From assembly GCA_029559475.1 (NCBI GenBank), contig JAKQBN010000078.1, forward strand, positions 2,986 to 66,985: a stretch of 64,000 nt of DNA. Direction: 5' to 3'. Shown piece after piece: positions 1-64,000 of this stretch. Positions within the stretch are counted from its first letter, which is position 1. The number at the start of each line of letters is the position of its first letter. The notes beneath the pieces are model-generated. The model made no database searches. It was given only the letters and a program-made list of their open reading frames with translations, and was not told the DNA's origin. This stretch comes from a bacterium. Its GTDB lineage: Bacteria > UBA4055. The position numbers were made by a program, and so were the translations under genes.

Positions 1-802
1 TCAATCTCTTATTAATGTCGCCGTCTATCAGCCCGTGATCCGCTGTTATTATTACTATAGAATTCGTTCCCTTAATTTCCCGCACGAATTTCTCAGTCTG
101 CTTAGAGATAGCGTTGAAGAGTTTTGAAAGATCTTTCGATCCCGTTCCTGTTTTATGAAGCACGGCATCAAAATCCGGCAGATATGCGTAAATATAGTTT
201 TTCTTTCCCTTATTTGACTTAACTGCCTCTGCTGTCTTTTTATAAAAATCTTCAAGACCTTTGTATCCGATCTTTTTTGAGTCTGCCAGCAGATAGCTTG
301 TATATACTGAATCCTTTATCGAATCGGGTATAATGACTTTTAGATCCTTTATTTGTTTTGAGAGTCTGTAGTCTATAAATATGTCTTCCGGCTTTATCCC
401 TCTGTTGATAAGCGTTTCTTCGTTTCGCCTGTCATTAAACAGAAGTATTGTTGAAGGAATGTCATGTTTTCCTTGTTTAATCCTAACGAACCATCCTGTT
501 ACGCCGTGTTCTTTTGGAGCAATTCCGGTCGCAAAACTCGTAATACAAGCCGATGTCGTGGAGGGGAATACCGAAGTTATCTTTCCGACAGTATTATCTT
601 TCAGGAAATTCTTTCTTTTCTTCATAAGATAATTATATCCGAGCCCGTCGATCACGATGTTTATTATATTATTATATTTTTTAAGTTCTTCAGCCGGAAG
701 CAGAATAAGTTCGCTGTAATCTGGTTTTATGCCGAAACCTTTGGTTATCGAACTCATTAGATTTACTATGCTGCCGCCTTCGTAATCCGGTTTATAAAAC
801 AT
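1..802 (-). CDS. Alkaline-phosphatase-superfamily protein (type I phosphodiesterase/nucleotide pyrophosphatase-like or PglZ-like); 3' end runs off the window
   Basis: Absent from the ORF track because no stop lies in the window. ATG (minus) at 802-800 opens an uninterrupted 267-codon frame down to position 2. Hand translation MFYKPDYEGGSIVNLMSS...IVIDGLGYNYL...SVFPSTTSACITSFATG...IVIITADHGLIDG shows the metal-ligand Asp, the Ser/Thr nucleophile segment and the DHG motif of this fold. Confidence 0.7.
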   Translation of the reverse strand, partial: MFYKPDYEGGSIVNLMSSITKGFGIKPDYSELILLPAEELKKYNNIINIVIDGLGYNYLMKKRKNFLKDNTVGKITSVFPSTTSACITSFATGIAPKEHGVTGWFVRIKQGKHDIPSTILLFNDRRNEETLINRGIKPEDIFIDYRLSKQIKDLKVIIPDSIKDSVYTSYLLADSKKIGYKGLEDFYKKTAEAVKSNKGKKNYIYAYLPDFDAVLHKTGTGSKDLSKLFNAISKQTEKFVREIKGTNSIVIITADHGLIDGDINKRL

Positions 803-957
803 TTGTTGCCGCCTAATATTACTTAAACTATTAATATTATGATTTTATATGGAAATTATCAAGAAAATTATTTAGACTTTAACTGTGAGATTACCGGGAT
901 CAAACTGTCCGGTCGTTTTTGATTTGAAATATATGAAATAATTATTAAATTTCATTT

Positions 958-1863
958 ATGAAAGAAACTGAAAAATACTTTTATTCTGAAATTCTGCCAT
1001 TTATGAAATCCCGATACGGCAAAAAACTGGGCAAGATAGGACTGACGACCCATATTCCATGTCCGAACGAGCCGCCCTGTATTTTCTGCAATAAGGATTC
1101 TTTTATTCCTCAGACGATCAAAGGCGCGATCACGGTAAAGGAGCAGATGGATCAAGGGCTTCCTTATGTGAAGCGTAAATATCCTACTGACTCATTTATA
1201 GCTTATTTTCAGGACAATACTTCCACTTTCGGCGGCATTGAATTCCTCCGCAGTGAATTTCTGACTGCGCTAAGCTATCCGGAAATTAAAATCCTTGCTC
1301 TCTCCACAAGACCGGACAGCATATATCCTCAACTTCTTGATATGCTTAAAGAAGTGTCTGCCGAAAAAGAAGTCTGGCTTGAGCTTGGTCTGCAGTCAGT
1401 TCATGATGAGACGTTAAAATCGATCCGCCGAGGTCATGACTATACCTGTTTCCTAAATTCTTTTAAGATGATTCGGTCCAGGACTGATTTTCTGATCGGG
1501 GTCCATCTTATTATTGGACTGCCCGGCGAGGATGATGAAATGATCTATGATACGTTCAGAGAAATAGGCAGGATTAGACCCGATTATATAAAGATACATC
1601 ATCTTCAGGTTATAAAGGGTACTGAACTCGAGAAAACATATCTGAACGGAGGGTATAAGCCTTTATCTATGGATAAGTATATCGAGCTTTTCGTAAATGC
1701 GGTTTCGTATCTTGATCCTTCTATCGTGATACACCGGAACCTTTCTCGTGCTCATGCTGATCAGCTTATCGCGCCTAAATGGGGGGTTAATGCCGAAGAG
1801 TTTAAATTGAAAGTACATGATCATATGAAAAAATCGGGGCTTTTTCAGGGGAGTAGAACTTAG
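958..1863 (+). CDS. Radical SAM protein, TIGR01212/YhcC-like
   Basis: 301-aa ORF. Cys cluster CPNEPPCIFC (Cx5Cx2C) near the N-terminus, and a TIM-barrel-like remainder (LALSTRPD, LELGLQS) typical of this radical SAM subfamily. Confidence 0.65.
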   Translation: MKETEKYFYSEILPFMKSRYGKKLGKIGLTTHIPCPNEPPCIFCNKDSFIPQTIKGAITVKEQMDQGLPYVKRKYPTDSFIAYFQDNTSTFGGIEFLRSEFLTALSYPEIKILALSTRPDSIYPQLLDMLKEVSAEKEVWLELGLQSVHDETLKSIRRGHDYTCFLNSFKMIRSRTDFLIGVHLIIGLPGEDDEMIYDTFREIGRIRPDYIKIHHLQVIKGTELEKTYLNGGYKPLSMDKYIELFVNAVSYLDPSIVIHRNLSRAHADQLIAPKWGVNAEEFKLKVHDHMKKSGLFQGSRT

Positions 1864-1923
1864 CGGCAAGTCACGAGCAGCACCATCAATGCTGTTATCC
1901 GAAAAATGATATGGCAAGTGATA

Positions 1924-2838
1924 TTATTTCTTAACCTGAATAGTATTCTGCTTTGAAACCTCGTCAAAACCCCATGTAACAAGAGAATTGATGAACTTAT
2001 TACGGCCTCCGCGCGGTGACTTTGAACCAAGAACTACAGCTACAAGTCTCGTATTATCTTTTTTCGCGGTCGCAACGATACAAAATCCCGCTTTCCAGTA
2101 AAAACCGGTTTTTAATCCGTCAAAATATTTGTAATCTCTGATAAGCTTACTTGTATTTCTAAGTTCGAACATATTCTTACCTGACCTGATAGAGTCCTTC
2201 CATGTTGAACTGTACTTTAAAACTACAGGATATTTGATGAGTTCTTCAGTAAGAACAACAAGATCATAGCAGGAAGACATATTACCCTTAATTCCCTTTT
2301 TTCTGTCTTTCCTGGAAGGCGGAAGTCCGTGAGGGTAGTTAAACTCGGATTTAGTCATTTTTAATTCTTTAGCTTTCTGATTCATCCTGTCAACGAAAAC
2401 ATCCACCTTACCGTAACCGCATACTTTCTCGGCTAGAGCGAACATAGCATCATTAGCCGATTTAATGATCGCTGATTTTAAAAGATCTTCCACAGACATT
2501 TTTTCATTATGACTAAGAAATATCTGCGTGCCGCCCATTTTCGATGCGGCTTTTGAAGCTGTAACTATATCCTTTAGGGTGAACTTTTTATCACGGATCG
2601 CTTCGACAACAAGCAGGATCGACATCATTTTTGTCAATGAAGCGATTTCAAGCTTATCGTAAGCGTTTTTTTCAAAAAGAATCTGGCCGTTAGTCAGATC
2701 GACGAGCATAACAGCCTTATAGTCTTTAAATTTTGAACTGAACGGTTTAGTAAAATTCGTTTTTCTTGAATATTTATTTTCCGCAGCAGCGGATATAACA
2801 AATAATATAATCAGTAAAAAAACTGCTGATCTTTTCAT
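1924..2838 (-). CDS. D-alanyl-D-alanine carboxypeptidase (serine peptidase S11, low-MW PBP)
   Basis: Signal peptide plus all three PBP motifs: SLTK (SxxK), SAN (SxN) and KTG. Confidence 0.85.
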   Translation of the reverse strand: MKRSAVFLLIILFVISAAAENKYSRKTNFTKPFSSKFKDYKAVMLVDLTNGQILFEKNAYDKLEIASLTKMMSILLVVEAIRDKKFTLKDIVTASKAASKMGGTQIFLSHNEKMSVEDLLKSAIIKSANDAMFALAEKVCGYGKVDVFVDRMNQKAKELKMTKSEFNYPHGLPPSRKDRKKGIKGNMSSCYDLVVLTEELIKYPVVLKYSSTWKDSIRSGKNMFELRNTSKLIRDYKYFDGLKTGFYWKAGFCIVATAKKDNTRLVAVVLGSKSPRGGRNKFINSLVTWGFDEVSKQNTIQVKK

Positions 2839-3537
2839 CTATCTCATTTCTTTCTTATATACTGTCTCATCATCATATCCGGATTCCTCAAATCCTCTTC
2901 GTCTTAGAATGCAGCTGTCGCAGTGGCCGCAGGCTTTTCCGTCAATTGGATCATAGCACGAAATCGTCTTTGAATAATCAACTCCGAGCTTTTTTCCGAT
3001 TATTATGATCTCGGATTTCTTCAATCTCATCAGCGGAGTTTCAATTTTTATCCTGATCTTTTTCACTACAGCGTTCTTAATCGCAAGATTAGCCATCTTC
3101 TGATAAGCAGAAATAAATTCAGGCCTGCAATCAGGATATCCGGAATAATCAATGCTGTTCACACCAATAAAAATATGTTCTGCACCTATAGTTTCGGCGT
3201 AGGCTAGACCGTAGCTGAGAAAAACTGTATTTCTGGCAGGAACATAAGAATTCGGTATCTCACTTTCAGAGTAGCTGTCTTTCCTTACCTGAATATTTTT
3301 ATCCGTAAGTGATGATCCCGAAAAAAACTTTCTGTCAAGTTTAGCTACTTTATGTTCGAAAGCCTTATATTTTTTTGCGTTATATTTAGCGTACTTAAGC
3401 TCACATGAATGTTTCTGCCCGTAATCAAATGAAAGGGCATGCACTTCATAGCCTTTACTAACAGCAAAAGCCAGGCACGTTGTAGAATCTAGGCCTCCGG
3501 ATAAAAGAACGACCGCTTTTTTCAGTTCTTCCTCCAA
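2839..3537 (-). CDS. queC: 7-cyano-7-deazaguanine synthase
   Basis: PP-loop VVLLSGGLDSTT at the N-terminus. C-terminal Zn-binding cysteines CYDP...CGHCDSC. Length of 232 aa is typical of QueC. Confidence 0.9.
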   Translation of the reverse strand: MEEELKKAVVLLSGGLDSTTCLAFAVSKGYEVHALSFDYGQKHSCELKYAKYNAKKYKAFEHKVAKLDRKFFSGSSLTDKNIQVRKDSYSESEIPNSYVPARNTVFLSYGLAYAETIGAEHIFIGVNSIDYSGYPDCRPEFISAYQKMANLAIKNAVVKKIRIKIETPLMRLKKSEIIIIGKKLGVDYSKTISCYDPIDGKACGHCDSCILRRRGFEESGYDDETVYKKEMR

Positions 3538-3541
3538 AAGC

Positions 3542-4090
3542 CTATAATTCGCCTTCTGCTTTAAGAAGCAGATGGAGTTCGACAGTCGTTTTTTTCAGAT
3601 TTCCGTCGTTTGTAAGATCAGTTACAGCCGCTTCGCCGTAGAATTTAGTTGTTCCTGATAAAGCATACATTGCATATAGATAATCGTTGAACATCTTTAT
3701 CTGATCCTGGGTAAGAACAAAAATATCAGTTTTACCGTTATAAACCGTTACACCCGGGAATTCTTTGTAGAAAAGTATGTCACCCGCATTGTCATTCTTT
3801 CTTACCGTGAATTTTAGAGTTCCTACGAGAGTATCAGGCACAGTTGCCTTTATAAAATACCTTGCTTCCAAGAATTCAAAATCCTTTATCTTTTCTTTAT
3901 AATCGTTATACTGAGAGTTAGCGCCGAGATCATATACTTCGCTGTCGAAAGTCTGAGTAATGTAAGTTGAGTCCACGAACTCTATTGCGAAAGGGATGTT
4001 TACAGAAAAATCCTGGAACGAATCGCAGCCTGCAGTGATAACAACGGTCAGAAGAGCTGTCAGTACGAATAGAAATTTTATCTTTTTCAT
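3542..4090 (-). CDS. Hypothetical lipoprotein
   Basis: ORF 3542..4120. I prefer the ATG at 4090 (MKKIKFLFVL...TAGC lipobox) because AGGTGA lies just upstream and it removes the overlap with the upstream gene. Confidence 0.6.
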   Translation of the reverse strand: MKKIKFLFVLTALLTVVITAGCDSFQDFSVNIPFAIEFVDSTYITQTFDSEVYDLGANSQYNDYKEKIKDFEFLEARYFIKATVPDTLVGTLKFTVRKNDNAGDILFYKEFPGVTVYNGKTDIFVLTQDQIKMFNDYLYAMYALSGTTKFYGEAAVTDLTNDGNLKKTTVELHLLLKAEGEL

Positions 4091-4109
4091 TTTTTCACCT
4101 TTAGTTTTA

Positions 4110-4997
4110 TTAAAATTCAAAATTCAAACCGGCCGATAGAACAGATTGAGAGTTATAAGTGTAATCGGCGTTAAGCACAAAAATACTTAATCTCAAAGCG
4201 GCTCCTGCCGTGACGCCGAATCCGTTTTCTCCTTCGATCGTCAGATTTACTTCCTTAGCTTCTCTAAGATCAGGATCAGCGTTATCGGGATCGCCTGTTA
4301 TATTGTAAGATGCTTCAACATTAGTTTTCTGATAACTTAAACCGCCGTACAAAGTGGATATTCCAAAATCCTTACTTGCTATAAGATTTACCGCCAGATT
4401 GTTAAAATCAAGCTGATCGGAGAATTTGATCTTACCGTAACCGACCTGAAGGGCTCCGTCAAAAGGAATTTTATCGAAATATCTGGTTATCTCGTGCTTT
4501 AATGCGAAAGTGTAGAAATAGAACTCCTCCTCACTCTCGCCGATTTTTAGAACAGGCACGAATTTAGCTGTAAGTTCGGTCCCTTGCCATCCAAGCATGA
4601 TCTGCGGGAATCCGAGAGAAAGCTGATCGACACTGAATCCGCCCGGATATGAGATGTATCCCTGTTCCCCGTAAATATAACCGGGATCTCCGCCGTAAAC
4701 AGTGGCTGTTGATTCAGATGTATAACCTTCAGGAGTGTAAGGTTTGAAAGTTTTCTGGTCTTCAGGCATGAGTACGAACATGCCGTTAAGTTTTAATCCG
4801 TAGGAAAATTCATCAGGAACAGCTGCGCTGTGATACATTCCGGAATTCAGACCGACGCCTAATGATGTTATAAAAGGTTTCAAATACCCTTCGACATTCT
4901 TTTTTGAAACGAATGACAGCACATCATCGACGCCTGCTTTTAAGCTGAAAAAAGCCGATCCGGACATAATGAGCATTACTATCAGGATTTTTTTCAT
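4110..4997 (-). CDS. Hypothetical outer-membrane beta-barrel protein
   Basis: Signal peptide, alternating hydrophobic/aromatic beta-strand pattern, and a C-terminal aromatic residue (..GLNFEF) as in OMP sorting signals. Confidence 0.6.
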   Translation of the reverse strand: MKKILIVMLIMSGSAFFSLKAGVDDVLSFVSKKNVEGYLKPFITSLGVGLNSGMYHSAAVPDEFSYGLKLNGMFVLMPEDQKTFKPYTPEGYTSESTATVYGGDPGYIYGEQGYISYPGGFSVDQLSLGFPQIMLGWQGTELTAKFVPVLKIGESEEEFYFYTFALKHEITRYFDKIPFDGALQVGYGKIKFSDQLDFNNLAVNLIASKDFGISTLYGGLSYQKTNVEASYNITGDPDNADPDLREAKEVNLTIEGENGFGVTAGAALRLSIFVLNADYTYNSQSVLSAGLNFEF

Positions 4998-5071
4998 ATA
5001 CCCCCCAGTTTATTTTTTTCATAAATAAGTTATATATAAAACCTGTTAAAATCAAGTGATATAAGTTCCAA

Positions 5072-6202
5072 CTATTTTCTCGCTATCGAAAAATAATTGT
5101 TCGGCTCTCTCAATATAAGTTTATTCATTTCGAGCATGAATAATTTTCCCATAAGAATGCCGGTATCCAGGCCTGTCAGATCACTTAATTCGTCTACATT
5201 CATCTTTTTTTCAATAAGCATGTTGTATATCCTTTCCTCGGTTTCATCCGTGAATGTTCTGAGCGATGTTTTATCTTCACAGGAACAACTGCATTGAGAA
5301 GTTAGCCTGTTCCTTATCCTGTCTGGAAATTCTTCGATAATATCCTCCACGTTCATTATCAGCTTCGCCTGTCCCGTTTTTATAAGATTGTTCCCTCCTT
5401 CATATTTCAGATTGAAAATTTCGTTCGGTATGGCGAATACTTCCTTTCCCTGCTCAAGCGCGAAATTTGCAGTAATCAGCGATCCTGAATCTTTCTTAGC
5501 TTCGCCGATCACTACTCCTAAACTCATTCCGCTGATTATCCTGTTCCTTGCCGGAAAAGTATAATTCGTAGCTTCTGTTCCAATCGGGAACTGTGAAAAA
5601 ACAGCTCCGCCTTCTTCTACTATTCTTTTTCTAGTCTTCCTGCTGCTAGCGTTGACTTCTTTATCTATACCTGATCCCAGAACGGAGACAGTTCTTTTTC
5701 CTATTTCCAGTGCTCCTATATGAGCTACGGTATCGGCGCCCATCGCAAGTCCGCTGACGATAACAAAACCTGCTAGGGCGAGTTCTCTCGAGAGCCTGTT
5801 TACTGTATATATTCCGGATCTTGATAGCGATCTTGAACCTACGATTGCGACCGATATGTTATCCCGAGATGACAAAGTTCCTTCATAATAGAGAAATGGA
5901 GGAGGATCATAAATATTCTTTAAATTCGCAGGATAATCTTCGTCAAATATCGTAACTATACATACGGATCTGTTAAATGCCTGCAGCAGTTCAATTTGTG
6001 AATTGTATTTATCATCGCTGAAACTGCCCTGTCTTAAATTCCTTATCGCACTTTTTGACACTCCGAAAATGCATAACTCATCATCGCTTAATTCTCTGCA
6101 CTCTTCCGCTGTGTCGTATTTTCCGAGCATTCTTATGATCGAAGCGTCTGTAAGCAGTTTTACCTGTTCAAGTCTGAAATATTCTTTTAATTTTTCATGC
6201 AC
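5072..6202 (-). CDS. dprA: DNA-processing protein DprA/Smf
   Basis: Rossmann-like core with IVGSR...SGLAMGADTVAH...GVVIGEA...SGSLITA motifs characteristic of DprA, plus a C-terminal winged-helix-like tail. Confidence 0.85.
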   Translation of the reverse strand: MHEKLKEYFRLEQVKLLTDASIIRMLGKYDTAEECRELSDDELCIFGVSKSAIRNLRQGSFSDDKYNSQIELLQAFNRSVCIVTIFDEDYPANLKNIYDPPPFLYYEGTLSSRDNISVAIVGSRSLSRSGIYTVNRLSRELALAGFVIVSGLAMGADTVAHIGALEIGKRTVSVLGSGIDKEVNASSRKTRKRIVEEGGAVFSQFPIGTEATNYTFPARNRIISGMSLGVVIGEAKKDSGSLITANFALEQGKEVFAIPNEIFNLKYEGGNNLIKTGQAKLIMNVEDIIEEFPDRIRNRLTSQCSCSCEDKTSLRTFTDETEERIYNMLIEKKMNVDELSDLTGLDTGILMGKLFMLEMNKLILREPNNYFSIARK

Positions 6203-6565
6203 GTTCTTCTCCGTTAAATTATGATGAAATATAATAAAAGATGACGTTCATCTAATGACACTCATCTTTTTTTTATGATTTTTTTTTCACATTATACTTA
6301 AGAAATTTTTGCGGTAATCGTAGATGCGAGACATAAGTTCATTCAAGATCTCATCCTGCAGCCATCCGTTCAATTGCTTTTTTTTGATTAACACGTACCG
6401 GCTGGTTCAAATACGTAACGGATATCGATCCTTCATGAATTATGTCTCGCTGTATAATCGGCATAGGCTATAATTCTAGTCATATGTATTGAAAAATGGA
6501 GTGAATCCTGGCATTTTCGTCTGAACGAGCTATATATCTATGTTGATATGCGAGTGATAATAAAT

Positions 6566-7552
6566 TTATTTGTCCCAGACTTGAAGAGGTTTTTCTAATT
6601 CCTTTAGTTTCTCGGCGATCAAAAGTTTAAGATCCTCAAGGCCTTCCTGCGTAAATGAAGAAATCTCATGATCGAAGAACTTGCCCCTGTATTTTTTTTC
6701 AAGAAGATCCTTTTTTGACAACACTTTAATAAAAGGTTTTTCCTTCATGACTTCACTATAGCTAAATAATTCATTCTGGAGGATCTTAAAATCCTTCTTA
6801 TAATCTTCTGAATCAGCATTAATAAGATAAATAAGTACCTTCGTCCTTTCAACGTGGCGCAAAAACCTTAATCCGAGGCCTTTACCTTCGCTGGCACCCT
6901 TAATAAGACCCGGAATATCAGCCATAACAAAACTCTTGTAATTTCCGTATTTAACAATACCCAGGTTAGGGAATAGGGTCGTAAAAGGATAATCAGCTAT
7001 CTTTGGCCTGGCGTTAGAAAGCACTGAAAGTAGGGTTGATTTACCGGCATTGGGATAACCCACAAGACCTACATCAGCGATAACTTTCAGTTCAAGGTTA
7101 AGGCTCTTTTCAACTCCCTCTATACCCGGCTGGGCATATTTCGGCGCTTGCCTTGTAGCTGTTTTAAAGTGCGTGTTACCCCATCCGCCTTTACCGCCTT
7201 CGAGAAACTTGTATTCTCTGCCAGGCTCGGATACATCCAGATACACTTCACCGGTATCTTTATCAGAAATAACAGTTCCCAAAGGAACTTTAATTACAAC
7301 TGACTTTCCGTTCCTGCCTGTCATATCGTTCATTCCGCCGTCTTTACCGTGCTCGGCAGTAAATTTCCGGTTCAGTGTAAAATCTAAAAGAGTATTCATA
7401 TTTTCATCGCCGACAAAAATAATGTCTCCGCCTTTTCCTCCGTCTCCCCCATTCGGAGCACCTTGAGGTATGAACTTCGCTCTCATAAACGCTACTTTAC
7501 CCTTACCGCCGTTTCCGGATCTTACGGTTATATTAACATAATCTACGAACAT
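6566..7552 (-). CDS. obg: GTPase ObgE/CgtA
   Basis: MFVDYVNITVRSGNGGKGKVAFMR is a Gly-rich Obg fold. G1 motif is GYPNAGKST. I prefer the start at 7552 over the ORF-track 7609 extension. Confidence 0.9.
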   Translation of the reverse strand: MFVDYVNITVRSGNGGKGKVAFMRAKFIPQGAPNGGDGGKGGDIIFVGDENMNTLLDFTLNRKFTAEHGKDGGMNDMTGRNGKSVVIKVPLGTVISDKDTGEVYLDVSEPGREYKFLEGGKGGWGNTHFKTATRQAPKYAQPGIEGVEKSLNLELKVIADVGLVGYPNAGKSTLLSVLSNARPKIADYPFTTLFPNLGIVKYGNYKSFVMADIPGLIKGASEGKGLGLRFLRHVERTKVLIYLINADSEDYKKDFKILQNELFSYSEVMKEKPFIKVLSKKDLLEKKYRGKFFDHEISSFTQEGLEDLKLLIAEKLKELEKPLQVWDK

Positions 7553-7686
7553 TTTTATCCCTGTTATTATATAGTGGTTAAATATAAAAACTCTTGTCTC
7601 TAATAGCAAAACAAATGAACGGCTAAATAACGGTTTTTTTTCTTGAATAACTGATAAAAAACACTTAAATTACAAGCCGTTTCATT

Positions 7687-7761
7687 CGGGGTGTAGCGCA
7701 GTCCGGTTAGCGCGTTACGTTCGGGACGTAAAAGTCGGAAGTTCGAATCTTCTCACCCCGA
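7687..7761 (+). tRNA. tRNA-Pro (anticodon CGG)
   Basis: Hand-folded cloverleaf: acceptor CGGGGTG/CACCCCG, D stem GCGC/GCGC, anticodon stem TTACG/CGTAA with loop TTCGGGA (CGG, G37), T loop TTCGAAT. No encoded CCA. Confidence 0.85.
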
Positions 7762-7799
7762 CAAAGTTTGAAATAAACATGATTCTGAATTTCATTGTT

Positions 7800-7874
7800 C
7801 GGGATGTAGCGCAGCCCGGTTAGCGTATTTGTCTGGGGGGCAAAGGGTCGCGAGTTCAAATCTCGCCATCCCGA
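7800..7874 (+). tRNA. tRNA-Pro (anticodon GGG)
   Basis: Hand-folded cloverleaf: acceptor CGGGATG/CATCCCG, anticodon stem TTTGT/GCAAA with loop CTGGGGG (GGG, G37), T arm GCGAG-TTCAAAT-CTCGC. No encoded CCA. Confidence 0.85.
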
Positions 7875-7902
7875 CATGAATTTTTTTTATACAAAAACAA
7901 AA

Positions 7903-8259
7903 ATGAAAAGGACTTTAATTATGAAAAAAACTTTCAGATTTTTATGTTTGATCACAATTATTAATTTATTCTTTTCATGCGGCGAAAAATATGTTGTCAG
8001 GGACGATACCGCAAGAACATTAATAGCTACTGTAGTAAGTCAGAATGCCTGTCTGGTGGGTGAATTTGATGAAGGATCGAAAATCGTTGATAAAAATATC
8101 AGCCAGGAGATCATTACATGGGAAGGATTTAAACTGACGCTACGGACAGACCCCGGTGAAACATACGATTACATTTCCAAAGACATTTTTTATAAAGGAG
8201 ACAGAGTTCTGATAAGAGTTCTTAACGGTCAGGTTACATCGGTAAAATTCGGCCCGTAA
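7903..8259 (+). CDS. Hypothetical lipoprotein
   Basis: Signal peptide with lipobox (..INLFFSC). The ORF-track start at 7876 abuts the tRNA, so an internal ATG (7903 or 7921) is more plausible. The 3' end overlaps rimO convergently by 31 nt. Confidence 0.55.
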   Translation: MKRTLIMKKTFRFLCLITIINLFFSCGEKYVVRDDTARTLIATVVSQNACLVGEFDEGSKIVDKNISQEIITWEGFKLTLRTDPGETYDYISKDIFYKGDRVLIRVLNGQVTSVKFGP

Positions 8260-9521
8260 AGGTCATATGCATCGGCTTCTGTGATCATTACATCGTAGAA
8301 CCTGCCGGTTTCAAGCGTATCACGAATTAATATTTCATTATCAACATCAGGGGCATCCATATAGCTCCTTCCGTAAGAAATCCCTTCTTCAGTTCTGTCT
8401 ACTAACACTTTAAAGGTTTTACCTACAAATTTTAAATTGTTCTCACAAGATATTTCTCGCTGCATTTCCATTATTTCAGATGCTCTCCGTACAGCTGTCT
8501 TTTTTGAAATATGGTCAGGCATTGTATCTGCAGGAGTATCCTCTTCTCTGGAATACGAAAATACTCCGAGCCTATTAAATCTTATCATTCCCAGATTTCT
8601 TTTCATAGAATTATAAATCTTAACCGTCTCCCCAGGAAATCCTGTGATTATCGAAGTCCTTATGGTTATATCAGGAATTATTTCACGCATCATTTTCACT
8701 TTCGCAAAGATCTTTTCTGTAGTGTCTCCTCTCTTCATCGCCTTTAAAATATCAGTCTCGGTATGCTGGATCGGGAAATCAATATAATTGCATATATTGT
8801 CATGCTCAGCTATTTCTTCAATGAATTGCCGGGTAACAAGCGGCGGATGAGTATATAATAGCCTTATCCAAGCGTTATTTCCGCATAACAATGATAATTC
8901 TTTCAGAAGATCGCAAATCATGTTCTTTTTATAATTATCCGTACCGTATGATGATATTTCCTGTCCGACCAAAATGATCTCCTTTACATTTCCCCTTAAT
9001 AGATAATCCGCCTCTTTAAGTATCGAATCGACCGATCTCGATTTGTAATTGCCTCTTATACCCGGTATCGCGCAATACGAACATTTGTGATTGCATCCGT
9101 CAGAGATTTTAATATAAGCTGTATGTTCCGACTCAAGCGCTATCCTTTCGCAAAATCTGTTCTCTGAAACACGTTTGCTCACACTCAACGCTTTCAGCAT
9201 ATCTTTTATTTCTCCAAGTCTGAAAAAACCGTCAGCTTCGGGGAATTCTTTTTTCAGCTCTTTAAAATATCTTTCGATCAGGCATCCGGTAAGAAGAACT
9301 TTTTTGAAATGACCTTTTTTCTTCTGCTCAAAAGCTTCCAGAATAGCTTCAATAGATTGTTTTTTTGCGTCACCGATAAATCCGCATGTGTTGACGATCA
9401 GTGCTTCACCGGATGTGAAATCCGGAGAAATTTCGTATGGTCCCGAAAGCTGGCCTGAAAGCACTTCGCTGTCAACAAGATTTTTATCGCATCCCAATGT
9501 TATTATCTTAATCTTCTTCAT
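8229..9521 (-). CDS. rimO: Ribosomal protein S12 methylthiotransferase
   Basis: N-terminal MKKIKIITLGCDKNLVDSE (UPF0004 Cys), radical SAM CNHKCSYC, and a C-terminal TRAM-like domain. I prefer the start at 9521 because a terminator hairpin covers 9531-9552. Confidence 0.85.
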   Translation of the reverse strand: MKKIKIITLGCDKNLVDSEVLSGQLSGPYEISPDFTSGEALIVNTCGFIGDAKKQSIEAILEAFEQKKKGHFKKVLLTGCLIERYFKELKKEFPEADGFFRLGEIKDMLKALSVSKRVSENRFCERIALESEHTAYIKISDGCNHKCSYCAIPGIRGNYKSRSVDSILKEADYLLRGNVKEIILVGQEISSYGTDNYKKNMICDLLKELSLLCGNNAWIRLLYTHPPLVTRQFIEEIAEHDNICNYIDFPIQHTETDILKAMKRGDTTEKIFAKVKMMREIIPDITIRTSIITGFPGETVKIYNSMKRNLGMIRFNRLGVFSYSREEDTPADTMPDHISKKTAVRRASEIMEMQREISCENNLKFVGKTFKVLVDRTEEGISYGRSYMDAPDVDNEILIRDTLETGRFYDVMITEADAYDLYGPNFTDVT

Positions 9522-9530
9522 AATACTAAA

Positions 9531-9552
9531 AAGGCGCATTTCTGCGCCTTTT
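9531..9552 (-). terminator. Rho-independent terminator after the decarboxylase gene
   Basis: GGCGCA-tttc-TGCGCC hairpin flanked by A/T runs. On the minus strand it is followed by TTTTAG. Confidence 0.6.
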
Positions 9553-9554
9553 CC

Positions 9555-10712
9555 CTATTTTATAAAATATGTTTTGAGGGGAGGAAATCCGTTGAACTCG
9601 ATCGCACTGTAACTTGAAGTGTAAGCACCTGTTGTCAGCCAGTACAGCCTGTCGCCGATCGCCAGATTTAGAGGAAATTTATAAGTAGTATTCTCATACA
9701 TAATATCCTGGCTGTCGCAGGTAGGTCCTGCAAGAATTACTTCCTCGGTCTCGCCTTTCTTCTCGCAGTAAACAGGATATTTAATTGATTCATCAAGAGT
9801 TTCGATAAGACCGCTGAATTTGCCGACGTCAGTATAAACCCATCTGACGAGAGCGGTTCTGGCTTTTCTCGATATCAGAACGACCTCGCTGACGAGCACT
9901 CCTGATTCACCGACCATCGACCTTCCCGGTTCAAGAATGATCTCAGGAAGTGTGTCGCCGAAGTCCTCGTGCAGATATCTTGTGATCTCACGCGCATATA
10001 CGTCGATACTATTCGTTTTTGCTCTGTAATTTGCTGGGAAGCCGCCTCCCATATTTATCATCTTAAGATTTATATTCTCGTGTTCCGAAAGCCAGTCGAA
10101 TATATATTTTACTTTGGATATTGCCGAGTCCCATGCCCCGATATCGTGCTGCTGAGATCCGACGTGAAAAGATATTCCATACGGTTCAAGACCGAGTTTA
10201 CTTGCAAGAATAACCAGATCTATTATCATGTCGGGATGGCAGCCGAATTTTCTGCTGAGAGGCCAGTCCGCAGTATCTGAACTTTCTGTCAGTATCCTGA
10301 AAAAGACCCGTGAACCGGGAGCGACTACGGCGATATTTCTTAGATCACTCTCGCTGTCGGTCGCAAAAAGTCTGATTCCCTTATTGTATGCATATTTTAC
10401 GTGATCAGCTTTTTTTATAGTATTGCCGTAACTGACTTTTGCAGGATCGACTCCCAGAGCCAGAACTTTATCCAATTCATAAATGGAAGCTATATCAAAA
10501 TTTGACCCAAGATCTTTCAGTAATGATATTACTTCGTCTCCCGGATTCGCTTTTACTGCGTAATACTGTTTTGCAAAAGGAAAATTTTTCTGAAGTAGCG
10601 AATACTTCTTTTTTATCTTTTCCAGATCTACTACAAGGAAAGGGGTTTCATGTTTGTCGGCAAAATTCTTGATCTTCTGCCATTCCTTAGCGTTTAAATA
10701 ATCCTCTAACAT
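9555..10712 (-). CDS. Type III PLP-dependent decarboxylase (ornithine/lysine decarboxylase-like)
   Basis: TPFLVVDL...YYAVKANP (PLP Lys), HVGSQ, and C-terminal GAYTSSY...FNGF. I prefer the start at 10712 (MLEDYL) because it has a strong AAGGAGG just upstream. Confidence 0.75.
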   Translation of the reverse strand: MLEDYLNAKEWQKIKNFADKHETPFLVVDLEKIKKKYSLLQKNFPFAKQYYAVKANPGDEVISLLKDLGSNFDIASIYELDKVLALGVDPAKVSYGNTIKKADHVKYAYNKGIRLFATDSESDLRNIAVVAPGSRVFFRILTESSDTADWPLSRKFGCHPDMIIDLVILASKLGLEPYGISFHVGSQQHDIGAWDSAISKVKYIFDWLSEHENINLKMINMGGGFPANYRAKTNSIDVYAREITRYLHEDFGDTLPEIILEPGRSMVGESGVLVSEVVLISRKARTALVRWVYTDVGKFSGLIETLDESIKYPVYCEKKGETEEVILAGPTCDSQDIMYENTTYKFPLNLAIGDRLYWLTTGAYTSSYSAIEFNGFPPLKTYFIK

Positions 10713-10864
10713 TCTGCCTCCTTTTTTCGAGTGTAATTTGGGGTAATAATAATATTTTATTATCAAACTGACAATAGTTTTTTCGTGTTTTTTTAAGCAG
10801 AATTCAATAGATTTTCCGGACATAAAGATTTATTTTTCTGAAGTTCAAATTAAATGGCTGATAA

Positions 10865-11533
10865 ATGACGAATAAATTATCTATAAATACAGACGACTAC
10901 CACGGTTTTATTTTTGATATGGACGGTCTTCTGCTTGATACCGAAAGGATCTGCTGGGAATGTTTTCAGAATGCCTGCGGAAAATTCGGGCTGTATCCTG
11001 ACTTCAGCATTTATAAATTATGTTTGGGAAGAAAAGCCCAAGAGGGAAATAAACTTCTGGCTGAAAATTTTAAGGGCTGCTCGGATTTCAGTGCATTGAA
11101 CGAAGAATGGGCAGAAAGGTACAAAGATCATATTGAAAATAATATGATACCTGTTAAAAAAGGAGTCAGAAAATCGCTTGAATTTTTGTCCGGTAAAAAT
11201 ATTCCTCTCGGTGTCGCTACATCAACAGAAAGGAAGACAGCTTTAAAAAAACTTTCAAAAACAGACCTTTACGGCTATTTCAGCATTATTGTTACTGGAG
11301 ATGATGTTAAAAATTCAAAACCCGACCCTGAAATATACATTCTTGCATCAAAGATGTTAAAAATCGATCCTGAGAACTGCATAGCTTTCGAGGATTCTGA
11401 CAATGGAGTAATCTCAGCTGTCAATGCAGGAATACGAGTGATACAGATACCTGATATGATCGAGCCTTCAGATGATATAAGATTATTCGGACATTCGATC
11501 GTTAATTCTTTTAACGATATCGAGCTTATATAA
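10865..11533 (+). CDS. HAD-IA family hydrolase (beta-phosphoglucomutase/phosphatase-like)
   Basis: Motif I FIFDMDGLLLDTE, motif II VATS, and motif III/IV K...FEDSDNG. Confidence 0.8.
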   Translation: MTNKLSINTDDYHGFIFDMDGLLLDTERICWECFQNACGKFGLYPDFSIYKLCLGRKAQEGNKLLAENFKGCSDFSALNEEWAERYKDHIENNMIPVKKGVRKSLEFLSGKNIPLGVATSTERKTALKKLSKTDLYGYFSIIVTGDDVKNSKPDPEIYILASKMLKIDPENCIAFEDSDNGVISAVNAGIRVIQIPDMIEPSDDIRLFGHSIVNSFNDIELI

Positions 11534-11536
11534 AAA

Positions 11537-11554
11537 AAGCGGGTCTCCCCGCTT
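11537..11554. terminator. Bidirectional rho-independent terminator
   Basis: AAGCGGG-tctc-CCCGCTT hairpin between the convergent HAD gene and the bS22-like micro-ORF, with A-run and T-run flanks. Confidence 0.65.
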
Positions 11555-11558
11555 TAAA

Positions 11559-11648
11559 TTATTTCTTTTTATGCCTGTTTTTTCTCAGTCTCTTTTTCCT
11601 TTTATGAGTGTTGATCTTGTGTCTTTTTCTTTTTTTACCGCTTGGCAT
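11559..11648 (-). CDS. Small basic ribosome-associated protein, bS22-like (AURKAIP1/COX24-type peptide)
   Basis: A 29-codon ORF below the ORF-track cut-off. Hand translation is MPSGKKRKRHKINTHKRKKRLRKNRHKKK*. It sits directly downstream of the HU gene and is followed by a terminator. The MPSGKKRKRHK... peptide is one I recognise from Bacteroidota-type annotations. Confidence 0.6.
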   Translation of the reverse strand: MPSGKKRKRHKINTHKRKKRLRKNRHKKK

Positions 11649-11664
11649 TTTTGCCTCCTTCTGG

Positions 11665-11976
11665 TTATTTTTTTATATTTTTATTTACTTTATCTTTCAA
11701 GCTTTTTACAGCCCTGAAAACAGGAACTCTTTTTTCGGGGATCTCGAGCTTTTCCCTTCCTTTTGGTTTGTAGGCTATTCTGGCCGCCCTCTCGGCTACT
11801 TTGAAAGTTCCGAACCCTCTCAGCTCGATAACGTAGTCATCTTTCAGGCTGTCTTTGATGACTTCTATCATGTTGTTGATCACGCTGCCGGTCTCTTTGT
11901 AAGAAAGCCCTGTGATCTCATGAACTTTTTTTATGATCTCGAACTTGGTCAGTTTCTTAGCTTCTTTCTTCTCCAC
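11665..11976 (-). CDS. HU/IHF family DNA-binding protein
   Basis: LTKFEIIKKV...ELRGFGTFKV...R..PKG....IP...VPVFR. This is the characteristic HU fold pattern with a beta-arm. Confidence 0.8.
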   Translation of the reverse strand: MEKKEAKKLTKFEIIKKVHEITGLSYKETGSVINNMIEVIKDSLKDDYVIELRGFGTFKVAERAARIAYKPKGREKLEIPEKRVPVFRAVKSLKDKVNKNIKK

Positions 11977-12004
11977 TTTTTTCTCCTTTTAGAATTAAAA
12001 TTTA

Positions 12005-13549
12005 TTATAAGTATATTACCAGGTTTTTACCTGCGACAATTGTATCTTTTTTTCCGAGTTTGTTCCATGCTTTTAATTTAGTAATATTCACTTTATGTTT
12101 TTTCGATATTGATGAAAGCGTGTCGCCTTTTTTTATTTTGTAGGATATCTTTTTTTTTCCGCCTTTATAATATTCTTCACCATCATTGTAAGTAATATAT
12201 TTCTTATTGAAATCATTGAACCATTCTTTGTCGGTAGGAGGAGCAAGCACTTTTATCTTCTGACCTTGGTTGAGCTTTTTATTTCTAACATTATTAAGAT
12301 CATTAACAGCAGATTCGTCTACTTTAAACATTTCTGCAATTTTTTGAACAGAATCTCCTTTTTTTACAATATACGTAGTAACAGGATAAATTTCATCCCT
12401 GCTGAATCCAGACATGTTCTCTCTGAATCTGATCTTTGACATAGCCGGAATTACAACTGAATAATTCTTTGAATACGGAGGAATGCACCACTGCCTAAGA
12501 TGGGGGTTCAACCTTTTTATATCTTCATAAGAAATACCTGCAGATAGAGCTATAACATTCAGATTTACGCAGCTGTCAAGCATAACCGTGTCATGTCTTG
12601 TTTTTTCCTTATCGATAAAAAAACCATATTTTGTAGGGTCTTGTCCAATGCTGATAAGTGCATTAACTCTCGGAATATATTCTTTTGTTTCCTTGGGCAG
12701 CGAGTACATTTTCCAGAAATTGTTTGTCTTATGCTTTTTAATACTTTTTTCTATTTTCACATGACCGCAGTTATAGCCGGCTATCGCAAGATTCCAGTCG
12801 CCGAGTTTACTGTACAGATATCTGTAGTATTTTGCAGCCGCGATAGTTGATTTTATCACATTTTTTCTGTCATCCTCCCACCAGTTTATATTCAGTCCGA
12901 AGAATTTTCCGGTCGAAGGTATGAACTGCCATAATCCTATAGCTTTTTGGAATGAATGAGCAAACGGCGAAAATCCGGATTCGGCCAGGGGAATGAAGGA
13001 TAGCTCTTCAGGCAGACCGAAATGCTTAAAAATTTTCTTCATGTCGTCTATATAGTCGAAGGCTCTTTCCAGATAGATCTGAGTAGATGTTCTTGACTTT
13101 TCTGTATAAAAATCCAGCCACTTTTGAACCTGTTTCTTATTTATAACCACCTCAAATGATTTAAAACCAAGATCAGATGTATCTTCCAGTGTCAGATCAA
13201 AATCCTTTTTCTCAAAGCAGAAAATATTATCTTCAGAATTTAATTCAATGTCGAGTTCAGTAACCAGTTTCTCAAAATTTGAATAGTGGTTATTAACAAT
13301 ACCCTTTAATGAATCAAGACTGCCTGCAGAAATCTCGGTCTTTTCTGACTCTATCGAGTCGATGTATTCGAAGATGCTGTCGTAAAAATAAAGCGCGGTC
13401 TCGTATTTGTTCTCGCGGACAAGTTTGTTGGCATGGAAGCACATAGAGATTATTTGTTCATGATCCTTTTCAGTTATCTGCTGGCAATAAAAAGGAAAGC
13501 TGAAAAGAAGAGCAGTCAAAAAGTAAATATTTTTCCGGCATAAGAACAT
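12005..13549 (-). CDS. Lytic transglycosylase with C-terminal LysM repeats (MltD-like)
   Basis: SLT core ESGFSPFAHSFQKAIGLWQF...AGYNCG. Two LysM modules are present (YIVKKGDSVQKIAEMF.., YKIKKGDTLSSISKKH..). Confidence 0.8.
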   Translation of the reverse strand: MFLCRKNIYFLTALLFSFPFYCQQITEKDHEQIISMCFHANKLVRENKYETALYFYDSIFEYIDSIESEKTEISAGSLDSLKGIVNNHYSNFEKLVTELDIELNSEDNIFCFEKKDFDLTLEDTSDLGFKSFEVVINKKQVQKWLDFYTEKSRTSTQIYLERAFDYIDDMKKIFKHFGLPEELSFIPLAESGFSPFAHSFQKAIGLWQFIPSTGKFFGLNINWWEDDRKNVIKSTIAAAKYYRYLYSKLGDWNLAIAGYNCGHVKIEKSIKKHKTNNFWKMYSLPKETKEYIPRVNALISIGQDPTKYGFFIDKEKTRHDTVMLDSCVNLNVIALSAGISYEDIKRLNPHLRQWCIPPYSKNYSVVIPAMSKIRFRENMSGFSRDEIYPVTTYIVKKGDSVQKIAEMFKVDESAVNDLNNVRNKKLNQGQKIKVLAPPTDKEWFNDFNKKYITYNDGEEYYKGGKKKISYKIKKGDTLSSISKKHKVNITKLKAWNKLGKKDTIVAGKNLVIYL

Positions 13550-13553
13550 CCCG

Positions 13554-14927
13554 CTAAATTGCCTCCTCGATCTCCTTTAATTTAGACTGCATAAGCTTCA
13601 TGATCTCATCTAATCTTTTCTGTGTTGATGCTTCGTACCTCTGAACCAGAGCCGGTTGTGTATTCGATGCCCTAATCAGTCCGAAACCGTCACTGAATAT
13701 TACCCGTACGCCGTCAACATCAACTACTTTATATCCTTCTTTCTTAAAATGATCTGTTACTCTTCTGACTATCTCGAATTTTTTATTATCATCGCTGTCC
13801 AGCCTTATTTCAGGCGTCATTATCATTTTCGGGATATCTGTCAACAGATCCGAAACAGTCCCGTCTGTACGGGAAAGTATTTCAAGAAGCCTCAGCGACG
13901 CATACAAAGCATCGTCGTGACCAAAAAATCTGTCTTTAAAGAATATGTGTCCGCTGACTTCCCCGCCGAGTTCAGCACCGGTTTCTTTCATTTTAGCTTT
14001 GATCAGAGAATGTCCGGCTTTCCACATTATGCCGTTGCCGCCCAGTTTCTCTATCCCGTCATACATAGTCTGGGAACATTTTACTTCGCCTACGATAACA
14101 GCTCCGGGTTTTCTTGAAAGGATTTCCTTCGCGAAGATCATCATTAAATGGTCGCCGAAAAGCATTTCGCCTTTTTCCGTAACTATACCGATTCTGTCAG
14201 CATCTCCGTCATATCCGATACCCAGATCGGCATCTGATCTTTTAACTTCAGAGATCAGGTCGGCCATATATTTCGGGACTGTCGGATCGGGATGATGATT
14301 CGGGAACCTTCCGTCAGGTTCGGTGTAGAGTTCTGTTACCTGATGTCCGAAGTATCTGAAGATCTCTGCTGCTATCTGACCTCCTGTCCCGTTTCCGCCG
14401 TCAACTATTATACAGAGTTTTCTTGAACCCATACTGATATTTTTCTTCAGAAAATCAAAATAAGCATCTTTGACTGAAACATGCTTTAAAGTTCCCGCCG
14501 GTTCATTTTCCGGTCTGCAGGAGAATCGATTTTGCAGGATTATATTCTTAAGCATTTGTATTTTTTCGCCGTAGAGAGCAGAATCTTTTGTTATCATTTT
14601 AAAACCGTTCATGTCTGCAGGATTGTGAGATCCTGTAATCATCACTGCTGAATCTGCTTTTAAATGCACCTGAGCAAAATAAAGGATCGGAGTGGTACAC
14701 TGTCCTATGCTTATCACATCTATTCCGCAGTCTCTTAGTGAATTTGTAAATGTAGAGAAAAGAAAATCCGCCGAAAGTCTCGCGTCGTAACCTATCACGC
14801 AGTTATTGTATCCTTCTTTCTGAATGTAAGTGGAGAACGCTTTTCCTATATTGATTACGGTGTCTGCTGTGAAATCCGATTCTACTATTCCGCGTATGTC
14901 GTATTCCCTGAATATATTCTCATTCAT
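13554..14927 (-). CDS. Phosphomannomutase/phosphoglucomutase (alpha-D-phosphohexomutase)
   Basis: Active-site TGSHNP, metal loop GYDGDADR and sugar loop GGEVSGH. I prefer the start at 14927 (MNENIF, GGGAG upstream). Confidence 0.8.
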   Translation of the reverse strand: MNENIFREYDIRGIVESDFTADTVINIGKAFSTYIQKEGYNNCVIGYDARLSADFLFSTFTNSLRDCGIDVISIGQCTTPILYFAQVHLKADSAVMITGSHNPADMNGFKMITKDSALYGEKIQMLKNIILQNRFSCRPENEPAGTLKHVSVKDAYFDFLKKNISMGSRKLCIIVDGGNGTGGQIAAEIFRYFGHQVTELYTEPDGRFPNHHPDPTVPKYMADLISEVKRSDADLGIGYDGDADRIGIVTEKGEMLFGDHLMMIFAKEILSRKPGAVIVGEVKCSQTMYDGIEKLGGNGIMWKAGHSLIKAKMKETGAELGGEVSGHIFFKDRFFGHDDALYASLRLLEILSRTDGTVSDLLTDIPKMIMTPEIRLDSDDNKKFEIVRRVTDHFKKEGYKVVDVDGVRVIFSDGFGLIRASNTQPALVQRYEASTQKRLDEIMKLMQSKLKEIEEAI

Positions 14928-14949
14928 TTTGAGCTCCCGGTCTGTTAAT

Positions 14950-15966
14950 TTATCTTCCTGTCTGTACAAGTCCTACTTTTCTATATACTTTGCTTAGGAC
15001 TTTCCACGCTTTTTTCTGAGCGTTCGATGCTCCGTTCTTTAATACTGACTCCAGATAATCCTTATTATTCATCAATTCATCATGCTTCTCTTTGATCGGC
15101 CTTAACTTTTCTACTACTATGTCCGCCAGATCTTTTTTAAAATCCCCGTAACCTCTGCCTTCATACATTTTTTCGATCTCGGGAACGCTTTTATCAGTTA
15201 AATTCGTATATATAGTTAATAGATTACGGATCCCGGCCTTTTCATCGCTGTCGGAATAGATGATCTCCGAACCTGAATCGGTTACCGCGCTTCTGATCCT
15301 TTTTGAAACCATTACCGGATCGTCTATAAGCGCGATCCTGCCGGATTCTCCGGAATCTGATTTTCCCATTTTACTCAAAGGATTCTGGAGATCCATGATC
15401 CTCGCGCCTGTTTTCGGGATTATCGGTTCGGGGATAGTGAATGTATCAGAATACCTGAAATTGAATTTCATTGCGATGTCTCTTGTCAGTTCTACATGCT
15501 GTTTCTGATCCTCTCCTACAGGAACATAATCTGCGTTGTATAAAAGTATATCGGATGCCATAAGCACAGGATAAGTAAACAAACCGGCGTTTATATTCGC
15601 ACCCGGCTTGGAAGATTTATCTTTGAACTGCGTCATCCTGCTCAGATCGCCGAGTCCCGTCAAACACCCGAGTATCCACGAAAGCTCTGTGTGCCCTGTT
15701 ACATGGGACTGAATAAAAAGATCGTTCTTTTCCGGATCAAGACCGACTGCTATATACTGCGCTATTATCGAAAGGGTCTTGTGCCTGAGTTCCTTCGGTT
15801 CCTGAGGAACCGTAAGCGCATGCAGATCAGCCACCATATAGAGAGTATCATAATCGTGCTGAAGTTTTACGAAATTATTCATCGCGCCTATCAGATTACC
15901 TATGGTAAGCTGCCCGGTGGGTTTAATTCCGCTTAATATTATTTTTTGCGCAGCTTTATCTTCCAT
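14950..15966 (-). CDS. trpS: Tryptophan--tRNA ligase
   Basis: SGIKPTG.LTIGN (HIGH-equivalent) and KMGKS (KMSKS). Size is about 338 aa from the ATG at 15966. The 5' extension in the ORF track would overlap the upstream gene. Confidence 0.9.
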   Translation of the reverse strand: MEDKAAQKIILSGIKPTGQLTIGNLIGAMNNFVKLQHDYDTLYMVADLHALTVPQEPKELRHKTLSIIAQYIAVGLDPEKNDLFIQSHVTGHTELSWILGCLTGLGDLSRMTQFKDKSSKPGANINAGLFTYPVLMASDILLYNADYVPVGEDQKQHVELTRDIAMKFNFRYSDTFTIPEPIIPKTGARIMDLQNPLSKMGKSDSGESGRIALIDDPVMVSKRIRSAVTDSGSEIIYSDSDEKAGIRNLLTIYTNLTDKSVPEIEKMYEGRGYGDFKKDLADIVVEKLRPIKEKHDELMNNKDYLESVLKNGASNAQKKAWKVLSKVYRKVGLVQTGR

Positions 15967-15979
15967 ACTGATAATCCGG

Positions 15980-16792
15980 TTAGTTAAAACAAATAGTGTC
16001 TGAATAAAATACTGGTCCGTCTTTGCACACCAGATAATATCCGTCACCGTTTTTCTTTTTCACGGCGCATCCCTGGCAGACACCCATACCGCATGCCATA
16101 GGCGTTTCTAATGACACCTGGCATCTGCTGTTCATCTCCTGAACATATCCTGAAACCGCCTTCATCATCGGGTCGGGACCGACTACGAATATATCATATT
16201 TCTTCAGATCCTTCAGATTTTTATTATTTATTTCCGATTTAAGAAGCTGGAGAACATTTCCCTCGAAACCTGTAGATCCGTCGTCCGTTGCAATAAAAAG
16301 CTTTAAATTCTGATCTATGAAAAAGTCCAGATTAAAAAAATGGGTTTTGCTTCTGTTTCCCCATATAAGTGTAGTATTGCAGTCTTTATTTGAAAAATAC
16401 TGCACCAGACTTTTTAGAGGCGCTATTCCGACCCCCCCGGCGATCAGAAGTTTTTCTTTTACGTTTGACGAAATGTCGAATCCGTTACCTAAAGGAGCCA
16501 GTATGTTTAAAGTTTTTTCAGTCTTAACAGCCTTTTTCAATATTTCTGTACCCCGGCCGACTATGTCGAATATGAATTCGAAACAGTCTTTATCAATATG
16601 AGATATTGCGAAAGGTCTTCTTAGAACCGGTGTTTTTTCTAATGCAGAACATATCTGAATATTTATGAACTGGCCGGGTTTTGCTGCGGAAGATATCTGT
16701 TCTGATCTTACAATGCATGAATATATCTTTGACGTTTCCTTTTTGTAAGAAACTATTTCCGCTTTTACTTCAAAATAATCAGCCTCTTTCAT
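15980..16792 (-). CDS. PyrK-family FAD/NAD-binding, 2Fe-2S electron-transfer subunit
   Basis: RRPFAIS FAD motif, GGVGIAP NAD motif, and C-terminal CGMGVCQGC...C cluster. No pyrD or gltD-like partner lies adjacent. Confidence 0.6.
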   Translation of the reverse strand: MKEADYFEVKAEIVSYKKETSKIYSCIVRSEQISSAAKPGQFINIQICSALEKTPVLRRPFAISHIDKDCFEFIFDIVGRGTEILKKAVKTEKTLNILAPLGNGFDISSNVKEKLLIAGGVGIAPLKSLVQYFSNKDCNTTLIWGNRSKTHFFNLDFFIDQNLKLFIATDDGSTGFEGNVLQLLKSEINNKNLKDLKKYDIFVVGPDPMMKAVSGYVQEMNSRCQVSLETPMACGMGVCQGCAVKKKNGDGYYLVCKDGPVFYSDTICFN

Positions 16793-17814
16793 TCTTCATT
16801 TCCGTTCATAGAATTTTTTCTTTTGTACTTTTCCAAATTGATCTCATCAGATAATATATCGCCGTTTTCATTGAAATAATAGATGATTCCGCTCAGATTA
16901 TTTTTTTCAATAAAATATCTGCCCTTTTCTCTTCCCATCACAAATACGGCCGTAGCGAAAGCATCGCTCATATAGGATTTTTCAGAAATTACGGAAGCGC
17001 TTATCATATCCGAAGTTCCGTAACCGTCAGAGGGATCTATTATATGGCAGTACCTTGTGTTCTCTTCTTCAAAATATTTTTCATAATCGCCTGAAGTTGA
17101 AATTGCTTTACCGGAGATATACAGAGTATCAATGACCTCTCCTTTCTTTCTGGGATGCCTTATACCGACTGTTTTGGGCGTTTCAGATCCTACAAGCACA
17201 TCGCCTCCGACAGCTACGATAAAATCATTTAGACCTTTAGAGATCAGGTATGTCCCGGTCGAATCTGCCGCATATCCTTTAGCTATTCCACCGAGACCGA
17301 TTTTACACCTGTTGTCTGTTACAAGAACGGAATCATTGAAAAACCTGTACCTGTCGAAATTCGAAAAAATCAATACTTCTTTTATCTTGCAGCTGTCCGG
17401 TTTTGAAGGCGTCGACGCCACAGTATTAAAACCCCATAATTCGACAACTGGCTGGATCGCTATGTCGAACGATCTGTCAGTGTATTTATAAATGTTTCCG
17501 GAAACGCTGAAAATTTTACGTAAGGACTTCGGAACTTCTTTTACAGCGTTTGCGTTGTCGTTGAATTTACTAAGTGTGGAACCGGGTTCATAGACATTCA
17601 TTTCTGAATTAAAATATTTGAATATGTTTTCCGCTTCGTAAAGAATTTCTTTTACTTTTTCAACTTGTGATTCGCGAACGTTGAAAACAGTGATACTTAC
17701 ATCTGTAGAAAATTCCACAAATGAAACGGTCACTTTCTGCTTTTCGCTTTGAGTGCATGAATTAAGCAGGAGATACAGAACGAATGCAAATATTGATAAT
17801 AATGTTTTTTTCAT
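16789..17814 (-). CDS. apbE: FAD:protein FMN transferase (ApbE family lipoprotein)
   Basis: Lipoprotein signal (LLNSC), GGIAKGYA, SGDYE, HIIDP. These are canonical ApbE motifs. There is a 4-nt overlap with the downstream PyrK-like gene. Confidence 0.8.
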   Translation of the reverse strand: MKKTLLSIFAFVLYLLLNSCTQSEKQKVTVSFVEFSTDVSITVFNVRESQVEKVKEILYEAENIFKYFNSEMNVYEPGSTLSKFNDNANAVKEVPKSLRKIFSVSGNIYKYTDRSFDIAIQPVVELWGFNTVASTPSKPDSCKIKEVLIFSNFDRYRFFNDSVLVTDNRCKIGLGGIAKGYAADSTGTYLISKGLNDFIVAVGGDVLVGSETPKTVGIRHPRKKGEVIDTLYISGKAISTSGDYEKYFEEENTRYCHIIDPSDGYGTSDMISASVISEKSYMSDAFATAVFVMGREKGRYFIEKNNLSGIIYYFNENGDILSDEINLEKYKRKNSMNGNEE

Positions 17815-17894
17815 CGGCTAAAAGTAAAATTTTCTGTCGCTAAACGCAAGTGAAAATTTGAAATATTTAATAAATAGAGAACGGGAACGGAGAC

Positions 17895-18656
17895 TTATTT
17901 CGCTTTTTTGTACAATTTTTCTACTAGATAAGTTATCATCACATTGCCGTTTTCGTTCACACCTATCCTGATCATATCATCATTCTTAAAAAGCCATTTT
18001 GAGTAAAAAGGCACAGAACCGTTCTTCAAAGCCGTCAGTTTTATACTGTCAGATTTGTATGAGGACGGAAATTTATTTTTTTCGTATGCGGGTTTTCCGT
18101 AGAGTTTTGCAAGATCCGCATTAACTTTATCATAAAGCTTAAAAACGCTTAACTTAGGATCATTCTTCAGAACTATCTGGCAGGCATATAATTTTTTTTC
18201 AGCGAAACTGAATTGCCACCTTTCTGCATTGTATCCAAGATATGTACCGTTATGATATTCGAGTATTCCATCTTCAGTTTCAACATATTTAAGATCTTTT
18301 CTGTTTCTAAGAGCTTCCTTTACTTTGATTCTTGAAGATGACCATTTAACTTTCATCAACTCAGGAAGGGCGGAATTCACTCTGTTCGGCTCAACTTTTA
18401 CTTTGACTGTCTTTTTCTGGCTTTCCAGACACTTTTTCTGTATTCTCTGAACCTCCACTATTTCCTGCCACGTCTCTGTATATATCGAATTAAGATCGTC
18501 GTATCTGTTTCTGTCTATTCCCGGATCACACATTTTGTTTTTAACACTATTAAATTCGACCATCATAGAATCAATCTGTTTTTTATATTTTGCGCAGTCT
18601 TCCGCAATAACGGCAGTCAAAATCGCAAGAACAAGAATTATTAACAGATTTTTCAT
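17895..18656 (-). CDS. Hypothetical secreted protein
   Basis: 253-aa ORF with an N-terminal signal peptide. No recognisable family. Confidence 0.55.
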   Translation of the reverse strand: MKNLLIILVLAILTAVIAEDCAKYKKQIDSMMVEFNSVKNKMCDPGIDRNRYDDLNSIYTETWQEIVEVQRIQKKCLESQKKTVKVKVEPNRVNSALPELMKVKWSSSRIKVKEALRNRKDLKYVETEDGILEYHNGTYLGYNAERWQFSFAEKKLYACQIVLKNDPKLSVFKLYDKVNADLAKLYGKPAYEKNKFPSSYKSDSIKLTALKNGSVPFYSKWLFKNDDMIRIGVNENGNVMITYLVEKLYKKAK

Positions 18657-18839
18657 TTCACTCCTTCATTATAAGTTAATCAGATTTCAGTCGGCAAATT
18701 TAAATATTGATTTTCTTTTTGTCAATAATTTGTTTTTGAAATATTTATTTATAAATTCTTGCCTTGCAATGATGAATATTTATCCTTATAATTCAATTCT
18801 GTAGATATATGCCGTAAATCTAATTAAAAGAGGTGACGG

Positions 18840-19640
18840 ATGCGTAAAAGGATCAGCGTTTCTGACCTGATGAAATATAAATCACAGGGTAAAAAAATTA
18901 CCGCACTCACAGCCTACAGTTTTTATGATGCGAAGATAATTGATTCTACTCCGCTTGACATGATACTTGTAGGCGATTCCTTAGGAATGGTTTTTCAGGG
19001 CTGCAGCAGCACTATCCCTGTAACTGTAGATCATATCATCTATCATTCGAGGATCGTAGTTCAATCTACTTCCGGTCCCGTCATTGTGGCTGACATGCCT
19101 TTCGGCAGTTTCCAGATATCACCCGAGAAAGCTGTTGAGAATGCCTTAAGGATCGTAAAGGAATCCGGATGCAATGCTGTGAAACTCGAAGGCGGAAAGA
19201 ATATAATTCCGGCTGTAGAACAAATTGTCGGATCAGGAGTACCTGTTTACGGGCATCTCGGATTAACGCCTCAGTCGATCAATCAGTTCGGAAGCTATGC
19301 CTTGAGAGCTAAACATAAAGAAGAAGCCGAAACCCTGAAAGAGGATGCTCTTCTTCTGGAAAAAGCTGGAGTTAGCGGCATATTTCTGGAAAAGATCCCT
19401 GCGGATCTGGCGGGAGAAGTGAGCAGATCTCTCTGTGTCCCGACGATAGGAATAGGCGCAGGAGCGAATTGCGACGGTCAGGTTCTTGTCATCACGGACA
19501 TTCTGGGATTCGACCCGGAACTCAAATTCAGATTTGTAAGAAAATACGCAGATCTGCACAGCGTGATCAAAAATGCCGTCGAAAATTACATAAAAGATGT
19601 TGTCAGCGGGACGTTCCCGAATGACAGCGAATCATATTAG
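18840..19640 (+). CDS. panB: 3-methyl-2-oxobutanoate hydroxymethyltransferase
   Basis: KITALTAY...MILVGDSLGMV...VADMPFGS...VKLEGG. These are canonical PanB motifs. Confidence 0.9.
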   Translation: MRKRISVSDLMKYKSQGKKITALTAYSFYDAKIIDSTPLDMILVGDSLGMVFQGCSSTIPVTVDHIIYHSRIVVQSTSGPVIVADMPFGSFQISPEKAVENALRIVKESGCNAVKLEGGKNIIPAVEQIVGSGVPVYGHLGLTPQSINQFGSYALRAKHKEEAETLKEDALLLEKAGVSGIFLEKIPADLAGEVSRSLCVPTIGIGAGANCDGQVLVITDILGFDPELKFRFVRKYADLHSVIKNAVENYIKDVVSGTFPNDSESY

Positions 19641-19649
19641 AAGGTGATT

Positions 19650-20495
19650 ATGCCGAAAATTCTGAAAAATATTTCCGATGTGAGAGATTTTACTAGCCTG
19701 TATAATCTTGTAAACCGCAGGATCGGGTTCGTACCGACAATGGGATCTTTGCACGACGGACATCTCGAACTCGGTAGAAGAGCGCGAAAAGAGTGCGACT
19801 GCGTAATATATTCGATATTTGTTAATCCCATCCAGTTCGGCCCGAAAGAGGATCTCGACAAATATCCCCGCGATCTTAAAGGCGATCTTGAAAAACTTGA
19901 TTCAATAGGAACTGATGCCGTTTTCTTTCCAGATGAATCGATAATGTATCCTGAAGGGTTCAGCACCTATATTGATGCCGGGGAAACAGCAAACATTCTG
20001 TGCGGCAGATCAAGACCGGGTCATTTTAGAGGGGTAACAACGGTCGTTTGCAAACTTTTTAATATCGTTGGCTGCGATCAGGCTTACTTCGGAAAAAAAG
20101 ATATGCAGCAGTTCATTATCCTTAACAAAATGGTAAGAGACCTGAATATTCCCGTAGAACTTATAGGAGTGGATACGGTAAGAGAAAAAGACGGTCTTGC
20201 CATGAGCAGCAGGAATTCGTATCTGAATAAAAAAGAGAGGGCTTCGGCTCCAGTTCTTTATAAAACATTAGGCTATATCAAAAAACATCTTTCCGAATTC
20301 GCGGGACAGGAAGAGGCGGTTCAAAAAGCAAAAGAGATGATATCCGAAGTAAAAGAGGCTGAAATAGACTATATAGAGATCCGGAATTTAAAAGATCTTT
20401 CAGAAGTGAAAAACTTCAGAAAGGAAAAACACGTTATGTTTCTGGCTGTAAAATTCGGCAAAACAAGACTCATAGACAATATTATACTCAATTAG
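19650..20495 (+). CDS. panC: Pantoate--beta-alanine ligase
   Basis: GFVPTMGSLHDGH, FVNPIQF, GHFRGV and MSSRN motifs. I prefer the ATG at 19650 (AAGGTGA upstream) over the GTG at 19644. Confidence 0.9.
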   Translation: MPKILKNISDVRDFTSLYNLVNRRIGFVPTMGSLHDGHLELGRRARKECDCVIYSIFVNPIQFGPKEDLDKYPRDLKGDLEKLDSIGTDAVFFPDESIMYPEGFSTYIDAGETANILCGRSRPGHFRGVTTVVCKLFNIVGCDQAYFGKKDMQQFIILNKMVRDLNIPVELIGVDTVREKDGLAMSSRNSYLNKKERASAPVLYKTLGYIKKHLSEFAGQEEAVQKAKEMISEVKEAEIDYIEIRNLKDLSEVKNFRKEKHVMFLAVKFGKTRLIDNIILN

Positions 20496-20506
20496 GGAGA
20501 ATTTTA

Positions 20507-21244
20507 GTGAAAAAACTGTATACGCTCATTCTGGCGGCGGGACTGGGAAAAAGAATGAAGTCCGATCTTCCCAAAGTAATACATAAAATAGACGATAAAG
20601 AACTTGTAAAATATGTGATAGATCAGGCAAAAAAGACAGGCTCGGACGAGATCTGGCTTGTAACCGGACACAAGGGCGAAATGGTAAGGGAAGCTACAAA
20701 AGATCTTAATGTGAATTATGTTGAACAGAAAGAACAGCTTGGGACAGGACACGCCGTTATGCAGGCTGAGAAAGCTCTGGAAGGTAAAAAAGGCAATGTT
20801 CTTATTCTGTGCGGGGATGTTCCTCTCTTAAGACCCGAAACCCTTATATCGCTTCGAGATTATCATACTGCATCACAGTGTGTGGCTACAGTGCTCACGA
20901 CCGAATTCGAAGATCCTTTCGGGTACGGAAGAATCATTAAGAACGCATCAGGCAATATTTTAAAGATCGTTGAAGAAAAAGATGCCTCTGACAATGAGAA
21001 AAAGATCAAAGAGATAAATTCCGGTGTTTATGTAATTGATAAAGAAGAGCTGTTCGAGTCCTTAAAACACATTTCATCCGACAACGCCAGCAGAGAATAT
21101 TATCTTACCGACGTGATCGGAATTCTTACTTCGCAGAATAAAAAAGTAGGCACATATCTTGTTAAGGACAATACTGAAATTCAGGGGATCAACACTTTAG
21201 AACAACTTCAGCAGGCGGAAAGTATAATCAGATCAAGAAGATAA
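20507..21244 (+). CDS. UDP-N-acetylglucosamine pyrophosphorylase-like nucleotidyltransferase (GlmU N-terminal domain only)
   Basis: GTG start preceded by GGGAGA. LAAGLGKRMKSDLPKV and QLGTGHA motifs are present. The protein ends at 245 aa, in the linker-helix region, with no left-handed beta-helix acetyltransferase domain. Confidence 0.7.
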   Translation: MKKLYTLILAAGLGKRMKSDLPKVIHKIDDKELVKYVIDQAKKTGSDEIWLVTGHKGEMVREATKDLNVNYVEQKEQLGTGHAVMQAEKALEGKKGNVLILCGDVPLLRPETLISLRDYHTASQCVATVLTTEFEDPFGYGRIIKNASGNILKIVEEKDASDNEKKIKEINSGVYVIDKEELFESLKHISSDNASREYYLTDVIGILTSQNKKVGTYLVKDNTEIQGINTLEQLQQAESIIRSRR

Positions 21245-21255
21245 AGAGGTGATCT

Positions 21256-21714
21256 ATGAAGAAACTGATAATTCTAATAATAGCTGCGGTTTCACTAGTT
21301 TCCGCGCAGTACAGAGACGCTGAGTCCCGGCCTGACCCGAGACTTAAATTCTTATCCTCATCAGGAGGAGCCTTATTCGACATGTCGAAACTGTCTGTAT
21401 CGCACAGTCTTTCCATGAGCTATTTTAATACAGGATCCGGCTCGGTAATGCTGAATGAATATATCGCCGGGATCAATTATCAGATCTCCGATCCGCTTAC
21501 GCTTAAACTCAACCTCGGTATGTCATATACCCCCTATTCATCCTTTTTACCCGCCGAAGAAAACAGTACGGATATTTATCTGAAGTCAGCTACACTGGAT
21601 TACAGACCTAATGATACTTTCAGAATGAGAGTGGATTTCAGAACCGTAAGGCCTTCAGATTATATAAACGCTGATCCGTTCAGGCAGAATGATTATTTTA
21701 ATGACAGCGAGTGA
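21256..21714 (+). CDS. Hypothetical secreted/outer-membrane protein
   Basis: Signal peptide and a beta-rich sequence. There is a 4-nt overlap with the next gene. Confidence 0.5.
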   Translation: MKKLIILIIAAVSLVSAQYRDAESRPDPRLKFLSSSGGALFDMSKLSVSHSLSMSYFNTGSGSVMLNEYIAGINYQISDPLTLKLNLGMSYTPYSSFLPAEENSTDIYLKSATLDYRPNDTFRMRVDFRTVRPSDYINADPFRQNDYFNDSE

Positions 21715-22244
21715 CAATGCCGAGATTCAAGTTGAAAAAAGAAAGAAAAGAATCAGTTAAAGAAAACAACATACATTTGTGGATAATAATCAGTCTTCTT
21801 TTTTTTCAGACAATTTTTCTGCTCTATAAAAATATTGATTTCTTCAAAGATAAATTTGCCGTTGATCCTAACGCTTTGTATGAAGATGAAATCGTGAAAA
21901 AACAAACCGGATCAACAGTCTCAGAGGCTGACTATCCAAAAGTCAGCCTGAAAGATGTAAGAATAAGCATTCTTAACGGCTGCGGCGCATCGGGAATAGC
22001 TTCATTATGGAAAGAAAAATTAAGAGGAATAGGCCTTGATGTGAGAGAGACGGGAAATACTGATAAAAGATACGCAAAAAGCGTCATTCTGAGCAGAACA
22101 GAAGACATGAAATACGCAAAACAGCTTGCTAAAAGACTAGGCGTGGGAAGTGAAAATGTCGTTATGCAGCTCAACAAAGACCTCGTCGATATAGATCTTA
22201 CTCTTATTGTCGGATCCGATCATAAAGAACTCGAAAAGCGGTAA
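21711..22244 (+). CDS. LytR C-terminal (LytR_C) domain membrane protein
   Basis: N-terminal TM helix, followed by VRISILNGCGASGIASLW...LDV...G.. typical of the LytR_C domain. Confidence 0.6.
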   Translation: MTMPRFKLKKERKESVKENNIHLWIIISLLFFQTIFLLYKNIDFFKDKFAVDPNALYEDEIVKKQTGSTVSEADYPKVSLKDVRISILNGCGASGIASLWKEKLRGIGLDVRETGNTDKRYAKSVILSRTEDMKYAKQLAKRLGVGSENVVMQLNKDLVDIDLTLIVGSDHKELEKR

Positions 22245-22248
22245 AAGG

Positions 22249-23595
22249 ATGAATGAAAGATTTTCTGAACTTAGGACTAAATATCCTGAATTTATCTACG
22301 ACAGCTTCTCGAAGGAATTTTCTGCTGACATCATCAAAGTAAAATACCGCTTTATCCAGTCTGAAAAAATAATTTTTGAACCTGAGCTTAGTTTCTTTTT
22401 GCCCCGCAAAAAGCTTTCAGATAAGAACCTTGATACCGTATTTTTCAATATCGGGATGATAGAACTTATCAGCTACTATAAAGCCTGCTGTTCGCCACTG
22501 ATGACTGTCAAAGCCGGATACCTGAACCGTGAACAAAAGGAATTCTGGAAAAAGTTGTATTTTAACGGTCTCGGAGAATTTTTGTATATGAACCGTATAG
22601 AGACTTCTTCTGATGAGCTTTGTAGAATTGTTTGCGATTCAGGAAAAGTTCATGCCAAATCAGACGCAAATCTGACAGACGGCTGTTTAATACCTGTCGG
22701 CGGCGGTAAAGATTCGGTTGTCACGCTCGAAATTTTGAAAGAACTGGACTGTCTGCCTCTGATCTTGAATCCCAGAGAAGCATCCGTACAAACCGTTCAA
22801 AATTCAGGTTACAGAAACTTCTTTAAGATCGAAAGAAAGATAGATCCTAAGTTGCTTGAACTTAATAAAGCCGGCTATCTTAACGGACATACCCCGTTCT
22901 CTGCTCTTCTTGCCTTCGTATCTGCGACTGCAGGACTGATGACCGGAAGAAAGAACATCGTTCTCTCGAACGAGAACAGCGCCAGTATCGGCAATGTTAT
23001 GTTTTCGGGTATCGAGATAAATCATCAATATTCGAAGTCGTTTGAAGCGGAAAAAGATCTGAACGATTATATCGCTGAGTACATTCACAGTGAAATAAAC
23101 TATTTCAGCTTCTTAAGACCTCTGAACGAGCTGAAGATCGCGGAACTTTTTTCAAGATATGACAGGCACAGATCTACATTCAGAAGCTGCAATGCAGGAA
23201 GCAAGAACAACATATGGTGCGGAAAATGCCCGAAATGTCTTTTTACTTATATAATTCTTTCGCCGTTTATTGACAGAATAGACCTAGTTTCAATTTTCGG
23301 TTCTGATCTTTTAACAGACACAGCCCTTGAAAAAACGTTTGATGAACTTACCGGAGAAGCAGGGATCAAGCCCTTCGAATGCGTGGGAACAAAAGAGGAG
23401 GTTAATGCAGCCCTGGCTTTTACCCTTAAGAAATACGGCAATGAAAAACTGCCTTATCTTCTTGATATCTTTTATAATAGGAATTCGTTGAATATAAATA
23501 AATTTCTTAAGGAATTTAATGCTATACTTAACGAATTTAATAACATGAACCTTCTCGACGATCACTTCAAAAAAATTCTGACGGATAATTTATGA
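22249..23595 (+). CDS. murL: Probable UDP-MurNAc-L-Ala-L-Glu epimerase (MurL-like, PP-loop-type ATP-binding motif)
   Basis: About 448 aa from the ATG at 22249 (AAGGA upstream). A PVGGGKDS PP-loop-like motif and a CGKCPKC cysteine pair are present. The stop overlaps the start of a MurD-type ligase (ATGA at 23592). The assignment rests on context plus motif only. Confidence 0.45.
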   Translation: MNERFSELRTKYPEFIYDSFSKEFSADIIKVKYRFIQSEKIIFEPELSFFLPRKKLSDKNLDTVFFNIGMIELISYYKACCSPLMTVKAGYLNREQKEFWKKLYFNGLGEFLYMNRIETSSDELCRIVCDSGKVHAKSDANLTDGCLIPVGGGKDSVVTLEILKELDCLPLILNPREASVQTVQNSGYRNFFKIERKIDPKLLELNKAGYLNGHTPFSALLAFVSATAGLMTGRKNIVLSNENSASIGNVMFSGIEINHQYSKSFEAEKDLNDYIAEYIHSEINYFSFLRPLNELKIAELFSRYDRHRSTFRSCNAGSKNNIWCGKCPKCLFTYIILSPFIDRIDLVSIFGSDLLTDTALEKTFDELTGEAGIKPFECVGTKEEVNAALAFTLKKYGNEKLPYLLDIFYNRNSLNINKFLKEFNAILNEFNNMNLLDDHFKKILTDNL

Positions 23596-24983
23596 AACCG
23601 GCGAAAAGATTTGAAAAATATTTCAAAGATAAAAGCGTTCTCATTATGGGATTCGGTACGGAAGGACGCTCAACTCTAGATTTCCTCATAAAGTATTTCT
23701 CTGACTGCAGGATCAGCATCTATGATAAAAACATTCTGAGACTCGGTAAGGACATCCGCTTCATAACGGGCGACATTGATCACATTCATGATAAATTCGA
23801 TGTGATAATAAAAAGTCCGGGAATTCCGCTTACAGACGAATTTGTTCTTAGATACAAACAGATTATTTCATCGCAGACCGATATTTTTTTAAGAGAATTC
23901 CATGATCAGGCTATAGGCATCACCGGAACCAAAGGTAAAAGTACAACTGTAACGCTTCTTAATACAATTCTTACCGACTGCGGTAAGAATTCAATTCTTG
24001 CCGGAAATATAGGCGTTCCTGTTTTTGACATTATACCTGAAATCGACGACAGTGTGATAATAGTGCTTGAGCTTTCATCCCATCAGCTGCAGTTTATCCA
24101 GAAGGCACCGCATATATCGGCCATTTTGAACGTTTATCCTGAGCATTTGGATTTTTACAAGAATTTTATCGAATACCGCGCAGCGAAAATGAATATCGTC
24201 AGAATGCAGAATGAAAACGACAGGATAATATTCCCTATAAAGGAATTTGCCGGACTTGAAAGAAAATCTGTCAGCCTGCCTTTTGAGATCATCATCGACG
24301 GAGATCAGGCTATAGTTTATTATAGCGGTAGCAGCACCGTGCTTTCGCTTAAATGCATTGAACTGAGAGGCAGCCATAACCTTTATAACATAGGAACAGC
24401 TCTTATAGCTTCTCAGCTTGCCGGCTGTGATATAAAAGACGCCGTTCAGTCGGTTTACGGTTTTAAAGGTCTCGAACACAGGCTCGAGTTTTTCGGAAAC
24501 TATAACGGAGTAGATTTTTACAACGATTCAATATCCACCATACCTCAGGCTTCAGTTGCCGCGATAAAAGCTTTTGACAACAATATCGGTTCTCTAATAC
24601 TCGGCGGTCATTTCAGGGGGGAAGAGATCGTCTGGACGGTTCTTACAGAAGAATTGAAAAAATCAAAAATAGACAGCCTGTTCTTTTTGCCTGATACGGG
24701 AAGAATGATGTATGATGATCTTGTCAGGTCAGGTTTCAAAGAGATCCACGGCGGCCAGAGTTCTATTCTGGAGTGGGAAGACAGACAGATCAGATGTTTT
24801 TTCTGTTCGAATTTTGACGAAATGATCCCGCTTCTTTTTAAATACACCCCTGCAGGCACTACCTGTCTCCTATCTCCCGCCTCTTCAAGCTATAACATGT
24901 TCAAAAATTTCGAGGAAAGAGGCAAATTGTTCAAAGAAAAGGTAATAAATTACGCAAAGGAAATTAAGAATGATAAAATATGA
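23592..24983 (+). CDS. murD: UDP-N-acetylmuramoyl-L-alanine--glutamate ligase (MurD family; probably the L-Glu-specific MurD2 type)
   Basis: Mur ligase P-loop GITGTKGKSTT and the N-terminal Rossmann motif GFGTEGRS. It does not sit in an mraY/ftsW dcw context. Confidence 0.7.
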   Translation: MKPAKRFEKYFKDKSVLIMGFGTEGRSTLDFLIKYFSDCRISIYDKNILRLGKDIRFITGDIDHIHDKFDVIIKSPGIPLTDEFVLRYKQIISSQTDIFLREFHDQAIGITGTKGKSTTVTLLNTILTDCGKNSILAGNIGVPVFDIIPEIDDSVIIVLELSSHQLQFIQKAPHISAILNVYPEHLDFYKNFIEYRAAKMNIVRMQNENDRIIFPIKEFAGLERKSVSLPFEIIIDGDQAIVYYSGSSTVLSLKCIELRGSHNLYNIGTALIASQLAGCDIKDAVQSVYGFKGLEHRLEFFGNYNGVDFYNDSISTIPQASVAAIKAFDNNIGSLILGGHFRGEEIVWTVLTEELKKSKIDSLFFLPDTGRMMYDDLVRSGFKEIHGGQSSILEWEDRQIRCFFCSNFDEMIPLLFKYTPAGTTCLLSPASSSYNMFKNFEERGKLFKEKVINYAKEIKNDKI

Positions 24984-26226
24984 TCATATCCGGCTCGATC
25001 TGGAAAAAAAATTCAGCGGCGAGATAAACAGGCTCATTCACGGGAACATTATTCTGAAACTTCTGATAGATGCGAGAGTAATTAATGCTGACGACAGCTA
25101 TTCAAAGATACTCGACAGCTATAATTTCAGCATTACGAAAGAAATGACCCCCCGGCTTTACGATCTCTGCCGCGAGGTTAAGGATACGCTCCAGTTTTCT
25201 GACGATATCGACTTTTTCATCGTGAATTCGCCTGAAATGAACGCTTTCGCAATTCCGAGCAATTATAAGGAGTATCCTCACAGAATAGCTCTGAATTCCA
25301 CCATTATTGATAAAATGGATGACGACGAGCTGCGGTTCGTGATCGGGCATGAGATCGGGCATCTGGTTACAAAAACGTACAAAATAAGCCAGATGATGCA
25401 TTTTCTGTTTCAGAATAAGCAGCCCAGCCTGCTTTTAAGGCAGAAATATATGTTCTGGGAAAAACTGTGCGAGCTGTCCTCCGACCGTTTCGGGCTTATA
25501 GCGAACAAAAATATCGAAAAAGCGATATCAAGCTTTTTCAAGCTGATATCCGGACTTCCAAAAAACATTATCGAGTTCAACCTTGATGAATTTATAAAAC
25601 AGAACAGGATAACTCTTGAAAACCATATTAATGAAATATCAGCACAGAGCATATCTCATCCCATACCTTCTCTCAGAGTGATCTCATTAGACATCTTCAG
25701 CAGATCGGATATTTATAAAAAAGCTGTGAACGATAAAAAGACAACACCTGACAAAAAGCTTTCCGAGGAAATGTCGGCTATCTTAAAAAAATTCTTTTTC
25801 ATGGGAAACGCGACTGACGTGGAAAGGATGAAGTTCATAGCGTCATCAGGCCTTATTATGTCTCAGATCGACAAGGATATTACGCAGGATGAAATAGAAG
25901 CTATACTTGATACTCTCGCGAATTACCTTCTATTTCCGAAAGAGTTTCTTGACAGTATGATAAAAGATCAGAAAATAAACGAGGTCTTTAATGAATCTAT
26001 CGGCAATCTTCTTGATCCGAAAAAGAACAGGGGTTCTATTGAGCAGGAAGCAGATGTTATGTTCAACTACCTTATTAATATAGCGCTTTCCGATAACGAT
26101 ATTACTCAGGCAGAAATAGATTTTCTTAACAATATAGGTTCGAATCTTTTCGGGTTCACGAAGGAAAAAATATCCTATATGACCGCGGAATCTATCGCCA
26201 ATAATTTCGATCCGTCAGGGATATAG
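24970..26226 (+). CDS. M48-family zinc metallopeptidase with a C-terminal TerB-like helical domain
   Basis: HEIGH zinc motif (VIGHEIGHLV). The C-terminal half has repeated D(I/N)DITQ.EI.. helices reminiscent of TerB/co-chaperone-like modules. It overlaps the murD-like gene by 14 nt. Confidence 0.55.
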   Translation: MIKYDHIRLDLEKKFSGEINRLIHGNIILKLLIDARVINADDSYSKILDSYNFSITKEMTPRLYDLCREVKDTLQFSDDIDFFIVNSPEMNAFAIPSNYKEYPHRIALNSTIIDKMDDDELRFVIGHEIGHLVTKTYKISQMMHFLFQNKQPSLLLRQKYMFWEKLCELSSDRFGLIANKNIEKAISSFFKLISGLPKNIIEFNLDEFIKQNRITLENHINEISAQSISHPIPSLRVISLDIFSRSDIYKKAVNDKKTTPDKKLSEEMSAILKKFFFMGNATDVERMKFIASSGLIMSQIDKDITQDEIEAILDTLANYLLFPKEFLDSMIKDQKINEVFNESIGNLLDPKKNRGSIEQEADVMFNYLINIALSDNDITQAEIDFLNNIGSNLFGFTKEKISYMTAESIANNFDPSGI

Positions 26227-26227
26227 A

Positions 26228-26674
26228 TCATTTGTGTATGTAAACTTTACAGCCTGTTCTTACGTGGCTGAAAAGCTCGATTATGTCTTTGTTTTTCATT
26301 CTGATACAGCCTATTGACGCTTTTGTGCCTATGGATGATTCATCATTTGTTCCGTGAATGTAAATATATCTGTCAAAAGTAGTTGAGTTTCTCTTCTGAA
26401 GACCTTTCAGTCTTATAATTCTTGTAGTAATAATATCCTTTTTCCCGTCCCCGATATCGGCTACGATCCCTGTAGGATCTCTATCTTTAAATATCATTCC
26501 GTAAGGCTGACCATCTCCTATCATTTCGCATATCTCGTGCATTCCGAGAGGCGTCTTCATGCTTCCTTCTGTATATCCCTCGCCGTATTTTGAGGTAGAG
26601 ACAGGATATTCCAGGCTGGTCTTTCTGTTAGTGAAAACAAGTTTCTGTTCTCCGACAGATATTTCGATCCTCAT
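26228..26674 (-). CDS. L,D-transpeptidase (YkuD domain)
   Basis: Catalytic signature YIHGT....IG...S.GCIRM. Confidence 0.8.
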
Positions 26675-26677
26675 ATT

Positions 26678-27013
26678 CTATCCTATATCCAGCTCATCGC
26701 AGATATCCGCGATATTCTCGAACTCGTTCTGCAGATCTTCGAGGATCTCGACAGCCTCTTCAACAAGAGTTCTCTGGACTTTCAGCTCCTCTATCTCTTT
26801 GTTTATACCCGCCTCATCCCCTTCTCCGTCATCAAGATCGTCCTGAAGCTCCTCGATCCTTTCATCTATTTCTTCTAGCTCCTCATCGCAGTCGAAGTTC
26901 ATATCTTCGAAAGTCTCGAACAGTTCATTGATCTTATTTATCGAATCTGAAAGATCTGTTTTCGCTTTCTTAACATCCTGAAGAATACTCTTTAATTTTT
27001 CATAGTCGTTCAT
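26678..27013 (-). CDS. Hypothetical highly acidic coiled-coil protein
   Basis: 111 aa with a very high Asp/Glu content (..DCDEELEEIDERIEELQDDLDDGEGDE..). A 3-nt gap separates it from the downstream L,D-transpeptidase gene. Confidence 0.55.
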   Translation of the reverse strand: MNDYEKLKSILQDVKKAKTDLSDSINKINELFETFEDMNFDCDEELEEIDERIEELQDDLDDGEGDEAGINKEIEELKVQRTLVEEAVEILEDLQNEFENIADICDELDIG

Positions 27014-27074
27014 GATGACCTCCGGTATTTTATATAAATATAAGAATAATCTGAGCTAAAAGAACAAATTAATT

Positions 27075-28328
27075 TTAAAAATCTGCTGATGCTATATTAT
27101 ACATGATCTCAAGTCTCAGTCTGTCGGGATCTTCTTCAAAAATGTCTTCATCGGAATCATATAACTGCACAGCCTTTTTCCGGTCGTTCATTATAACGGC
27201 TGTCTTAAATTTCAGGATCCGCGCCTGCATATCTTTATTTTTTATTTTATCAAGAATATTAGACGCCTCTCTAAAAAATCCGTGATCGAAAAGAACTTCG
27301 CACGTTCTTAATATTTCATCATCGGAAAGATTTATGTTCGGATTCTGATAATACTGCGGCCTGAATATCGCTTCCTGCCTTATCTTTACGGTTGATTTCC
27401 ATTCGTTCCTGAACTTTTTCAGAATGTATCCGTCATGGATCTTTGATGCATAAGCCTCAATTTCGCCTGCATCCTGAACTGACCCTGTAATATAAAGACA
27501 CTGCGCTTCGTAAATGACCGCATCATACTGATATGCGTAAAATTCATTTCCCGGATCTGAGTTGATGTCTCTGAAGATCTGAAGAGCCTGCATGATCTTA
27601 CCCGTATGATACAAATCTTTTGCATAAAGATATTTAAAATATTTGGAATTCGGAAACAGGTCACAGAGATTTTTCGAATATTTTACCGATGACCGGCGGT
27701 CTTTCAGGATCATGGCGTAATATTCAATAAGGAACAGATTAGCTTCGGTCTTTGTGATCCCGCCTTCAAAAGCTATCCCGTCAAGCTCCTTTAATCCCGA
27801 TGTTATATTACCTGAATAACCGAGAACCGAATTTACCCAGAAACTGTTCTCGAAATACATAACGAGAGAAATATCGGACAATGCCGATCCGAACGCGGAA
27901 TCTTTCGTATTATACTTTTTCTGGATCTTTTCAAAAAGCTTTTTGGACTTTTTAATGTTCCTGAACATCGAATATGAGGGATCGGATGACTGAATGTATG
28001 CCATGCTTCCATAGAGAACAGCTGTCAGAAGATCCTTTTCGTAAGCCGACAGATCTTTTATTTTTCCATCTTCTATGTCATCGATAAGCTTTTCAGCTTC
28101 ACATTCAAGATCGTTTTTATTGACATTTTTCTGCAGCCTTAATTCATAAATATCCTTGTAAAGAGAACTGACTCGATCCCAACCCTTCTCTTTTACGGTC
28201 TTTTCGGCAGACAGTATTTTTCCCTGATACATTTCCTTAATAAAACTTTCGTAATATGAAAAAAAATCCGCAGAGAAATTGTCTGCGGAAATAATTAACA
28301 ACGATAGTATTATAGTTCTGAAATTCAT
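27075..28328 (-). CDS. Hypothetical secreted helical-repeat (TPR-like) protein
   Basis: 417-aa ORF with a signal peptide and a helix-rich repeat-like sequence. No specific family recognised. Confidence 0.55.
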   Translation of the reverse strand: MNFRTIILSLLIISADNFSADFFSYYESFIKEMYQGKILSAEKTVKEKGWDRVSSLYKDIYELRLQKNVNKNDLECEAEKLIDDIEDGKIKDLSAYEKDLLTAVLYGSMAYIQSSDPSYSMFRNIKKSKKLFEKIQKKYNTKDSAFGSALSDISLVMYFENSFWVNSVLGYSGNITSGLKELDGIAFEGGITKTEANLFLIEYYAMILKDRRSSVKYSKNLCDLFPNSKYFKYLYAKDLYHTGKIMQALQIFRDINSDPGNEFYAYQYDAVIYEAQCLYITGSVQDAGEIEAYASKIHDGYILKKFRNEWKSTVKIRQEAIFRPQYYQNPNINLSDDEILRTCEVLFDHGFFREASNILDKIKNKDMQARILKFKTAVIMNDRKKAVQLYDSDEDIFEEDPDRLRLEIMYNIASADF

Positions 28329-28340
28329 CAGCGCCTTTTG

Positions 28341-29729
28341 CTAAAAGCTTACATCAACAAGCTCGATCGGATAATCTCCGTCAAAACAAGCAAAACAGAA
28401 ATTATCATCAGTATTGTTCACGCATCTTGAAAGATCTTCCTGCTTCAGATATTTAAGAGAGTTCACTCTCAAGAATTCAGGCATATCTTCGAACTCCATC
28501 CTGTTGGCCATAAGCTCTTCTTTCGTATTAGTGTCGAGCCCGTAGAAGCATGGGAATTTTACCGGCGGAGATGCGATCCTTAAATGTATCTCAGCCACAC
28601 CGGCTTTCCAGAGCATTCCGGCTATCTTTCTCATCGTAGTGCCGCGTACGATAGAATCATCGACAAGAACTATCCTTTTGCCTTTCAAAGTAGATATGAC
28701 CGGATTGAATTTCTGTTTGACGCTTTCATCCCGACCTCTCTGATCGGGCTTAATGAAAGTTCTTCCCACATAATGATTCCTGATAAGCGACATCTCGAAC
28801 GGAATGTTCCTTGCCTGAGCATAACCGAGAGCCTGAATATTCGATGAATCGGGTACAGCCACGACTACGTCCGCTTGGAGATCCTTATCATAAGCTGCTA
28901 GAGCCTGACCCATCTTCTTTCTGGCTTCATAGACGCAGATACCGAACTGTTTACTGTCAGGCATCGAAAAATATACAGGTTCAAAAACGCAGTGAGAATG
29001 ACCCTTTCGCCCGTTCCTCATTTCCGGACAGCCGAACTTAAATCTTTCGACCTGATTATCTCCGAAAACATGAATTATCTCTCCGGGAGTGACTTCTTCG
29101 ATGTTCTCGCATCTTAGAATATCAAGACCTTTTGATTCCGATGCGAAGGCATATCCCGTTTCGGTTTTACCGAAAGAGAAGGGCCTTACCCCGTACGGAT
29201 CGCGAAATCCCCAGATCTCATTTCTGCCGATCAGAACCGTAGAGAAAGCTCCCTTAAATTTCTGCATGACCATTTTTATGCATTCTATAATGGGGATCCC
29301 CTTTACGATATGATGCCATACGATGAACCTTAACAGAAGTTCGCCGTCGTTCCCGCTGTTGAAATTGACTTTTTCCTTCTTGAGTTCATTCGTCAAAGTA
29401 GCGTAATTTGTGATGTCGCCGTTGCTTGCGAGGGCGAATATCGTTCCTTCGAGAGTTTCGATAACGTGAGGCTGAGAATTATTCACGTCGCTCGTTCCCC
29501 TTGTAGGATATCTTACATGACCTACAGCGATCCTTCCGGGAAATTCCTTCAATACCGATTCGGTAAGGTTATCCTTAACCAGACCAAGACCCCTGATCTG
29601 CTTGATCTGCATTCCGTTGCTTACAGCGAGACCGCAGCTCTCCTGCCCCCTGTTCTGGATCGCGAAAAGACCCAGCATCGCATCAAAAGCCGCGTCATCT
29701 GAATTAAATATACCTACTACTCCGCACAT
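28341..29729 (-). CDS. purF: Amidophosphoribosyltransferase
   Basis: N-terminal MCGVVGI (Cys nucleophile), the PRPP loop VLVDDSIVRGTT, and C-terminal Fe-S cysteines. Confidence 0.9.
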   Translation of the reverse strand: MCGVVGIFNSDDAAFDAMLGLFAIQNRGQESCGLAVSNGMQIKQIRGLGLVKDNLTESVLKEFPGRIAVGHVRYPTRGTSDVNNSQPHVIETLEGTIFALASNGDITNYATLTNELKKEKVNFNSGNDGELLLRFIVWHHIVKGIPIIECIKMVMQKFKGAFSTVLIGRNEIWGFRDPYGVRPFSFGKTETGYAFASESKGLDILRCENIEEVTPGEIIHVFGDNQVERFKFGCPEMRNGRKGHSHCVFEPVYFSMPDSKQFGICVYEARKKMGQALAAYDKDLQADVVVAVPDSSNIQALGYAQARNIPFEMSLIRNHYVGRTFIKPDQRGRDESVKQKFNPVISTLKGKRIVLVDDSIVRGTTMRKIAGMLWKAGVAEIHLRIASPPVKFPCFYGLDTNTKEELMANRMEFEDMPEFLRVNSLKYLKQEDLSRCVNNTDDNFCFACFDGDYPIELVDVSF

Positions 29730-29730
29730 T

Positions 29731-30213
29731 TTATTTACCTATAATTAATTTTGCCCATTCTTTAGCCATCTCGATATCCTGTTCCTTCTGATTCCTGATC
29801 GGATCTTTGAATTCGATCTTACCTACCATCTCATTTCCTGAAACAGCCTCTTCGAATTTTTCAAAGAATTTTCCGGGACCGCCTCCGTGACAGCAGAAAA
29901 GAGCGACTTTTTTATTGACAGGCTTATGATCTCTAAAAAAAGTTCTCAATGCCGGAGCGTATGTCCACGCCCATACAGGAGTGCCTATGAAAAGCAGATC
30001 GTAATTTTCAGGTTTTACATTAAAAGTCAAAAGCTCAGGTTCCGCTTTTGTCATAGCTTCTTTTCCGCCAGTAAAGTATTTCAGAAAATTATTACGCGTT
30101 ATCTCTTTAACTGGTTTAAGTTCAAGAACATCGGCTCCGATCTCCCCTGCTATTGCTTCAGCTATAAGTTTCGTGTTACCGTCAAATGAATAAAAAACCA
30201 CCAGCGTTTTCAT
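29731..30213 (-). CDS. Flavodoxin family protein
   Basis: MKTLVVFYSFDGNTKLIAEAIA FMN phosphate-binding loop. 160 aa. Confidence 0.7.
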   Translation of the reverse strand: MKTLVVFYSFDGNTKLIAEAIAGEIGADVLELKPVKEITRNNFLKYFTGGKEAMTKAEPELLTFNVKPENYDLLFIGTPVWAWTYAPALRTFFRDHKPVNKKVALFCCHGGGPGKFFEKFEEAVSGNEMVGKIEFKDPIRNQKEQDIEMAKEWAKLIIGK

Positions 30214-30303
30214 AAAATCCTCCTCAGGATCTTTTCACGTCGGAATATATAAAAACCAATAAACAATTGCTATAATAAAATTAATACTTATTACATAATA
30301 TAC

Positions 30304-30897
30304 CTATAATCTCATTGCAGAACCTGTCTTTGCAAGCTGATCAAGCATTAGTCCGAAAAGATAATAGAGCGATTCAAGAATATTTTCATCTTTAATGATC
30401 TCCGAACTTACGAAAAGCAGCTCAGCTTTTCCGTCCGGGACTTTCTTCCCGAAAGGGTCGGTTTTATCAATAATGGAAAGATATATCTTTTTTTGAGCAT
30501 TAATAAGATCTCTTATATTATCCGGAGCAAAGATCATCTGCGCCTTATTGATATCGTTGGCTTTTATAATAAAAGCATCATCGAATTCAGGATATCCTAT
30601 CACAACGTCCTGAGCTCCAAAAACTTTGGCTATATTGCTGAAAAATCCTTTGCGGTGGATAGAGAACCTGAAATTATCAAGAGGTTTAAACTCAGCGCTT
30701 ACTTTTGTAAAACAACTGTAGCTGATCGGTTTTGCAGCGGCATTTATTAACGTAAGTATCTCAAATTCGATCTGCCAATTGCCGAAAACAGCTTTTACTC
30801 TGTCGCCTTTATTGAATTCGCCGGCAGAATAATCTCCTGCGATCTTGATTGCAAAATTTCTCCATGATTCAATATTTTTCTGACCTTCCACATCCAT
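30304..30897 (-). CDS. Hypothetical protein
   Basis: 197-aa ORF with coding-like composition. No recognisable motif. Confidence 0.5.
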   Translation of the reverse strand: MDVEGQKNIESWRNFAIKIAGDYSAGEFNKGDRVKAVFGNWQIEFEILTLINAAAKPISYSCFTKVSAEFKPLDNFRFSIHRKGFFSNIAKVFGAQDVVIGYPEFDDAFIIKANDINKAQMIFAPDNIRDLINAQKKIYLSIIDKTDPFGKKVPDGKAELLFVSSEIIKDENILESLYYLFGLMLDQLAKTGSAMRL

Positions 30898-31062
30898 GAT
30901 CCACCGCCGTGTTTTATTATGAATATAATGTATAATAAGAGAAATAAGATGTCAAATAATAACTTTGACAATACGGCAGTAATAAATTAGATTTATAATG
31001 TATGGATATAAGGAAGAAATAAACGCCATGTTTCGTATATTTTCTTGAAATAGGCACAAATA

Positions 31063-31198
31063 TTCCAGCTAAACGAAACGATTCGTATAGCTTCCGCAAA
31101 CAAGCGCAAACGTCGCGGCTATACGCCATGTGGCGTATAGCCGCACGTTGAAGGACATTGCAATTTGTATTCTAAAGAAAAGACCATTGAGCCAAGTA
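31063..31198. repeat. Left copy of an imperfect inverted repeat bracketing the 31-42 kb accessory segment; contains a perfect 14+14 bp palindrome
   Basis: Reverse complement aligns by hand to 42021-42134. The block CCATTGAGCCAAGTA (31184-31198) matches TACTTGGCTCAATGG (42021-42035) 15/15. The block 31136-31168 matches 42045-42077 at about 27/33. Both copies carry GGCTATA...TATAGCC hairpins, here GCGGCTATACGCCA-tg-TGGCGTATAGCCGC at 31115-31144. Confidence 0.75.
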
Positions 31199-31371
31199 TC
31201 TTAGGTCGATTTAATGGGGTAGAAAATGAAAATAATATTCTTTGGAAAAGACCGGAAATGGGATTATCTTTCTGCAATAGGATTTAAACACTTTGAAACA
31301 AGAGTAATTTAAGCATAAGAGGAAAAGTTGGTAACACTTTACAAATCAAACCGCACATTTAGGAGATCGAT

Positions 31372-32217
31372 ATGAAAAATTTTTTAATCATTTTATTCTT
31401 CAGTATTTTATTCACTGCCACATATTCAAAGACCATTTACGGTGAATACACTTATTCTTACGGTGACGATGAAACATTGACAACGGCTAAGCAGAAATGT
31501 CAGACATTAGCTAAAAGAGATGCAGTGGAAAAGTTCGCTACATTCCTCAAAAGCGAGACTGTGTTAAGAAATTATCAGACCGAAAATGACGAAATAATCG
31601 CCAACGCCGAAGCAATGGTGACGGATGTCAAGATCATAGAAGAGAAAATAGACAAACTGAATACGAACATTTATTATAAGATCAGCGCAGAGGTTGATGA
31701 GGAAAAAATACTCGGTGTTTATGAAGCAAAAGAAAAACTAAAGCTTGAAAAAATTGAAGCCGAACGCAAGGCGCAGGAAGAAAGGATCGCGGCAGAAAGA
31801 AAAGCCGAAGCCGAGAGGATGGAAGCAGAGCGAGTAGCGCAGGAATTAAAACTCAAGGCGGATAAAGAAGCTCTTGAAGCAAAGCTTAAACACGAAAAAG
31901 AACTCGCCGCGATAGAGCAGGAAACTGAAAAAATAAAGCTTTCCCGTGAGATAAACGAAAAGGACAGAAGGTTCTGGAGAACTCAAAAATGGATAGCTCT
32001 CGGAGCTTTCGCAGGTTCAGCGGGGCTTGGGACATATTTCAATATGCAGGGATCATCAAACTACGACGATTATAAGAACGCAACTTCGACATCATCTGCC
32101 GACGATCTTTACGATAAGGCCGAAAGCAATTATTTATACAGGGATGTCACATTTTCTGTATCGATCGTACCACTCGGATATTTTTTCTACGCATGGTATA
32201 AAGAAAGCCAGTATTAA
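31372..32217 (+). CDS. Hypothetical coiled-coil membrane protein
   Basis: Signal/TM at the N-terminus. The central part is a charged E/K/A-rich coiled coil (EAERKAQEERIAAERKAEAERMEAERVAQE). Two C-terminal hydrophobic helices follow. Confidence 0.65.
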   Translation: MKNFLIILFFSILFTATYSKTIYGEYTYSYGDDETLTTAKQKCQTLAKRDAVEKFATFLKSETVLRNYQTENDEIIANAEAMVTDVKIIEEKIDKLNTNIYYKISAEVDEEKILGVYEAKEKLKLEKIEAERKAQEERIAAERKAEAERMEAERVAQELKLKADKEALEAKLKHEKELAAIEQETEKIKLSREINEKDRRFWRTQKWIALGAFAGSAGLGTYFNMQGSSNYDDYKNATSTSSADDLYDKAESNYLYRDVTFSVSIVPLGYFFYAWYKESQY

Positions 32218-32237
32218 AAGGAAACAGGAGTTATAAA

Positions 32238-35200
32238 ATGAAAAGAACAATTTATTTAATATCAGCAGCAGCGGTCTTACTTATAATCTGGACGTGCTCC
32301 GATCTTGAACATTCAAATCCGTTCGATTCCAGCTACGGCGATCCGGATCCGTTAAAAAAACTTGATCTCGTAATTGAAAAAATCGACAGGATAAAACTAG
32401 TCTGGGATGATGATTATTACAGCAAGGACTCGAACTATACTTTTATAATTGACAGGAAGATAGGCGATACTGGTGCTTGGGAAGAAGAATATAAGATATT
32501 TAAAAGCAAATACACTTCATTTACAGACTCATCGGCCGGTATTGACAAACTGAATTTTTATAGGGTTAAAGTGGCTTATGACAAGAATATTTCCGATCCG
32601 ATCGAAACATCAATACTAAACCCGTTCAATCCGCCGTCAGGGATTACTCTGAACAGAAAAGATATAAAAACAATTCAGATCAGCTGGAATGACAATTCCA
32701 ACGGAGAGGACGGTTTCAAAATTGACAGATATTCGAACGGCGCATGGGTGACAGGATTCAAAACACTTGGTCAGAACGCTGCGACATGGACAGATTCCGC
32801 TGCCGTGCTTAATGATTCTTTAAGATACAGGATCTACGGTTTCAGGAAAACCTATAATTCTCAGCAGGCTTTAACGAACCTGATAGACAATACATTACCC
32901 GCTCCGTCAAATTTAATAGTACAGCAGAATGATGTAAGCACTTTCGAACTTAACTGGACAGACAACAGCACTGGAGAACAGGGTTTTATTGTCGAAAGAA
33001 GCATTGACGGCGGTTCTTATTCCGTATTAAGCACTTTACCCGCAAATACGACATCGTATATAGACACTTCAGTCAGCAAAGGAAAAAGTTTATCTGATGT
33101 ATCTTACAGAGTTGTGTCTTATTTCGGTACATTCAAATCAGCTTATGCAGAGACTTCATCCGGAATAGAATTTCCCGCACCGGGTACGCTGTCCTATGAA
33201 AAGCTTACTATTTCATCCATTAAGCTAAACTGGGCAGATAACAGTCTTTCTGAAGATGGTTTTAAAATTGAGAAAAAAGTAGGCGGTGGTTCATGGACTG
33301 CTTATGCTACTGTAACCAAAAATACAACAACATGGACAGATGCAGCTGCCCAGATAAATCAGACAGTTCAATATAGAATTTATGCTTACAAAGGCATCAA
33401 CACTTCTACTATTACCGAAAGTTCGGTCATTGATAATACTTTCCCCGCGCCAACGGGCATTACTTTCACAAAAGTTTCGATCAGCTCAATTAAAATTGAC
33501 TGGCTCGATAATTCAACCGGAGAAGACGGTTTCAAAATTGACAGATCAGTCAACGGAACATGGACAAATTCTTATGCATCTGTAACTGGAAATATCAAAA
33601 CTTATACTGATGCTAGCACACCTATAAATTCTACTGTTATTTACCGCGTTTACGCATATAAATCAACAAGCGTCTCTGCAACAATTTCGACATCTTCGAT
33701 CGCGAACACTTTTCCGGCACCTTCAAATCCTTCGATAGTTCAGCTTGCTGTTAACTCTGTTAAAATAAGCTGGACAGATAACTCTACAGGCGAAGACGGA
33801 TTTAAAATTGACAGAAAAAATGTTTCGGGTACTTGGACAACAGCCTACGGCTCAGTAGGCTCGAACATAACCGAATGGACAGATACCGCAGCCGCTATAT
33901 CCGACAGCCTTCAATACAGAGTTTACGGTTACAAAGGAACAGCATATTCAGCTTACGCTTATACGAGAGCATCCGACCTGACATTTCCGCCGCCTACAAA
34001 TGTAACCTACACCAGACCGACAATAATTTCAATAAAATTGGACTGGGTTGACAACAGCACAGGCGAAACAGGATTTAAAATTGACCGATCGGTTGATGGC
34101 GGCGCTTGGGTTATAGCTTACGGCACTGTAAGTTCAGATGTTGTTACTTGGACTGATGCCAATGCACCGATAAATAAAAATATACAGTACAGAATTTACG
34201 GTTATACAGCCACAGACGCATCCAGTTATGCCACTTCGGCAGTAATAGCAAATACATTTCCTGCGCCTGTTCTTAATGCTGTCACTCAGCAGACTGTAAG
34301 TTCATTTAAGCTTGACTGGTCTGATAATTCCACCGGAGAAGACGGCTTTAAAATAGAAAGAAAAATTGATGCCGAAGCTTATGTTCAAATAGCTTCAGTC
34401 GGCGCAAATATTTTAACTTATACGGATTCCTCAATTAACAAAAAAGGATATACAACTGTTTACTATAGGGTCAGAGCATTTAAAGGAACCGATTATTCAA
34501 CATACAGCGAAAAAACACAGACAATATCTTTTCCGGCTCCGTCAAACATAAATTATACAAAAACAAGCATAAGTTCAATAACAGTAAACTGGTCTGATAA
34601 TTCAAACGGCGAAGACGGTTTTAAGATTGATAAAAAAGTAGGATCTTCGGAATGGGTATTAACTTATGGAACAGCAGCCGCAAACGCAGTTTCATGGCTT
34701 GATTCAAATGCGGAGCCGAACACTTCTATTCAGTATAGAGTTTATGCTTACAAAGGAAGCAATGCATCAACAGCGAATTACAGCGCGACAATTGACAACA
34801 CATTTCCTGCTCCGCTTAATATTTCAACAGAAAAGCTGACAATATCTTCGATAAAAGTAAATTGGACTGACAATTCAACAGGTGAAACCGGCTTCATAAT
34901 TGACAGAAAAGTCGGAGTTGACGCATGGGCTGCTTATGATACAACGGCAACTAATGCAGTTACCTGGACTGACAATAGCGCAGTCATAAACGCTAATCTT
35001 CAATACAGAGTAAAAGGATATAAAGGCAGCTTTTATTCTAACTATCTTGAATCTTCACAGATCAGCAATATTTTTCCTGCACCAACAAATCTGATCCTGA
35101 CTCAAGTCAAAAAACTTCAAAAAGCCGTAACCATAAGGCTTGACTGGACGGATAATTCAACCGGCGAAGACGGATTTAAGATCTACAAGAAGAACGATGT

Positions 35201-36965
35201 CGGGAACTGGAACGAAGCAGGCACGGTTGCAAGCAATATTAAAACATGGTCTGACGCTTCCGCAGTGATCAATGACAGCCTTGCTTACAGAGTAAAAGGG
35301 TATAAAGGAACTTATACTTCAAATTACACACAGGCAGATGTAAGCTCTCTCACATTTCCGCCGCCCACAAACCTGACATATACAAAACTCGACCTGAATT
35401 CAATCAGACTGAACTGGACTGATAATTCCAACATGGAAGACGGTTTCAAAATTGATAAAAAAGTCGGAGACAATGCGTGGGTAACCGCATACGCATCAAC
35501 TGCGGCAAACGCAGTAACATGGACAGACGATAACGCTGATGTCAATCAGACCTTACAGTACAGAGTTTATACATATTCAGGCAGTTTCGTATCCAATTAT
35601 GTAGAAACAACAGCAATAGACAACACATTCCCGGCACCAACAAATTTAACAACAACCCAGATCAGCATAACAAGCGCAAATATAGCTTGGAACGACAACA
35701 GCACCGGAGAAGATAAATTTGAAATAGAACGAAAACTCTCAGCCGATGCAACATATATCAAGATCGGAGAAATAACAGGCAGCGCTACAACAACAAAAGC
35801 ATACACAGACACAACAGTAGTCCCTTCAAGCACTTACGATTACAGAGTAAAAGCAGTATTCGGCACAAATTCGACAGCTTACATAACAAAAACAGGTTAC
35901 GAGAACACATTCCATGCTCCTACGAATCTTACAGCCAGTGTAGAGACTGACACTTCTATTAAGCTTGAATGGACAGACAATTCCTCTTTCGAATCTGGTT
36001 TTAAGATTGACCGTAAACTTGGAGTTACAGGCAGTTGGGAAACCGATTTTACTACACTTGGAGCTAATGTCAAAACATATACAAACACAGGACTCACAGC
36101 AGGTACAACCTACTATTATAGAGTCCGTGCATATTTTTCAACATTTTACAGTGAATATACAAACGAAGTCAATGCAATTCCAACTGTGCCTGAAGGTTTT
36201 GCCTCAATCCCTACGGGCAGTTTCGACATGGGTAGTACAACTGGTGACAGCGATGAAGCACCTGTACACAGAGTGAACATAACAAGACCGTATTACCTTG
36301 GTAAATATGAAGTTACTCAAAAAGAATGGCAGGATATAATGGGCAGTAATCCAGCGAGTAGCTTATATGGAATGGGAGAGAATTATCCAGTATATCATGT
36401 AAGTTGGTACTCAATTCTTGTCTATTGTAATAAGCGAAGTATTACTGAAGGAATTACCCCTTGCTATACGATAAGTGGTAGTACTGATCCTATCACTTGG
36501 GGGAGCATACCGACTAGTTCAAATAGTACATGGGATGCCGTTACTTGTGATTTTAATGTAAAAGGTTACAGATTGCCTTCAGAGGCTGAGTGGGAATATG
36601 CCGCTAGATATAATGACGGCAGGACATATCCTTGGGGTGAAACAGCTCCTTCAAGCACATTGTGTAATTTTGATGCTAATGTAGGAAAAACTACAATTGT
36701 CGGTGACTATTCATCAGGTATTAGTTCTCTTGGATTGTACGATTTGTCGGGCAATGTAGGTGAGTGGGTTTGGGATTGGTACGATACATATCCTATTGCT
36801 GAGCAGTCTGATCCATTGGGTATAACAAGTGGAACTTACCGAGTTGTACGCAATAGCAATTATAACAATATTGCTTTTGCAATGCGTTGTTCGTTTCGGG
36901 GACATACTAATCCATATTCTTTAATTGTAGGTGATGGGGGGTTTCGATTAGCAAGGACGAAATAG
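32238..36965 (+). CDS. Giant surface lipoprotein: about 14 tandem Fn3-like repeats plus a C-terminal FGE-sulfatase (formylglycine-generating-enzyme/C-type-lectin fold) domain
   Basis: Lipobox LLIIWTC. The signature W.DNS.GE.GF.I.R recurs about 14 times. The C-terminal roughly 250 aa carry GYRLPSEAEWEYAAR, YPWG, GNVGEWVWDWY and GFRLA, typical of the FGE-sulfatase family. Confidence 0.85.
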   Translation: MKRTIYLISAAAVLLIIWTCSDLEHSNPFDSSYGDPDPLKKLDLVIEKIDRIKLVWDDDYYSKDSNYTFIIDRKIGDTGAWEEEYKIFKSKYTSFTDSSAGIDKLNFYRVKVAYDKNISDPIETSILNPFNPPSGITLNRKDIKTIQISWNDNSNGEDGFKIDRYSNGAWVTGFKTLGQNAATWTDSAAVLNDSLRYRIYGFRKTYNSQQALTNLIDNTLPAPSNLIVQQNDVSTFELNWTDNSTGEQGFIVERSIDGGSYSVLSTLPANTTSYIDTSVSKGKSLSDVSYRVVSYFGTFKSAYAETSSGIEFPAPGTLSYEKLTISSIKLNWADNSLSEDGFKIEKKVGGGSWTAYATVTKNTTTWTDAAAQINQTVQYRIYAYKGINTSTITESSVIDNTFPAPTGITFTKVSISSIKIDWLDNSTGEDGFKIDRSVNGTWTNSYASVTGNIKTYTDASTPINSTVIYRVYAYKSTSVSATISTSSIANTFPAPSNPSIVQLAVNSVKISWTDNSTGEDGFKIDRKNVSGTWTTAYGSVGSNITEWTDTAAAISDSLQYRVYGYKGTAYSAYAYTRASDLTFPPPTNVTYTRPTIISIKLDWVDNSTGETGFKIDRSVDGGAWVIAYGTVSSDVVTWTDANAPINKNIQYRIYGYTATDASSYATSAVIANTFPAPVLNAVTQQTVSSFKLDWSDNSTGEDGFKIERKIDAEAYVQIASVGANILTYTDSSINKKGYTTVYYRVRAFKGTDYSTYSEKTQTISFPAPSNINYTKTSISSITVNWSDNSNGEDGFKIDKKVGSSEWVLTYGTAAANAVSWLDSNAEPNTSIQYRVYAYKGSNASTANYSATIDNTFPAPLNISTEKLTISSIKVNWTDNSTGETGFIIDRKVGVDAWAAYDTTATNAVTWTDNSAVINANLQYRVKGYKGSFYSNYLESSQISNIFPAPTNLILTQVKKLQKAVTIRLDWTDNSTGEDGFKIYKKNDVGNWNEAGTVASNIKTWSDASAVINDSLAYRVKGYKGTYTSNYTQADVSSLTFPPPTNLTYTKLDLNSIRLNWTDNSNMEDGFKIDKKVGDNAWVTAYASTAANAVTWTDDNADVNQTLQYRVYTYSGSFVSNYVETTAIDNTFPAPTNLTTTQISITSANIAWNDNSTGEDKFEIERKLSADATYIKIGEITGSATTTKAYTDTTVVPSSTYDYRVKAVFGTNSTAYITKTGYENTFHAPTNLTASVETDTSIKLEWTDNSSFESGFKIDRKLGVTGSWETDFTTLGANVKTYTNTGLTAGTTYYYRVRAYFSTFYSEYTNEVNAIPTVPEGFASIPTGSFDMGSTTGDSDEAPVHRVNITRPYYLGKYEVTQKEWQDIMGSNPASSLYGMGENYPVYHVSWYSILVYCNKRSITEGITPCYTISGSTDPITWGSIPTSSNSTWDAVTCDFNVKGYRLPSEAEWEYAARYNDGRTYPWGETAPSSTLCNFDANVGKTTIVGDYSSGISSLGLYDLSGNVGEWVWDWYDTYPIAEQSDPLGITSGTYRVVRNSNYNNIAFAMRCSFRGHTNPYSLIVGDGGFRLARTK
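32380..36190 (+). repeat. Tandem in-frame Fn3-like coding repeats (period about 270-300 bp, about 14 copies)
   Basis: The conserved Trp codon of the W.DNS motif recurs at 32685, 32955, 33231 and so on. The DNA-level core GATAATTC.ACCGG.GAAGACGG.TT.AA recurs with divergence between copies. Confidence 0.8.
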
Positions 36966-37001
36966 AGATTTTATAAATAATAAGAAAACAAAGGATATGT
37001 T

Positions 37002-37853
37002 ATGAAAAGGTTAACTTGTTTTATAGGAAAAGCTAAAATCTCACAAAGAGATACCCATACATATTTTGATTGGGTTTTTGATGCTGAATACAGCGATGGT
37101 GAAAAAAAAGAATTTGTTTTTGCGAAGGATTATCAGATAGGTAATATTTATTTCGAAGAACTCATGAGAAGACACTTGATTATTGCTGTAGAAGAAAAAG
37201 TCTCTCCAGAATCGAAATATCTTAAGAAGGATGTGATTAAAAGTGTTAAGAAACGCTTAAAACACATAAAAGAATTTCCCGATGGAATTGAATCAAAACC
37301 ACGGGACGATTTCTTTTTACAGTTAAATATAATAACATTCACAAAAGATTTTGTAATTTTTGATTTTGCCTTTACAGGATTTAAATATATTATCAGGAAT
37401 ATAGAGATGCCCATCGAATTGTATAATGAATTATCTGAAAGGTCATGTTTAAAATTAAGATTTAGTAAAGATTTTCAAGTTTTTATTTCACATGCTTTTG
37501 AAAATAAACCTATAGCTAAAAAAATAGCTGAGGATTTAACAAATAATGGATACCGAGCATGGTTTGATGAATGGGAGATAAAAGTTGGTGATTCGATTGT
37601 TGAAAAAATAAATGAAGGTATTAAAGACACTGCTTTTATGATTGTACTATTTTCTCGTTGTTCTGTTGAAAAATCTTGGGTAAAAAAGGAAATGAATGCC
37701 GGCTTCGTGGAGGAATTAAAAAGGAAAAAGATATATGTATTACCTGCATTAATTGAAGATTGTGATATACCGCCACTGTTTTCAGATAAACGCTATGCAG
37801 ATTTCACTGTTTCTTATGAACTTGGAATTAATGAAATTTTAAAGTCATTGTGA
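37002..37853 (+). CDS. TIR-domain protein (unknown N-terminal domain of about 160 aa plus a C-terminal TIR)
   Basis: C-terminal VFISHAFENKPIAKKIAEDL..GYRAWFDEWEIKVGDSI...AFMIVLFS..S..SWVKKEMN matches the bacterial TIR_2 pattern, including the W...E glutamate position. It starts 36 nt after the Fn3/FGE gene with AAAGGA upstream. Confidence 0.8.
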   Translation: MKRLTCFIGKAKISQRDTHTYFDWVFDAEYSDGEKKEFVFAKDYQIGNIYFEELMRRHLIIAVEEKVSPESKYLKKDVIKSVKKRLKHIKEFPDGIESKPRDDFFLQLNIITFTKDFVIFDFAFTGFKYIIRNIEMPIELYNELSERSCLKLRFSKDFQVFISHAFENKPIAKKIAEDLTNNGYRAWFDEWEIKVGDSIVEKINEGIKDTAFMIVLFSRCSVEKSWVKKEMNAGFVEELKRKKIYVLPALIEDCDIPPLFSDKRYADFTVSYELGINEILKSL

Positions 37854-37898
37854 TGATAATCTCGTTTATTAGTATTTATTTATTACACTGGATATATT

Positions 37899-38858
37899 GT
37901 GAGAAAAATGATGAAATACAATGATAAAGCAAATAACTGTGAATATTATAAAGCTACGATAAATTCATTTAATAAATACATTTTGTATTGTGAAAAAATT
38001 TTAAATGGAAAGTTTTATTCTGACAAGATGATTTGCGAAAACATTTTTAGAGAAAAGATAAATTCAAAACATAAGTTTGAGGAATATTTACATAAAAGCA
38101 TTTATATTTCAATGGATTATGTAAAATACTTAAAAGAAACTGTGAATGAAGAAAATATTCATATATATCGGCATACATTAATGTGCTTAAGGATTGATCT
38201 TGAGTGGCTAATAGCAAATTTTGAAAAATATTGGTTGAAATCGGCGGATGGAATTATATTTACAAATGAGCGTAAAAAGAATTTAAATCCATCGGAACTG
38301 TATTTTGCAGCAAAGGCATTGTTTTTTATTGAAGAAAATAAAAATATCCAAGATTTGTATTTACGAGGCTTAAAACCCGCCGCAATGTTTTATATACGGC
38401 AACTAATAGAAGTTTATGGCAGGAATATTTTAGGATATCATTCTATTGAAGATGAAAAAGGTAATCTGAAAAAGCAATTCACTCAATATGCATGGAAATT
38501 TATTAAAGAAGAACTTAAAAAGGACAACCCAAGAATCGAACTACCTTTTGATATTGATATTGTTTTGAGTATTAACAAGTGGGCTAACAGCTTCGTGCAC
38601 TCAACATATCTATACAATAGCTATATACAATTTTATGCCTTAAAAATGGTCAAGATGTTGTTTGATTCTAAAAGGAAGAAGATTAGAGTATATAATGGAC
38701 GCTTAGTAGAGAAGTCTGAATGCAGTGATATAAGGATTACAAATTATGAATCTTTAAAATCTGACTTTGAGAAAAAGTTAAAAGAGATTAGTAAAGCCGA
38801 AGTAATCGTCAACTGGATGAAAGTTGACGATGTTGGGGCTTACATTATTAGCTTATAA
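37899..38858 (+). CDS. Hypothetical helical protein with an Rx5H (HEPN-like?) motif
   Basis: 319-aa AT-rich ORF (GTG at 37899 or ATG at 37908). It contains GRNILGYH (R175..H181) and NKWANSFVHS. No family confidently recognised. Confidence 0.6.
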   Translation: MRKMMKYNDKANNCEYYKATINSFNKYILYCEKILNGKFYSDKMICENIFREKINSKHKFEEYLHKSIYISMDYVKYLKETVNEENIHIYRHTLMCLRIDLEWLIANFEKYWLKSADGIIFTNERKKNLNPSELYFAAKALFFIEENKNIQDLYLRGLKPAAMFYIRQLIEVYGRNILGYHSIEDEKGNLKKQFTQYAWKFIKEELKKDNPRIELPFDIDIVLSINKWANSFVHSTYLYNSYIQFYALKMVKMLFDSKRKKIRVYNGRLVEKSECSDIRITNYESLKSDFEKKLKEISKAEVIVNWMKVDDVGAYIISL

Positions 38859-38896
38859 CATTTAGAAATATCGATTTGACTAAAGTAGGAGTTACA

Positions 38897-39142
38897 ATGC
38901 TAAAAAAAGAATACTTAAAACACAACGGGTTTAATTTCGAAATAAGAATTAATACTATTGATGACAAACATTGTGTCATAGTGTTTATTGATGATTTTCA
39001 GGTGAGCCCGATATATTCAGTTGATATTGGATATGAAAAAGAGTATTTTAAGCAACACGAGGTTAGCTTAGTCAAACAACTTGTAGAAATGGCAAAGAAA
39101 GACATTGAAAACGATATTTTTTTTGGAGGCTGTCAAATATAA
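38897..39142 (+). CDS. Hypothetical small protein (81 aa)
   Basis: I prefer the ATG at 38897, preceded by AAAGTAGGAG, over the TTG at 38876. The stop lies 3 nt before the next gene. Confidence 0.5.
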   Translation: MLKKEYLKHNGFNFEIRINTIDDKHCVIVFIDDFQVSPIYSVDIGYEKEYFKQHEVSLVKQLVEMAKKDIENDIFFGGCQI

Positions 39143-39145
39143 AGA

Positions 39146-39958
39146 ATGTTAAAAAGAAAGAAAAACACAAAAAGAATACAGCATGCGAATTACTATAGAA
39201 TTGTCAAAGTAGTAAAATGTTTTGTAAAAACTAATTGGTTTCATATTATCGCTATTTTCTTCATTGCGTGTATGATATTCTTAAAAAATTTAACAAAAGA
39301 TTGGAGTCCAATAATAAATGTCCCTTGCGATACAATCAATTACTATTGGGATATTTTAATCAGTTTAGGAATCAGTTATACCGCAGGATTTATTTTTTAC
39401 CTATTGGTTGTATATTTTCCAGAGCAGCAAAAACGAACAAATGTGGAAACTAGCCTTAATACTTTATTTAGAACTATCCAAACTAATGCATGTAAATATT
39501 TGGATGAAACCTTCAAGGCTTTTGGGTATGAATTTCCAGCTACTACGAATTTAAAAGATACTTTTTCAAAAAACAACTTGAATAATGACCCTTTCAAAGT
39601 ACTTTCTAATTCAATAACTGAATCAGATATTTTAAATTTATATGAAAACACAAATAATAGATACGAAATAATAATTCAAACTTCTTCAAAGATATTATCA
39701 TGCAGAGATAAATTAATTCCATACATACAATACATGAATAAGGATGAATTAATTTGTTTCTCTGCTTTAGAAGATATAAGAATATTTGATCATATCTCTA
39801 ACCTACCTAAAATTGGATATTATTTTTATGATACTCTTGACGAAGTATTAGATCTTATCAAAAAGACTGAAAAAATATTAGATAGCGACTTTGAATATAT
39901 AGCTGCATATAAAAATCCAGAAAAAGAAATCTATGAAATATTAAATACACATGTATAG
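39146..39958 (+). CDS. Hypothetical 2TM membrane protein (possible pore/effector module)
   Basis: Basic N-terminus, two hydrophobic helices (WFHIIAIFFIACMIFL and ILISLGISYTAGFIFYLLVVYF), then a soluble helical tail of about 175 aa. Confidence 0.6.
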   Translation: MLKRKKNTKRIQHANYYRIVKVVKCFVKTNWFHIIAIFFIACMIFLKNLTKDWSPIINVPCDTINYYWDILISLGISYTAGFIFYLLVVYFPEQQKRTNVETSLNTLFRTIQTNACKYLDETFKAFGYEFPATTNLKDTFSKNNLNNDPFKVLSNSITESDILNLYENTNNRYEIIIQTSSKILSCRDKLIPYIQYMNKDELICFSALEDIRIFDHISNLPKIGYYFYDTLDEVLDLIKKTEKILDSDFEYIAAYKNPEKEIYEILNTHV

Positions 39959-40062
39959 GATTGTCAGAATGCCTTTAATTCTTTTATATTACTGCCGTTA
40001 TTACAATGCTGAATTATTTTTGTACGATTATCAAAATAACAACTGACTTAAAGGATAGAATT

Positions 40063-41715
40063 ATGCATATAAAGCAAATCTTAGAAAACACTCTCACTAA
40101 CCTCATCCAGACTTGGGAAAACGAGGTTATTGAGTTCAAGGAAGCGAACGATAATTTTCCGACTTCGGATATCGGGAAGTATTTTTCTGCTTTATCGAAT
40201 GAAGCTAACTTGAAGGAGAAAGAGCGTGCTTGGCTTGTGTTCGGCGTTCATAATAAAACTCGAAAGATAGTCGGTACTGATTATAGGATGGAACCGGAAA
40301 GGCTTCATAGCCTTAAAATGCAGATTTCGCAGAGAACAGAGCCGAGTGTTACTTTCCGTAATATTCACGAAGTTTACACAGACGGTTTAAGGGTGATTCT
40401 ATTTGAAATTCCTTCTGCACCGGTTGGTATTCCTATTTCGTGGAACGGACATTATTATTCTCGTTCCGGTGAGAGCTTGGTTTCTCTCGGTTTGAATAAG
40501 CTCGATGAGATCAGAAAGCAGACTGCGGCATCAGATTGGACTGCAAAGGTAGTTGATGAAGCTACGCTTGATCATCTTGACCCTGATGCTATTGAGAAGG
40601 CTCGTGAGGCTTACGGAGAAAAATATTCAAACCGCTTTTCAGAATCAGAAATAAAAAAATGGTCTTTGCCTGTTTTTCTCGACAGGGCAAGGCTGACGAT
40701 ATCGGGTAAGATCACAAGGACGACTTTGATTCTTCTCGGTAAAAAAGAATCTTCGCATTTCCTTCTTCCTTATCCGTCTCAGATCACATGGAAACTTGTT
40801 GACAAAGAAAAGGCTTACGAACATTTCGCACCGCCTTTTTTGTTGAGTACCACTGAGCTTTATCAAAAAATAAGAAATTATCAGATCAGAATTCTACCTG
40901 AAAACAGCCTGATCCCCGTTGAAGTTTCCAAATACAAACAGAAAGTAATTCTTGAAGCTCTTCATAACTGTATAGCTCATCAGGATTATACAAAGAATTC
41001 CAGAATTATCGTAACGGAGTATGTGGATAAACTTTCCTTTGAGAATGTCGGCAGTTTTTATGAGGGTAATCCTGAAGATTATATCTCCGGATCAAAAACA
41101 CCTCACAGTTATAGAAATTCATTTCTCGCTCAGGCAATGGCTGAACTAAAAATGATAGATACATTAGGCTACGGCATTCATGAAATGAATACGGAACAGG
41201 CGAAAAGATATTTCCCTCTGCCTGATTATGATCTTTCGGAGCCGGGAGTTGTCAAAGTTTCGATATACGGTAAAGTATTCGATCCTGCTTACAGCAACCT
41301 GCTCATTCAGAATCCCGAACTTGCATTAGAGGATATTATAGCTCTTGACAGAGTACAGAAAAAGCTTCCTTTGACGGATGAAATGATTAAAAGGTTGAGG
41401 TCAGCTCAGCTTATAGAAGGCCGGAAGCCGAACTTTCACATATCGTTAAAAGTAGCGAAAGTGACAGACAAGAAAGTTGACTATATAAAAACCAAAGGCT
41501 TTGATGATTCATACTGTAAAGACTTGATCCTTGAGTTCATAAAAAAGTGGGGTGAAATATCCCGCAAACAAGCTGAAGATCTTCTTTGGGATAAATTACC
41601 TGATATTTTAGATGATAAAGCTAAAAAAATAAAAGTAATGAATGTGTTACAATCACTGCGGAAAAAAGAAAAGATATTTCTCGATGAAGGGAAAAAGTGG
41701 AAAATCGTGAAGTAA
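40063..41715 (+). CDS. Schlafen/AlbA_2-domain plus HATPase_c_4-like plus wHTH protein (often mis-annotated as RecG-like; putative regulator)
   Basis: N-terminal E.EVIEFKEA...SALSNE...LVFGV is the AlbA_2 pattern. The central EALHNCIAHQDY motif is also present. I prefer the start at 40063 (MHIKQ, AAAGGA upstream). Confidence 0.7.
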   Translation: MHIKQILENTLTNLIQTWENEVIEFKEANDNFPTSDIGKYFSALSNEANLKEKERAWLVFGVHNKTRKIVGTDYRMEPERLHSLKMQISQRTEPSVTFRNIHEVYTDGLRVILFEIPSAPVGIPISWNGHYYSRSGESLVSLGLNKLDEIRKQTAASDWTAKVVDEATLDHLDPDAIEKAREAYGEKYSNRFSESEIKKWSLPVFLDRARLTISGKITRTTLILLGKKESSHFLLPYPSQITWKLVDKEKAYEHFAPPFLLSTTELYQKIRNYQIRILPENSLIPVEVSKYKQKVILEALHNCIAHQDYTKNSRIIVTEYVDKLSFENVGSFYEGNPEDYISGSKTPHSYRNSFLAQAMAELKMIDTLGYGIHEMNTEQAKRYFPLPDYDLSEPGVVKVSIYGKVFDPAYSNLLIQNPELALEDIIALDRVQKKLPLTDEMIKRLRSAQLIEGRKPNFHISLKVAKVTDKKVDYIKTKGFDDSYCKDLILEFIKKWGEISRKQAEDLLWDKLPDILDDKAKKIKVMNVLQSLRKKEKIFLDEGKKWKIVK

Positions 41716-41721
41716 AAATTT

Positions 41722-41848
41722 ATGCGAACTTTTGGTAAGTTTTTATGCGAAAATGTCACTATTTATTCGATTTTATAGCTAAAAGTGTAAAAAAGATAAT
41801 GCGAAAATAATGCGAAAATAATGCGAACTTATGAGAACCTTATGCGAA
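41722..41848 (+). repeat. Array of six perfect ATGCGAA heptamers (plus one degenerate copy)
   Basis: ATGCGAA occurs at 41722, 41745, 41799, 41810, 41821 and 41842, with ATGAGAA at 41831. Three copies are spaced exactly 11 bp apart (41799/41810/41821). Confidence 0.8.
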
Positions 41849-42020
41849 CTAATGACCTGTACGATAAAATCGTACAACTGAAGAAAGATAATCCCTATTG
41901 CAGAAAGGTTTGCAGAAAGATAATCCCATTTTGGAGATTTGGGGTTTGCCTGAGATTTACTTGTTTAAAGCTAAAAGTTTTAGCTTCTTCCTCGCAGGCT
42001 GGACTAGTTACAGATTGGGG

Positions 42021-42134
42021 TACTTGGCTCAATGGGTATGAGTAACAAATTGCAACGACCTTCAACATTGGCTATATGTCGCGGCGAGGGGAAGTTATTT
42101 GCCGCGCTTATAGCCATGACCGTTAGCTGAATCG
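42021..42134. repeat. Right copy of the inverted repeat bracketing the accessory segment
   Basis: See the left copy. It contains TACTTGGCTCAATGG, ACAAATTGCAACGACCTTCAACATTGGCTATA, the imperfect hairpin GGCTATA..CGCGGC/GCCGCG..TATAGCC (42070-42115), and CGTTAGCTGAATCG. Confidence 0.75.
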
Positions 42135-42290
42135 TTTTTTTACAAGGAATTTCATTTTCGGTATCTATGGGTCCGAAAGACCTTGATCCTCCCGTTTTTA
42201 CCTGTCATACGTGAGTCTATTGTATTCCATTTTGAATTTTGTGCGATTTGTAATTGAGTTTAATATTTTTTTTTCATACCTTACGGGTCA

Positions 42291-43190
42291 ATGAAAGAAG
42301 ATTACAAAAAATATCTCGATCCGGAATTCATCGCATCATTTTCTAACCTGAGCCTGACGACAAAAATGATCCTGAAGGGATATATGCTCGGAATCCATTC
42401 GAGCCCGATGAAGGGATTTTCCGCGGAGTTTTCCGACCGTAAACAGTACAACGACGGAGATTCCACGCGGTTCATCGATTGGAAGATTTACGGCAGAACG
42501 GAAAAATATTATTTGAAACAGTTCGAGGATGAAACGAATATCTACGCGAACATTTTCCTGGATAGATCTGCTTCTATGAATTTCAGGTCTGAGAAATTCT
42601 CTTATTCTAAACTCGACTACGGCAGACAGCTCGCTGCGGCTATTGCGACGATATTTATAAATCAGAAAGACGCTGTCGGATTCGGAAATTATGCCGATAC
42701 GCTCAAAGATTATTTACCGCAAAGATCATCAAAGCAGCATCTGAAGAACATTCTTGTGAACATCGACAGAAATGAAGTTTATCCTGCAGAAAAAACTTTT
42801 ACTTCTTTTGATGAAATAAGCAATAAACTCAGTAAATCCGGAATTCTTGTAATAATCACAGACCTGCTTGAAGAAAGCAAGAACATTATTGACAGAATAC
42901 TTACATTACAGAAAAAGCAGCAGGACATCATTGTTTTCATGATCGCTGACGACGATGAATACAGCCTCCAGCTCGGAGATCATCTTAATCTGATAGATTC
43001 AGAGACCGGAGAGAAGCTCGTTCTGAAAACGTCATTACTTAATAAAAAATATAAAGCGGTTTATGATGAACATATAAATAAATTCAGAAAAGTGTTTACT
43101 GAAAAGAAAATTTATTTTACATTTGTGACAACGAGAACGCCTTTCCATCTTCCGCTTAGAGAGATCGTTCTTGTGCGCGGTAAAAAATAA
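42291..43190 (+). CDS. DUF58 domain protein (vWA-like, usually MoxR-associated)
   Basis: G.H.S...G.S.EF...R.Y..GD..R.IDWK...R pattern ([36 protein letters not shown]) typical of DUF58. No MoxR ATPase lies adjacent. Confidence 0.75.
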
Positions 43191-43198
43191 CAGGAGAA

Positions 43199-44623
43199 AT
43201 GATGAAGAAGTACATCGACGAAAAAATACCTTACAAAGTTAAAGATATTAGCCTCGCTGATTTCGGCAGGAAAGAAATAGATATTGCGGAAAAAGAGATG
43301 CCGGGACTCATGTCGATCAGAAAAAAATATGCGCCGAAAAAACCTTTAAAAGGCGTGAGGATCACAGGATCATTGCATATGACGATACAGACAGCTGTGC
43401 TTATAGAAACTCTCGTTGATCTCGGAGCAGCTGTAAGATGGTCGAGCTGCAATATTTTCTCTACCCAGGATCACGCCGCTTCAGCCATAGCAAAGGCAGG
43501 AATTCCCGTATTCGCGTGGAAAGGAGAAACGCTGGATGAATTCTGGTGGTGTACAGCTCAGGCTTTATCGTTTCCGGGAGGTAAAGGACCTCAGCTCATA
43601 GTTGACGACGGCGGTGATGCCACTTTGATGTTCCACAAAGGTTATTTCGGCGAAAAAGATCCCGCGATTCTTAATGAAAAGTTATCAGGCGCTGACGGAA
43701 AAGCCTTATTGAGATCATTAAAACTAATTCTGGCTGAAGATAAAGATAAATGGCAGAGATGCTCAAAAGATTTGAAAGGCGTTTCTGAAGAAACCACAAC
43801 AGGAGTTCACAGGCTGTATAAAATGCACGAAAAGAAAGAGCTTTTAATTCCGGCTATAAATGTGAACGACTCGGTAACGAAATCAAAATTCGATAATCTT
43901 TACGGCTGCAGGGAATCTCTGCCGGACGGGATCAAGAGAGCGACAGACGTGATGCTCGCGGGTAAAGTTGCGGTCGTCTGCGGTTACGGCGATGTCGGAA
44001 AAGGTTCAGCGAGATCTTTAAGAAATTACGGCGCGAGAGTAATAGTCACAGAGATCGATCCCATCTGCGCTCTTCAGGCAGCTATGGAAGGTTATGAAGT
44101 GGCAACTGTCGAGGATACACTCGGCAAGGGCGACCTTTATGTTACAACTACAGGGAACAAAGACGTGATCACGCTTGATCACATGCTTAAAATGAAAGAT
44201 CAGGCTATCGTGTGCAATATCGGACATTTCGATAATGAGATACAGGTCGATAAGCTCGAAGACTGCAAATTTCTTAAGAAGAAGACAAATATTAAACCTC
44301 AGGTAGATAAATATACATTCAAAAACGGGCACGAAATATTTCTGCTGGCCGAAGGAAGACTCGTAAATCTCGGATGCGCGACAGGGCATCCTTCTTTCGT
44401 AATGAGCAACTCATTCTCCAATCAGGTTCTTGCCCAGATGGATCTTTGGAAAAACAAATATAAGACCGGCGTTTACAGGCTGTCAAAACAGGCTGATGAA
44501 GAGGTCGCGAGGCTTCATCTTGAAAAGATCGGCGTAAAACTTACAAAATTAACAAAAGAACAGGCTGATTATATCGGAGTTAAGCAGGATGGACCTTATA
44601 AAGCCGAACATTACAGATACTAA
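43199..44623 (+). CDS. ahcY: Adenosylhomocysteinase
   Basis: [37 protein letters not shown], and the NAD motif GYGDVGKG. 474 aa. Confidence 0.92.
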
Positions 44624-44651
44624 TTTAAATTTTATTGACGGAGTAACAAAA

Positions 44652-45710
44652 ATGAAAAAAATAATTTTAAGTCTGATCCTGATATATCTTTCAGCATTTT
44701 CACAGGCTTATGAAGAACTTGCCGGTACTGAATTCTACTTTCTTAGAAGCCACGGAACAAGGCTTGAAGCAATGGGAAAAACTGCCTGCGCGGTTTCCGA
44801 CGACATCAACTCGGCTTTTTATAATCCGGCAATGCTGTCTTCAGATCCTGCAACCGTAACTGTCACAGGTTCAATCTATAAACCGATGTTTACATTTGAA
44901 GACAGCGAGTACAGATCGGCGGGAGCTGCCCTGAAAATATTCAACAGATTAAAATTGGGGTTCTTTTATAACGAAATGACTTACGGACAGGATATTTCTG
45001 TTCCTCTTGACACATTAGGCGGTTCTATCAGCTATGAACCTGAATTAAAGTCGTATAATGCTTCGCTCGCATTTAAAGCAGGCAGACAGTTCTCTATCGG
45101 GATCGGCGGAAATATGGTCGAATTCGACATTATCGGCAGCGACGGAATGCCGAGAACAGAACGTCGTAGCGGGCTTGATGCGGGTATTTCGGCAATATTG
45201 AATTATTCCAAGAATTCGAGTTTCAGAGAAAGGACTACGGCAGCGCTTTCGATCAAGAACGTGATCAAAGAAAATGAAGGCGGTTACGCGCTGCCAACCG
45301 TTTTTTACGCCGGGATTGAATCTACTATTCTACCGAGGATCAGAAATCCTTTCGGCGATTTCTGGGCGCTTATAATAAATCTGAACGGTGATTACCAGAG
45401 CGAGATCGACGGCTTTCACAGTATGGCCGGTGCAGGCGCTGAATTCCTGATATCTGAAATGATCGCTTTAAGAGCGGGAATCTTTAAACAGAAAATAAAT
45501 GAGAATTCACCCAGCAAATATATGCAGCAGATCACTTACGGAGCAGGGCTGAACATACCGCTATACAGATTCAGCAGCATTGATATTCCCGTCCTTATAA
45601 AGATCGATTACTGCAATATGAAAGCTCCTGAAATTGAAGATTTTGCAGGCGACATAGATAATTTTAACAGCATCGCTCTTACAGTTGAGTGGAGAAGATC
45701 GGTAGAATAG
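44652..45710 (+). CDS. Outer-membrane beta-barrel protein, PorV/PorQ-like
   Basis: I prefer the start at 44652 (MKKIILSL.. signal peptide). The N-terminal motif G.R..AMG....AVSDD.NS.FYNPAML resembles the PorV/PorQ/FadL-like family. Confidence 0.5.
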   Translation: MKKIILSLILIYLSAFSQAYEELAGTEFYFLRSHGTRLEAMGKTACAVSDDINSAFYNPAMLSSDPATVTVTGSIYKPMFTFEDSEYRSAGAALKIFNRLKLGFFYNEMTYGQDISVPLDTLGGSISYEPELKSYNASLAFKAGRQFSIGIGGNMVEFDIIGSDGMPRTERRSGLDAGISAILNYSKNSSFRERTTAALSIKNVIKENEGGYALPTVFYAGIESTILPRIRNPFGDFWALIINLNGDYQSEIDGFHSMAGAGAEFLISEMIALRAGIFKQKINENSPSKYMQQITYGAGLNIPLYRFSSIDIPVLIKIDYCNMKAPEIEDFAGDIDNFNSIALTVEWRRSVE

Positions 45711-45717
45711 CCCGAAT

Positions 45718-46284
45718 TTATTTAAAAAGTATCTTCACCGCGATGGCATCGCCGGTGATCCTGACTGAACCTGACATGAAGTCTGAGATATGCAATAGCT
45801 CAAAATAATTTATTGTTAACACCTTATTACCAAATTCCGCTTCAGCTGAATCTCCGCAGCAGAAGATAAATAATTCTCCGCTGTTCTCAGACAGAACAAC
45901 TTCTCCGTTCACAGCTATAACTTCAGTCTGACAGACTTCACGCAGCGTCATTACGTTAAAATCCTTTATGGGTCCGCAGCATAATTCGGCAGTCGTCTTC
46001 AGATCACCCGAAAATACGGCCATATCTGAGTAACCTCTTATTTTATGAGATGTACCGTCAGAATGTTTTAAATCCACACCGTTGCCTTCTAGCATCATCA
46101 GCACTCTGTCATAACCTGAAAAATCCGAAAAGGGACCGTTTTCGGTTACTCCAGCAATACTTAAACGGAAAATAAATTCGTCCTTTCCCTCTTCACTTCT
46201 GATATAAAGTTCCCGGGTTGTTCCCTTACCGTTCTTCCACGGCATACTTTTATATTTATCAGGAGTGATTGTTTCGTATCTCAT
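45718..46284 (-). CDS. hutD: HutD/Ves family protein
   Basis: MPWKNGKGTTRELY and a cupin-like remainder. 188 aa. There is a 4-nt overlap with the upstream gene. Confidence 0.65.
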   Translation of the reverse strand: MRYETITPDKYKSMPWKNGKGTTRELYIRSEEGKDEFIFRLSIAGVTENGPFSDFSGYDRVLMMLEGNGVDLKHSDGTSHKIRGYSDMAVFSGDLKTTAELCCGPIKDFNVMTLREVCQTEVIAVNGEVVLSENSGELFIFCCGDSAEAEFGNKVLTINYFELLHISDFMSGSVRITGDAIAVKILFK

Positions 46285-47891
46285 ACAGCGTTTCTCCTGA
46301 TAATATCGAGTGATACAGCTTCAGCAATCTTTATCCCGTCTATAGCTGCTGATACAATACCTCCCGCATATCCTGCCCCTTCTCCCCCGGGATAAAGTCC
46401 TTTTATATTAACACTCTGAAAGTCGTCACCCCTCAATATTCTTATCGGTGAAGACGTTCTCGTTTCCACTCCGGTTAAAACAGCATCTTTAAGCGCGAAT
46501 CCTTTTATCTGTCTATCAAATGCCGGTATGGATTCTTTTATAGCCGAAATGACGTAATCCGGTAAAGCTGAGCTGAGATCCGTGAACTTTACTCCGGGTT
46601 GATATGAAGGTAAGACCGAACCTTTATCTGTTGACGGTCTGCCTTCCAGAAAATCTCCGAGAAGCTGTGCCGGCGCTCTATAATCTCCTCCGCCAAGCTC
46701 AAAAGCCTTCCTTTCATATTTTTCCTGAAACTCCATTCCCCCGAGCACTCCGTCTGGAAAGTCATTAATGTTGACTCCGACAACTATTGCGCTGTTCGCA
46801 TTCGGCTCCGACCTTGAATACTGGCTCATTCCGTTCGTAACTACGCACCCCGGTTCAGATGTTGCAGCCACCACTCTGCCTCCCGGGCACATGCAGAAGC
46901 TGTAAACAGTTCTGCCGTTCGAACAGTGGTATGAAAGTTTATAGTCAGCCGCACCTATTCTACCGTCATTTGCCAGCTCTCCGATCCTGCTCTGATCTAT
47001 CAGCTTTTGAGGATGCTCTATCCTGAATCCGACTGAGAATGGTTTCGGTTCCATTTTCACGCCTGACCTGTGAAGCATTCTGAAAGTATCCCTTGAGCTG
47101 TGTCCGACAGCGAAAACAACATGACCGGACCTTATCTCTTCCCCGCTGTCGAGACAAATGCCTTTCAGTTCATTTCCTTCAGTGATAAGACCGTCCGCCT
47201 TTTTTTCGAACAGGTATTCACCTCCGAGAGATATTATTGTTTTTCTTATGTTCTCAACAACTTTTACAAGCTTAAAAGTTCCTACATGTGGTTTGCTTAT
47301 ATAAAGTATCTCATCGGGCGCACCTGCATACACAAGCTCTTTTAATACTTTCCTGCCGTAATTTTCTGGATCTCTTATCTGAGTATTTAGTTTCCCGTCA
47401 GAAAATGTTCCGGCTCCGCCCTCACCGAACTGAACGTTCGATCCGGAATTGAAAACCCCTTCTCTCCAGAAACCGAATGTATCAAGGCTCCTCTCATAAA
47501 CCGGCTTTCCCCTTTCTATTATCAGAGGTTTAAAACCCGCCCGGGCAAGGATCAGTCCGGCAAAAAGCCCGCACGGCCCGGATCCGACTATGACAGGACG
47601 TTCCGTCAGCCCGTCTCCCGCATAAGCCTTGAATTTATATTCCATGTCGGGAGTTTTTCTGACATTCTTGTATTTGTATAACCTTGTTGTTATACTATCT
47701 TCGTTATTTACTTCAGCGTCCACTGAATAAACGAAGATCACGTTATCCTTTTTTCTGGCATCATAACTTCTTTTAAAGATCGTGTAGCCTTTGAGTTCGC
47801 TTTTTTTAATCCTGAGCCGTTTTATTATCTCAACCGCAATGTCATTTTCATCATGATCTACCGGAAGTTTTATTTCGTTGATCCTTAACAT
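46281..47891 (-). CDS. NAD(FAD)-utilising dehydrogenase (COG2509-type FAD-dependent oxidoreductase)
   Basis: Dinucleotide fold VIVGSGPCGLFAGLILARAGFKPLIIERG and C-terminal GGEGAGYAGGI. Confidence 0.7.
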   Translation of the reverse strand: MLRINEIKLPVDHDENDIAVEIIKRLRIKKSELKGYTIFKRSYDARKKDNVIFVYSVDAEVNNEDSITTRLYKYKNVRKTPDMEYKFKAYAGDGLTERPVIVGSGPCGLFAGLILARAGFKPLIIERGKPVYERSLDTFGFWREGVFNSGSNVQFGEGGAGTFSDGKLNTQIRDPENYGRKVLKELVYAGAPDEILYISKPHVGTFKLVKVVENIRKTIISLGGEYLFEKKADGLITEGNELKGICLDSGEEIRSGHVVFAVGHSSRDTFRMLHRSGVKMEPKPFSVGFRIEHPQKLIDQSRIGELANDGRIGAADYKLSYHCSNGRTVYSFCMCPGGRVVAATSEPGCVVTNGMSQYSRSEPNANSAIVVGVNINDFPDGVLGGMEFQEKYERKAFELGGGDYRAPAQLLGDFLEGRPSTDKGSVLPSYQPGVKFTDLSSALPDYVISAIKESIPAFDRQIKGFALKDAVLTGVETRTSSPIRILRGDDFQSVNIKGLYPGGEGAGYAGGIVSAAIDGIKIAEAVSLDIIRRNAV

Positions 47892-47915
47892 TTCATTTTC
47901 CTAATTTAAAAAAAA

Positions 47916-47934
47916 CAGGCGCATTAAGCGCCTG
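47916..47934 (-). terminator. Rho-independent terminator of the RRM gene
   Basis: CAGGCGC-attaa-GCGCCTG hairpin. On the minus strand it is followed by a T8 run. Confidence 0.7.
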
Positions 47935-47969
47935 ATTTGTCCGGAAATATCTTAAAGAGAAACGATTAT

Positions 47970-48338
47970 CTATCTGTCCCCTCTGCTTCCGCCGCGGCTG
48001 TTGTTAAATCCGCCTCTGTTTCCTGTCTGTCCGCCTCTGCTTCCGCCGAATCCGCCTCTGCTTCCGCCATGGAAACCTCTGTTGCCTTCGCCTTCCGGTT
48101 TAGGTTTGGATTCATTGACTTTCAGCGCTCTGCCGTTCAGTTCTCTTCCGTTCATTTCTTTGATCGCATTAAGCGCTTCATCGTTATTCGGCATTTCTAC
48201 AAAACCGAATCCTTTTGAACGGCCGTCAATTTTATCTGTCACTACTACTGCTGAATCCACCTGTCCGAATTCTTCGAACGCCTGTTTCAGATCTTCATCT
48301 TTTGTCGTGTAAGACAGATTTCCCGCGTAAATTTTCAT
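47970..48338 (-). CDS. RRM-type RNA-binding protein with a Gly/Arg-rich tail
   Basis: RNP-2 IYAGNL, RNP-1 KGFGFVEM, and a C-terminal RGG-type repeat tail. Confidence 0.85.
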   Translation of the reverse strand: MKIYAGNLSYTTKDEDLKQAFEEFGQVDSAVVVTDKIDGRSKGFGFVEMPNNDEALNAIKEMNGRELNGRALKVNESKPKPEGEGNRGFHGGSRGGFGGSRGGQTGNRGGFNNSRGGSRGDR

Positions 48339-48554
48339 TCGCCTCTCCTGGTTTGCGTTTCTTTTAGATTAATATTACAGTTGCATTATGTTTCAAATGT
48401 TTTACGATCCGAATTTATCAACGTTGTATTTTAAAACATATTTATAATAAAATCAACAACTAAATGAAAAATTTTACATGTTTCCGCTTGAAGATATTCG
48501 CTTATTTATTTATATTATCCGCCTGAGGAATAATTTTACGGATGAAAGCGGTAA

Positions 48555-49706
48555 ATGCCTTTAAAACAACTTGAAATGGATTTCGGACCTAATTATCAGG
48601 ATTATAAAGTTATAGGTCATTCAGAGAAGATATCCGAAATAATAACTATTGTAAAAACAGTGGCTCCAACAGGTCTTTCAGTCCTGATCTCGGGAGAAAG
48701 CGGAACGGGAAAAGAAGTGATCGCGTCATTAATTCATAATCTAAGTGAAAGAAAGAACAGCAGATTCATACCGATAAACTGCGGAGCGATACCTGAAGGC
48801 CTGATCGAAAATGAATTGTTCGGTCACGAAAAAGGGTCTTTTACCAGCGCATCAGACCGATCGAAAGGATATTTCGAGGTAGCTGATAAAGGCACGATCT
48901 TTCTCGACGAGATCGGAGAACTGCCGCTTTCAAGTCAGGTAAAACTTTTAAGGGTTCTTGAGAACGGAACTTTTATGAAAGTCGGAGGCTCGACCAATAT
49001 AAAAGTCGATGTGAGAGTGATAGCCGCGACGAATAAAAATCTGTCCAGGATGGTCGAAAAGGGAACTTTCAGGGAAGATCTGTATTTCAGGCTCAAGGCA
49101 GTTACAATGCACCTGCCTTCTTTGAAAGAACGTCTGACAGATATACCTTTATTTGTTATGAAATTCGCACAGGAATCGGCGGATAAGTATAAGCGTTCAC
49201 AGCTGATCTTTGAAAAAGAAGCTTTGTCCGAGATCGTAAACCATCACTGGAAAGGAAACGTAAGAGAACTTAAGAATTTTATCGACATGCTGACGGTTAT
49301 GGAAACGGGTAAAACCGTTGATGGAGAAATAATCAAAAAATACATAAAAAACGACAAAGGTACGTATCTTCCCGTGCTTGTCGGCGAGTCTCAGCATCAG
49401 CATGATAATGAACTTATATTCAGAACACTTTTGGAGATAAGGAACGATCTTAATCTGATCAAGAAATTTATACTGAATACTTACACGAAAGAGGTTTCAC
49501 CCGCATATTTTGAAGATGAACCCGCAATAAAAGACATACTTGATCCGTCAAGAGAGATTAAACCTGCAGAGTCGTTATCGGAAAAACAAGAGATCGCGGC
49601 AGTATTAAAAAAGCATAGAGGCAACCGCAGAAAAGCAGCCGAAGAGCTGAATATGAGCGAGAGAACTTTGTACAGAAAGATCGAAAAATACGGTATTAAT
49701 ATATGA
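48555..49706 (+). CDS. Sigma-54-dependent transcriptional activator (AAA+ plus Fis-type HTH; no N-terminal sensor or receiver domain)
   Basis: Walker A GESGTGKE, Walker B IFLDEIGE, a GAFTGA-equivalent reading GSFTSA, R-finger region, and C-terminal HTH (NMSERTLYRKI). Confidence 0.8.
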   Translation: MPLKQLEMDFGPNYQDYKVIGHSEKISEIITIVKTVAPTGLSVLISGESGTGKEVIASLIHNLSERKNSRFIPINCGAIPEGLIENELFGHEKGSFTSASDRSKGYFEVADKGTIFLDEIGELPLSSQVKLLRVLENGTFMKVGGSTNIKVDVRVIAATNKNLSRMVEKGTFREDLYFRLKAVTMHLPSLKERLTDIPLFVMKFAQESADKYKRSQLIFEKEALSEIVNHHWKGNVRELKNFIDMLTVMETGKTVDGEIIKKYIKNDKGTYLPVLVGESQHQHDNELIFRTLLEIRNDLNLIKKFILNTYTKEVSPAYFEDEPAIKDILDPSREIKPAESLSEKQEIAAVLKKHRGNRRKAAEELNMSERTLYRKIEKYGINI

Positions 49707-50200
49707 AGATCATTTTCCTGATAACTGCAATTTTAATATTGGTTTCATGCGGCAGTTACTCTTTTTCGGGAAAAAGCATACCGCCCGAAATAAAGGATAC
49801 TCAGCTTCTTTTATTCGATGATAATTCGGGAAGATATGACCTGAGCCTTCCGGACATTATAAACGATAAACTTATTGAAAATATTGAGAGCTATAATTAT
49901 TTCGAGATCGAGAATTCAGCTTCGGCCGATTCGAAAATAACCGGAACTGTAAGATCGTACAGTGAAACTATCGTATCGCAGTCACGCGATGAAACCGCGG
50001 ATCAGATGGCTGTTTCAATATCGGTTGAAGTAAGCTTTTATAATAATCACGCTGAAGACTTCATTATTAAAAACCGGGTGATAAATGAAACAGAATATTA
50101 TGAAGCTTCTGGAGGAGACACTTCGCGGAATGAAGCTTTCGACAAGCTTATGGAAAGGCTTTCGGAGAATATTTTATTAAGTCTTAGCTCTAACTGGTAA
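49703..50200 (+). CDS. LptE-like lipoprotein
   Basis: Lipobox LVSCGSYSFSG, with size and pattern resembling the LptE/RlpB family. There is a 4-nt overlap with the activator gene. Confidence 0.45.
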   Translation: MKIIFLITAILILVSCGSYSFSGKSIPPEIKDTQLLLFDDNSGRYDLSLPDIINDKLIENIESYNYFEIENSASADSKITGTVRSYSETIVSQSRDETADQMAVSISVEVSFYNNHAEDFIIKNRVINETEYYEASGGDTSRNEAFDKLMERLSENILLSLSSNW

Positions 50201-50221
50201 TCAAAATTTCGGAGAAAATTT

Positions 50222-50704
50222 ATGAACATGGAATCTGTAAAAATTAACTTTCCCGAAGATTCTAATATTATACTGGGTCAGTCGCATTTTATTAAAACCG
50301 TAGAAGATCTTTATGAAGCTATGGTTAACACCGTTCCGGGAGTAAAGTTCGGAATAGCATTTTGTGAAGCTTCCGGTAAATGCCTTGTAAGGTATGACGG
50401 AAATGATGAGGAGCTGTCAAATCTGGCCGCTGAAAACGCTTATCAAATTTCGTGCGGTCATTCTTTCATTATTATAATGAAGAACGCTTTTCCGATAAAT
50501 GTCCTCGGCAGAATAAAGGAAGTTCCTGAAGTCTGCAATATTTTCTGCGCCACAGCTAATCCTGTTGAAGTGATAATAGCCGCTTCGGAAAACGGAAGAG
50601 GAATAATCGGAGTTATTGATGGGCAGAAACCTTTAGGGATAGAAAAAGACGAAGATAAGAAATGGCGTAAAGAATTCTTAAGAATGATCAAGTATAAATT
50701 GTAA
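50222..50704 (+). CDS. Adenosine-specific kinase family protein (PF04008-like)
   Basis: [16 protein letters not shown]...[21 protein letters not shown] and NAFPINVL motifs match my memory of this family. Confidence 0.6.
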
Positions 50705-50726
50705 AAAAGGGGCTTCGATCCTTTTT

Positions 50727-51851
50727 TTATTCGTAATCATAAACACGTACAGACCTTCCGTCCTTTGCAATAACGAATAGCCTGTTTCCCCGAAGTTTGT
50801 AAGTTTCGTCTCCAGAAACAAAATCAAGTACAGTCCTGTTTATAAAAATACCTTCCTGAAAAATATCTATGTAGAAAGAATCCTGATTTGCCTGAGTTCT
50901 TATCATTGACGGCATCACCCAAATTCTGTTCTTTTTATCGATCTCTATAGAATTAACAGGCTTTTTATAATAAACTTTACTTGTATCTATACCTTGGAAT
51001 CCTGATGATGTAATAAAATCATTTAAGAGATTTTTCTCATAATTGTTATACTCGACCTTGTTACAATCCTTCTCTATGACATACTTCCTGTTACCTCTGC
51101 TGTTAAAAACATGGATCCTGTAGTCAGTACCTTTGGCTTCTGCGATAGATATCAGATCGTTTTTTACAGAATATGAAGTCATGATATTAGGGAGAAAAAA
51201 ATTAATGTCATAAGGTTCTCTTATTTTCATTATTATTTTTTCCGGCTTCATTTTCCCGTCAAGAATACACAAGTCGTTTATGAAATATTCAACCGAATCG
51301 ATTTTTGCTGTTCCCGGAATAAATGCTGTTGTAATTGTTTTACCGTCTGAATTTAGATAGGAAGGCCTGTTCCCGCCCATCATCTGAAGCTGCGCGTTAA
51401 TAAATGTACCGCTTGTAAGATAATAAACATATTTTCCCGGACCCATGTCGAAAACAACAAGCGTATCTTGTAGAAGAATAATTTGATTAGGCTTTTCGAA
51501 ACTCTCCAGAGCGTTACCAGACTGCTCAGGAAAATATCTTTCGAACTCACCCGATTTATTATACTTTTTAATTGTAGCATGTAATGCGTCGAGAAAATAA
51601 AAGTTGTCAAATTCATCGCATACTATATCAATCACCGCTCCGAATCCTTTCATCGAATCAGGAACGTTCAAACCACTCGGTCCAGTAATTTCAAATAGAA
51701 ATTTGGCTTCCGGTTTATATATTCCTGTTGCGATTCCTGTATTCTTAATATATTTAACACCGTCTTTTTCTTCAACACTATAATCTTTTTTGGAGCAATT
51801 TAATATCAAAATAACTGAAAATATAATTATTGGAAGAGAAGTTCTTTTCAT
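50727..51851 (-). CDS. Hypothetical lipoprotein, probably a 6-bladed beta-propeller
   Basis: Lipobox ILNC. Repetitive beta-rich sequence of 374 aa. Confidence 0.5.
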   Translation of the reverse strand: MKRTSLPIIIFSVILILNCSKKDYSVEEKDGVKYIKNTGIATGIYKPEAKFLFEITGPSGLNVPDSMKGFGAVIDIVCDEFDNFYFLDALHATIKKYNKSGEFERYFPEQSGNALESFEKPNQIILLQDTLVVFDMGPGKYVYYLTSGTFINAQLQMMGGNRPSYLNSDGKTITTAFIPGTAKIDSVEYFINDLCILDGKMKPEKIIMKIREPYDINFFLPNIMTSYSVKNDLISIAEAKGTDYRIHVFNSRGNRKYVIEKDCNKVEYNNYEKNLLNDFITSSGFQGIDTSKVYYKKPVNSIEIDKKNRIWVMPSMIRTQANQDSFYIDIFQEGIFINRTVLDFVSGDETYKLRGNRLFVIAKDGRSVRVYDYE

Positions 51852-51917
51852 TTTAACCCCTTTTTAGTTAAGCGGAATATAATACCTAAGCATCTGTTTT
51901 TCAAGTTAATTATTTGC

Positions 51918-54900
51918 TTAAAGATCCATAATTACTTCAGCTTTAAGCTCATGAAAAGGTTTAGGATCGCTTGATAAGTATCTGCCTGTATATACAAGAT
52001 TCGCCCTTACGCTATCATTGTATTTATAATCAGATGACAGATTCCATTTATAACTCCAGCCGGTTCCGTAACCTGAATTCATCGAATAAGGAAGCGAGTT
52101 TTCGGAAACAACTTCCACTGCATCGAAACCCAGCCTTAATATCCAGCCTGAAACGATCACCACATTCAGACTAACCGAGATTCTGTAACTGTCGGATACG
52201 ATCTTTCTAATTTTTTCGTTCTCATTTCCGTATTCAAATTCACCTGAAACAAATGAATTCCGGTTAAAGTTGTATTTTATGCCGTATGAAACGTATTTTT
52301 TTGCTATATCATCTGTCTTAATATCGCCAATACTGACCCTTTCATTTTCGGAATATTTTCCCCTTGAGAAATTTGTAACTTTTCCCGAAATGTTTTTGTA
52401 AGCGATCATATGCTCTTTCAAAAGCGAATTATCTGAATAATTGCTGTATTCCGAAAACCGGTTCTTTATATAATTGAAGCGGTATTCATAGCTGTTCGAG
52501 CTTTTTTTCATAAAATAAAGCCCTGTTCTGCTTTCTATCGTTCCGGCTACCGTTGAATCGGTCTGGAATTCACTTAAATTCAAAAAAATCAGATCATAAA
52601 TTTTCTCGCCTGAAGTTTTTTCAGATATCTTTAAATCCTGTTCTATATCGATCCTGGAAAGATAATATAAAATATTGTCGTTAGATTGCCTGTCTTCAAA
52701 ATCGAAATACGATTTTATATCAAGTTTAACTCCGTTAAGCTCTTTTGAACGGTCGGATGCTGATACATAGTAATCGTAATTTCCGAAATCATCATAAAAA
52801 TATTCGCCATTGTTGTAAGTATAGCTGCCGGTACCTTCGGCTACTTTATAAAAAGTTCTGACTTTCGGGAAATAAACAGTTCTTTCGGTTTCATATTCGG
52901 CAAATATTCTGTACCTGTCGCGGTCGTTGAAATTCAGTTTAAAGTTGAGCTGATCGAATTTTGTGTCTGAAGAGTCAGCTGATCTGAAAACATTATCGGA
53001 TCGTGACCAAAATATCTCTGAATTAAGTATTGAGCTGATCCTGCTCCTGATCTGAGCGGTATTTATATACCTTCTTAAATTTTCTGTTTCGGAACCGTCA
53101 TTTAATAGATTAATTTTCTCGAATTCAGATCTGAAAAAAATATCAGCTTTTTCAGTTCTTTTTATGCCGATCTCAGCTGATATGTTCTTTTTGTCGGTTT
53201 TTATATATTCTGAGGCCGATTCGGAATTAGTTATTATATTTTTAAAAAATAATCCAGATCTGAACTTTTCCGTTCTGTAGCCGGAATATAGATCTCCGTA
53301 GAATTTGTCGGTACTGACTGAATCTTCATCAAGCTTACTCAGGCTTACCGATCCTGAATAATGATACGGCGCAAAATCACCCCGGGTATAAAAATTCTGA
53401 CTATATTCCGATATATTTTTCCCGTAATCAGATTGCCTGAGTGTATAACCGCTAATAGAATTATCCCTAAAATAATGGACGATCCCGCCCGAGTATTCCG
53501 TCATTCCGAAATTGTCTGAATATGATCCGGTTTCTATTTCGTTTTCCTTTCTTACTTCAGATTTTCTTGTCGGGAGAACGAGTTCTTTGTTAAAATGCTT
53601 CCTCTGTGCATTCATTTCGAACTTTCCTACTCTTGAATCTATCGAATTTATCGAAAATTTCTCTCTGTCTCCGTAACCTTTGAATTTTAGATCATCTGAA
53701 TAAAAGGTATTATCGTTCGTCGAAGAAACCGCCAGTTCAGCTTCTGCCTTAAAAAATTCATCATGATAATCGGTTATTGTATGGAATCTTGAATATGAAC
53801 CCGGAGCTTTAATCTTTACGAGCGGTAAATAATCACCTCCGTTCACAGGATCATAGACATAATAAGCAGCACCCAAGCTGTCGTATGAAATATCATATTC
53901 GCCGACTGTTTCAAAATAAGTAAATCTTACATTATAATCTCCGCCGCCTGCTCCCGTGTAGATAAAATGCACAGAATCAGGCAGAAGATCGTACTTACCT
54001 TTGCCGGGCATAAATTCCGCGCCTGAAATGAATACGTGATCATCTCTATCGGATTCAAGAACACTCACGACCGAATCATTGAGATCGTAATTCAACGGTT
54101 TATCCCTGTCTTCTTCTTCACGATAAAAGCCGGTTTTAAACCCGAGTTTATTATTCATAATTCTGTCTTCGGCATCAAATCCGTAAACCAGCTTTTTATA
54201 ATCCGATTCCAGATATCTGAAATCCGCTGTAATAATATCATTTGAAGTTATGTGATATCCGTGTTTGAAGAAAAGCTCGCTGCTTTCATAATCAATATAA
54301 TAATCAACTCCCCCTGTCAGCTTTTTTCCGTTCAGATAAACAGTTTCGGATCCTGATACGATTTCTTCTTTTGTGTCTGATGACGATAATAGAACGTAAG
54401 GTCCCGAGATCCCTTCGGATCCTCTTGATGTGAAAGAAGTGCTTTTTGAGCTTTCGGCAGATATGTATCCCGAAACTGAGCCTCTGTTTCTTTTAAGTAC
54501 AAGAAGCGCTCCGGACATTTCCTTTTCAATATCACCGAATTGTCCTGCTTTTTTCTCGGTTCTGAAATCGCCAACCCGGGTAATAAAATTCGGGTGTCTG
54601 AACTGAATATATATTTTTTCTATATCAGAAAACGATTCTGTCGAACCTTCTTCTGAAATAGCTAGTTGTTCATCTGAAAGATAAGCCTCAACCGAAATGC
54701 TGTCGCTGATATTGCCTTCAAGTTCAAGGTTTAATCCGGAGATCACCCCTGTTCCCGAATCGGCGTTTATTTTTACTCCTCTGTAGATTACTCCCTTTTT
54801 TCTTATATTCTCTGTGCTTATACCTGAACTTAAACTTATTTTCTCTTTTTCTAGTGAATCTGTTTTTAATGTGTCGTCTAAACTATATTTGTAGAATATC

Positions 54901-55013
54901 CGTCCGCTCAGACTGTCTGATTGCGCGTAAATACACCCTAAAATGAATAAAGCTGCCAGAGAGAATATTGTTTTTAATACTGTCAAGTTTTTTTCCAGCT
55001 CCTTAAAATTCAA
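51918..55013 (-). CDS. Large hypothetical outer-membrane protein (1031 aa)
   Basis: Signal peptide. Long Tyr/Ser/Asn/Asp-rich sequence with alternating beta-strand-like pattern. No specific family recognised. Confidence 0.6.
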   Translation of the reverse strand: MNFKELEKNLTVLKTIFSLAALFILGCIYAQSDSLSGRIFYKYSLDDTLKTDSLEKEKISLSSGISTENIRKKGVIYRGVKINADSGTGVISGLNLELEGNISDSISVEAYLSDEQLAISEEGSTESFSDIEKIYIQFRHPNFITRVGDFRTEKKAGQFGDIEKEMSGALLVLKRNRGSVSGYISAESSKSTSFTSRGSEGISGPYVLLSSSDTKEEIVSGSETVYLNGKKLTGGVDYYIDYESSELFFKHGYHITSNDIITADFRYLESDYKKLVYGFDAEDRIMNNKLGFKTGFYREEEDRDKPLNYDLNDSVVSVLESDRDDHVFISGAEFMPGKGKYDLLPDSVHFIYTGAGGGDYNVRFTYFETVGEYDISYDSLGAAYYVYDPVNGGDYLPLVKIKAPGSYSRFHTITDYHDEFFKAEAELAVSSTNDNTFYSDDLKFKGYGDREKFSINSIDSRVGKFEMNAQRKHFNKELVLPTRKSEVRKENEIETGSYSDNFGMTEYSGGIVHYFRDNSISGYTLRQSDYGKNISEYSQNFYTRGDFAPYHYSGSVSLSKLDEDSVSTDKFYGDLYSGYRTEKFRSGLFFKNIITNSESASEYIKTDKKNISAEIGIKRTEKADIFFRSEFEKINLLNDGSETENLRRYINTAQIRSRISSILNSEIFWSRSDNVFRSADSSDTKFDQLNFKLNFNDRDRYRIFAEYETERTVYFPKVRTFYKVAEGTGSYTYNNGEYFYDDFGNYDYYVSASDRSKELNGVKLDIKSYFDFEDRQSNDNILYYLSRIDIEQDLKISEKTSGEKIYDLIFLNLSEFQTDSTVAGTIESRTGLYFMKKSSNSYEYRFNYIKNRFSEYSNYSDNSLLKEHMIAYKNISGKVTNFSRGKYSENERVSIGDIKTDDIAKKYVSYGIKYNFNRNSFVSGEFEYGNENEKIRKIVSDSYRISVSLNVVIVSGWILRLGFDAVEVVSENSLPYSMNSGYGTGWSYKWNLSSDYKYNDSVRANLVYTGRYLSSDPKPFHELKAEVIMDL

Positions 55014-55188
55014 TTGAAAAATATAAACTTAAACTCGATTATCAAGGAGTTTGTTTTAACTAACGCGATTTCAGGTGTGCTCTTTACGAAAAAATATCAC
55101 TTGCAAAAAAAAAGATTTTAGCCTATTATTACATATGCGGTTATATGATAAAGTATTACTGCTTAAGTTAAATTAAACGGGGTAAAAA

Positions 55189-56406
55189 ATGTATAAAAAA
55201 TCAACGGCATTATTTTTGATCATAGTAGCGCTCGTTTCTGCTAAAGTAAACGTGGGTTTCTATTCCCTTTCTCAGACTTCAGGCGATTTTCAGAACAAAT
55301 GGATCGGATATGCGATGACGGACATTATTGCAGACAAGCTGTCGAATGTTTCGCAGATAAATATCATAAAAGATGACCAGATATATGACTATCTTGTATC
55401 AAAGGGAACCGGCGCGTTCCTTAACACAGCCAGCAAATCATCTTTTGAAGGAGACATCAGAGATCATTTCAATCTAGATTACTTAGTTACGGGAAATTAC
55501 AGCGTAAATCCTGATAACAGCCTTCCGGTAAACATTACAGTTTACAGTCTTAAAGACAGTGTTGAAGTTCCTCCGATCGTTATTCAGGGATTCGCTAACG
55601 ATCTGCACACTATAGTATCTTATATAACCCATCCGATTTGTTCCGGAATGAAACTTAATCTCTCAATGGAAGAGATCCAAGCTGTAAAACAGCTTGACCT
55701 TACAACCAAAAGAACAGGAACGGCCAATATATATAAGGGCAAAATAAGTTTCAGGAACAAAGATTATAAAGGAGCTACGGATTTCTTTGAAGAAGCATAT
55801 AAAGAGGATCCTTCGAACAACGCTGCAAAGATCAATTTCGATAAAGCCCTCGCCTATTTTTACGGAGAAGGAATATTCGCCCTCAATCTTTTAGAAACTG
55901 ATCTTAGTGAAACGACACCGTTCAGAAAACAGTACATGATCACAAGAAAGATCTCAAAAAGCTATACATCTGAACTTCTATCGACAAAACTTTTACCGAA
56001 AAACGGCGGAACACATTACGATATAGATCTAGCCTTGAGACTCACATTAACTCCCGAAGCGAATTTTATGACAGAAGAACTCATTAAGAAGTTTTCTACA
56101 GGCGGCGCTGGCGAGACTCTCGATGACGGAGTTTACAACCCTAACGCTGATAAAGTCCTGGATGAGAGGGAGATCTTTGAAAACAACGTGGGTAACTTTC
56201 AGATAGTAATGAAACTGGTTGACAAAGACGGGAAAGTGCTTCAGCAGACCAGTCAGCCTTTTAGAACAGCTTTCGGCATGACTTATCCCGGAGCCGTAAA
56301 GGACAGGGTCTTTAAAAATAACTCTGCCGAAACAACTTTAGCTTTTTACTCTGTAAGCAGGGACATTGTAAGAAACACAACTAAAGTACTAATAACAGTT
56401 GAATAA
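55189..56406 (+). CDS. Hypothetical secreted protein
   Basis: 405-aa ORF with a signal peptide and one TPR-like stretch (YKGATDFFEEAYKEDPSN). Confidence 0.55.
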   Translation: MYKKSTALFLIIVALVSAKVNVGFYSLSQTSGDFQNKWIGYAMTDIIADKLSNVSQINIIKDDQIYDYLVSKGTGAFLNTASKSSFEGDIRDHFNLDYLVTGNYSVNPDNSLPVNITVYSLKDSVEVPPIVIQGFANDLHTIVSYITHPICSGMKLNLSMEEIQAVKQLDLTTKRTGTANIYKGKISFRNKDYKGATDFFEEAYKEDPSNNAAKINFDKALAYFYGEGIFALNLLETDLSETTPFRKQYMITRKISKSYTSELLSTKLLPKNGGTHYDIDLALRLTLTPEANFMTEELIKKFSTGGAGETLDDGVYNPNADKVLDEREIFENNVGNFQIVMKLVDKDGKVLQQTSQPFRTAFGMTYPGAVKDRVFKNNSAETTLAFYSVSRDIVRNTTKVLITVE

Positions 56407-56431
56407 TCAACTTAACAGTTTATAATGCTCG

Positions 56432-56454
56432 ACCGTCCGATTTTTTCGGACGGT
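56432..56454 (+). terminator. Rho-independent terminator
   Basis: ACCGTCCGA-ttttt-TCGGACGGT hairpin followed by TTAATTTT. Confidence 0.7.
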
Positions 56455-56470
56455 TTAATTTTGGAGAATC

Positions 56471-58012
56471 ATGATTATGAAAACAATAGAACTGGACGGA
56501 AATAATCTAGATCTGACTCTTTTTCAAAAAATTATTTTTGAAAAACATCCCGTAAATGTTAGCAAAATTTCAAAAAAGAAGATCGACGCATGCAGAAAGA
56601 TCGTTGACGAAATTGTGGAAGAGAATATCGTAAGATACGGGATAAATACCGGCTTCGGAAAATTCAGCAGCGTAGTGATCGATAAAAAAGACACTGTCTC
56701 CCTTCAGAAAAAGATCGTTCTTTCACATGCTGTCGGAGTCGGAAAGCCTTTCGACGAAGCAGTCGTAAGAGGAATGATGCTTCTTAAGCTCAACAGTTTC
56801 CTGCAGGGATATTCCGGTGTTCGTTACGAAGTAGCTGAAACTCTCGTTTTTATGCTTAACAAAAATGTTATTCCCTTCATTCCTGAGAAAGGTTCGGTCG
56901 GCGCATCAGGTGACCTTGCACCTCTTTCTCATATGGCACTGGTTATGACAGGCAGTGGAAAAGCGTATTTTCAAAACAGGCTGATGTCCGGGCGATCCGC
57001 GATGAAGAAAGCCGGGATCGATATTCTTGAATTGAGGCAGAAAGAGGGTCTTGCGATACTAAACGGCACGCAGGCAATGACTTCCTTAGCCGCAGCAGCG
57101 CTTATTAAAAATGAGACCATTTTAAAATCCGCTGATATCATAGCTGCAATGAGCCTCGAAGCACTTAAAGGCTCGCTTTCGCCGTTTGATATAAGGATAC
57201 AGAACGCAAGACCTCATGAAGGCCAGAAAACCACTTCGGATAATTTTATCAGAATCCTCAAAGATTCGGAGATTATTAAATCCCATAAAGACTGCAATAA
57301 AGTTCAGGATGCTTACAGCCTCAGGTGCATTCCTCAGGTTCACGGAGCTGTAAAGGACACTTACAATCATGTAAAAAAGGTAATTGAGACAGAAATGAAT
57401 TCCGTTACGGACAATCCTCTTGTTTTCGATAACGGTCACGAAGTTATATCCGGCGGTAATTTTCACGGAGAGCCTGTCGCTTTCGCAATGGATTTTCTGG
57501 GAATAGCCGTAAGCGAATTGGCAAACATCAGTGAAAGAAGGATCGAATACATGCTTGACACATCTACTAACGACGGACTGCCTGCTTTTCTTACAGAAAA
57601 AGGAGGATTGAACTCGGGATTTATGATGACCCAGGTAACCGCAGCAGCACTCGTCAGCGAGAATAAAGTCCTTGCGCATCCGGCTTCGGTCGACTCGATA
57701 CCGACTTCAGCTAACAAAGAGGATCATGTGAGCATGGGAACGCACGCCGCAAGAAAAATGCTCGAAATAACCGAGAACGTTAAGAATGTCCTCGCCATCG
57801 AGTTGTTATGTGCTGCTCAGGCTCTCGATTTCAGAGGATCGGAAAAATCATCAGAATCCGTAAGGAATGTTTTTAAAGCTTTCCGCTCAAAAGTAAAATT
57901 TATGAAGAACGACAGGTATATCCATCCGGATATTTTAGCTTCTGCTGAATTTATCGGTAAAGGTTCCGCTGTAGCTGGAGCAGAAAAAATAACAGGTGAA
58001 CTAAAAATTTAA
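56471..58012 (+). CDS. hutH: Histidine ammonia-lyase
   Basis: MIO triad in GSVGASGDLAPLSH (Ala-Ser-Gly at 56903-56911), LSHAVG selectivity region, and GGNFHGEP. 513 aa. Confidence 0.88.
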   Translation: MIMKTIELDGNNLDLTLFQKIIFEKHPVNVSKISKKKIDACRKIVDEIVEENIVRYGINTGFGKFSSVVIDKKDTVSLQKKIVLSHAVGVGKPFDEAVVRGMMLLKLNSFLQGYSGVRYEVAETLVFMLNKNVIPFIPEKGSVGASGDLAPLSHMALVMTGSGKAYFQNRLMSGRSAMKKAGIDILELRQKEGLAILNGTQAMTSLAAAALIKNETILKSADIIAAMSLEALKGSLSPFDIRIQNARPHEGQKTTSDNFIRILKDSEIIKSHKDCNKVQDAYSLRCIPQVHGAVKDTYNHVKKVIETEMNSVTDNPLVFDNGHEVISGGNFHGEPVAFAMDFLGIAVSELANISERRIEYMLDTSTNDGLPAFLTEKGGLNSGFMMTQVTAAALVSENKVLAHPASVDSIPTSANKEDHVSMGTHAARKMLEITENVKNVLAIELLCAAQALDFRGSEKSSESVRNVFKAFRSKVKFMKNDRYIHPDILASAEFIGKGSAVAGAEKITGELKI

Positions 58013-58026
58013 ACTTGGAGAAAAAA

Positions 58027-59559
58027 ATGGTAGTCATTACAGGATCGGGACTTACAATAGAAAAGGTGGTAAGGGTGGCAAGATCGGGCGAAAAAGTTAA
58101 ACTTCATCCGAAAGCTGTCCAAAGAATAAACGTCTGCAGAGAAATGCTCGAAAAGAAAGTTAAGGCGAAAGAGATAATGTACGGAGTGAATACCGGAATC
58201 GGTGAGTTTTCAGAAGTCGTTCTGAATGACGATCAGGTAAAAGACTTTCAGAAATATCTTATATATAATCATTCCGCCGGCATAGGTGATCCTGCTCCCG
58301 TTGAATATGTAAGGGGAGCAATGCTCGGTCGTATCAACGTTCACGCCCACGGTAATTCAGGAGTAAGGCTTGAGGTTACTCAGACTCTTGTCGAGCTTTT
58401 AAATAAGAATGTAACACCATACGTATGCCAGAAAGGATCTGTTGGCGCCTGCGGTGATCTAGCGCCGATGTCCCAGATCGCTCTTGTAATGATGGGTGAA
58501 GGTCAGGCTTATTACAAAGGAAAACTGATGCCCGCAAAAGAAGCGATGGATAAAGCGGGAATACCCGTACCGGGACTAAAAGCCAGGGACGGACTGGCTA
58601 CGATCAACGGATCGAATGTGCTTACTGCTATGAGCGCGATATTTCTTTACGATGCTGACAGATGGCTTAAACAGGCTGAAATAGCGGCCGCGATGTCTCT
58701 TGAAGCGCTTAAAGCGAACATGAAACCTTATACTAGACTTCTGCACGAGGTCAGAGGGTTTAAAGGTGCAATAAGAAGCGCAGAATCGATAAATAAGATC
58801 GTTTCAGGCGGGGATCTTAAAGAAGGAAGAGTAAAATGCAAAGTTCAGGACGCGTATTCTATGCGTTCTACCCCTCAGGTGATCGGTGCCGCGCATGACG
58901 CTTTGGCTTACGCAAGATCACAGGTCGAGATCGAACTGAATGGAGTCGGTGATAACCCGATATTTTTCGCTGATAAGAATATGCAGCTTTCAGGTGCTAA
59001 TTTTCAGGGATCTCCGGTAGCCGTACCGATGGATATGGCAGGATATTGCATTACGATGGTAAGCATTCTTTCTGAAAGAAGGCTGAACAGGCTAAATAAT
59101 CCGGCTTTGAGCGTGGGTCTTCCCGCTTTCCTCACTAAAGGTGCGGGAATGTTTTCAGGTCTCATGTTAAGTCAATATACAGCCGATATGCAGATAACAG
59201 AGCAAAAACTTTTATCGACTCCCGCCTCGATAATGTCAATCCCGGCAGCCGCGGACCAGGAGGATTTCGTTTCGATGGGAATGAACACGGCCATCAAGAA
59301 TTTCCAAATACTTGATAATGCATACGGAATTTTAGGAATAGAGTTTATGGCTGCCGCTCAGGCTCTGGATTTCAGAAAAGAAGAGTATAAATTCGGAAAA
59401 GGTACCCAGAAAGCTAAGGATGTCGTCAGAAAGCATGTCGAATTCCTTGATATCGACAGACCTTTGTATAAAGATCATACAACTATGAAGCATCTTGTGA
59501 GATCGGGTGAGATTCTTGATGAGGTCGAGAAAGTTGTAGGCGCTCTGGACAAATACTAG
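58027..59559 (+). CDS. Aromatic amino acid ammonia-lyase/aminomutase family paralog with an Ala-Cys-Gly triad
   Basis: GSVGACGDLAPMSQ (GCC TGC GGT at 58447-58455), YNHSAG, and GANFQGSP. I prefer the ATG at 58027 (GGAG upstream) over the TTG at 58015. Confidence 0.75.
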   Translation: MVVITGSGLTIEKVVRVARSGEKVKLHPKAVQRINVCREMLEKKVKAKEIMYGVNTGIGEFSEVVLNDDQVKDFQKYLIYNHSAGIGDPAPVEYVRGAMLGRINVHAHGNSGVRLEVTQTLVELLNKNVTPYVCQKGSVGACGDLAPMSQIALVMMGEGQAYYKGKLMPAKEAMDKAGIPVPGLKARDGLATINGSNVLTAMSAIFLYDADRWLKQAEIAAAMSLEALKANMKPYTRLLHEVRGFKGAIRSAESINKIVSGGDLKEGRVKCKVQDAYSMRSTPQVIGAAHDALAYARSQVEIELNGVGDNPIFFADKNMQLSGANFQGSPVAVPMDMAGYCITMVSILSERRLNRLNNPALSVGLPAFLTKGAGMFSGLMLSQYTADMQITEQKLLSTPASIMSIPAAADQEDFVSMGMNTAIKNFQILDNAYGILGIEFMAAAQALDFRKEEYKFGKGTQKAKDVVRKHVEFLDIDRPLYKDHTTMKHLVRSGEILDEVEKVVGALDKY

Positions 59560-59580
59560 GTAGTTTCATTGATCTGTTTT

Positions 59581-59602
59581 AAAGGCGGGATATCCCGCCT
59601 TT
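59581..59602. terminator. Bidirectional rho-independent terminator
   Basis: Perfect palindrome AAAGGCGGGATATCCCGCCTTT between convergent genes. Confidence 0.75.
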
Positions 59603-59607
59603 TTCAA

Positions 59608-60270
59608 TTAATACAAAGTCGCATCCCAGACCCTGACATTTAAAAATTCCGCAAGCACCCCCGCATCTTTCCTTAACTGATCTATGTTGCCGTGATCAAC
59701 TACATTTATTCTTGACCGGTCTTTCATTACGAGGTTCAGCTCATAACTTGTGTATGAACTTTTGTTCCCCCTTACGTGTTCCAAAATTATCTGAAGAGCT
59801 CGGATATCTGCAAGCCTTGTGTAATTCTGATACGTTTGATTCAGCATCAGATTGGGTTCTGTCCAAGACTTCCAGAATAACCCGGTAGATTTATCGAAAA
59901 CTATCGGTTTTGCGCCTGACCGGTAAGCAATAAACCCTATAGAAGCGAAAAACAGCCCGAATAGAACAGGGAAAGCAGCGACCCATGATTCATTTCCGCC
60001 TTCTGATAAAATAAAAAATGTCGGAACTGACGCGAAAATTATTCCGAAAAACATAAATACGCTTAAAAAGACGGTCATACCTGCTCCTGCCCTGAATTCT
60101 AACCGGCTCAGTTCTTTATTGACGAGATTGTGCGTTTTAAAATTCGAACCTCCCCTTGATACAGGTGTCCATTCTGTCTCAATTGCTGCAGGATCGTTGA
60201 AAACAGACGCATCGAATAAAGCAGTTTCTTTCTTTTTCATAAGATCTATGATTTTCTGAAACATAATCAT
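59608..60270 (-). CDS. Hypothetical membrane protein
   Basis: 220-aa ORF with two central hydrophobic helices (MTVFLSVFMFFGIIFASV and AAFPVLFGLFFASIGFIAY). Confidence 0.55.
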   Translation of the reverse strand: MIMFQKIIDLMKKKETALFDASVFNDPAAIETEWTPVSRGGSNFKTHNLVNKELSRLEFRAGAGMTVFLSVFMFFGIIFASVPTFFILSEGGNESWVAAFPVLFGLFFASIGFIAYRSGAKPIVFDKSTGLFWKSWTEPNLMLNQTYQNYTRLADIRALQIILEHVRGNKSSYTSYELNLVMKDRSRINVVDHGNIDQLRKDAGVLAEFLNVRVWDATLY

Positions 60271-60430
60271 CTCCGAAAATTATATTACATTAAAATTAAC
60301 ATTTAAGCTTTCGCGGCGCAATAAAAATAATTCAAATTTAACTTGCGGTTATAATTTTTGAGATTTATATTTCAACCTCGTCGAGCACAGGCTCAGATTG
60401 AAAATAATTTATTGAAATAAAGAGGTTAAC

Positions 60431-60658
60431 ATGTCAAGAATTTGTGACATTTGCGGAAAAGGTCCTGTTTTCGGAGGCTCTTTCTGCAGAAAAGGTATGG
60501 CTAAGAAGAAAGGCGGTGTAGGTATTAATATCACCGGAAGATCCAAAAGAGTTTTTTATCCCAATCTGCAGGTTGTCAGGGTCAGAAAAGACAACCAGAC
60601 TGTAAAGCTGAAAGTCTGCGCAAGCTGCATAAAAGCGGGTAAAACAATAGTCGCTTAA
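60431..60658 (+). CDS. rpmB: 50S ribosomal protein L28
   Basis: MSRICDICGKGP...GRSKRVFYPNLQVVRV matches the bL28 pattern (MSR.C...GK......R.F.PNLQ). AGAGG Shine-Dalgarno sequence upstream. Confidence 0.75.
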   Translation: MSRICDICGKGPVFGGSFCRKGMAKKKGGVGINITGRSKRVFYPNLQVVRVRKDNQTVKLKVCASCIKAGKTIVA

Positions 60659-60676
60659 GAAAATTTGAATGTCAAT

Positions 60677-60706
60677 AAAAAATCCCGGAATCCCGGGATT
60701 TTTTTA
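60677..60706. terminator. Rho-independent terminator after rpmB
   Basis: AAAAAATCCCGG-aatc-CCGGGATTTTTT hairpin. It overlaps the stop of the convergent acyltransferase gene. Confidence 0.7.
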
Positions 60707-61612
60707 TTTCGGACTTGTCTTATATCTTTTATGGATCCACCAGTAATGATCCGGATCGGCTTTGATCTGATCCTCAAGCATTTTTGTATAGCGTTGAACC
60801 AGAGTGTGAATTTTATCATCCTGCGATAAACCCGAATTTTGAATATCTGAGTAATCCACAAAAGTAAAGGAGAGATGATGTTTCGATATATCATTCTTAT
60901 CTCTGACAGTGTTAACCAGAAGCATTGGAACATTGTATTTTAAGCAGATCACCGCCGGATTCTTGTGGGTGGACGCGGGCTTATTGAAGAATTCAACGAA
61001 TATACCGTGCTTTCTGCCTGCGTTCTGATCGGAAAGAAGGGCTATGAAATAATTGTCCTTTAAAGCCCTGAAAAGTTTCATCATGTGCTTTCTGTGGATA
61101 ACAAGCATTCCGGCTTTTTCTCTTGGAACATCAAACAGCTTCTCTGTAAGCTTGTTTTTCTGATTTGCCACAACATATGCGGATTTGATCCCGAAGCAGG
61201 TTGAATAATGCCCTCCAGCTTCAAAAAAACCGAAATGGCCGCCTACGACAATGCATCCTTTTCCTTCAGAATTTATTCTGTTGATCAATTCTCTGGAGCA
61301 GTCGTCGATCATGAGATTGTTAAGTTTCTGTTCTTTTGAAAGATACATGTATTTATAGCTTTCGAAAGATGACATCAGGATATTTTTATAGCTGGCATTA
61401 CGTATCTTTTTTCTTTCGTCTAAGCTTTTATCCGGAAAAGCAACGGCGAGATTACTCATGCAGGTACTGTTTCTGACTTTGTAAAAAAACGTTACAAAAC
61501 CGGCAGTGAAGTTCGCCGTGAACAGAACAGCTTTTAAAGGCAGTATCTTTATTATTGTCTGGAATATTAACAGAATGTAATATTCGATATAGTGCTGAAA
61601 TTTATGTTCCAT
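60704..61612 (-). CDS. Lipid A biosynthesis (Kdo)2-lipid IVA acyltransferase family protein (LpxL/HtrB-like)
   Basis: N-terminal TM, an HX4E/D-type motif GGHFGFFE, and the C-terminal P..Y.W.HKR.K tail typical of Lip_A_acyltrans. Confidence 0.7.
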   Translation of the reverse strand: MEHKFQHYIEYYILLIFQTIIKILPLKAVLFTANFTAGFVTFFYKVRNSTCMSNLAVAFPDKSLDERKKIRNASYKNILMSSFESYKYMYLSKEQKLNNLMIDDCSRELINRINSEGKGCIVVGGHFGFFEAGGHYSTCFGIKSAYVVANQKNKLTEKLFDVPREKAGMLVIHRKHMMKLFRALKDNYFIALLSDQNAGRKHGIFVEFFNKPASTHKNPAVICLKYNVPMLLVNTVRDKNDISKHHLSFTFVDYSDIQNSGLSQDDKIHTLVQRYTKMLEDQIKADPDHYWWIHKRYKTSPK

Positions 61613-61630
61613 ATTCTTCTGGCTTTAAAT

Positions 61631-61658
61631 AAAAAGCGACGAAAGTTCGTCGCTTTTT
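61631..61658. terminator. Rho-independent terminator after gcvPA
   Basis: AAAAAGCGACGAA-ag-TTCGTCGCTTTTT hairpin with A/T flanks. Confidence 0.65.
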
Positions 61659-61679
61659 ATATCATTATTCCGATCCAGT

Positions 61680-63026
61680 TTATAATCCTTTTACGATGAT
61701 TTTGAGTGTATCTGCATATTTATCAAGTTCTTCTCTGTTTCTTTTTTCAGTCACAGCTACGAGAAATTCGTCCTTTGCCATACCGAATCTTTTTAGCGGA
61801 ATGCCGGCGAAAATTTCGTACTCAAGCATTTTTTCCATGATCGTATCAACATTGAATCTCGTTTTTATGACAAATTCTTTGAAGAAAGGTTTTTTGTATT
61901 TTAATTCAAATCCGCTGATCTCACCGATCTTGGAAGCAAGATAATGGCTCCTCCAGTAGCAGTTCTCGGCGGTTTCCTTAAGACCCTGTTCTCCCATAGT
62001 GTTGAGATATATCCCGGCTGCAAGAGCGCATAAAGCCTGGTTCGAACAGATGTTGGATGTCGCTTTATCCCTCCTGATATGCTGTTCTCTGGTCTGCAGT
62101 GTAAGAACGAACCCGCGTTTTCCGTCAACGTCCTGTGTCACGCCGACTACTCTGCCCGGAATTTTTCTCATGAACTGTTTTGTCGCGGCGAAAATTCCGA
62201 GATAAGGTCCGCCGAAAGCCTGAGGAAGTCCAAGCGCCTGTCCCTCTGCGACAACGATGTCCGCTCCATATTCGGAAGGCTTTTTGAAAAGCCCTATGCT
62301 GATCGGATCTATCGCGACAATAAATAATCCTTTGATCCCGTGTATAAGATCCGCCACTCCGTTATAGTCTTCAAGATTTCCGAAGAAGTTGGGGTTCTGG
62401 ACTATGATGCAGGCTGTTTCAGGATCTGTTTTCTTTTTCAGGCTTTCAAGTTCTAAAGCACCGTTCTCCGATTCAGCAATTACGATCTCGTATTTCATAG
62501 CCTCTGTAAAAGTTCTGACTACTGCGATCCATCCCGGATTGACTGTCGATGAAATTACTATCTTGTTTCTTCTCGTATGCCTGCAGGCTAGTATCGCTGC
62601 TTCAGCCATCGCGGATGCGCCGTCATACATTGATGCATTGCTTATATCCATTCCTGTAAGATTACAGATAAGGGACTGATATTCGTATATGCTCTGAAGT
62701 GTTCCCTGGCTTATTTCAGCCTGATAAGGTGTGTAGGCCGTCTGGAATTCCGGTCTTGAGATCAAATATGGAACGACCGACGGAATGTAATGGTCATATG
62801 AACCGGCACCGAGATATGAAGTCACTTCAGACGTGCTTTTATTTTTGGCTGCCAGCGATTTTACGTCCTTTGTTACTTCAAGCTCGCTTTTCCCCTTACC
62901 GAGACCCAGCTTTCCTTTAAATAAAAATTCTCCGGGGATTTCTTTCAGAAGCTCTTTAAAATCTTTGACCCCTATAGCATTAAGCATTTCCTGTCTGTCT
63001 TTATCGGTATTACTAATATATGGCAT
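61680..63026 (-). CDS. gcvPA: Glycine dehydrogenase (aminomethyl-transferring) subunit 1
   Basis: MPYISNTDKDRQEMLNAIGV and TPYQAEISQG motifs. 448 aa. It lies downstream of gcvH. Confidence 0.88.
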   Translation of the reverse strand: MPYISNTDKDRQEMLNAIGVKDFKELLKEIPGEFLFKGKLGLGKGKSELEVTKDVKSLAAKNKSTSEVTSYLGAGSYDHYIPSVVPYLISRPEFQTAYTPYQAEISQGTLQSIYEYQSLICNLTGMDISNASMYDGASAMAEAAILACRHTRRNKIVISSTVNPGWIAVVRTFTEAMKYEIVIAESENGALELESLKKKTDPETACIIVQNPNFFGNLEDYNGVADLIHGIKGLFIVAIDPISIGLFKKPSEYGADIVVAEGQALGLPQAFGGPYLGIFAATKQFMRKIPGRVVGVTQDVDGKRGFVLTLQTREQHIRRDKATSNICSNQALCALAAGIYLNTMGEQGLKETAENCYWRSHYLASKIGEISGFELKYKKPFFKEFVIKTRFNVDTIMEKMLEYEIFAGIPLKRFGMAKDEFLVAVTEKRNREELDKYADTLKIIVKGL

Positions 63027-63043
63027 TTTTCACTCTTTCTTTT

Positions 63044-63421
63044 TTATTCTACATGAGCTTTATAATCGTCAGCATTCATAAGCGAAGATGTTTCAGAACT
63101 GTTGCTCATTTTGATCTTTACGATCCAGCCCTTGCCGTAGCAGTCTTTATTTACAAGTTCGGGATTTGCTTCAAGCTCGGTATTAACCTCTAATACTTCT
63201 CCCGAAAGAGGTGAATATATATCCGATGCGGCTTTAACAGCTTCTATTACACCAAGAGAATCACCCTTCGAAAAATTATCTCCGACCTGCGGAAGCTCAA
63301 GGTACGTTATGTCTCCGAGCTGTTCCTGGGCATATTCCGAAACTCCGATTGTTGCTATGCCGTCAGCTATTCTGGCATATTCATGATCTTCTGTAAATAG
63401 CAGGTCCTTGGGAAAATCCAT
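63044..63421 (-). CDS. gcvH: Glycine cleavage system protein H
   Basis: Lipoyl-lysine motif GVIEAVKAASDIYSPLSGEV. 125 aa. Confidence 0.92.
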   Translation of the reverse strand: MDFPKDLLFTEDHEYARIADGIATIGVSEYAQEQLGDITYLELPQVGDNFSKGDSLGVIEAVKAASDIYSPLSGEVLEVNTELEANPELVNKDCYGKGWIVKIKMSNSSETSSLMNADDYKAHVE

Positions 63422-63445
63422 TTTCTTCTCCTTATTTTATTTGTT

Positions 63446-64000
63446 TTATTTATTAGCTGAGTAGTCGCCAAGTTCATAGTTATTGTCCCCTGATGAATCA
63501 AGACCTTTTAACCTTCTTTCGAAATCCGCCGGGGTTGAAGCTCCTCTCATAGCCTCTTCGTATGAAATAAGTCCTTTTTCGTAGAGTTTATAGATACTCT
63601 GATCGAAATTGTGCATTCCGTATATAACTTCGCCTTTCTCGATCGACATTTTTATATCAGCCGATTTTGCAGGATCGATGATCGCTTCTTTTACTGTTTC
63701 GTTATTGATGAGGATCTCGGTCGCGGGTACCCTTCCTTTACCGTCCCTTGTAGGTATAAGCCTCTGTGAAACGATACAGGTAAGTGTTACTGCGAGAAGA
63801 TTTCTGATCTCATTCTGAAGATCGCCGGGGAAAAATGACAGGATTCGGCTTATTGTCTGAATCGCGTCAGTCGTGTGAAGTGTAGTAAATACCAAATGCC
63901 CGGTGTTAGCGGCTCTGATAGCTGTATACATACTTTCCGGATCCCTGATCTCTCCGATCATTATGATGTCCGGGTCCTGCCTGAGAAGATATCTTAACGA
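63446..64000 (-). CDS. pilT: Type IV pilus twitching-motility ATPase PilT/PilU family; 5' end outside the window
   Basis: The frame stays open to position 64000 (..SLRYLLRQDPDIIMIGEIRD). AANTGHLVFTTLHT (His box) and the C-terminal region are typical of PilT. Confidence 0.8.
   Translation of the reverse strand, partial: SLRYLLRQDPDIIMIGEIRDPESMYTAIRAANTGHLVFTTLHTTDAIQTISRILSFFPGDLQNEIRNLLAVTLTCIVSQRLIPTRDGKGRVPATEILINNETVKEAIIDPAKSADIKMSIEKGEVIYGMHNFDQSIYKLYEKGLISYEEAMRGASTPADFERRLKGLDSSGDNNYELGDYSANK

Follow-up and report, generated by a model that had tools for sequence, protein, structure and literature searches.

A seven-gene mobile segment of Candidatus Delongbacteria as a probable cassette of an integron-like recombination system

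Gene content and boundaries of the insert

The window, a 64-kb stretch of DNA, holds a mobile cassette of 10,975 bp (31150-42124, plus strand) that is absent from a sister-strain allele. Its seven genes all lie on the plus strand in the ORF listing, as an earlier note made from the sequence had observed. Gene 1 (31372-32217, 281 aa) is without a family match in domain and defence profile searches, and its homologues head related modules in contig L019. Gene 2 (32238-36965, 1575 aa) encodes about 13 fibronectin-III-like repeats of 91 aa (PF00041), seen in the DNA as 273-nt repeat families, and a C-terminal FGE-sulfatase domain of C-type-lectin fold (PF03781). Gene 3 (37002-37853, 283 aa) encodes a TIR-domain protein (TIR_2, 3e-28; PADLOC PDC-S66, 1.8e-24). 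Genes 4-6 (37899-39958; 319, 88 and 270 aa) have no family match, and gene 7 (40006-41715, 569 aa) encodes a Schlafen/AlbA_2-type ATPase (HATPase_c_4), SLFN_AlbA_2 having been called on its homologues. The seven-gene block is of a defence type.

The segment had been bounded at 31063 and 42134 in the earlier note and judged accessory and mobile between core flanks; comparison with empty sites upheld its character and corrected its extent. In the alignment of empty and filled alleles, the mobile unit covers 31150-42124 with CGTT on both sides, and the crossover falls within the CGTT at 31146-31149. A sister strain, whose flank is 100% identical, carries both empty and filled alleles. The empty alleles (L009-L016) contain a 197-aa gene, the left hairpin, ACGTT|AGCTGAATCG and DUF58, with no insert, and against them the left junction of the window reads ACGTT|GAAGG... 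and the right one ...ATGACCGTT|AGCTGAATCG. One further contig (L018) is 100% identical to empty alleles L009/L010 for 2350 nt and then enters the 5’ end of the cassette exactly after ACGTT, and in metagenome X10 one contig runs straight from 31145 into 42121. The empty/filled polymorphism at CGTT is precise, and in a related genome flavodoxin directly adjoins DUF58, in agreement with core flanks.

The 197-aa gene of unknown function (30304-30897, minus strand), present in the empty allele, belongs to a variable island outside the cassette. On the other side, variable DNA continues for about 120 nt (42125-42245, plus strand) up to the point upstream of DUF58 where homology to the empty hotspot resumes. 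This stretch opens with the ‘AGCTGAAT’ block described for the right repeat, and 42106-42176 also occur on another 8-kb contig, from metagenome X1.

Inverted arms and hairpin sites at the two ends

The inverted repeats that had been aligned by hand are real: all of the blocks described were recovered in place, and their similarity is above chance (Smith-Waterman score 46, vs 21.7 ± 2.6 and a maximum of 33 in 300 shuffles). The 5’ stem half (31147-31168, plus strand) comprises GTTGAAGG (8 nt), an ACA bubble and TTGCAATTTGT (11 nt), a layout of 8 nt, bubble and about 11 nt that recurs in 120 cassettes. It is complementary to the 3’ stem half (42045-42066, plus strand; repeat search and site alignment), which consists of ACAAATTGCAA, a CGA bubble and CCTTCAAC, the latter on the inverse-core side with the YAAC end; this 22-nt block has 91% identity and extends to a 63-column local alignment of 74.6% identity (BLAST E 8e-5). 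Further inward, the B’ block CCATTGAGCCAAGTA (31184-31198, plus strand), an extended stem of a ‘B-type’ cassette subfamily, pairs with the B block TACTTGGCTCAATGG (42021-42035, plus strand), and the computed repeat search returned this pair as the 15/15 match already noted. Still further inward lies a perfect 22-nt inverted pair that the hand alignment had missed (31256-31277 and 41910-41931, E 1.5e-6). It joins the outermost stem half, A’ (31256-31286, plus strand), which lies within a conserved region upstream of the first gene and is partly conserved in L019, to the right-arm A block (41879-41931, plus strand), in which the repeat search found GAAAGATAATCCC duplicated. Counting this pair, the left arm covers about 31147-31286 and the right arm about 41879-42124, and a BLAST search found no additional arm copies in the 64-kb window.

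The window has a single canonical attC-like site, at the right end of the insert (42059-42129, plus strand), a 71-nt hairpin reading CCTTCAAC-ATT-GGCTATA..stem-loop..TATAGCC-ATGACC-GTT|AGCTG, with the layout YAAC-ATT-hairpin-ATGACC-GTT|R. It includes the GGCTATA...TATAGCC hairpin previously seen in the right copy (42070-42115). Covariance model R1 scores the site at 61.2 bits (E 2.7e-15), against 11 bits for the second-best match in the window, and nhmmer at 46.9 bits; the covariance-model scan of the window found no internal sites in 31150-42124. The right end carries an extra 58-nt hairpin outside the inverted repeat, and the left repeat begins exactly at the junction. When the junction of the window is reconstructed, it folds into one hairpin (-77.2 kcal/mol, z = -9.5).

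Left of the insert lie three core-type palindromes in 50-nt phase. The first (31017-31042), AAATAAACG-CCATGTTT-CGTATATTT, and the second (31067-31092), AGCTAAACG-AAACGATT-CGTATAGCT, were found by repeat search without strand assignment, and the third is a chromosomal short-type, attI-like site (31115-31149, plus strand), GC-GGCTATACG-CCATGTGG-CGTATAGCC-GC followed by ACGTT, which is present in empty alleles L009-L016. The internal direct repeat reported for the left copy corresponds to this series; it is real and in fact has three copies, at 31020, 31070 and 31120, 50 nt apart. The left palindrome at 31115-31144 is likewise perfect (14+2+14), and the CGTT(T)AGCTG(G)AAT block exists at 31063-31076, as the left arm of the second palindrome, and at 42121-42134. 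However, the left hairpin lies outside the mobile DNA and the block is flanking DNA, since the empty site has both.

Site arrays and a linked recombinase in metagenomes

A search of metagenome contigs with the pattern AACATT..N30-46..CCATGACCGTT matched at least 119 contigs, with 246 sites among the matches listed. Among these listed matches, the sites of each contig occupy one strand, with a single contig excepted, and inter-site spacing has a median of 1.14 kb (range 339-7184 nt). Six sites occur in 17 kb of L026 and six in 5.9 kb of L096, making a site family with same-strand arrays. In L020, a tandem of two cassettes, the abutment of a right end with a left end through a single CGTT is read directly.

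The two ends of each cassette show covarying complementarity, with the bases after GTT being the reverse complement of those before the cassette’s own YAAC (120 cassettes). Counted from GTT, ungapped complementarity extends for a mean of 8.1 nt, and for 8-10 nt in 101/120 cassettes, compared with means of 4.15 nt for abutting non-cognate ends and 4.10 nt for random pairs, and total matches reach 18.2/30 for cognate ends vs 12.0 (non-cognate) and 11.7 (random). Across 116 reconstructed junctions, five variable stem pairs are 92-98% paired, with 3-5 pair types each; the complete (100%) pairing of the three AAC/GTT positions is built in by the search pattern, which likewise sets the ATT and ATGACC spacers. 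Fewer than 2% of sites match the 7-nt consensus RYYYAAC / GTTRRRY, only YAAC and GTTR being conserved. Such covarying complementary ends follow the logic of an integron attC site.

On other contigs, a 277-aa tyrosine recombinase (PF13495 and PF00589), positioned after core genes, heads the site arrays. Within about 35-140 nt 3’ of its gene lie palindromes and ...ACGTT|, followed by site arrays in L148, L070, L053 and L153; the contigs of L150, L151, L152 and L154 end in or shortly past the ACGTT site, and L153 and L151 share an identical sequence as far as ACGTT and diverge beyond it. By alignment, 31070-31149 of the window matches recombinase-adjacent sequences of other loci, and 31115-31149 is homologous to what immediately follows the stop codon of the recombinase gene in L148, L149, L150, L151-L154, L053 and L070. 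We therefore call the left hairpin attI-like. The ACGAAACGATTCGT motif of the second palindrome also follows the recombinase gene in L053.

Profile searches found no tyrosine recombinase gene in the 64-kb window, consistent with the suggestion in the earlier note that the enzyme using these sites could be encoded elsewhere; its gene must be located beyond the window. The acting enzyme is probably the 277-aa protein, whose gene was read on other contigs and not in the genome of the window. This protein is Xer-like, with XerA as its best solved relative (4a8e, 149 bits, one stretch) and about 188 bits with the XerC and XerD models. It has no counterpart of VchIntIA (2a3v) residues 206-242, the IntI-specific insertion, and its TIGR02249 score of 217 bits falls below the cut-off of 265. 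The IntI-specific region is reportedly what enabled single-strand recombination in integrases (PMC7790495), which makes a single-strand step by this recombinase uncertain.

An integron-like reading and its alternatives

We infer that 31150-42124 is probably a single gene cassette belonging to an integron-like system for site-specific recombination in Candidatus Delongbacteria, and that its inverted repeats represent a single recombination site, folded as a hairpin, whose two halves integration has separated. In a free circular cassette, the ends would abut in a long imperfect palindrome, A-B-C-YAAC-ATT-hairpin-ATGACC-GTT-C’-B’-A’, and the reconstructed circle junction would be expected to read ...CCATGACCGTTGAAGGACATTGC.... 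A single strand of this palindrome could fold into a hairpin, presenting a folded single-stranded substrate. A tyrosine recombinase would cut beside GTT, presumably between G and TT, and join the cassette to a chromosomal partner also ending in ...ACGTT, here the short palindromic site at 31115-31149. Integration would linearise the palindrome at GTT, placing the distal half C’-B’-A’ at the cassette 5’ end and the proximal half with the hairpin at the 3’ end, and this opening would yield the inverted-repeat bracket described in the earlier note.

In the published definition, attC is a palindrome with an inverse core, AAC, on one side and a core, GTT, on the other, and attI lies beside the integrase gene (PMC3053210; PMC9668308); the features of the window and the arrays match this definition, which supports an integron-like system. 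As in integrons, especially sedentary chromosomal ones with Vibrio cholerae repeats (VCRs), each imperfect palindrome is promoter-distal and has ..AAC and GTT.. at its edges, a crossover at G|TT fits the observations, and the distal core part comes from the cassette 5’ end (PMC3053210, PMC4889954, 10.1101/2024.07.02.601686). Further likenesses are the R-type and L-type stems with an unpaired spacer and a variable apex, same-strand arrays of ~1-kb cassettes whose sites are uniform in sequence within each lineage, an attI-like site adjoining a tyrosine recombinase gene with PF13495 and PF00589, and cargo rich in defence-type genes. Unlike in integrons, the recombinase has no IntI-specific insertion (alpha-I2 region), its gene points towards the array with the site after the stop codon, the 7-nt cores retain only YAAC/GTTR, and the cognate stem extends over 8 + ~11 bp in all cassettes and, in the B-type subfamily, to ~170 nt on each side. 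The system would thus be an integron-like one whose linked recombinase lacks the domain defining integron integrases. Counting against this reading, the window holds a single cassette and no array, the extended pairing is possible only in the circle and not in an array, and this seven-gene cassette, at 11 kb, has about five times the length of the ‘~2 kb largest known’ (PMC4889954).

A cassette with an attC-like site away from any integrase gene also resembles a CALIN or an off-target (secondary-site) insertion, for which the proposed explanations include rearrangement and insertion by an integrase from another locus (PMC8618304, PMC4889954). However, CALINs are defined by at least two attC sites and the window has one canonical site, and the partner is not a random GNT site but has full attI-like architecture with three phased palindromes.

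It is unlikely that the segment is a Xer/dif-type integrative module (IMEX-like or pdif-like), in which the 277-aa enzyme would be the host’s resolvase of chromosome dimers and the short palindrome a dif-like site exploited by blocks that accumulate there in tandem, like CTX/TLC at dif. CTX phage has a folded attP and builds up in tandem, and single-recombinase Xer systems have the gene next to their own site. The Xer-like scores of the recombinase and its direct adjacency to the putative site would suit such a module, as would the classic core-site geometry of the left site (9-11-nt arms, 8-nt spacer). Xer sites are known to flank resistance modules, and IMEX and Acinetobacter pdif modules share with the present elements a Xer-family recombinase, a hairpin-forming inverted-repeat attachment site and tandem accumulation at one site (PMC7399989). 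However, the crossover falls at ACGTT, 2-5 nt outside the palindrome, rather than in the 8-nt spacer of its central region, and the short site occurs in at least three kinds of locus (PASTA-linked, UvrD-linked and that of the window), whereas a dif site should occur only once. Hundreds of one-gene cassettes of ~1 kb, with many sites per genome, long arrays and cassette-specific covarying stems, are integron-like and unlike any known IMEX. The Xer/dif and integron-like readings have most of the mechanism in common.

The arms are multi-copy in metagenomes, with contig depth over them raised 2-7 fold, and the Logan contigs of the window strain break there; short, structured intergenic repeats that break short-read assemblies are also typical of miniature inverted-repeat elements and REP/BIME clusters. 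Two independent dispersed copies, oppositely oriented around an unrelated island and forming the bracket by coincidence, nevertheless appear very unlikely. The 29 further copies of the B block each lie 45-47 nt 3’ or 39-40 nt 5’ of a site, in the orientation predicted for a 5’ or 3’ cassette end, respectively, seven complete cassettes are bracketed in the same way, and in the empty allele arms and island are missing together, the break points coinciding with the arm ends. This fixed distance from boundary sites indicates that dispersal, which the earlier note would have taken to mark a generic repeat, supports a role as cassette ends, with both ‘terminal repeats’ probably one split site.

The inverted-repeat ends, the flanking CGTT direct repeat and a DDE transposase gene near the L020 cassettes would fit a cut-and-paste or composite transposon mobilised in trans, with terminal inverted repeats of ~140-230 nt and a 4-bp CGTT target duplication, but mobile-element ends of this kind, also raised in the earlier note, are extremely improbable. 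The ends are asymmetric, with the repeat starting from base 1 on the left but 58 nt in from the right end; both partners have CGTT within a conserved site, so it is no random target; units stand head-to-tail on one strand and share a single GTT; and end complementarity is cassette-specific, which a transposase recognising fixed ends would not need. Finally, a phase-variable segment flipped by an invertase at the inverted repeats, as once proposed for this co-oriented gene block, has negligible probability, as no strand-switching joint or inverted form occurs among the joints listed for four metagenomes over 29500-43500, profile searches found no invertase gene nearby, and related cassettes all keep one orientation relative to their sites.

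Ends of the inserted block

We compared the window with related genomes and found a precise empty allele, from which the insert at 31150-42124 (10,975 bp) is missing and which places CGTT on both of its sides. In the sister strain, whose DUF58 protein falls in the window's 90%-identity cluster and whose flanking DNA is about 95-98% identical, the empty alleles (L009-L016) lead from the 197-aa gene and the left hairpin straight to DUF58. At base level the empty allele reads ...GCGGCTACACGCCAGATGGCGTTTAGCCGC-ACGTT|AGCTGAATCG..., the left junction of the window ...CCGC-ACGTT|GAAGGACATTGC... and its right junction ...TATAGCC-ATGACCGTT|AGCTGAATCG..., and it is this base-by-base agreement of empty and filled junctions that defines the insert. 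The break points fall within CGTT, with the exact phosphodiester bond beyond resolution. Contigs from a 2023 wastewater metagenome join 31145 directly to 42121, as in the empty allele, and the sister-lineage contig L018 matches the empty alleles at 100% identity for 2350 nt before entering the left end of the cassette exactly after ACGTT; filled and empty states therefore share one genetic background. The unit that the earlier note had drawn between its two repeats thus needs redrawing: the right hairpin arrived with the insert, but the left hairpin and the CGTT..AGCTG..AAT block are flanking DNA.

The inverted repeats themselves are well above chance, and seven plus-strand ORFs occupy the interval between them, as first described. 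A repeat finder returned the perfect 15-nt block (31184-31198 / 42021-42035) and a 22-nt block at 91% (31147-31168 / 42045-42066), together with a previously unlisted perfect 22-nt inverted pair (31256-31277 / 41910-41931) and two overlapping shorter pairs. Local alignment of the reverse-complemented left region with the right region scored 46, against 21.7 +/- 2.6 (maximum 33) in 300 shuffles; by BLAST the 22-mer has E = 1.5e-6 and a 63-column block E = 8e-5, and no further copy of the arms was found in the 64-kb window. The 14+2+14 palindrome (31115-31144) and the GGCTATA...TATAGCC hairpin (42070-42115) are both present, and the direct repeat noted on the left is real, though it comprises three 20-mer copies (31020, 31070 and 31120) at an exact spacing of 50 nt. 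The arms differ in length by 32 nt because an internal duplication of GAAAGATAATCCC (41882-41931) and a small perfect hairpin, AAAGCTAAAAGTTTTAGCTT (41968-41986), occur in the right arm with no left-arm counterpart.

Other readings of the arms were set aside. As small ORFs they were rejected, the conserved 22-mer lying in different frames on the two sides, and a sigma-70 or Bacteroidetes-type promoter in the C block (one of the stem blocks A, B and C of the right arm, with left-arm partners A', B' and C') was dropped for unconvincing spacing. An E/E' block (31063-76 / 42121-34) was considered as a true stem of the left site, but window and sister strain differ there with no compensation; resemblance between half-sites is perhaps the better explanation. 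Rfam at gathering thresholds returned for the window only two adjacent tRNA-Pro genes (7687-7762 and 7800-7875; anticodons CGG and GGG), and nothing at the arms.

A family of hairpin sites and complementary cassette ends

Over both arms, contig depth in the metagenomes is raised 2-7 fold and the flanks are many and unrelated. When species-representative genomes were scanned for the exact B and C block patterns, eight matches appeared on six contigs, mostly Delongbacteria, and the conserved unit takes the form (cassette-specific bases)-YAAC-ATT-GG[C/A]WAWA..stem-loop..TTWTWKCC-ATGACC-GTT|R.... Scanning with this unit found at least 246 strict sites on at least 119 metagenome contigs. Among the matches listed, 125/126 locus-strands are consistent in orientation, with up to six sites per contig (six on one of 17.6 kb) and a median spacing of 1.14 kb (range 339-7184 nt); the sole both-strand contig of about 125 among these matches is L100, with sites at 51-113 (+) and 2706-2768 (-). 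The signature YAAC-ATT...ATGACC-GTTR retrieves cassettes by the hundred from metagenomes of wastewater and digesters. Delongbacteria-type sites and cassettes also occur in genomes labelled Bacteroidales and Clostridiales (loci L022/L026, JAVEZW010000057.1, and L023, DMMZ01000058.1), which may reflect mis-binning or real transfer between phyla.

Profile and covariance-model searches with filters off detected exactly one site in the window, at 42059-42129 (61.2 bits, E 2.7e-15; the runner-up scored 11 bits), and because there is only one, the 10,975-bp block is, judged from its sequence, a single unit. Core sites measure 69-75 nt, extending to about 110 nt with the cognate extended stem and to about 365 nt in the window's B-type cassette, the subfamily that shares the B block. 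Across 234 non-redundant sites and that of the window, the L stem GGCU/AGCC is 98-100% paired, with a conserved C/T mismatch in one subfamily. YAAC is present in 98% and GTTR in 97% of the 234 sites, AAC and GTT themselves being imposed by the search pattern, and the full RYYYAAC and GTTRRRY consensuses in 0.9% and 1.7%. RNAalifold applied to array-form sites pairs CAT/ATG and not AAC/GTT; we used this model for searching only and took the structure from reconstructed circle junctions.

The two ends of a cassette are complementary to one another. In 120 units for which both ends were available, the 30 nt that follow the upstream site and open with GTT were compared with the 30 nt that close with the AAC preceding the unit's own site. 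Cognate ends pair without interruption from GTT over a mean of 8.1 nt (8-10 nt in 101/120) and match at 18.2/30 positions, as against 4.15 nt and 12.0/30 for abutting non-cognate ends and 4.10 nt and 11.7/30 for random end pairs. The layout does not vary (8 bases paired, 3-4 nt unpaired as a bubble, and roughly 9-11 more paired), and the paired sequence is cassette-specific. In 116 reconstructed junctions the five variable inner (R) stem pairs are 92-98% paired and covary among 3-5 pair types, the outer-stem pairs are 66-86% paired with 4-6 pair types, and, in the inner stem, the three AAC/GTT pairs reach 100% because the search pattern fixes them. The window's C block is an instance of this rule, GTTGAAGG-ACA-TTGCAATTTGT facing ACAAATTGCAA-CGA-CCTTCAAC. 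When the window's ends are joined in silico, A-A', B-B' and C-C' pair in one long hairpin of -77.2 kcal/mol (shuffles -38.1 +/- 4.1; z = -9.5), and such an extended stem can form only in a circle, not between neighbours in an array.

The B block recurs at 29 other places, always 39-40 nt 5' of a same-strand site or 45-47 nt 3' of an opposite-strand site, and brackets seven complete cassettes of 0.9, 0.9, 3.9, 4.8, 6.6, 7.2 and 10.98 kb. In L020, a Delongbacteria contig, a right end meets a left end at one CGTT, flanked by a RhuM gene and a NOV_C gene, forming two B-block-type cassettes in tandem; a DDE_Tnp_1 transposase gene lies beside them (396-1703, minus strand). Two further joints occur at genome-like depth in X1 and X2, the metagenomes of the window itself. 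One, 31150->42138, is not the allelic empty junction (42125), and the other, 31201->42020, sets B' directly against B as an arms-only unit; both forms are probably paralogous sites or minimal cassettes.

The recombinase and the comparison with integrons

All loci studied were searched for a recombinase with IntI1, used as a probe only. The probe matched two 278-aa ORFs adjoining sites, each with PF13495 and PF00589, that score 217 bits in two stretches against the integron-integrase model TIGR02249 (cut-off 265), 216 bits against XerA (cut-off 220) and about 188 bits against XerC/XerD, and whose homologues at 73-86% identity are annotated in Delongbacteria genomes. Alignment of the array-linked recombinase with VchIntIA (2a3v) splits, leaving chain residues 206-242 unmatched; in VchIntIA this stretch includes the alpha-I2 and beta-4,5 contacts to the extrahelical bases (PMC3053210). 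Alignment with IntI1 leaves the same gap of about 44 aa, which we treat as a lead only. The best solved relative is XerA (4a8e), and in longer relatives from other phyla an N-terminal extension is the only addition. In L148 the recombinase gene follows core genes and is itself followed by same-strand sites at 11676, 12618, 13620 and 20210, with a cargo of an acetyltransferase, a zeta toxin, a Big_7/FGE-sulfatase protein with a PDDEXK nuclease, DUF2971 and RhuM. The gene occupies two chromosomal settings, after a PASTA gene and a 527-aa gene (L148/L070) and after ribosomal genes and UvrD (L053/L151-L154), with recombinases 76-82% identical to the query recombinase, which points to two platforms in each genome or lineage.

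At ten loci of three locus types, one to three palindromes follow the stop codon of the recombinase gene. They are of the type TACGCC..GGCGTA or ACGAAACGATTCGT, the last being embedded in ...CCGC/CCAG-ACGTT|, and palindromes and ACGTT| lie 35-140 nt past the stop codon. Contigs that share the gene split exactly after ACGTT (for example L151 and L153). Window positions 31070-31149 align with these post-recombinase sequences, and the window's three palindromes, in 50-nt phase, combine both motif types. Because of this homology we read the left hairpin with its ACGTT (31115-31149) as a putative attI-like site. It also occurs with no accompanying recombinase gene in the window, the sister strain and, inside an array, L068. 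Searches of the window for a recombinase (phmmer with IntI1, tblastn with four array-linked recombinases) gave nothing below E = 0.6, and no recombinase remnant was found in the sister strain's island.

The strongest of the other, less likely explanations of the block is an Xer/dif-type module (IMEX-like or pdif-like), in which a housekeeping Xer recombinase would exchange strands in the centre of a dif-like core. It shares with our data the Xer-like enzyme family and the hairpin idea, and the short palindrome has 9-11-nt arms around an 8-nt spacer. However, a dif-like core spans 28-31 bp with exchange in its 6-8-bp central region, whereas here exchange lies outside the palindrome, and the occurrence of the short site at several loci, the number of sites and the cassette arrays fit it less well. 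The earlier note's suggestion of mobile-element ends, taken as a terminal-inverted-repeat transposon or MITE with an arbitrary target-site duplication, fares worse: the right repeat begins 58 nt inside the end, CGTT belongs to conserved sites on both partners, and units follow head to tail with one common GTT and cassette-specific ends. Two chance MITE copies flanking an island, also proposed there, would not be positionally locked as the arms are, nor would they be missing from the empty allele together with the cargo. An invertible segment would call for both orientations in one population and an invertase close by; the window yielded no recombinase, and the joints listed in four metagenomes include no inversion, although contigs can miss rare forms.

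We favour an integron-like mechanism, in which the cassette ends would be joined in a circular intermediate and one strand of it would fold into the hairpin site. Exchange would then take place at G|TT, with the cassette's own 5' end completing the distal core in the circle, and the acting enzyme would be the array-linked recombinase, presumably encoded in the window's genome. Evidence for excision and integration consists of the natural presence/absence alleles, in which gain or loss is exact at CGTT, and of the tandem junction in L020. The predicted circle or tandem junction of the cassette ends is ...TATAGCCATGACCGTTGAAGGACATTGCAATTTGT... and the predicted empty site ...GCCGCACGTTAGCTGAATCG....

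An integron attC is an imperfect palindrome with an AAC-ending inverse core, a GTT-starting core, R and L boxes and a variable centre (PMC3053210), and both the window's site and the 234 sites resemble it in holding their palindrome between AAC and GTT. The G|TT crossover of attC, with the distal core supplied by the cassette 5' end, agrees with the alleles and with the 120 end pairs. In attC the integrase recognises two bases that are extrahelical in the folded bottom strand. Integrons keep attI next to the integrase gene and their arrays on one strand (PMC3053210, PMC4889954, PMC9668308); ten relative loci show the former arrangement and relatives carry one-strand tandem cassettes, whereas the window has one cassette only and its homologous site stands without a recombinase gene. 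The 7-nt RYYYAAC / GTTRRRY cores of attC, on the other hand, are kept in fewer than 2% of the 234 sites. Set against the attC range of 57-141 bp, the core and cognate-stem lengths lie inside and the B-type site of the window outside. IntI is a tyrosine recombinase with an additional domain near patch III, the intI_Cterm / alpha-I2 region (PMC4889954, PMC9668308), which the array-linked recombinase lacks. [quoted passage not shown]

We give even odds to the view that Candidatus Delongbacteria, and perhaps neighbours with 55-60% identical recombinases, possess a distinct integron-like system. Its compact Xer-type enzyme, which either never acquired alpha-I2 or lost it, would act on folded hairpin sites with an extended cassette-specific stem and would be able to mobilise multi-gene blocks of defence type as large as 11 kb, with satellite attI-like sites that lack a neighbouring recombinase gene among the destinations. 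If so, three accepted limits in the biology of integrons would change. The IntI-specific helix is regarded as the innovation that enabled recombination of folded single strands (PMC7790495), a limit that arrays of hairpin sites behind a recombinase without this helix would revise. Cassette size is thought to be limited to about 2 kb, forcing streamlined defence systems (PMC4889954; 10.1101/2024.07.02.601686), whereas one cassette here would hold seven genes in 11 kb. Integrons would also extend to Delongbacteria, a candidate lineage from which they were previously unreported: the literature searched contained no paper on Delongbacteria and integrons jointly, nor one on integrons, attC and Marinimicrobia together, and the phylum list of a review of integron distribution omits the Delongbacteria lineage (PMC8618304). 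Published finders require an IntI-specific profile and sites clustered within 4 kb, the latter because the largest known cassettes are about 2 kb (PMC4889954), and so would by design make no integron call here; the Delongbacteria arrays may already be catalogued as attC-site clusters. The natural empty/filled pair is usable for experiments.

Cargo and the insertion hotspot

At 100% identity, the window matches both GCA_035431505.1, a metagenome-assembled genome of Candidatus Delongbacteria, and contigs of two activated-sludge data sets. To the left of the block lie purF and flavodoxin, to its right DUF58 and ahcY. The flavodoxin-DUF58 interval (30214-42290 in the window) is 131 bp in one related species (L005/L006), holds a type I R-M system with Abi_C and DUF1016 in another (L004), and in a further one (L007) a ParE/YoeB-Phd toxin-antitoxin, HEPN/nucleotidyltransferase pairs and a zeta-toxin-like gene; since its content differs in this way among related genomes, the interval is a hotspot for accessory DNA. 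No hairpin sites or arms were found in these other variants (L004, L005/L006 and L007). Variable DNA occupies about 30285 to about 42245 in the window and exceeds the repeat-bracketed block. The sequence at the cassette's right edge and just beyond it (42106-42176; the R' half and the next 50 nt or so) recurs where an unrelated 8-kb contig of X1 begins, so that the 120 nt left over ahead of DUF58 may be the beginning of another type of cassette.

The first of the seven genes of the block encodes a 281-aa protein without a family match. The second product, of 1575 aa, combines about thirteen fibronectin-III-like repeats of 91 aa with an FGE-sulfatase domain at its C terminus; the third is a PADLOC PDC-S66-like protein with a TIR domain; the products of genes 4-6 have no family match; and the seventh is a 569-aa Schlafen/AlbA_2-type ATPase. 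A giant Big_7/FN3 and FGE-sulfatase protein, combined with variable small genes plus a Schlafen/AlbA_2 ATPase, or else with PDDEXK, DUF2971 and RhuM, recurs as a module in the window (31372-41715), L019 (10001-18903), L026 (448-6812) and L148 (13888-20039). This module is housed in large B-type cassettes, and in L019 it stands beside dnaA without recognisable sites; there, no inverted repeat was found around it and only the left inner part is conserved. With its giant FGE-sulfatase-domain protein and Schlafen-type ATPase, with or without TIR, the recurring and uncharacterised module is a candidate multi-gene defence or conflict system.

Within the 1575-aa gene, the repeats make up the bulk of the protein as about 13 tandem units of 270-282 nt (about 91 aa) at 60-80% identity (32650-36050). 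A 45-nt stretch of the FGE-sulfatase domain (36563-36608) reaches a contig depth of about 300-460 in X1 and X2, against 12-20 nearby, with many contigs terminating on either side; it is a repeat in its own right or else a motif of very wide distribution.
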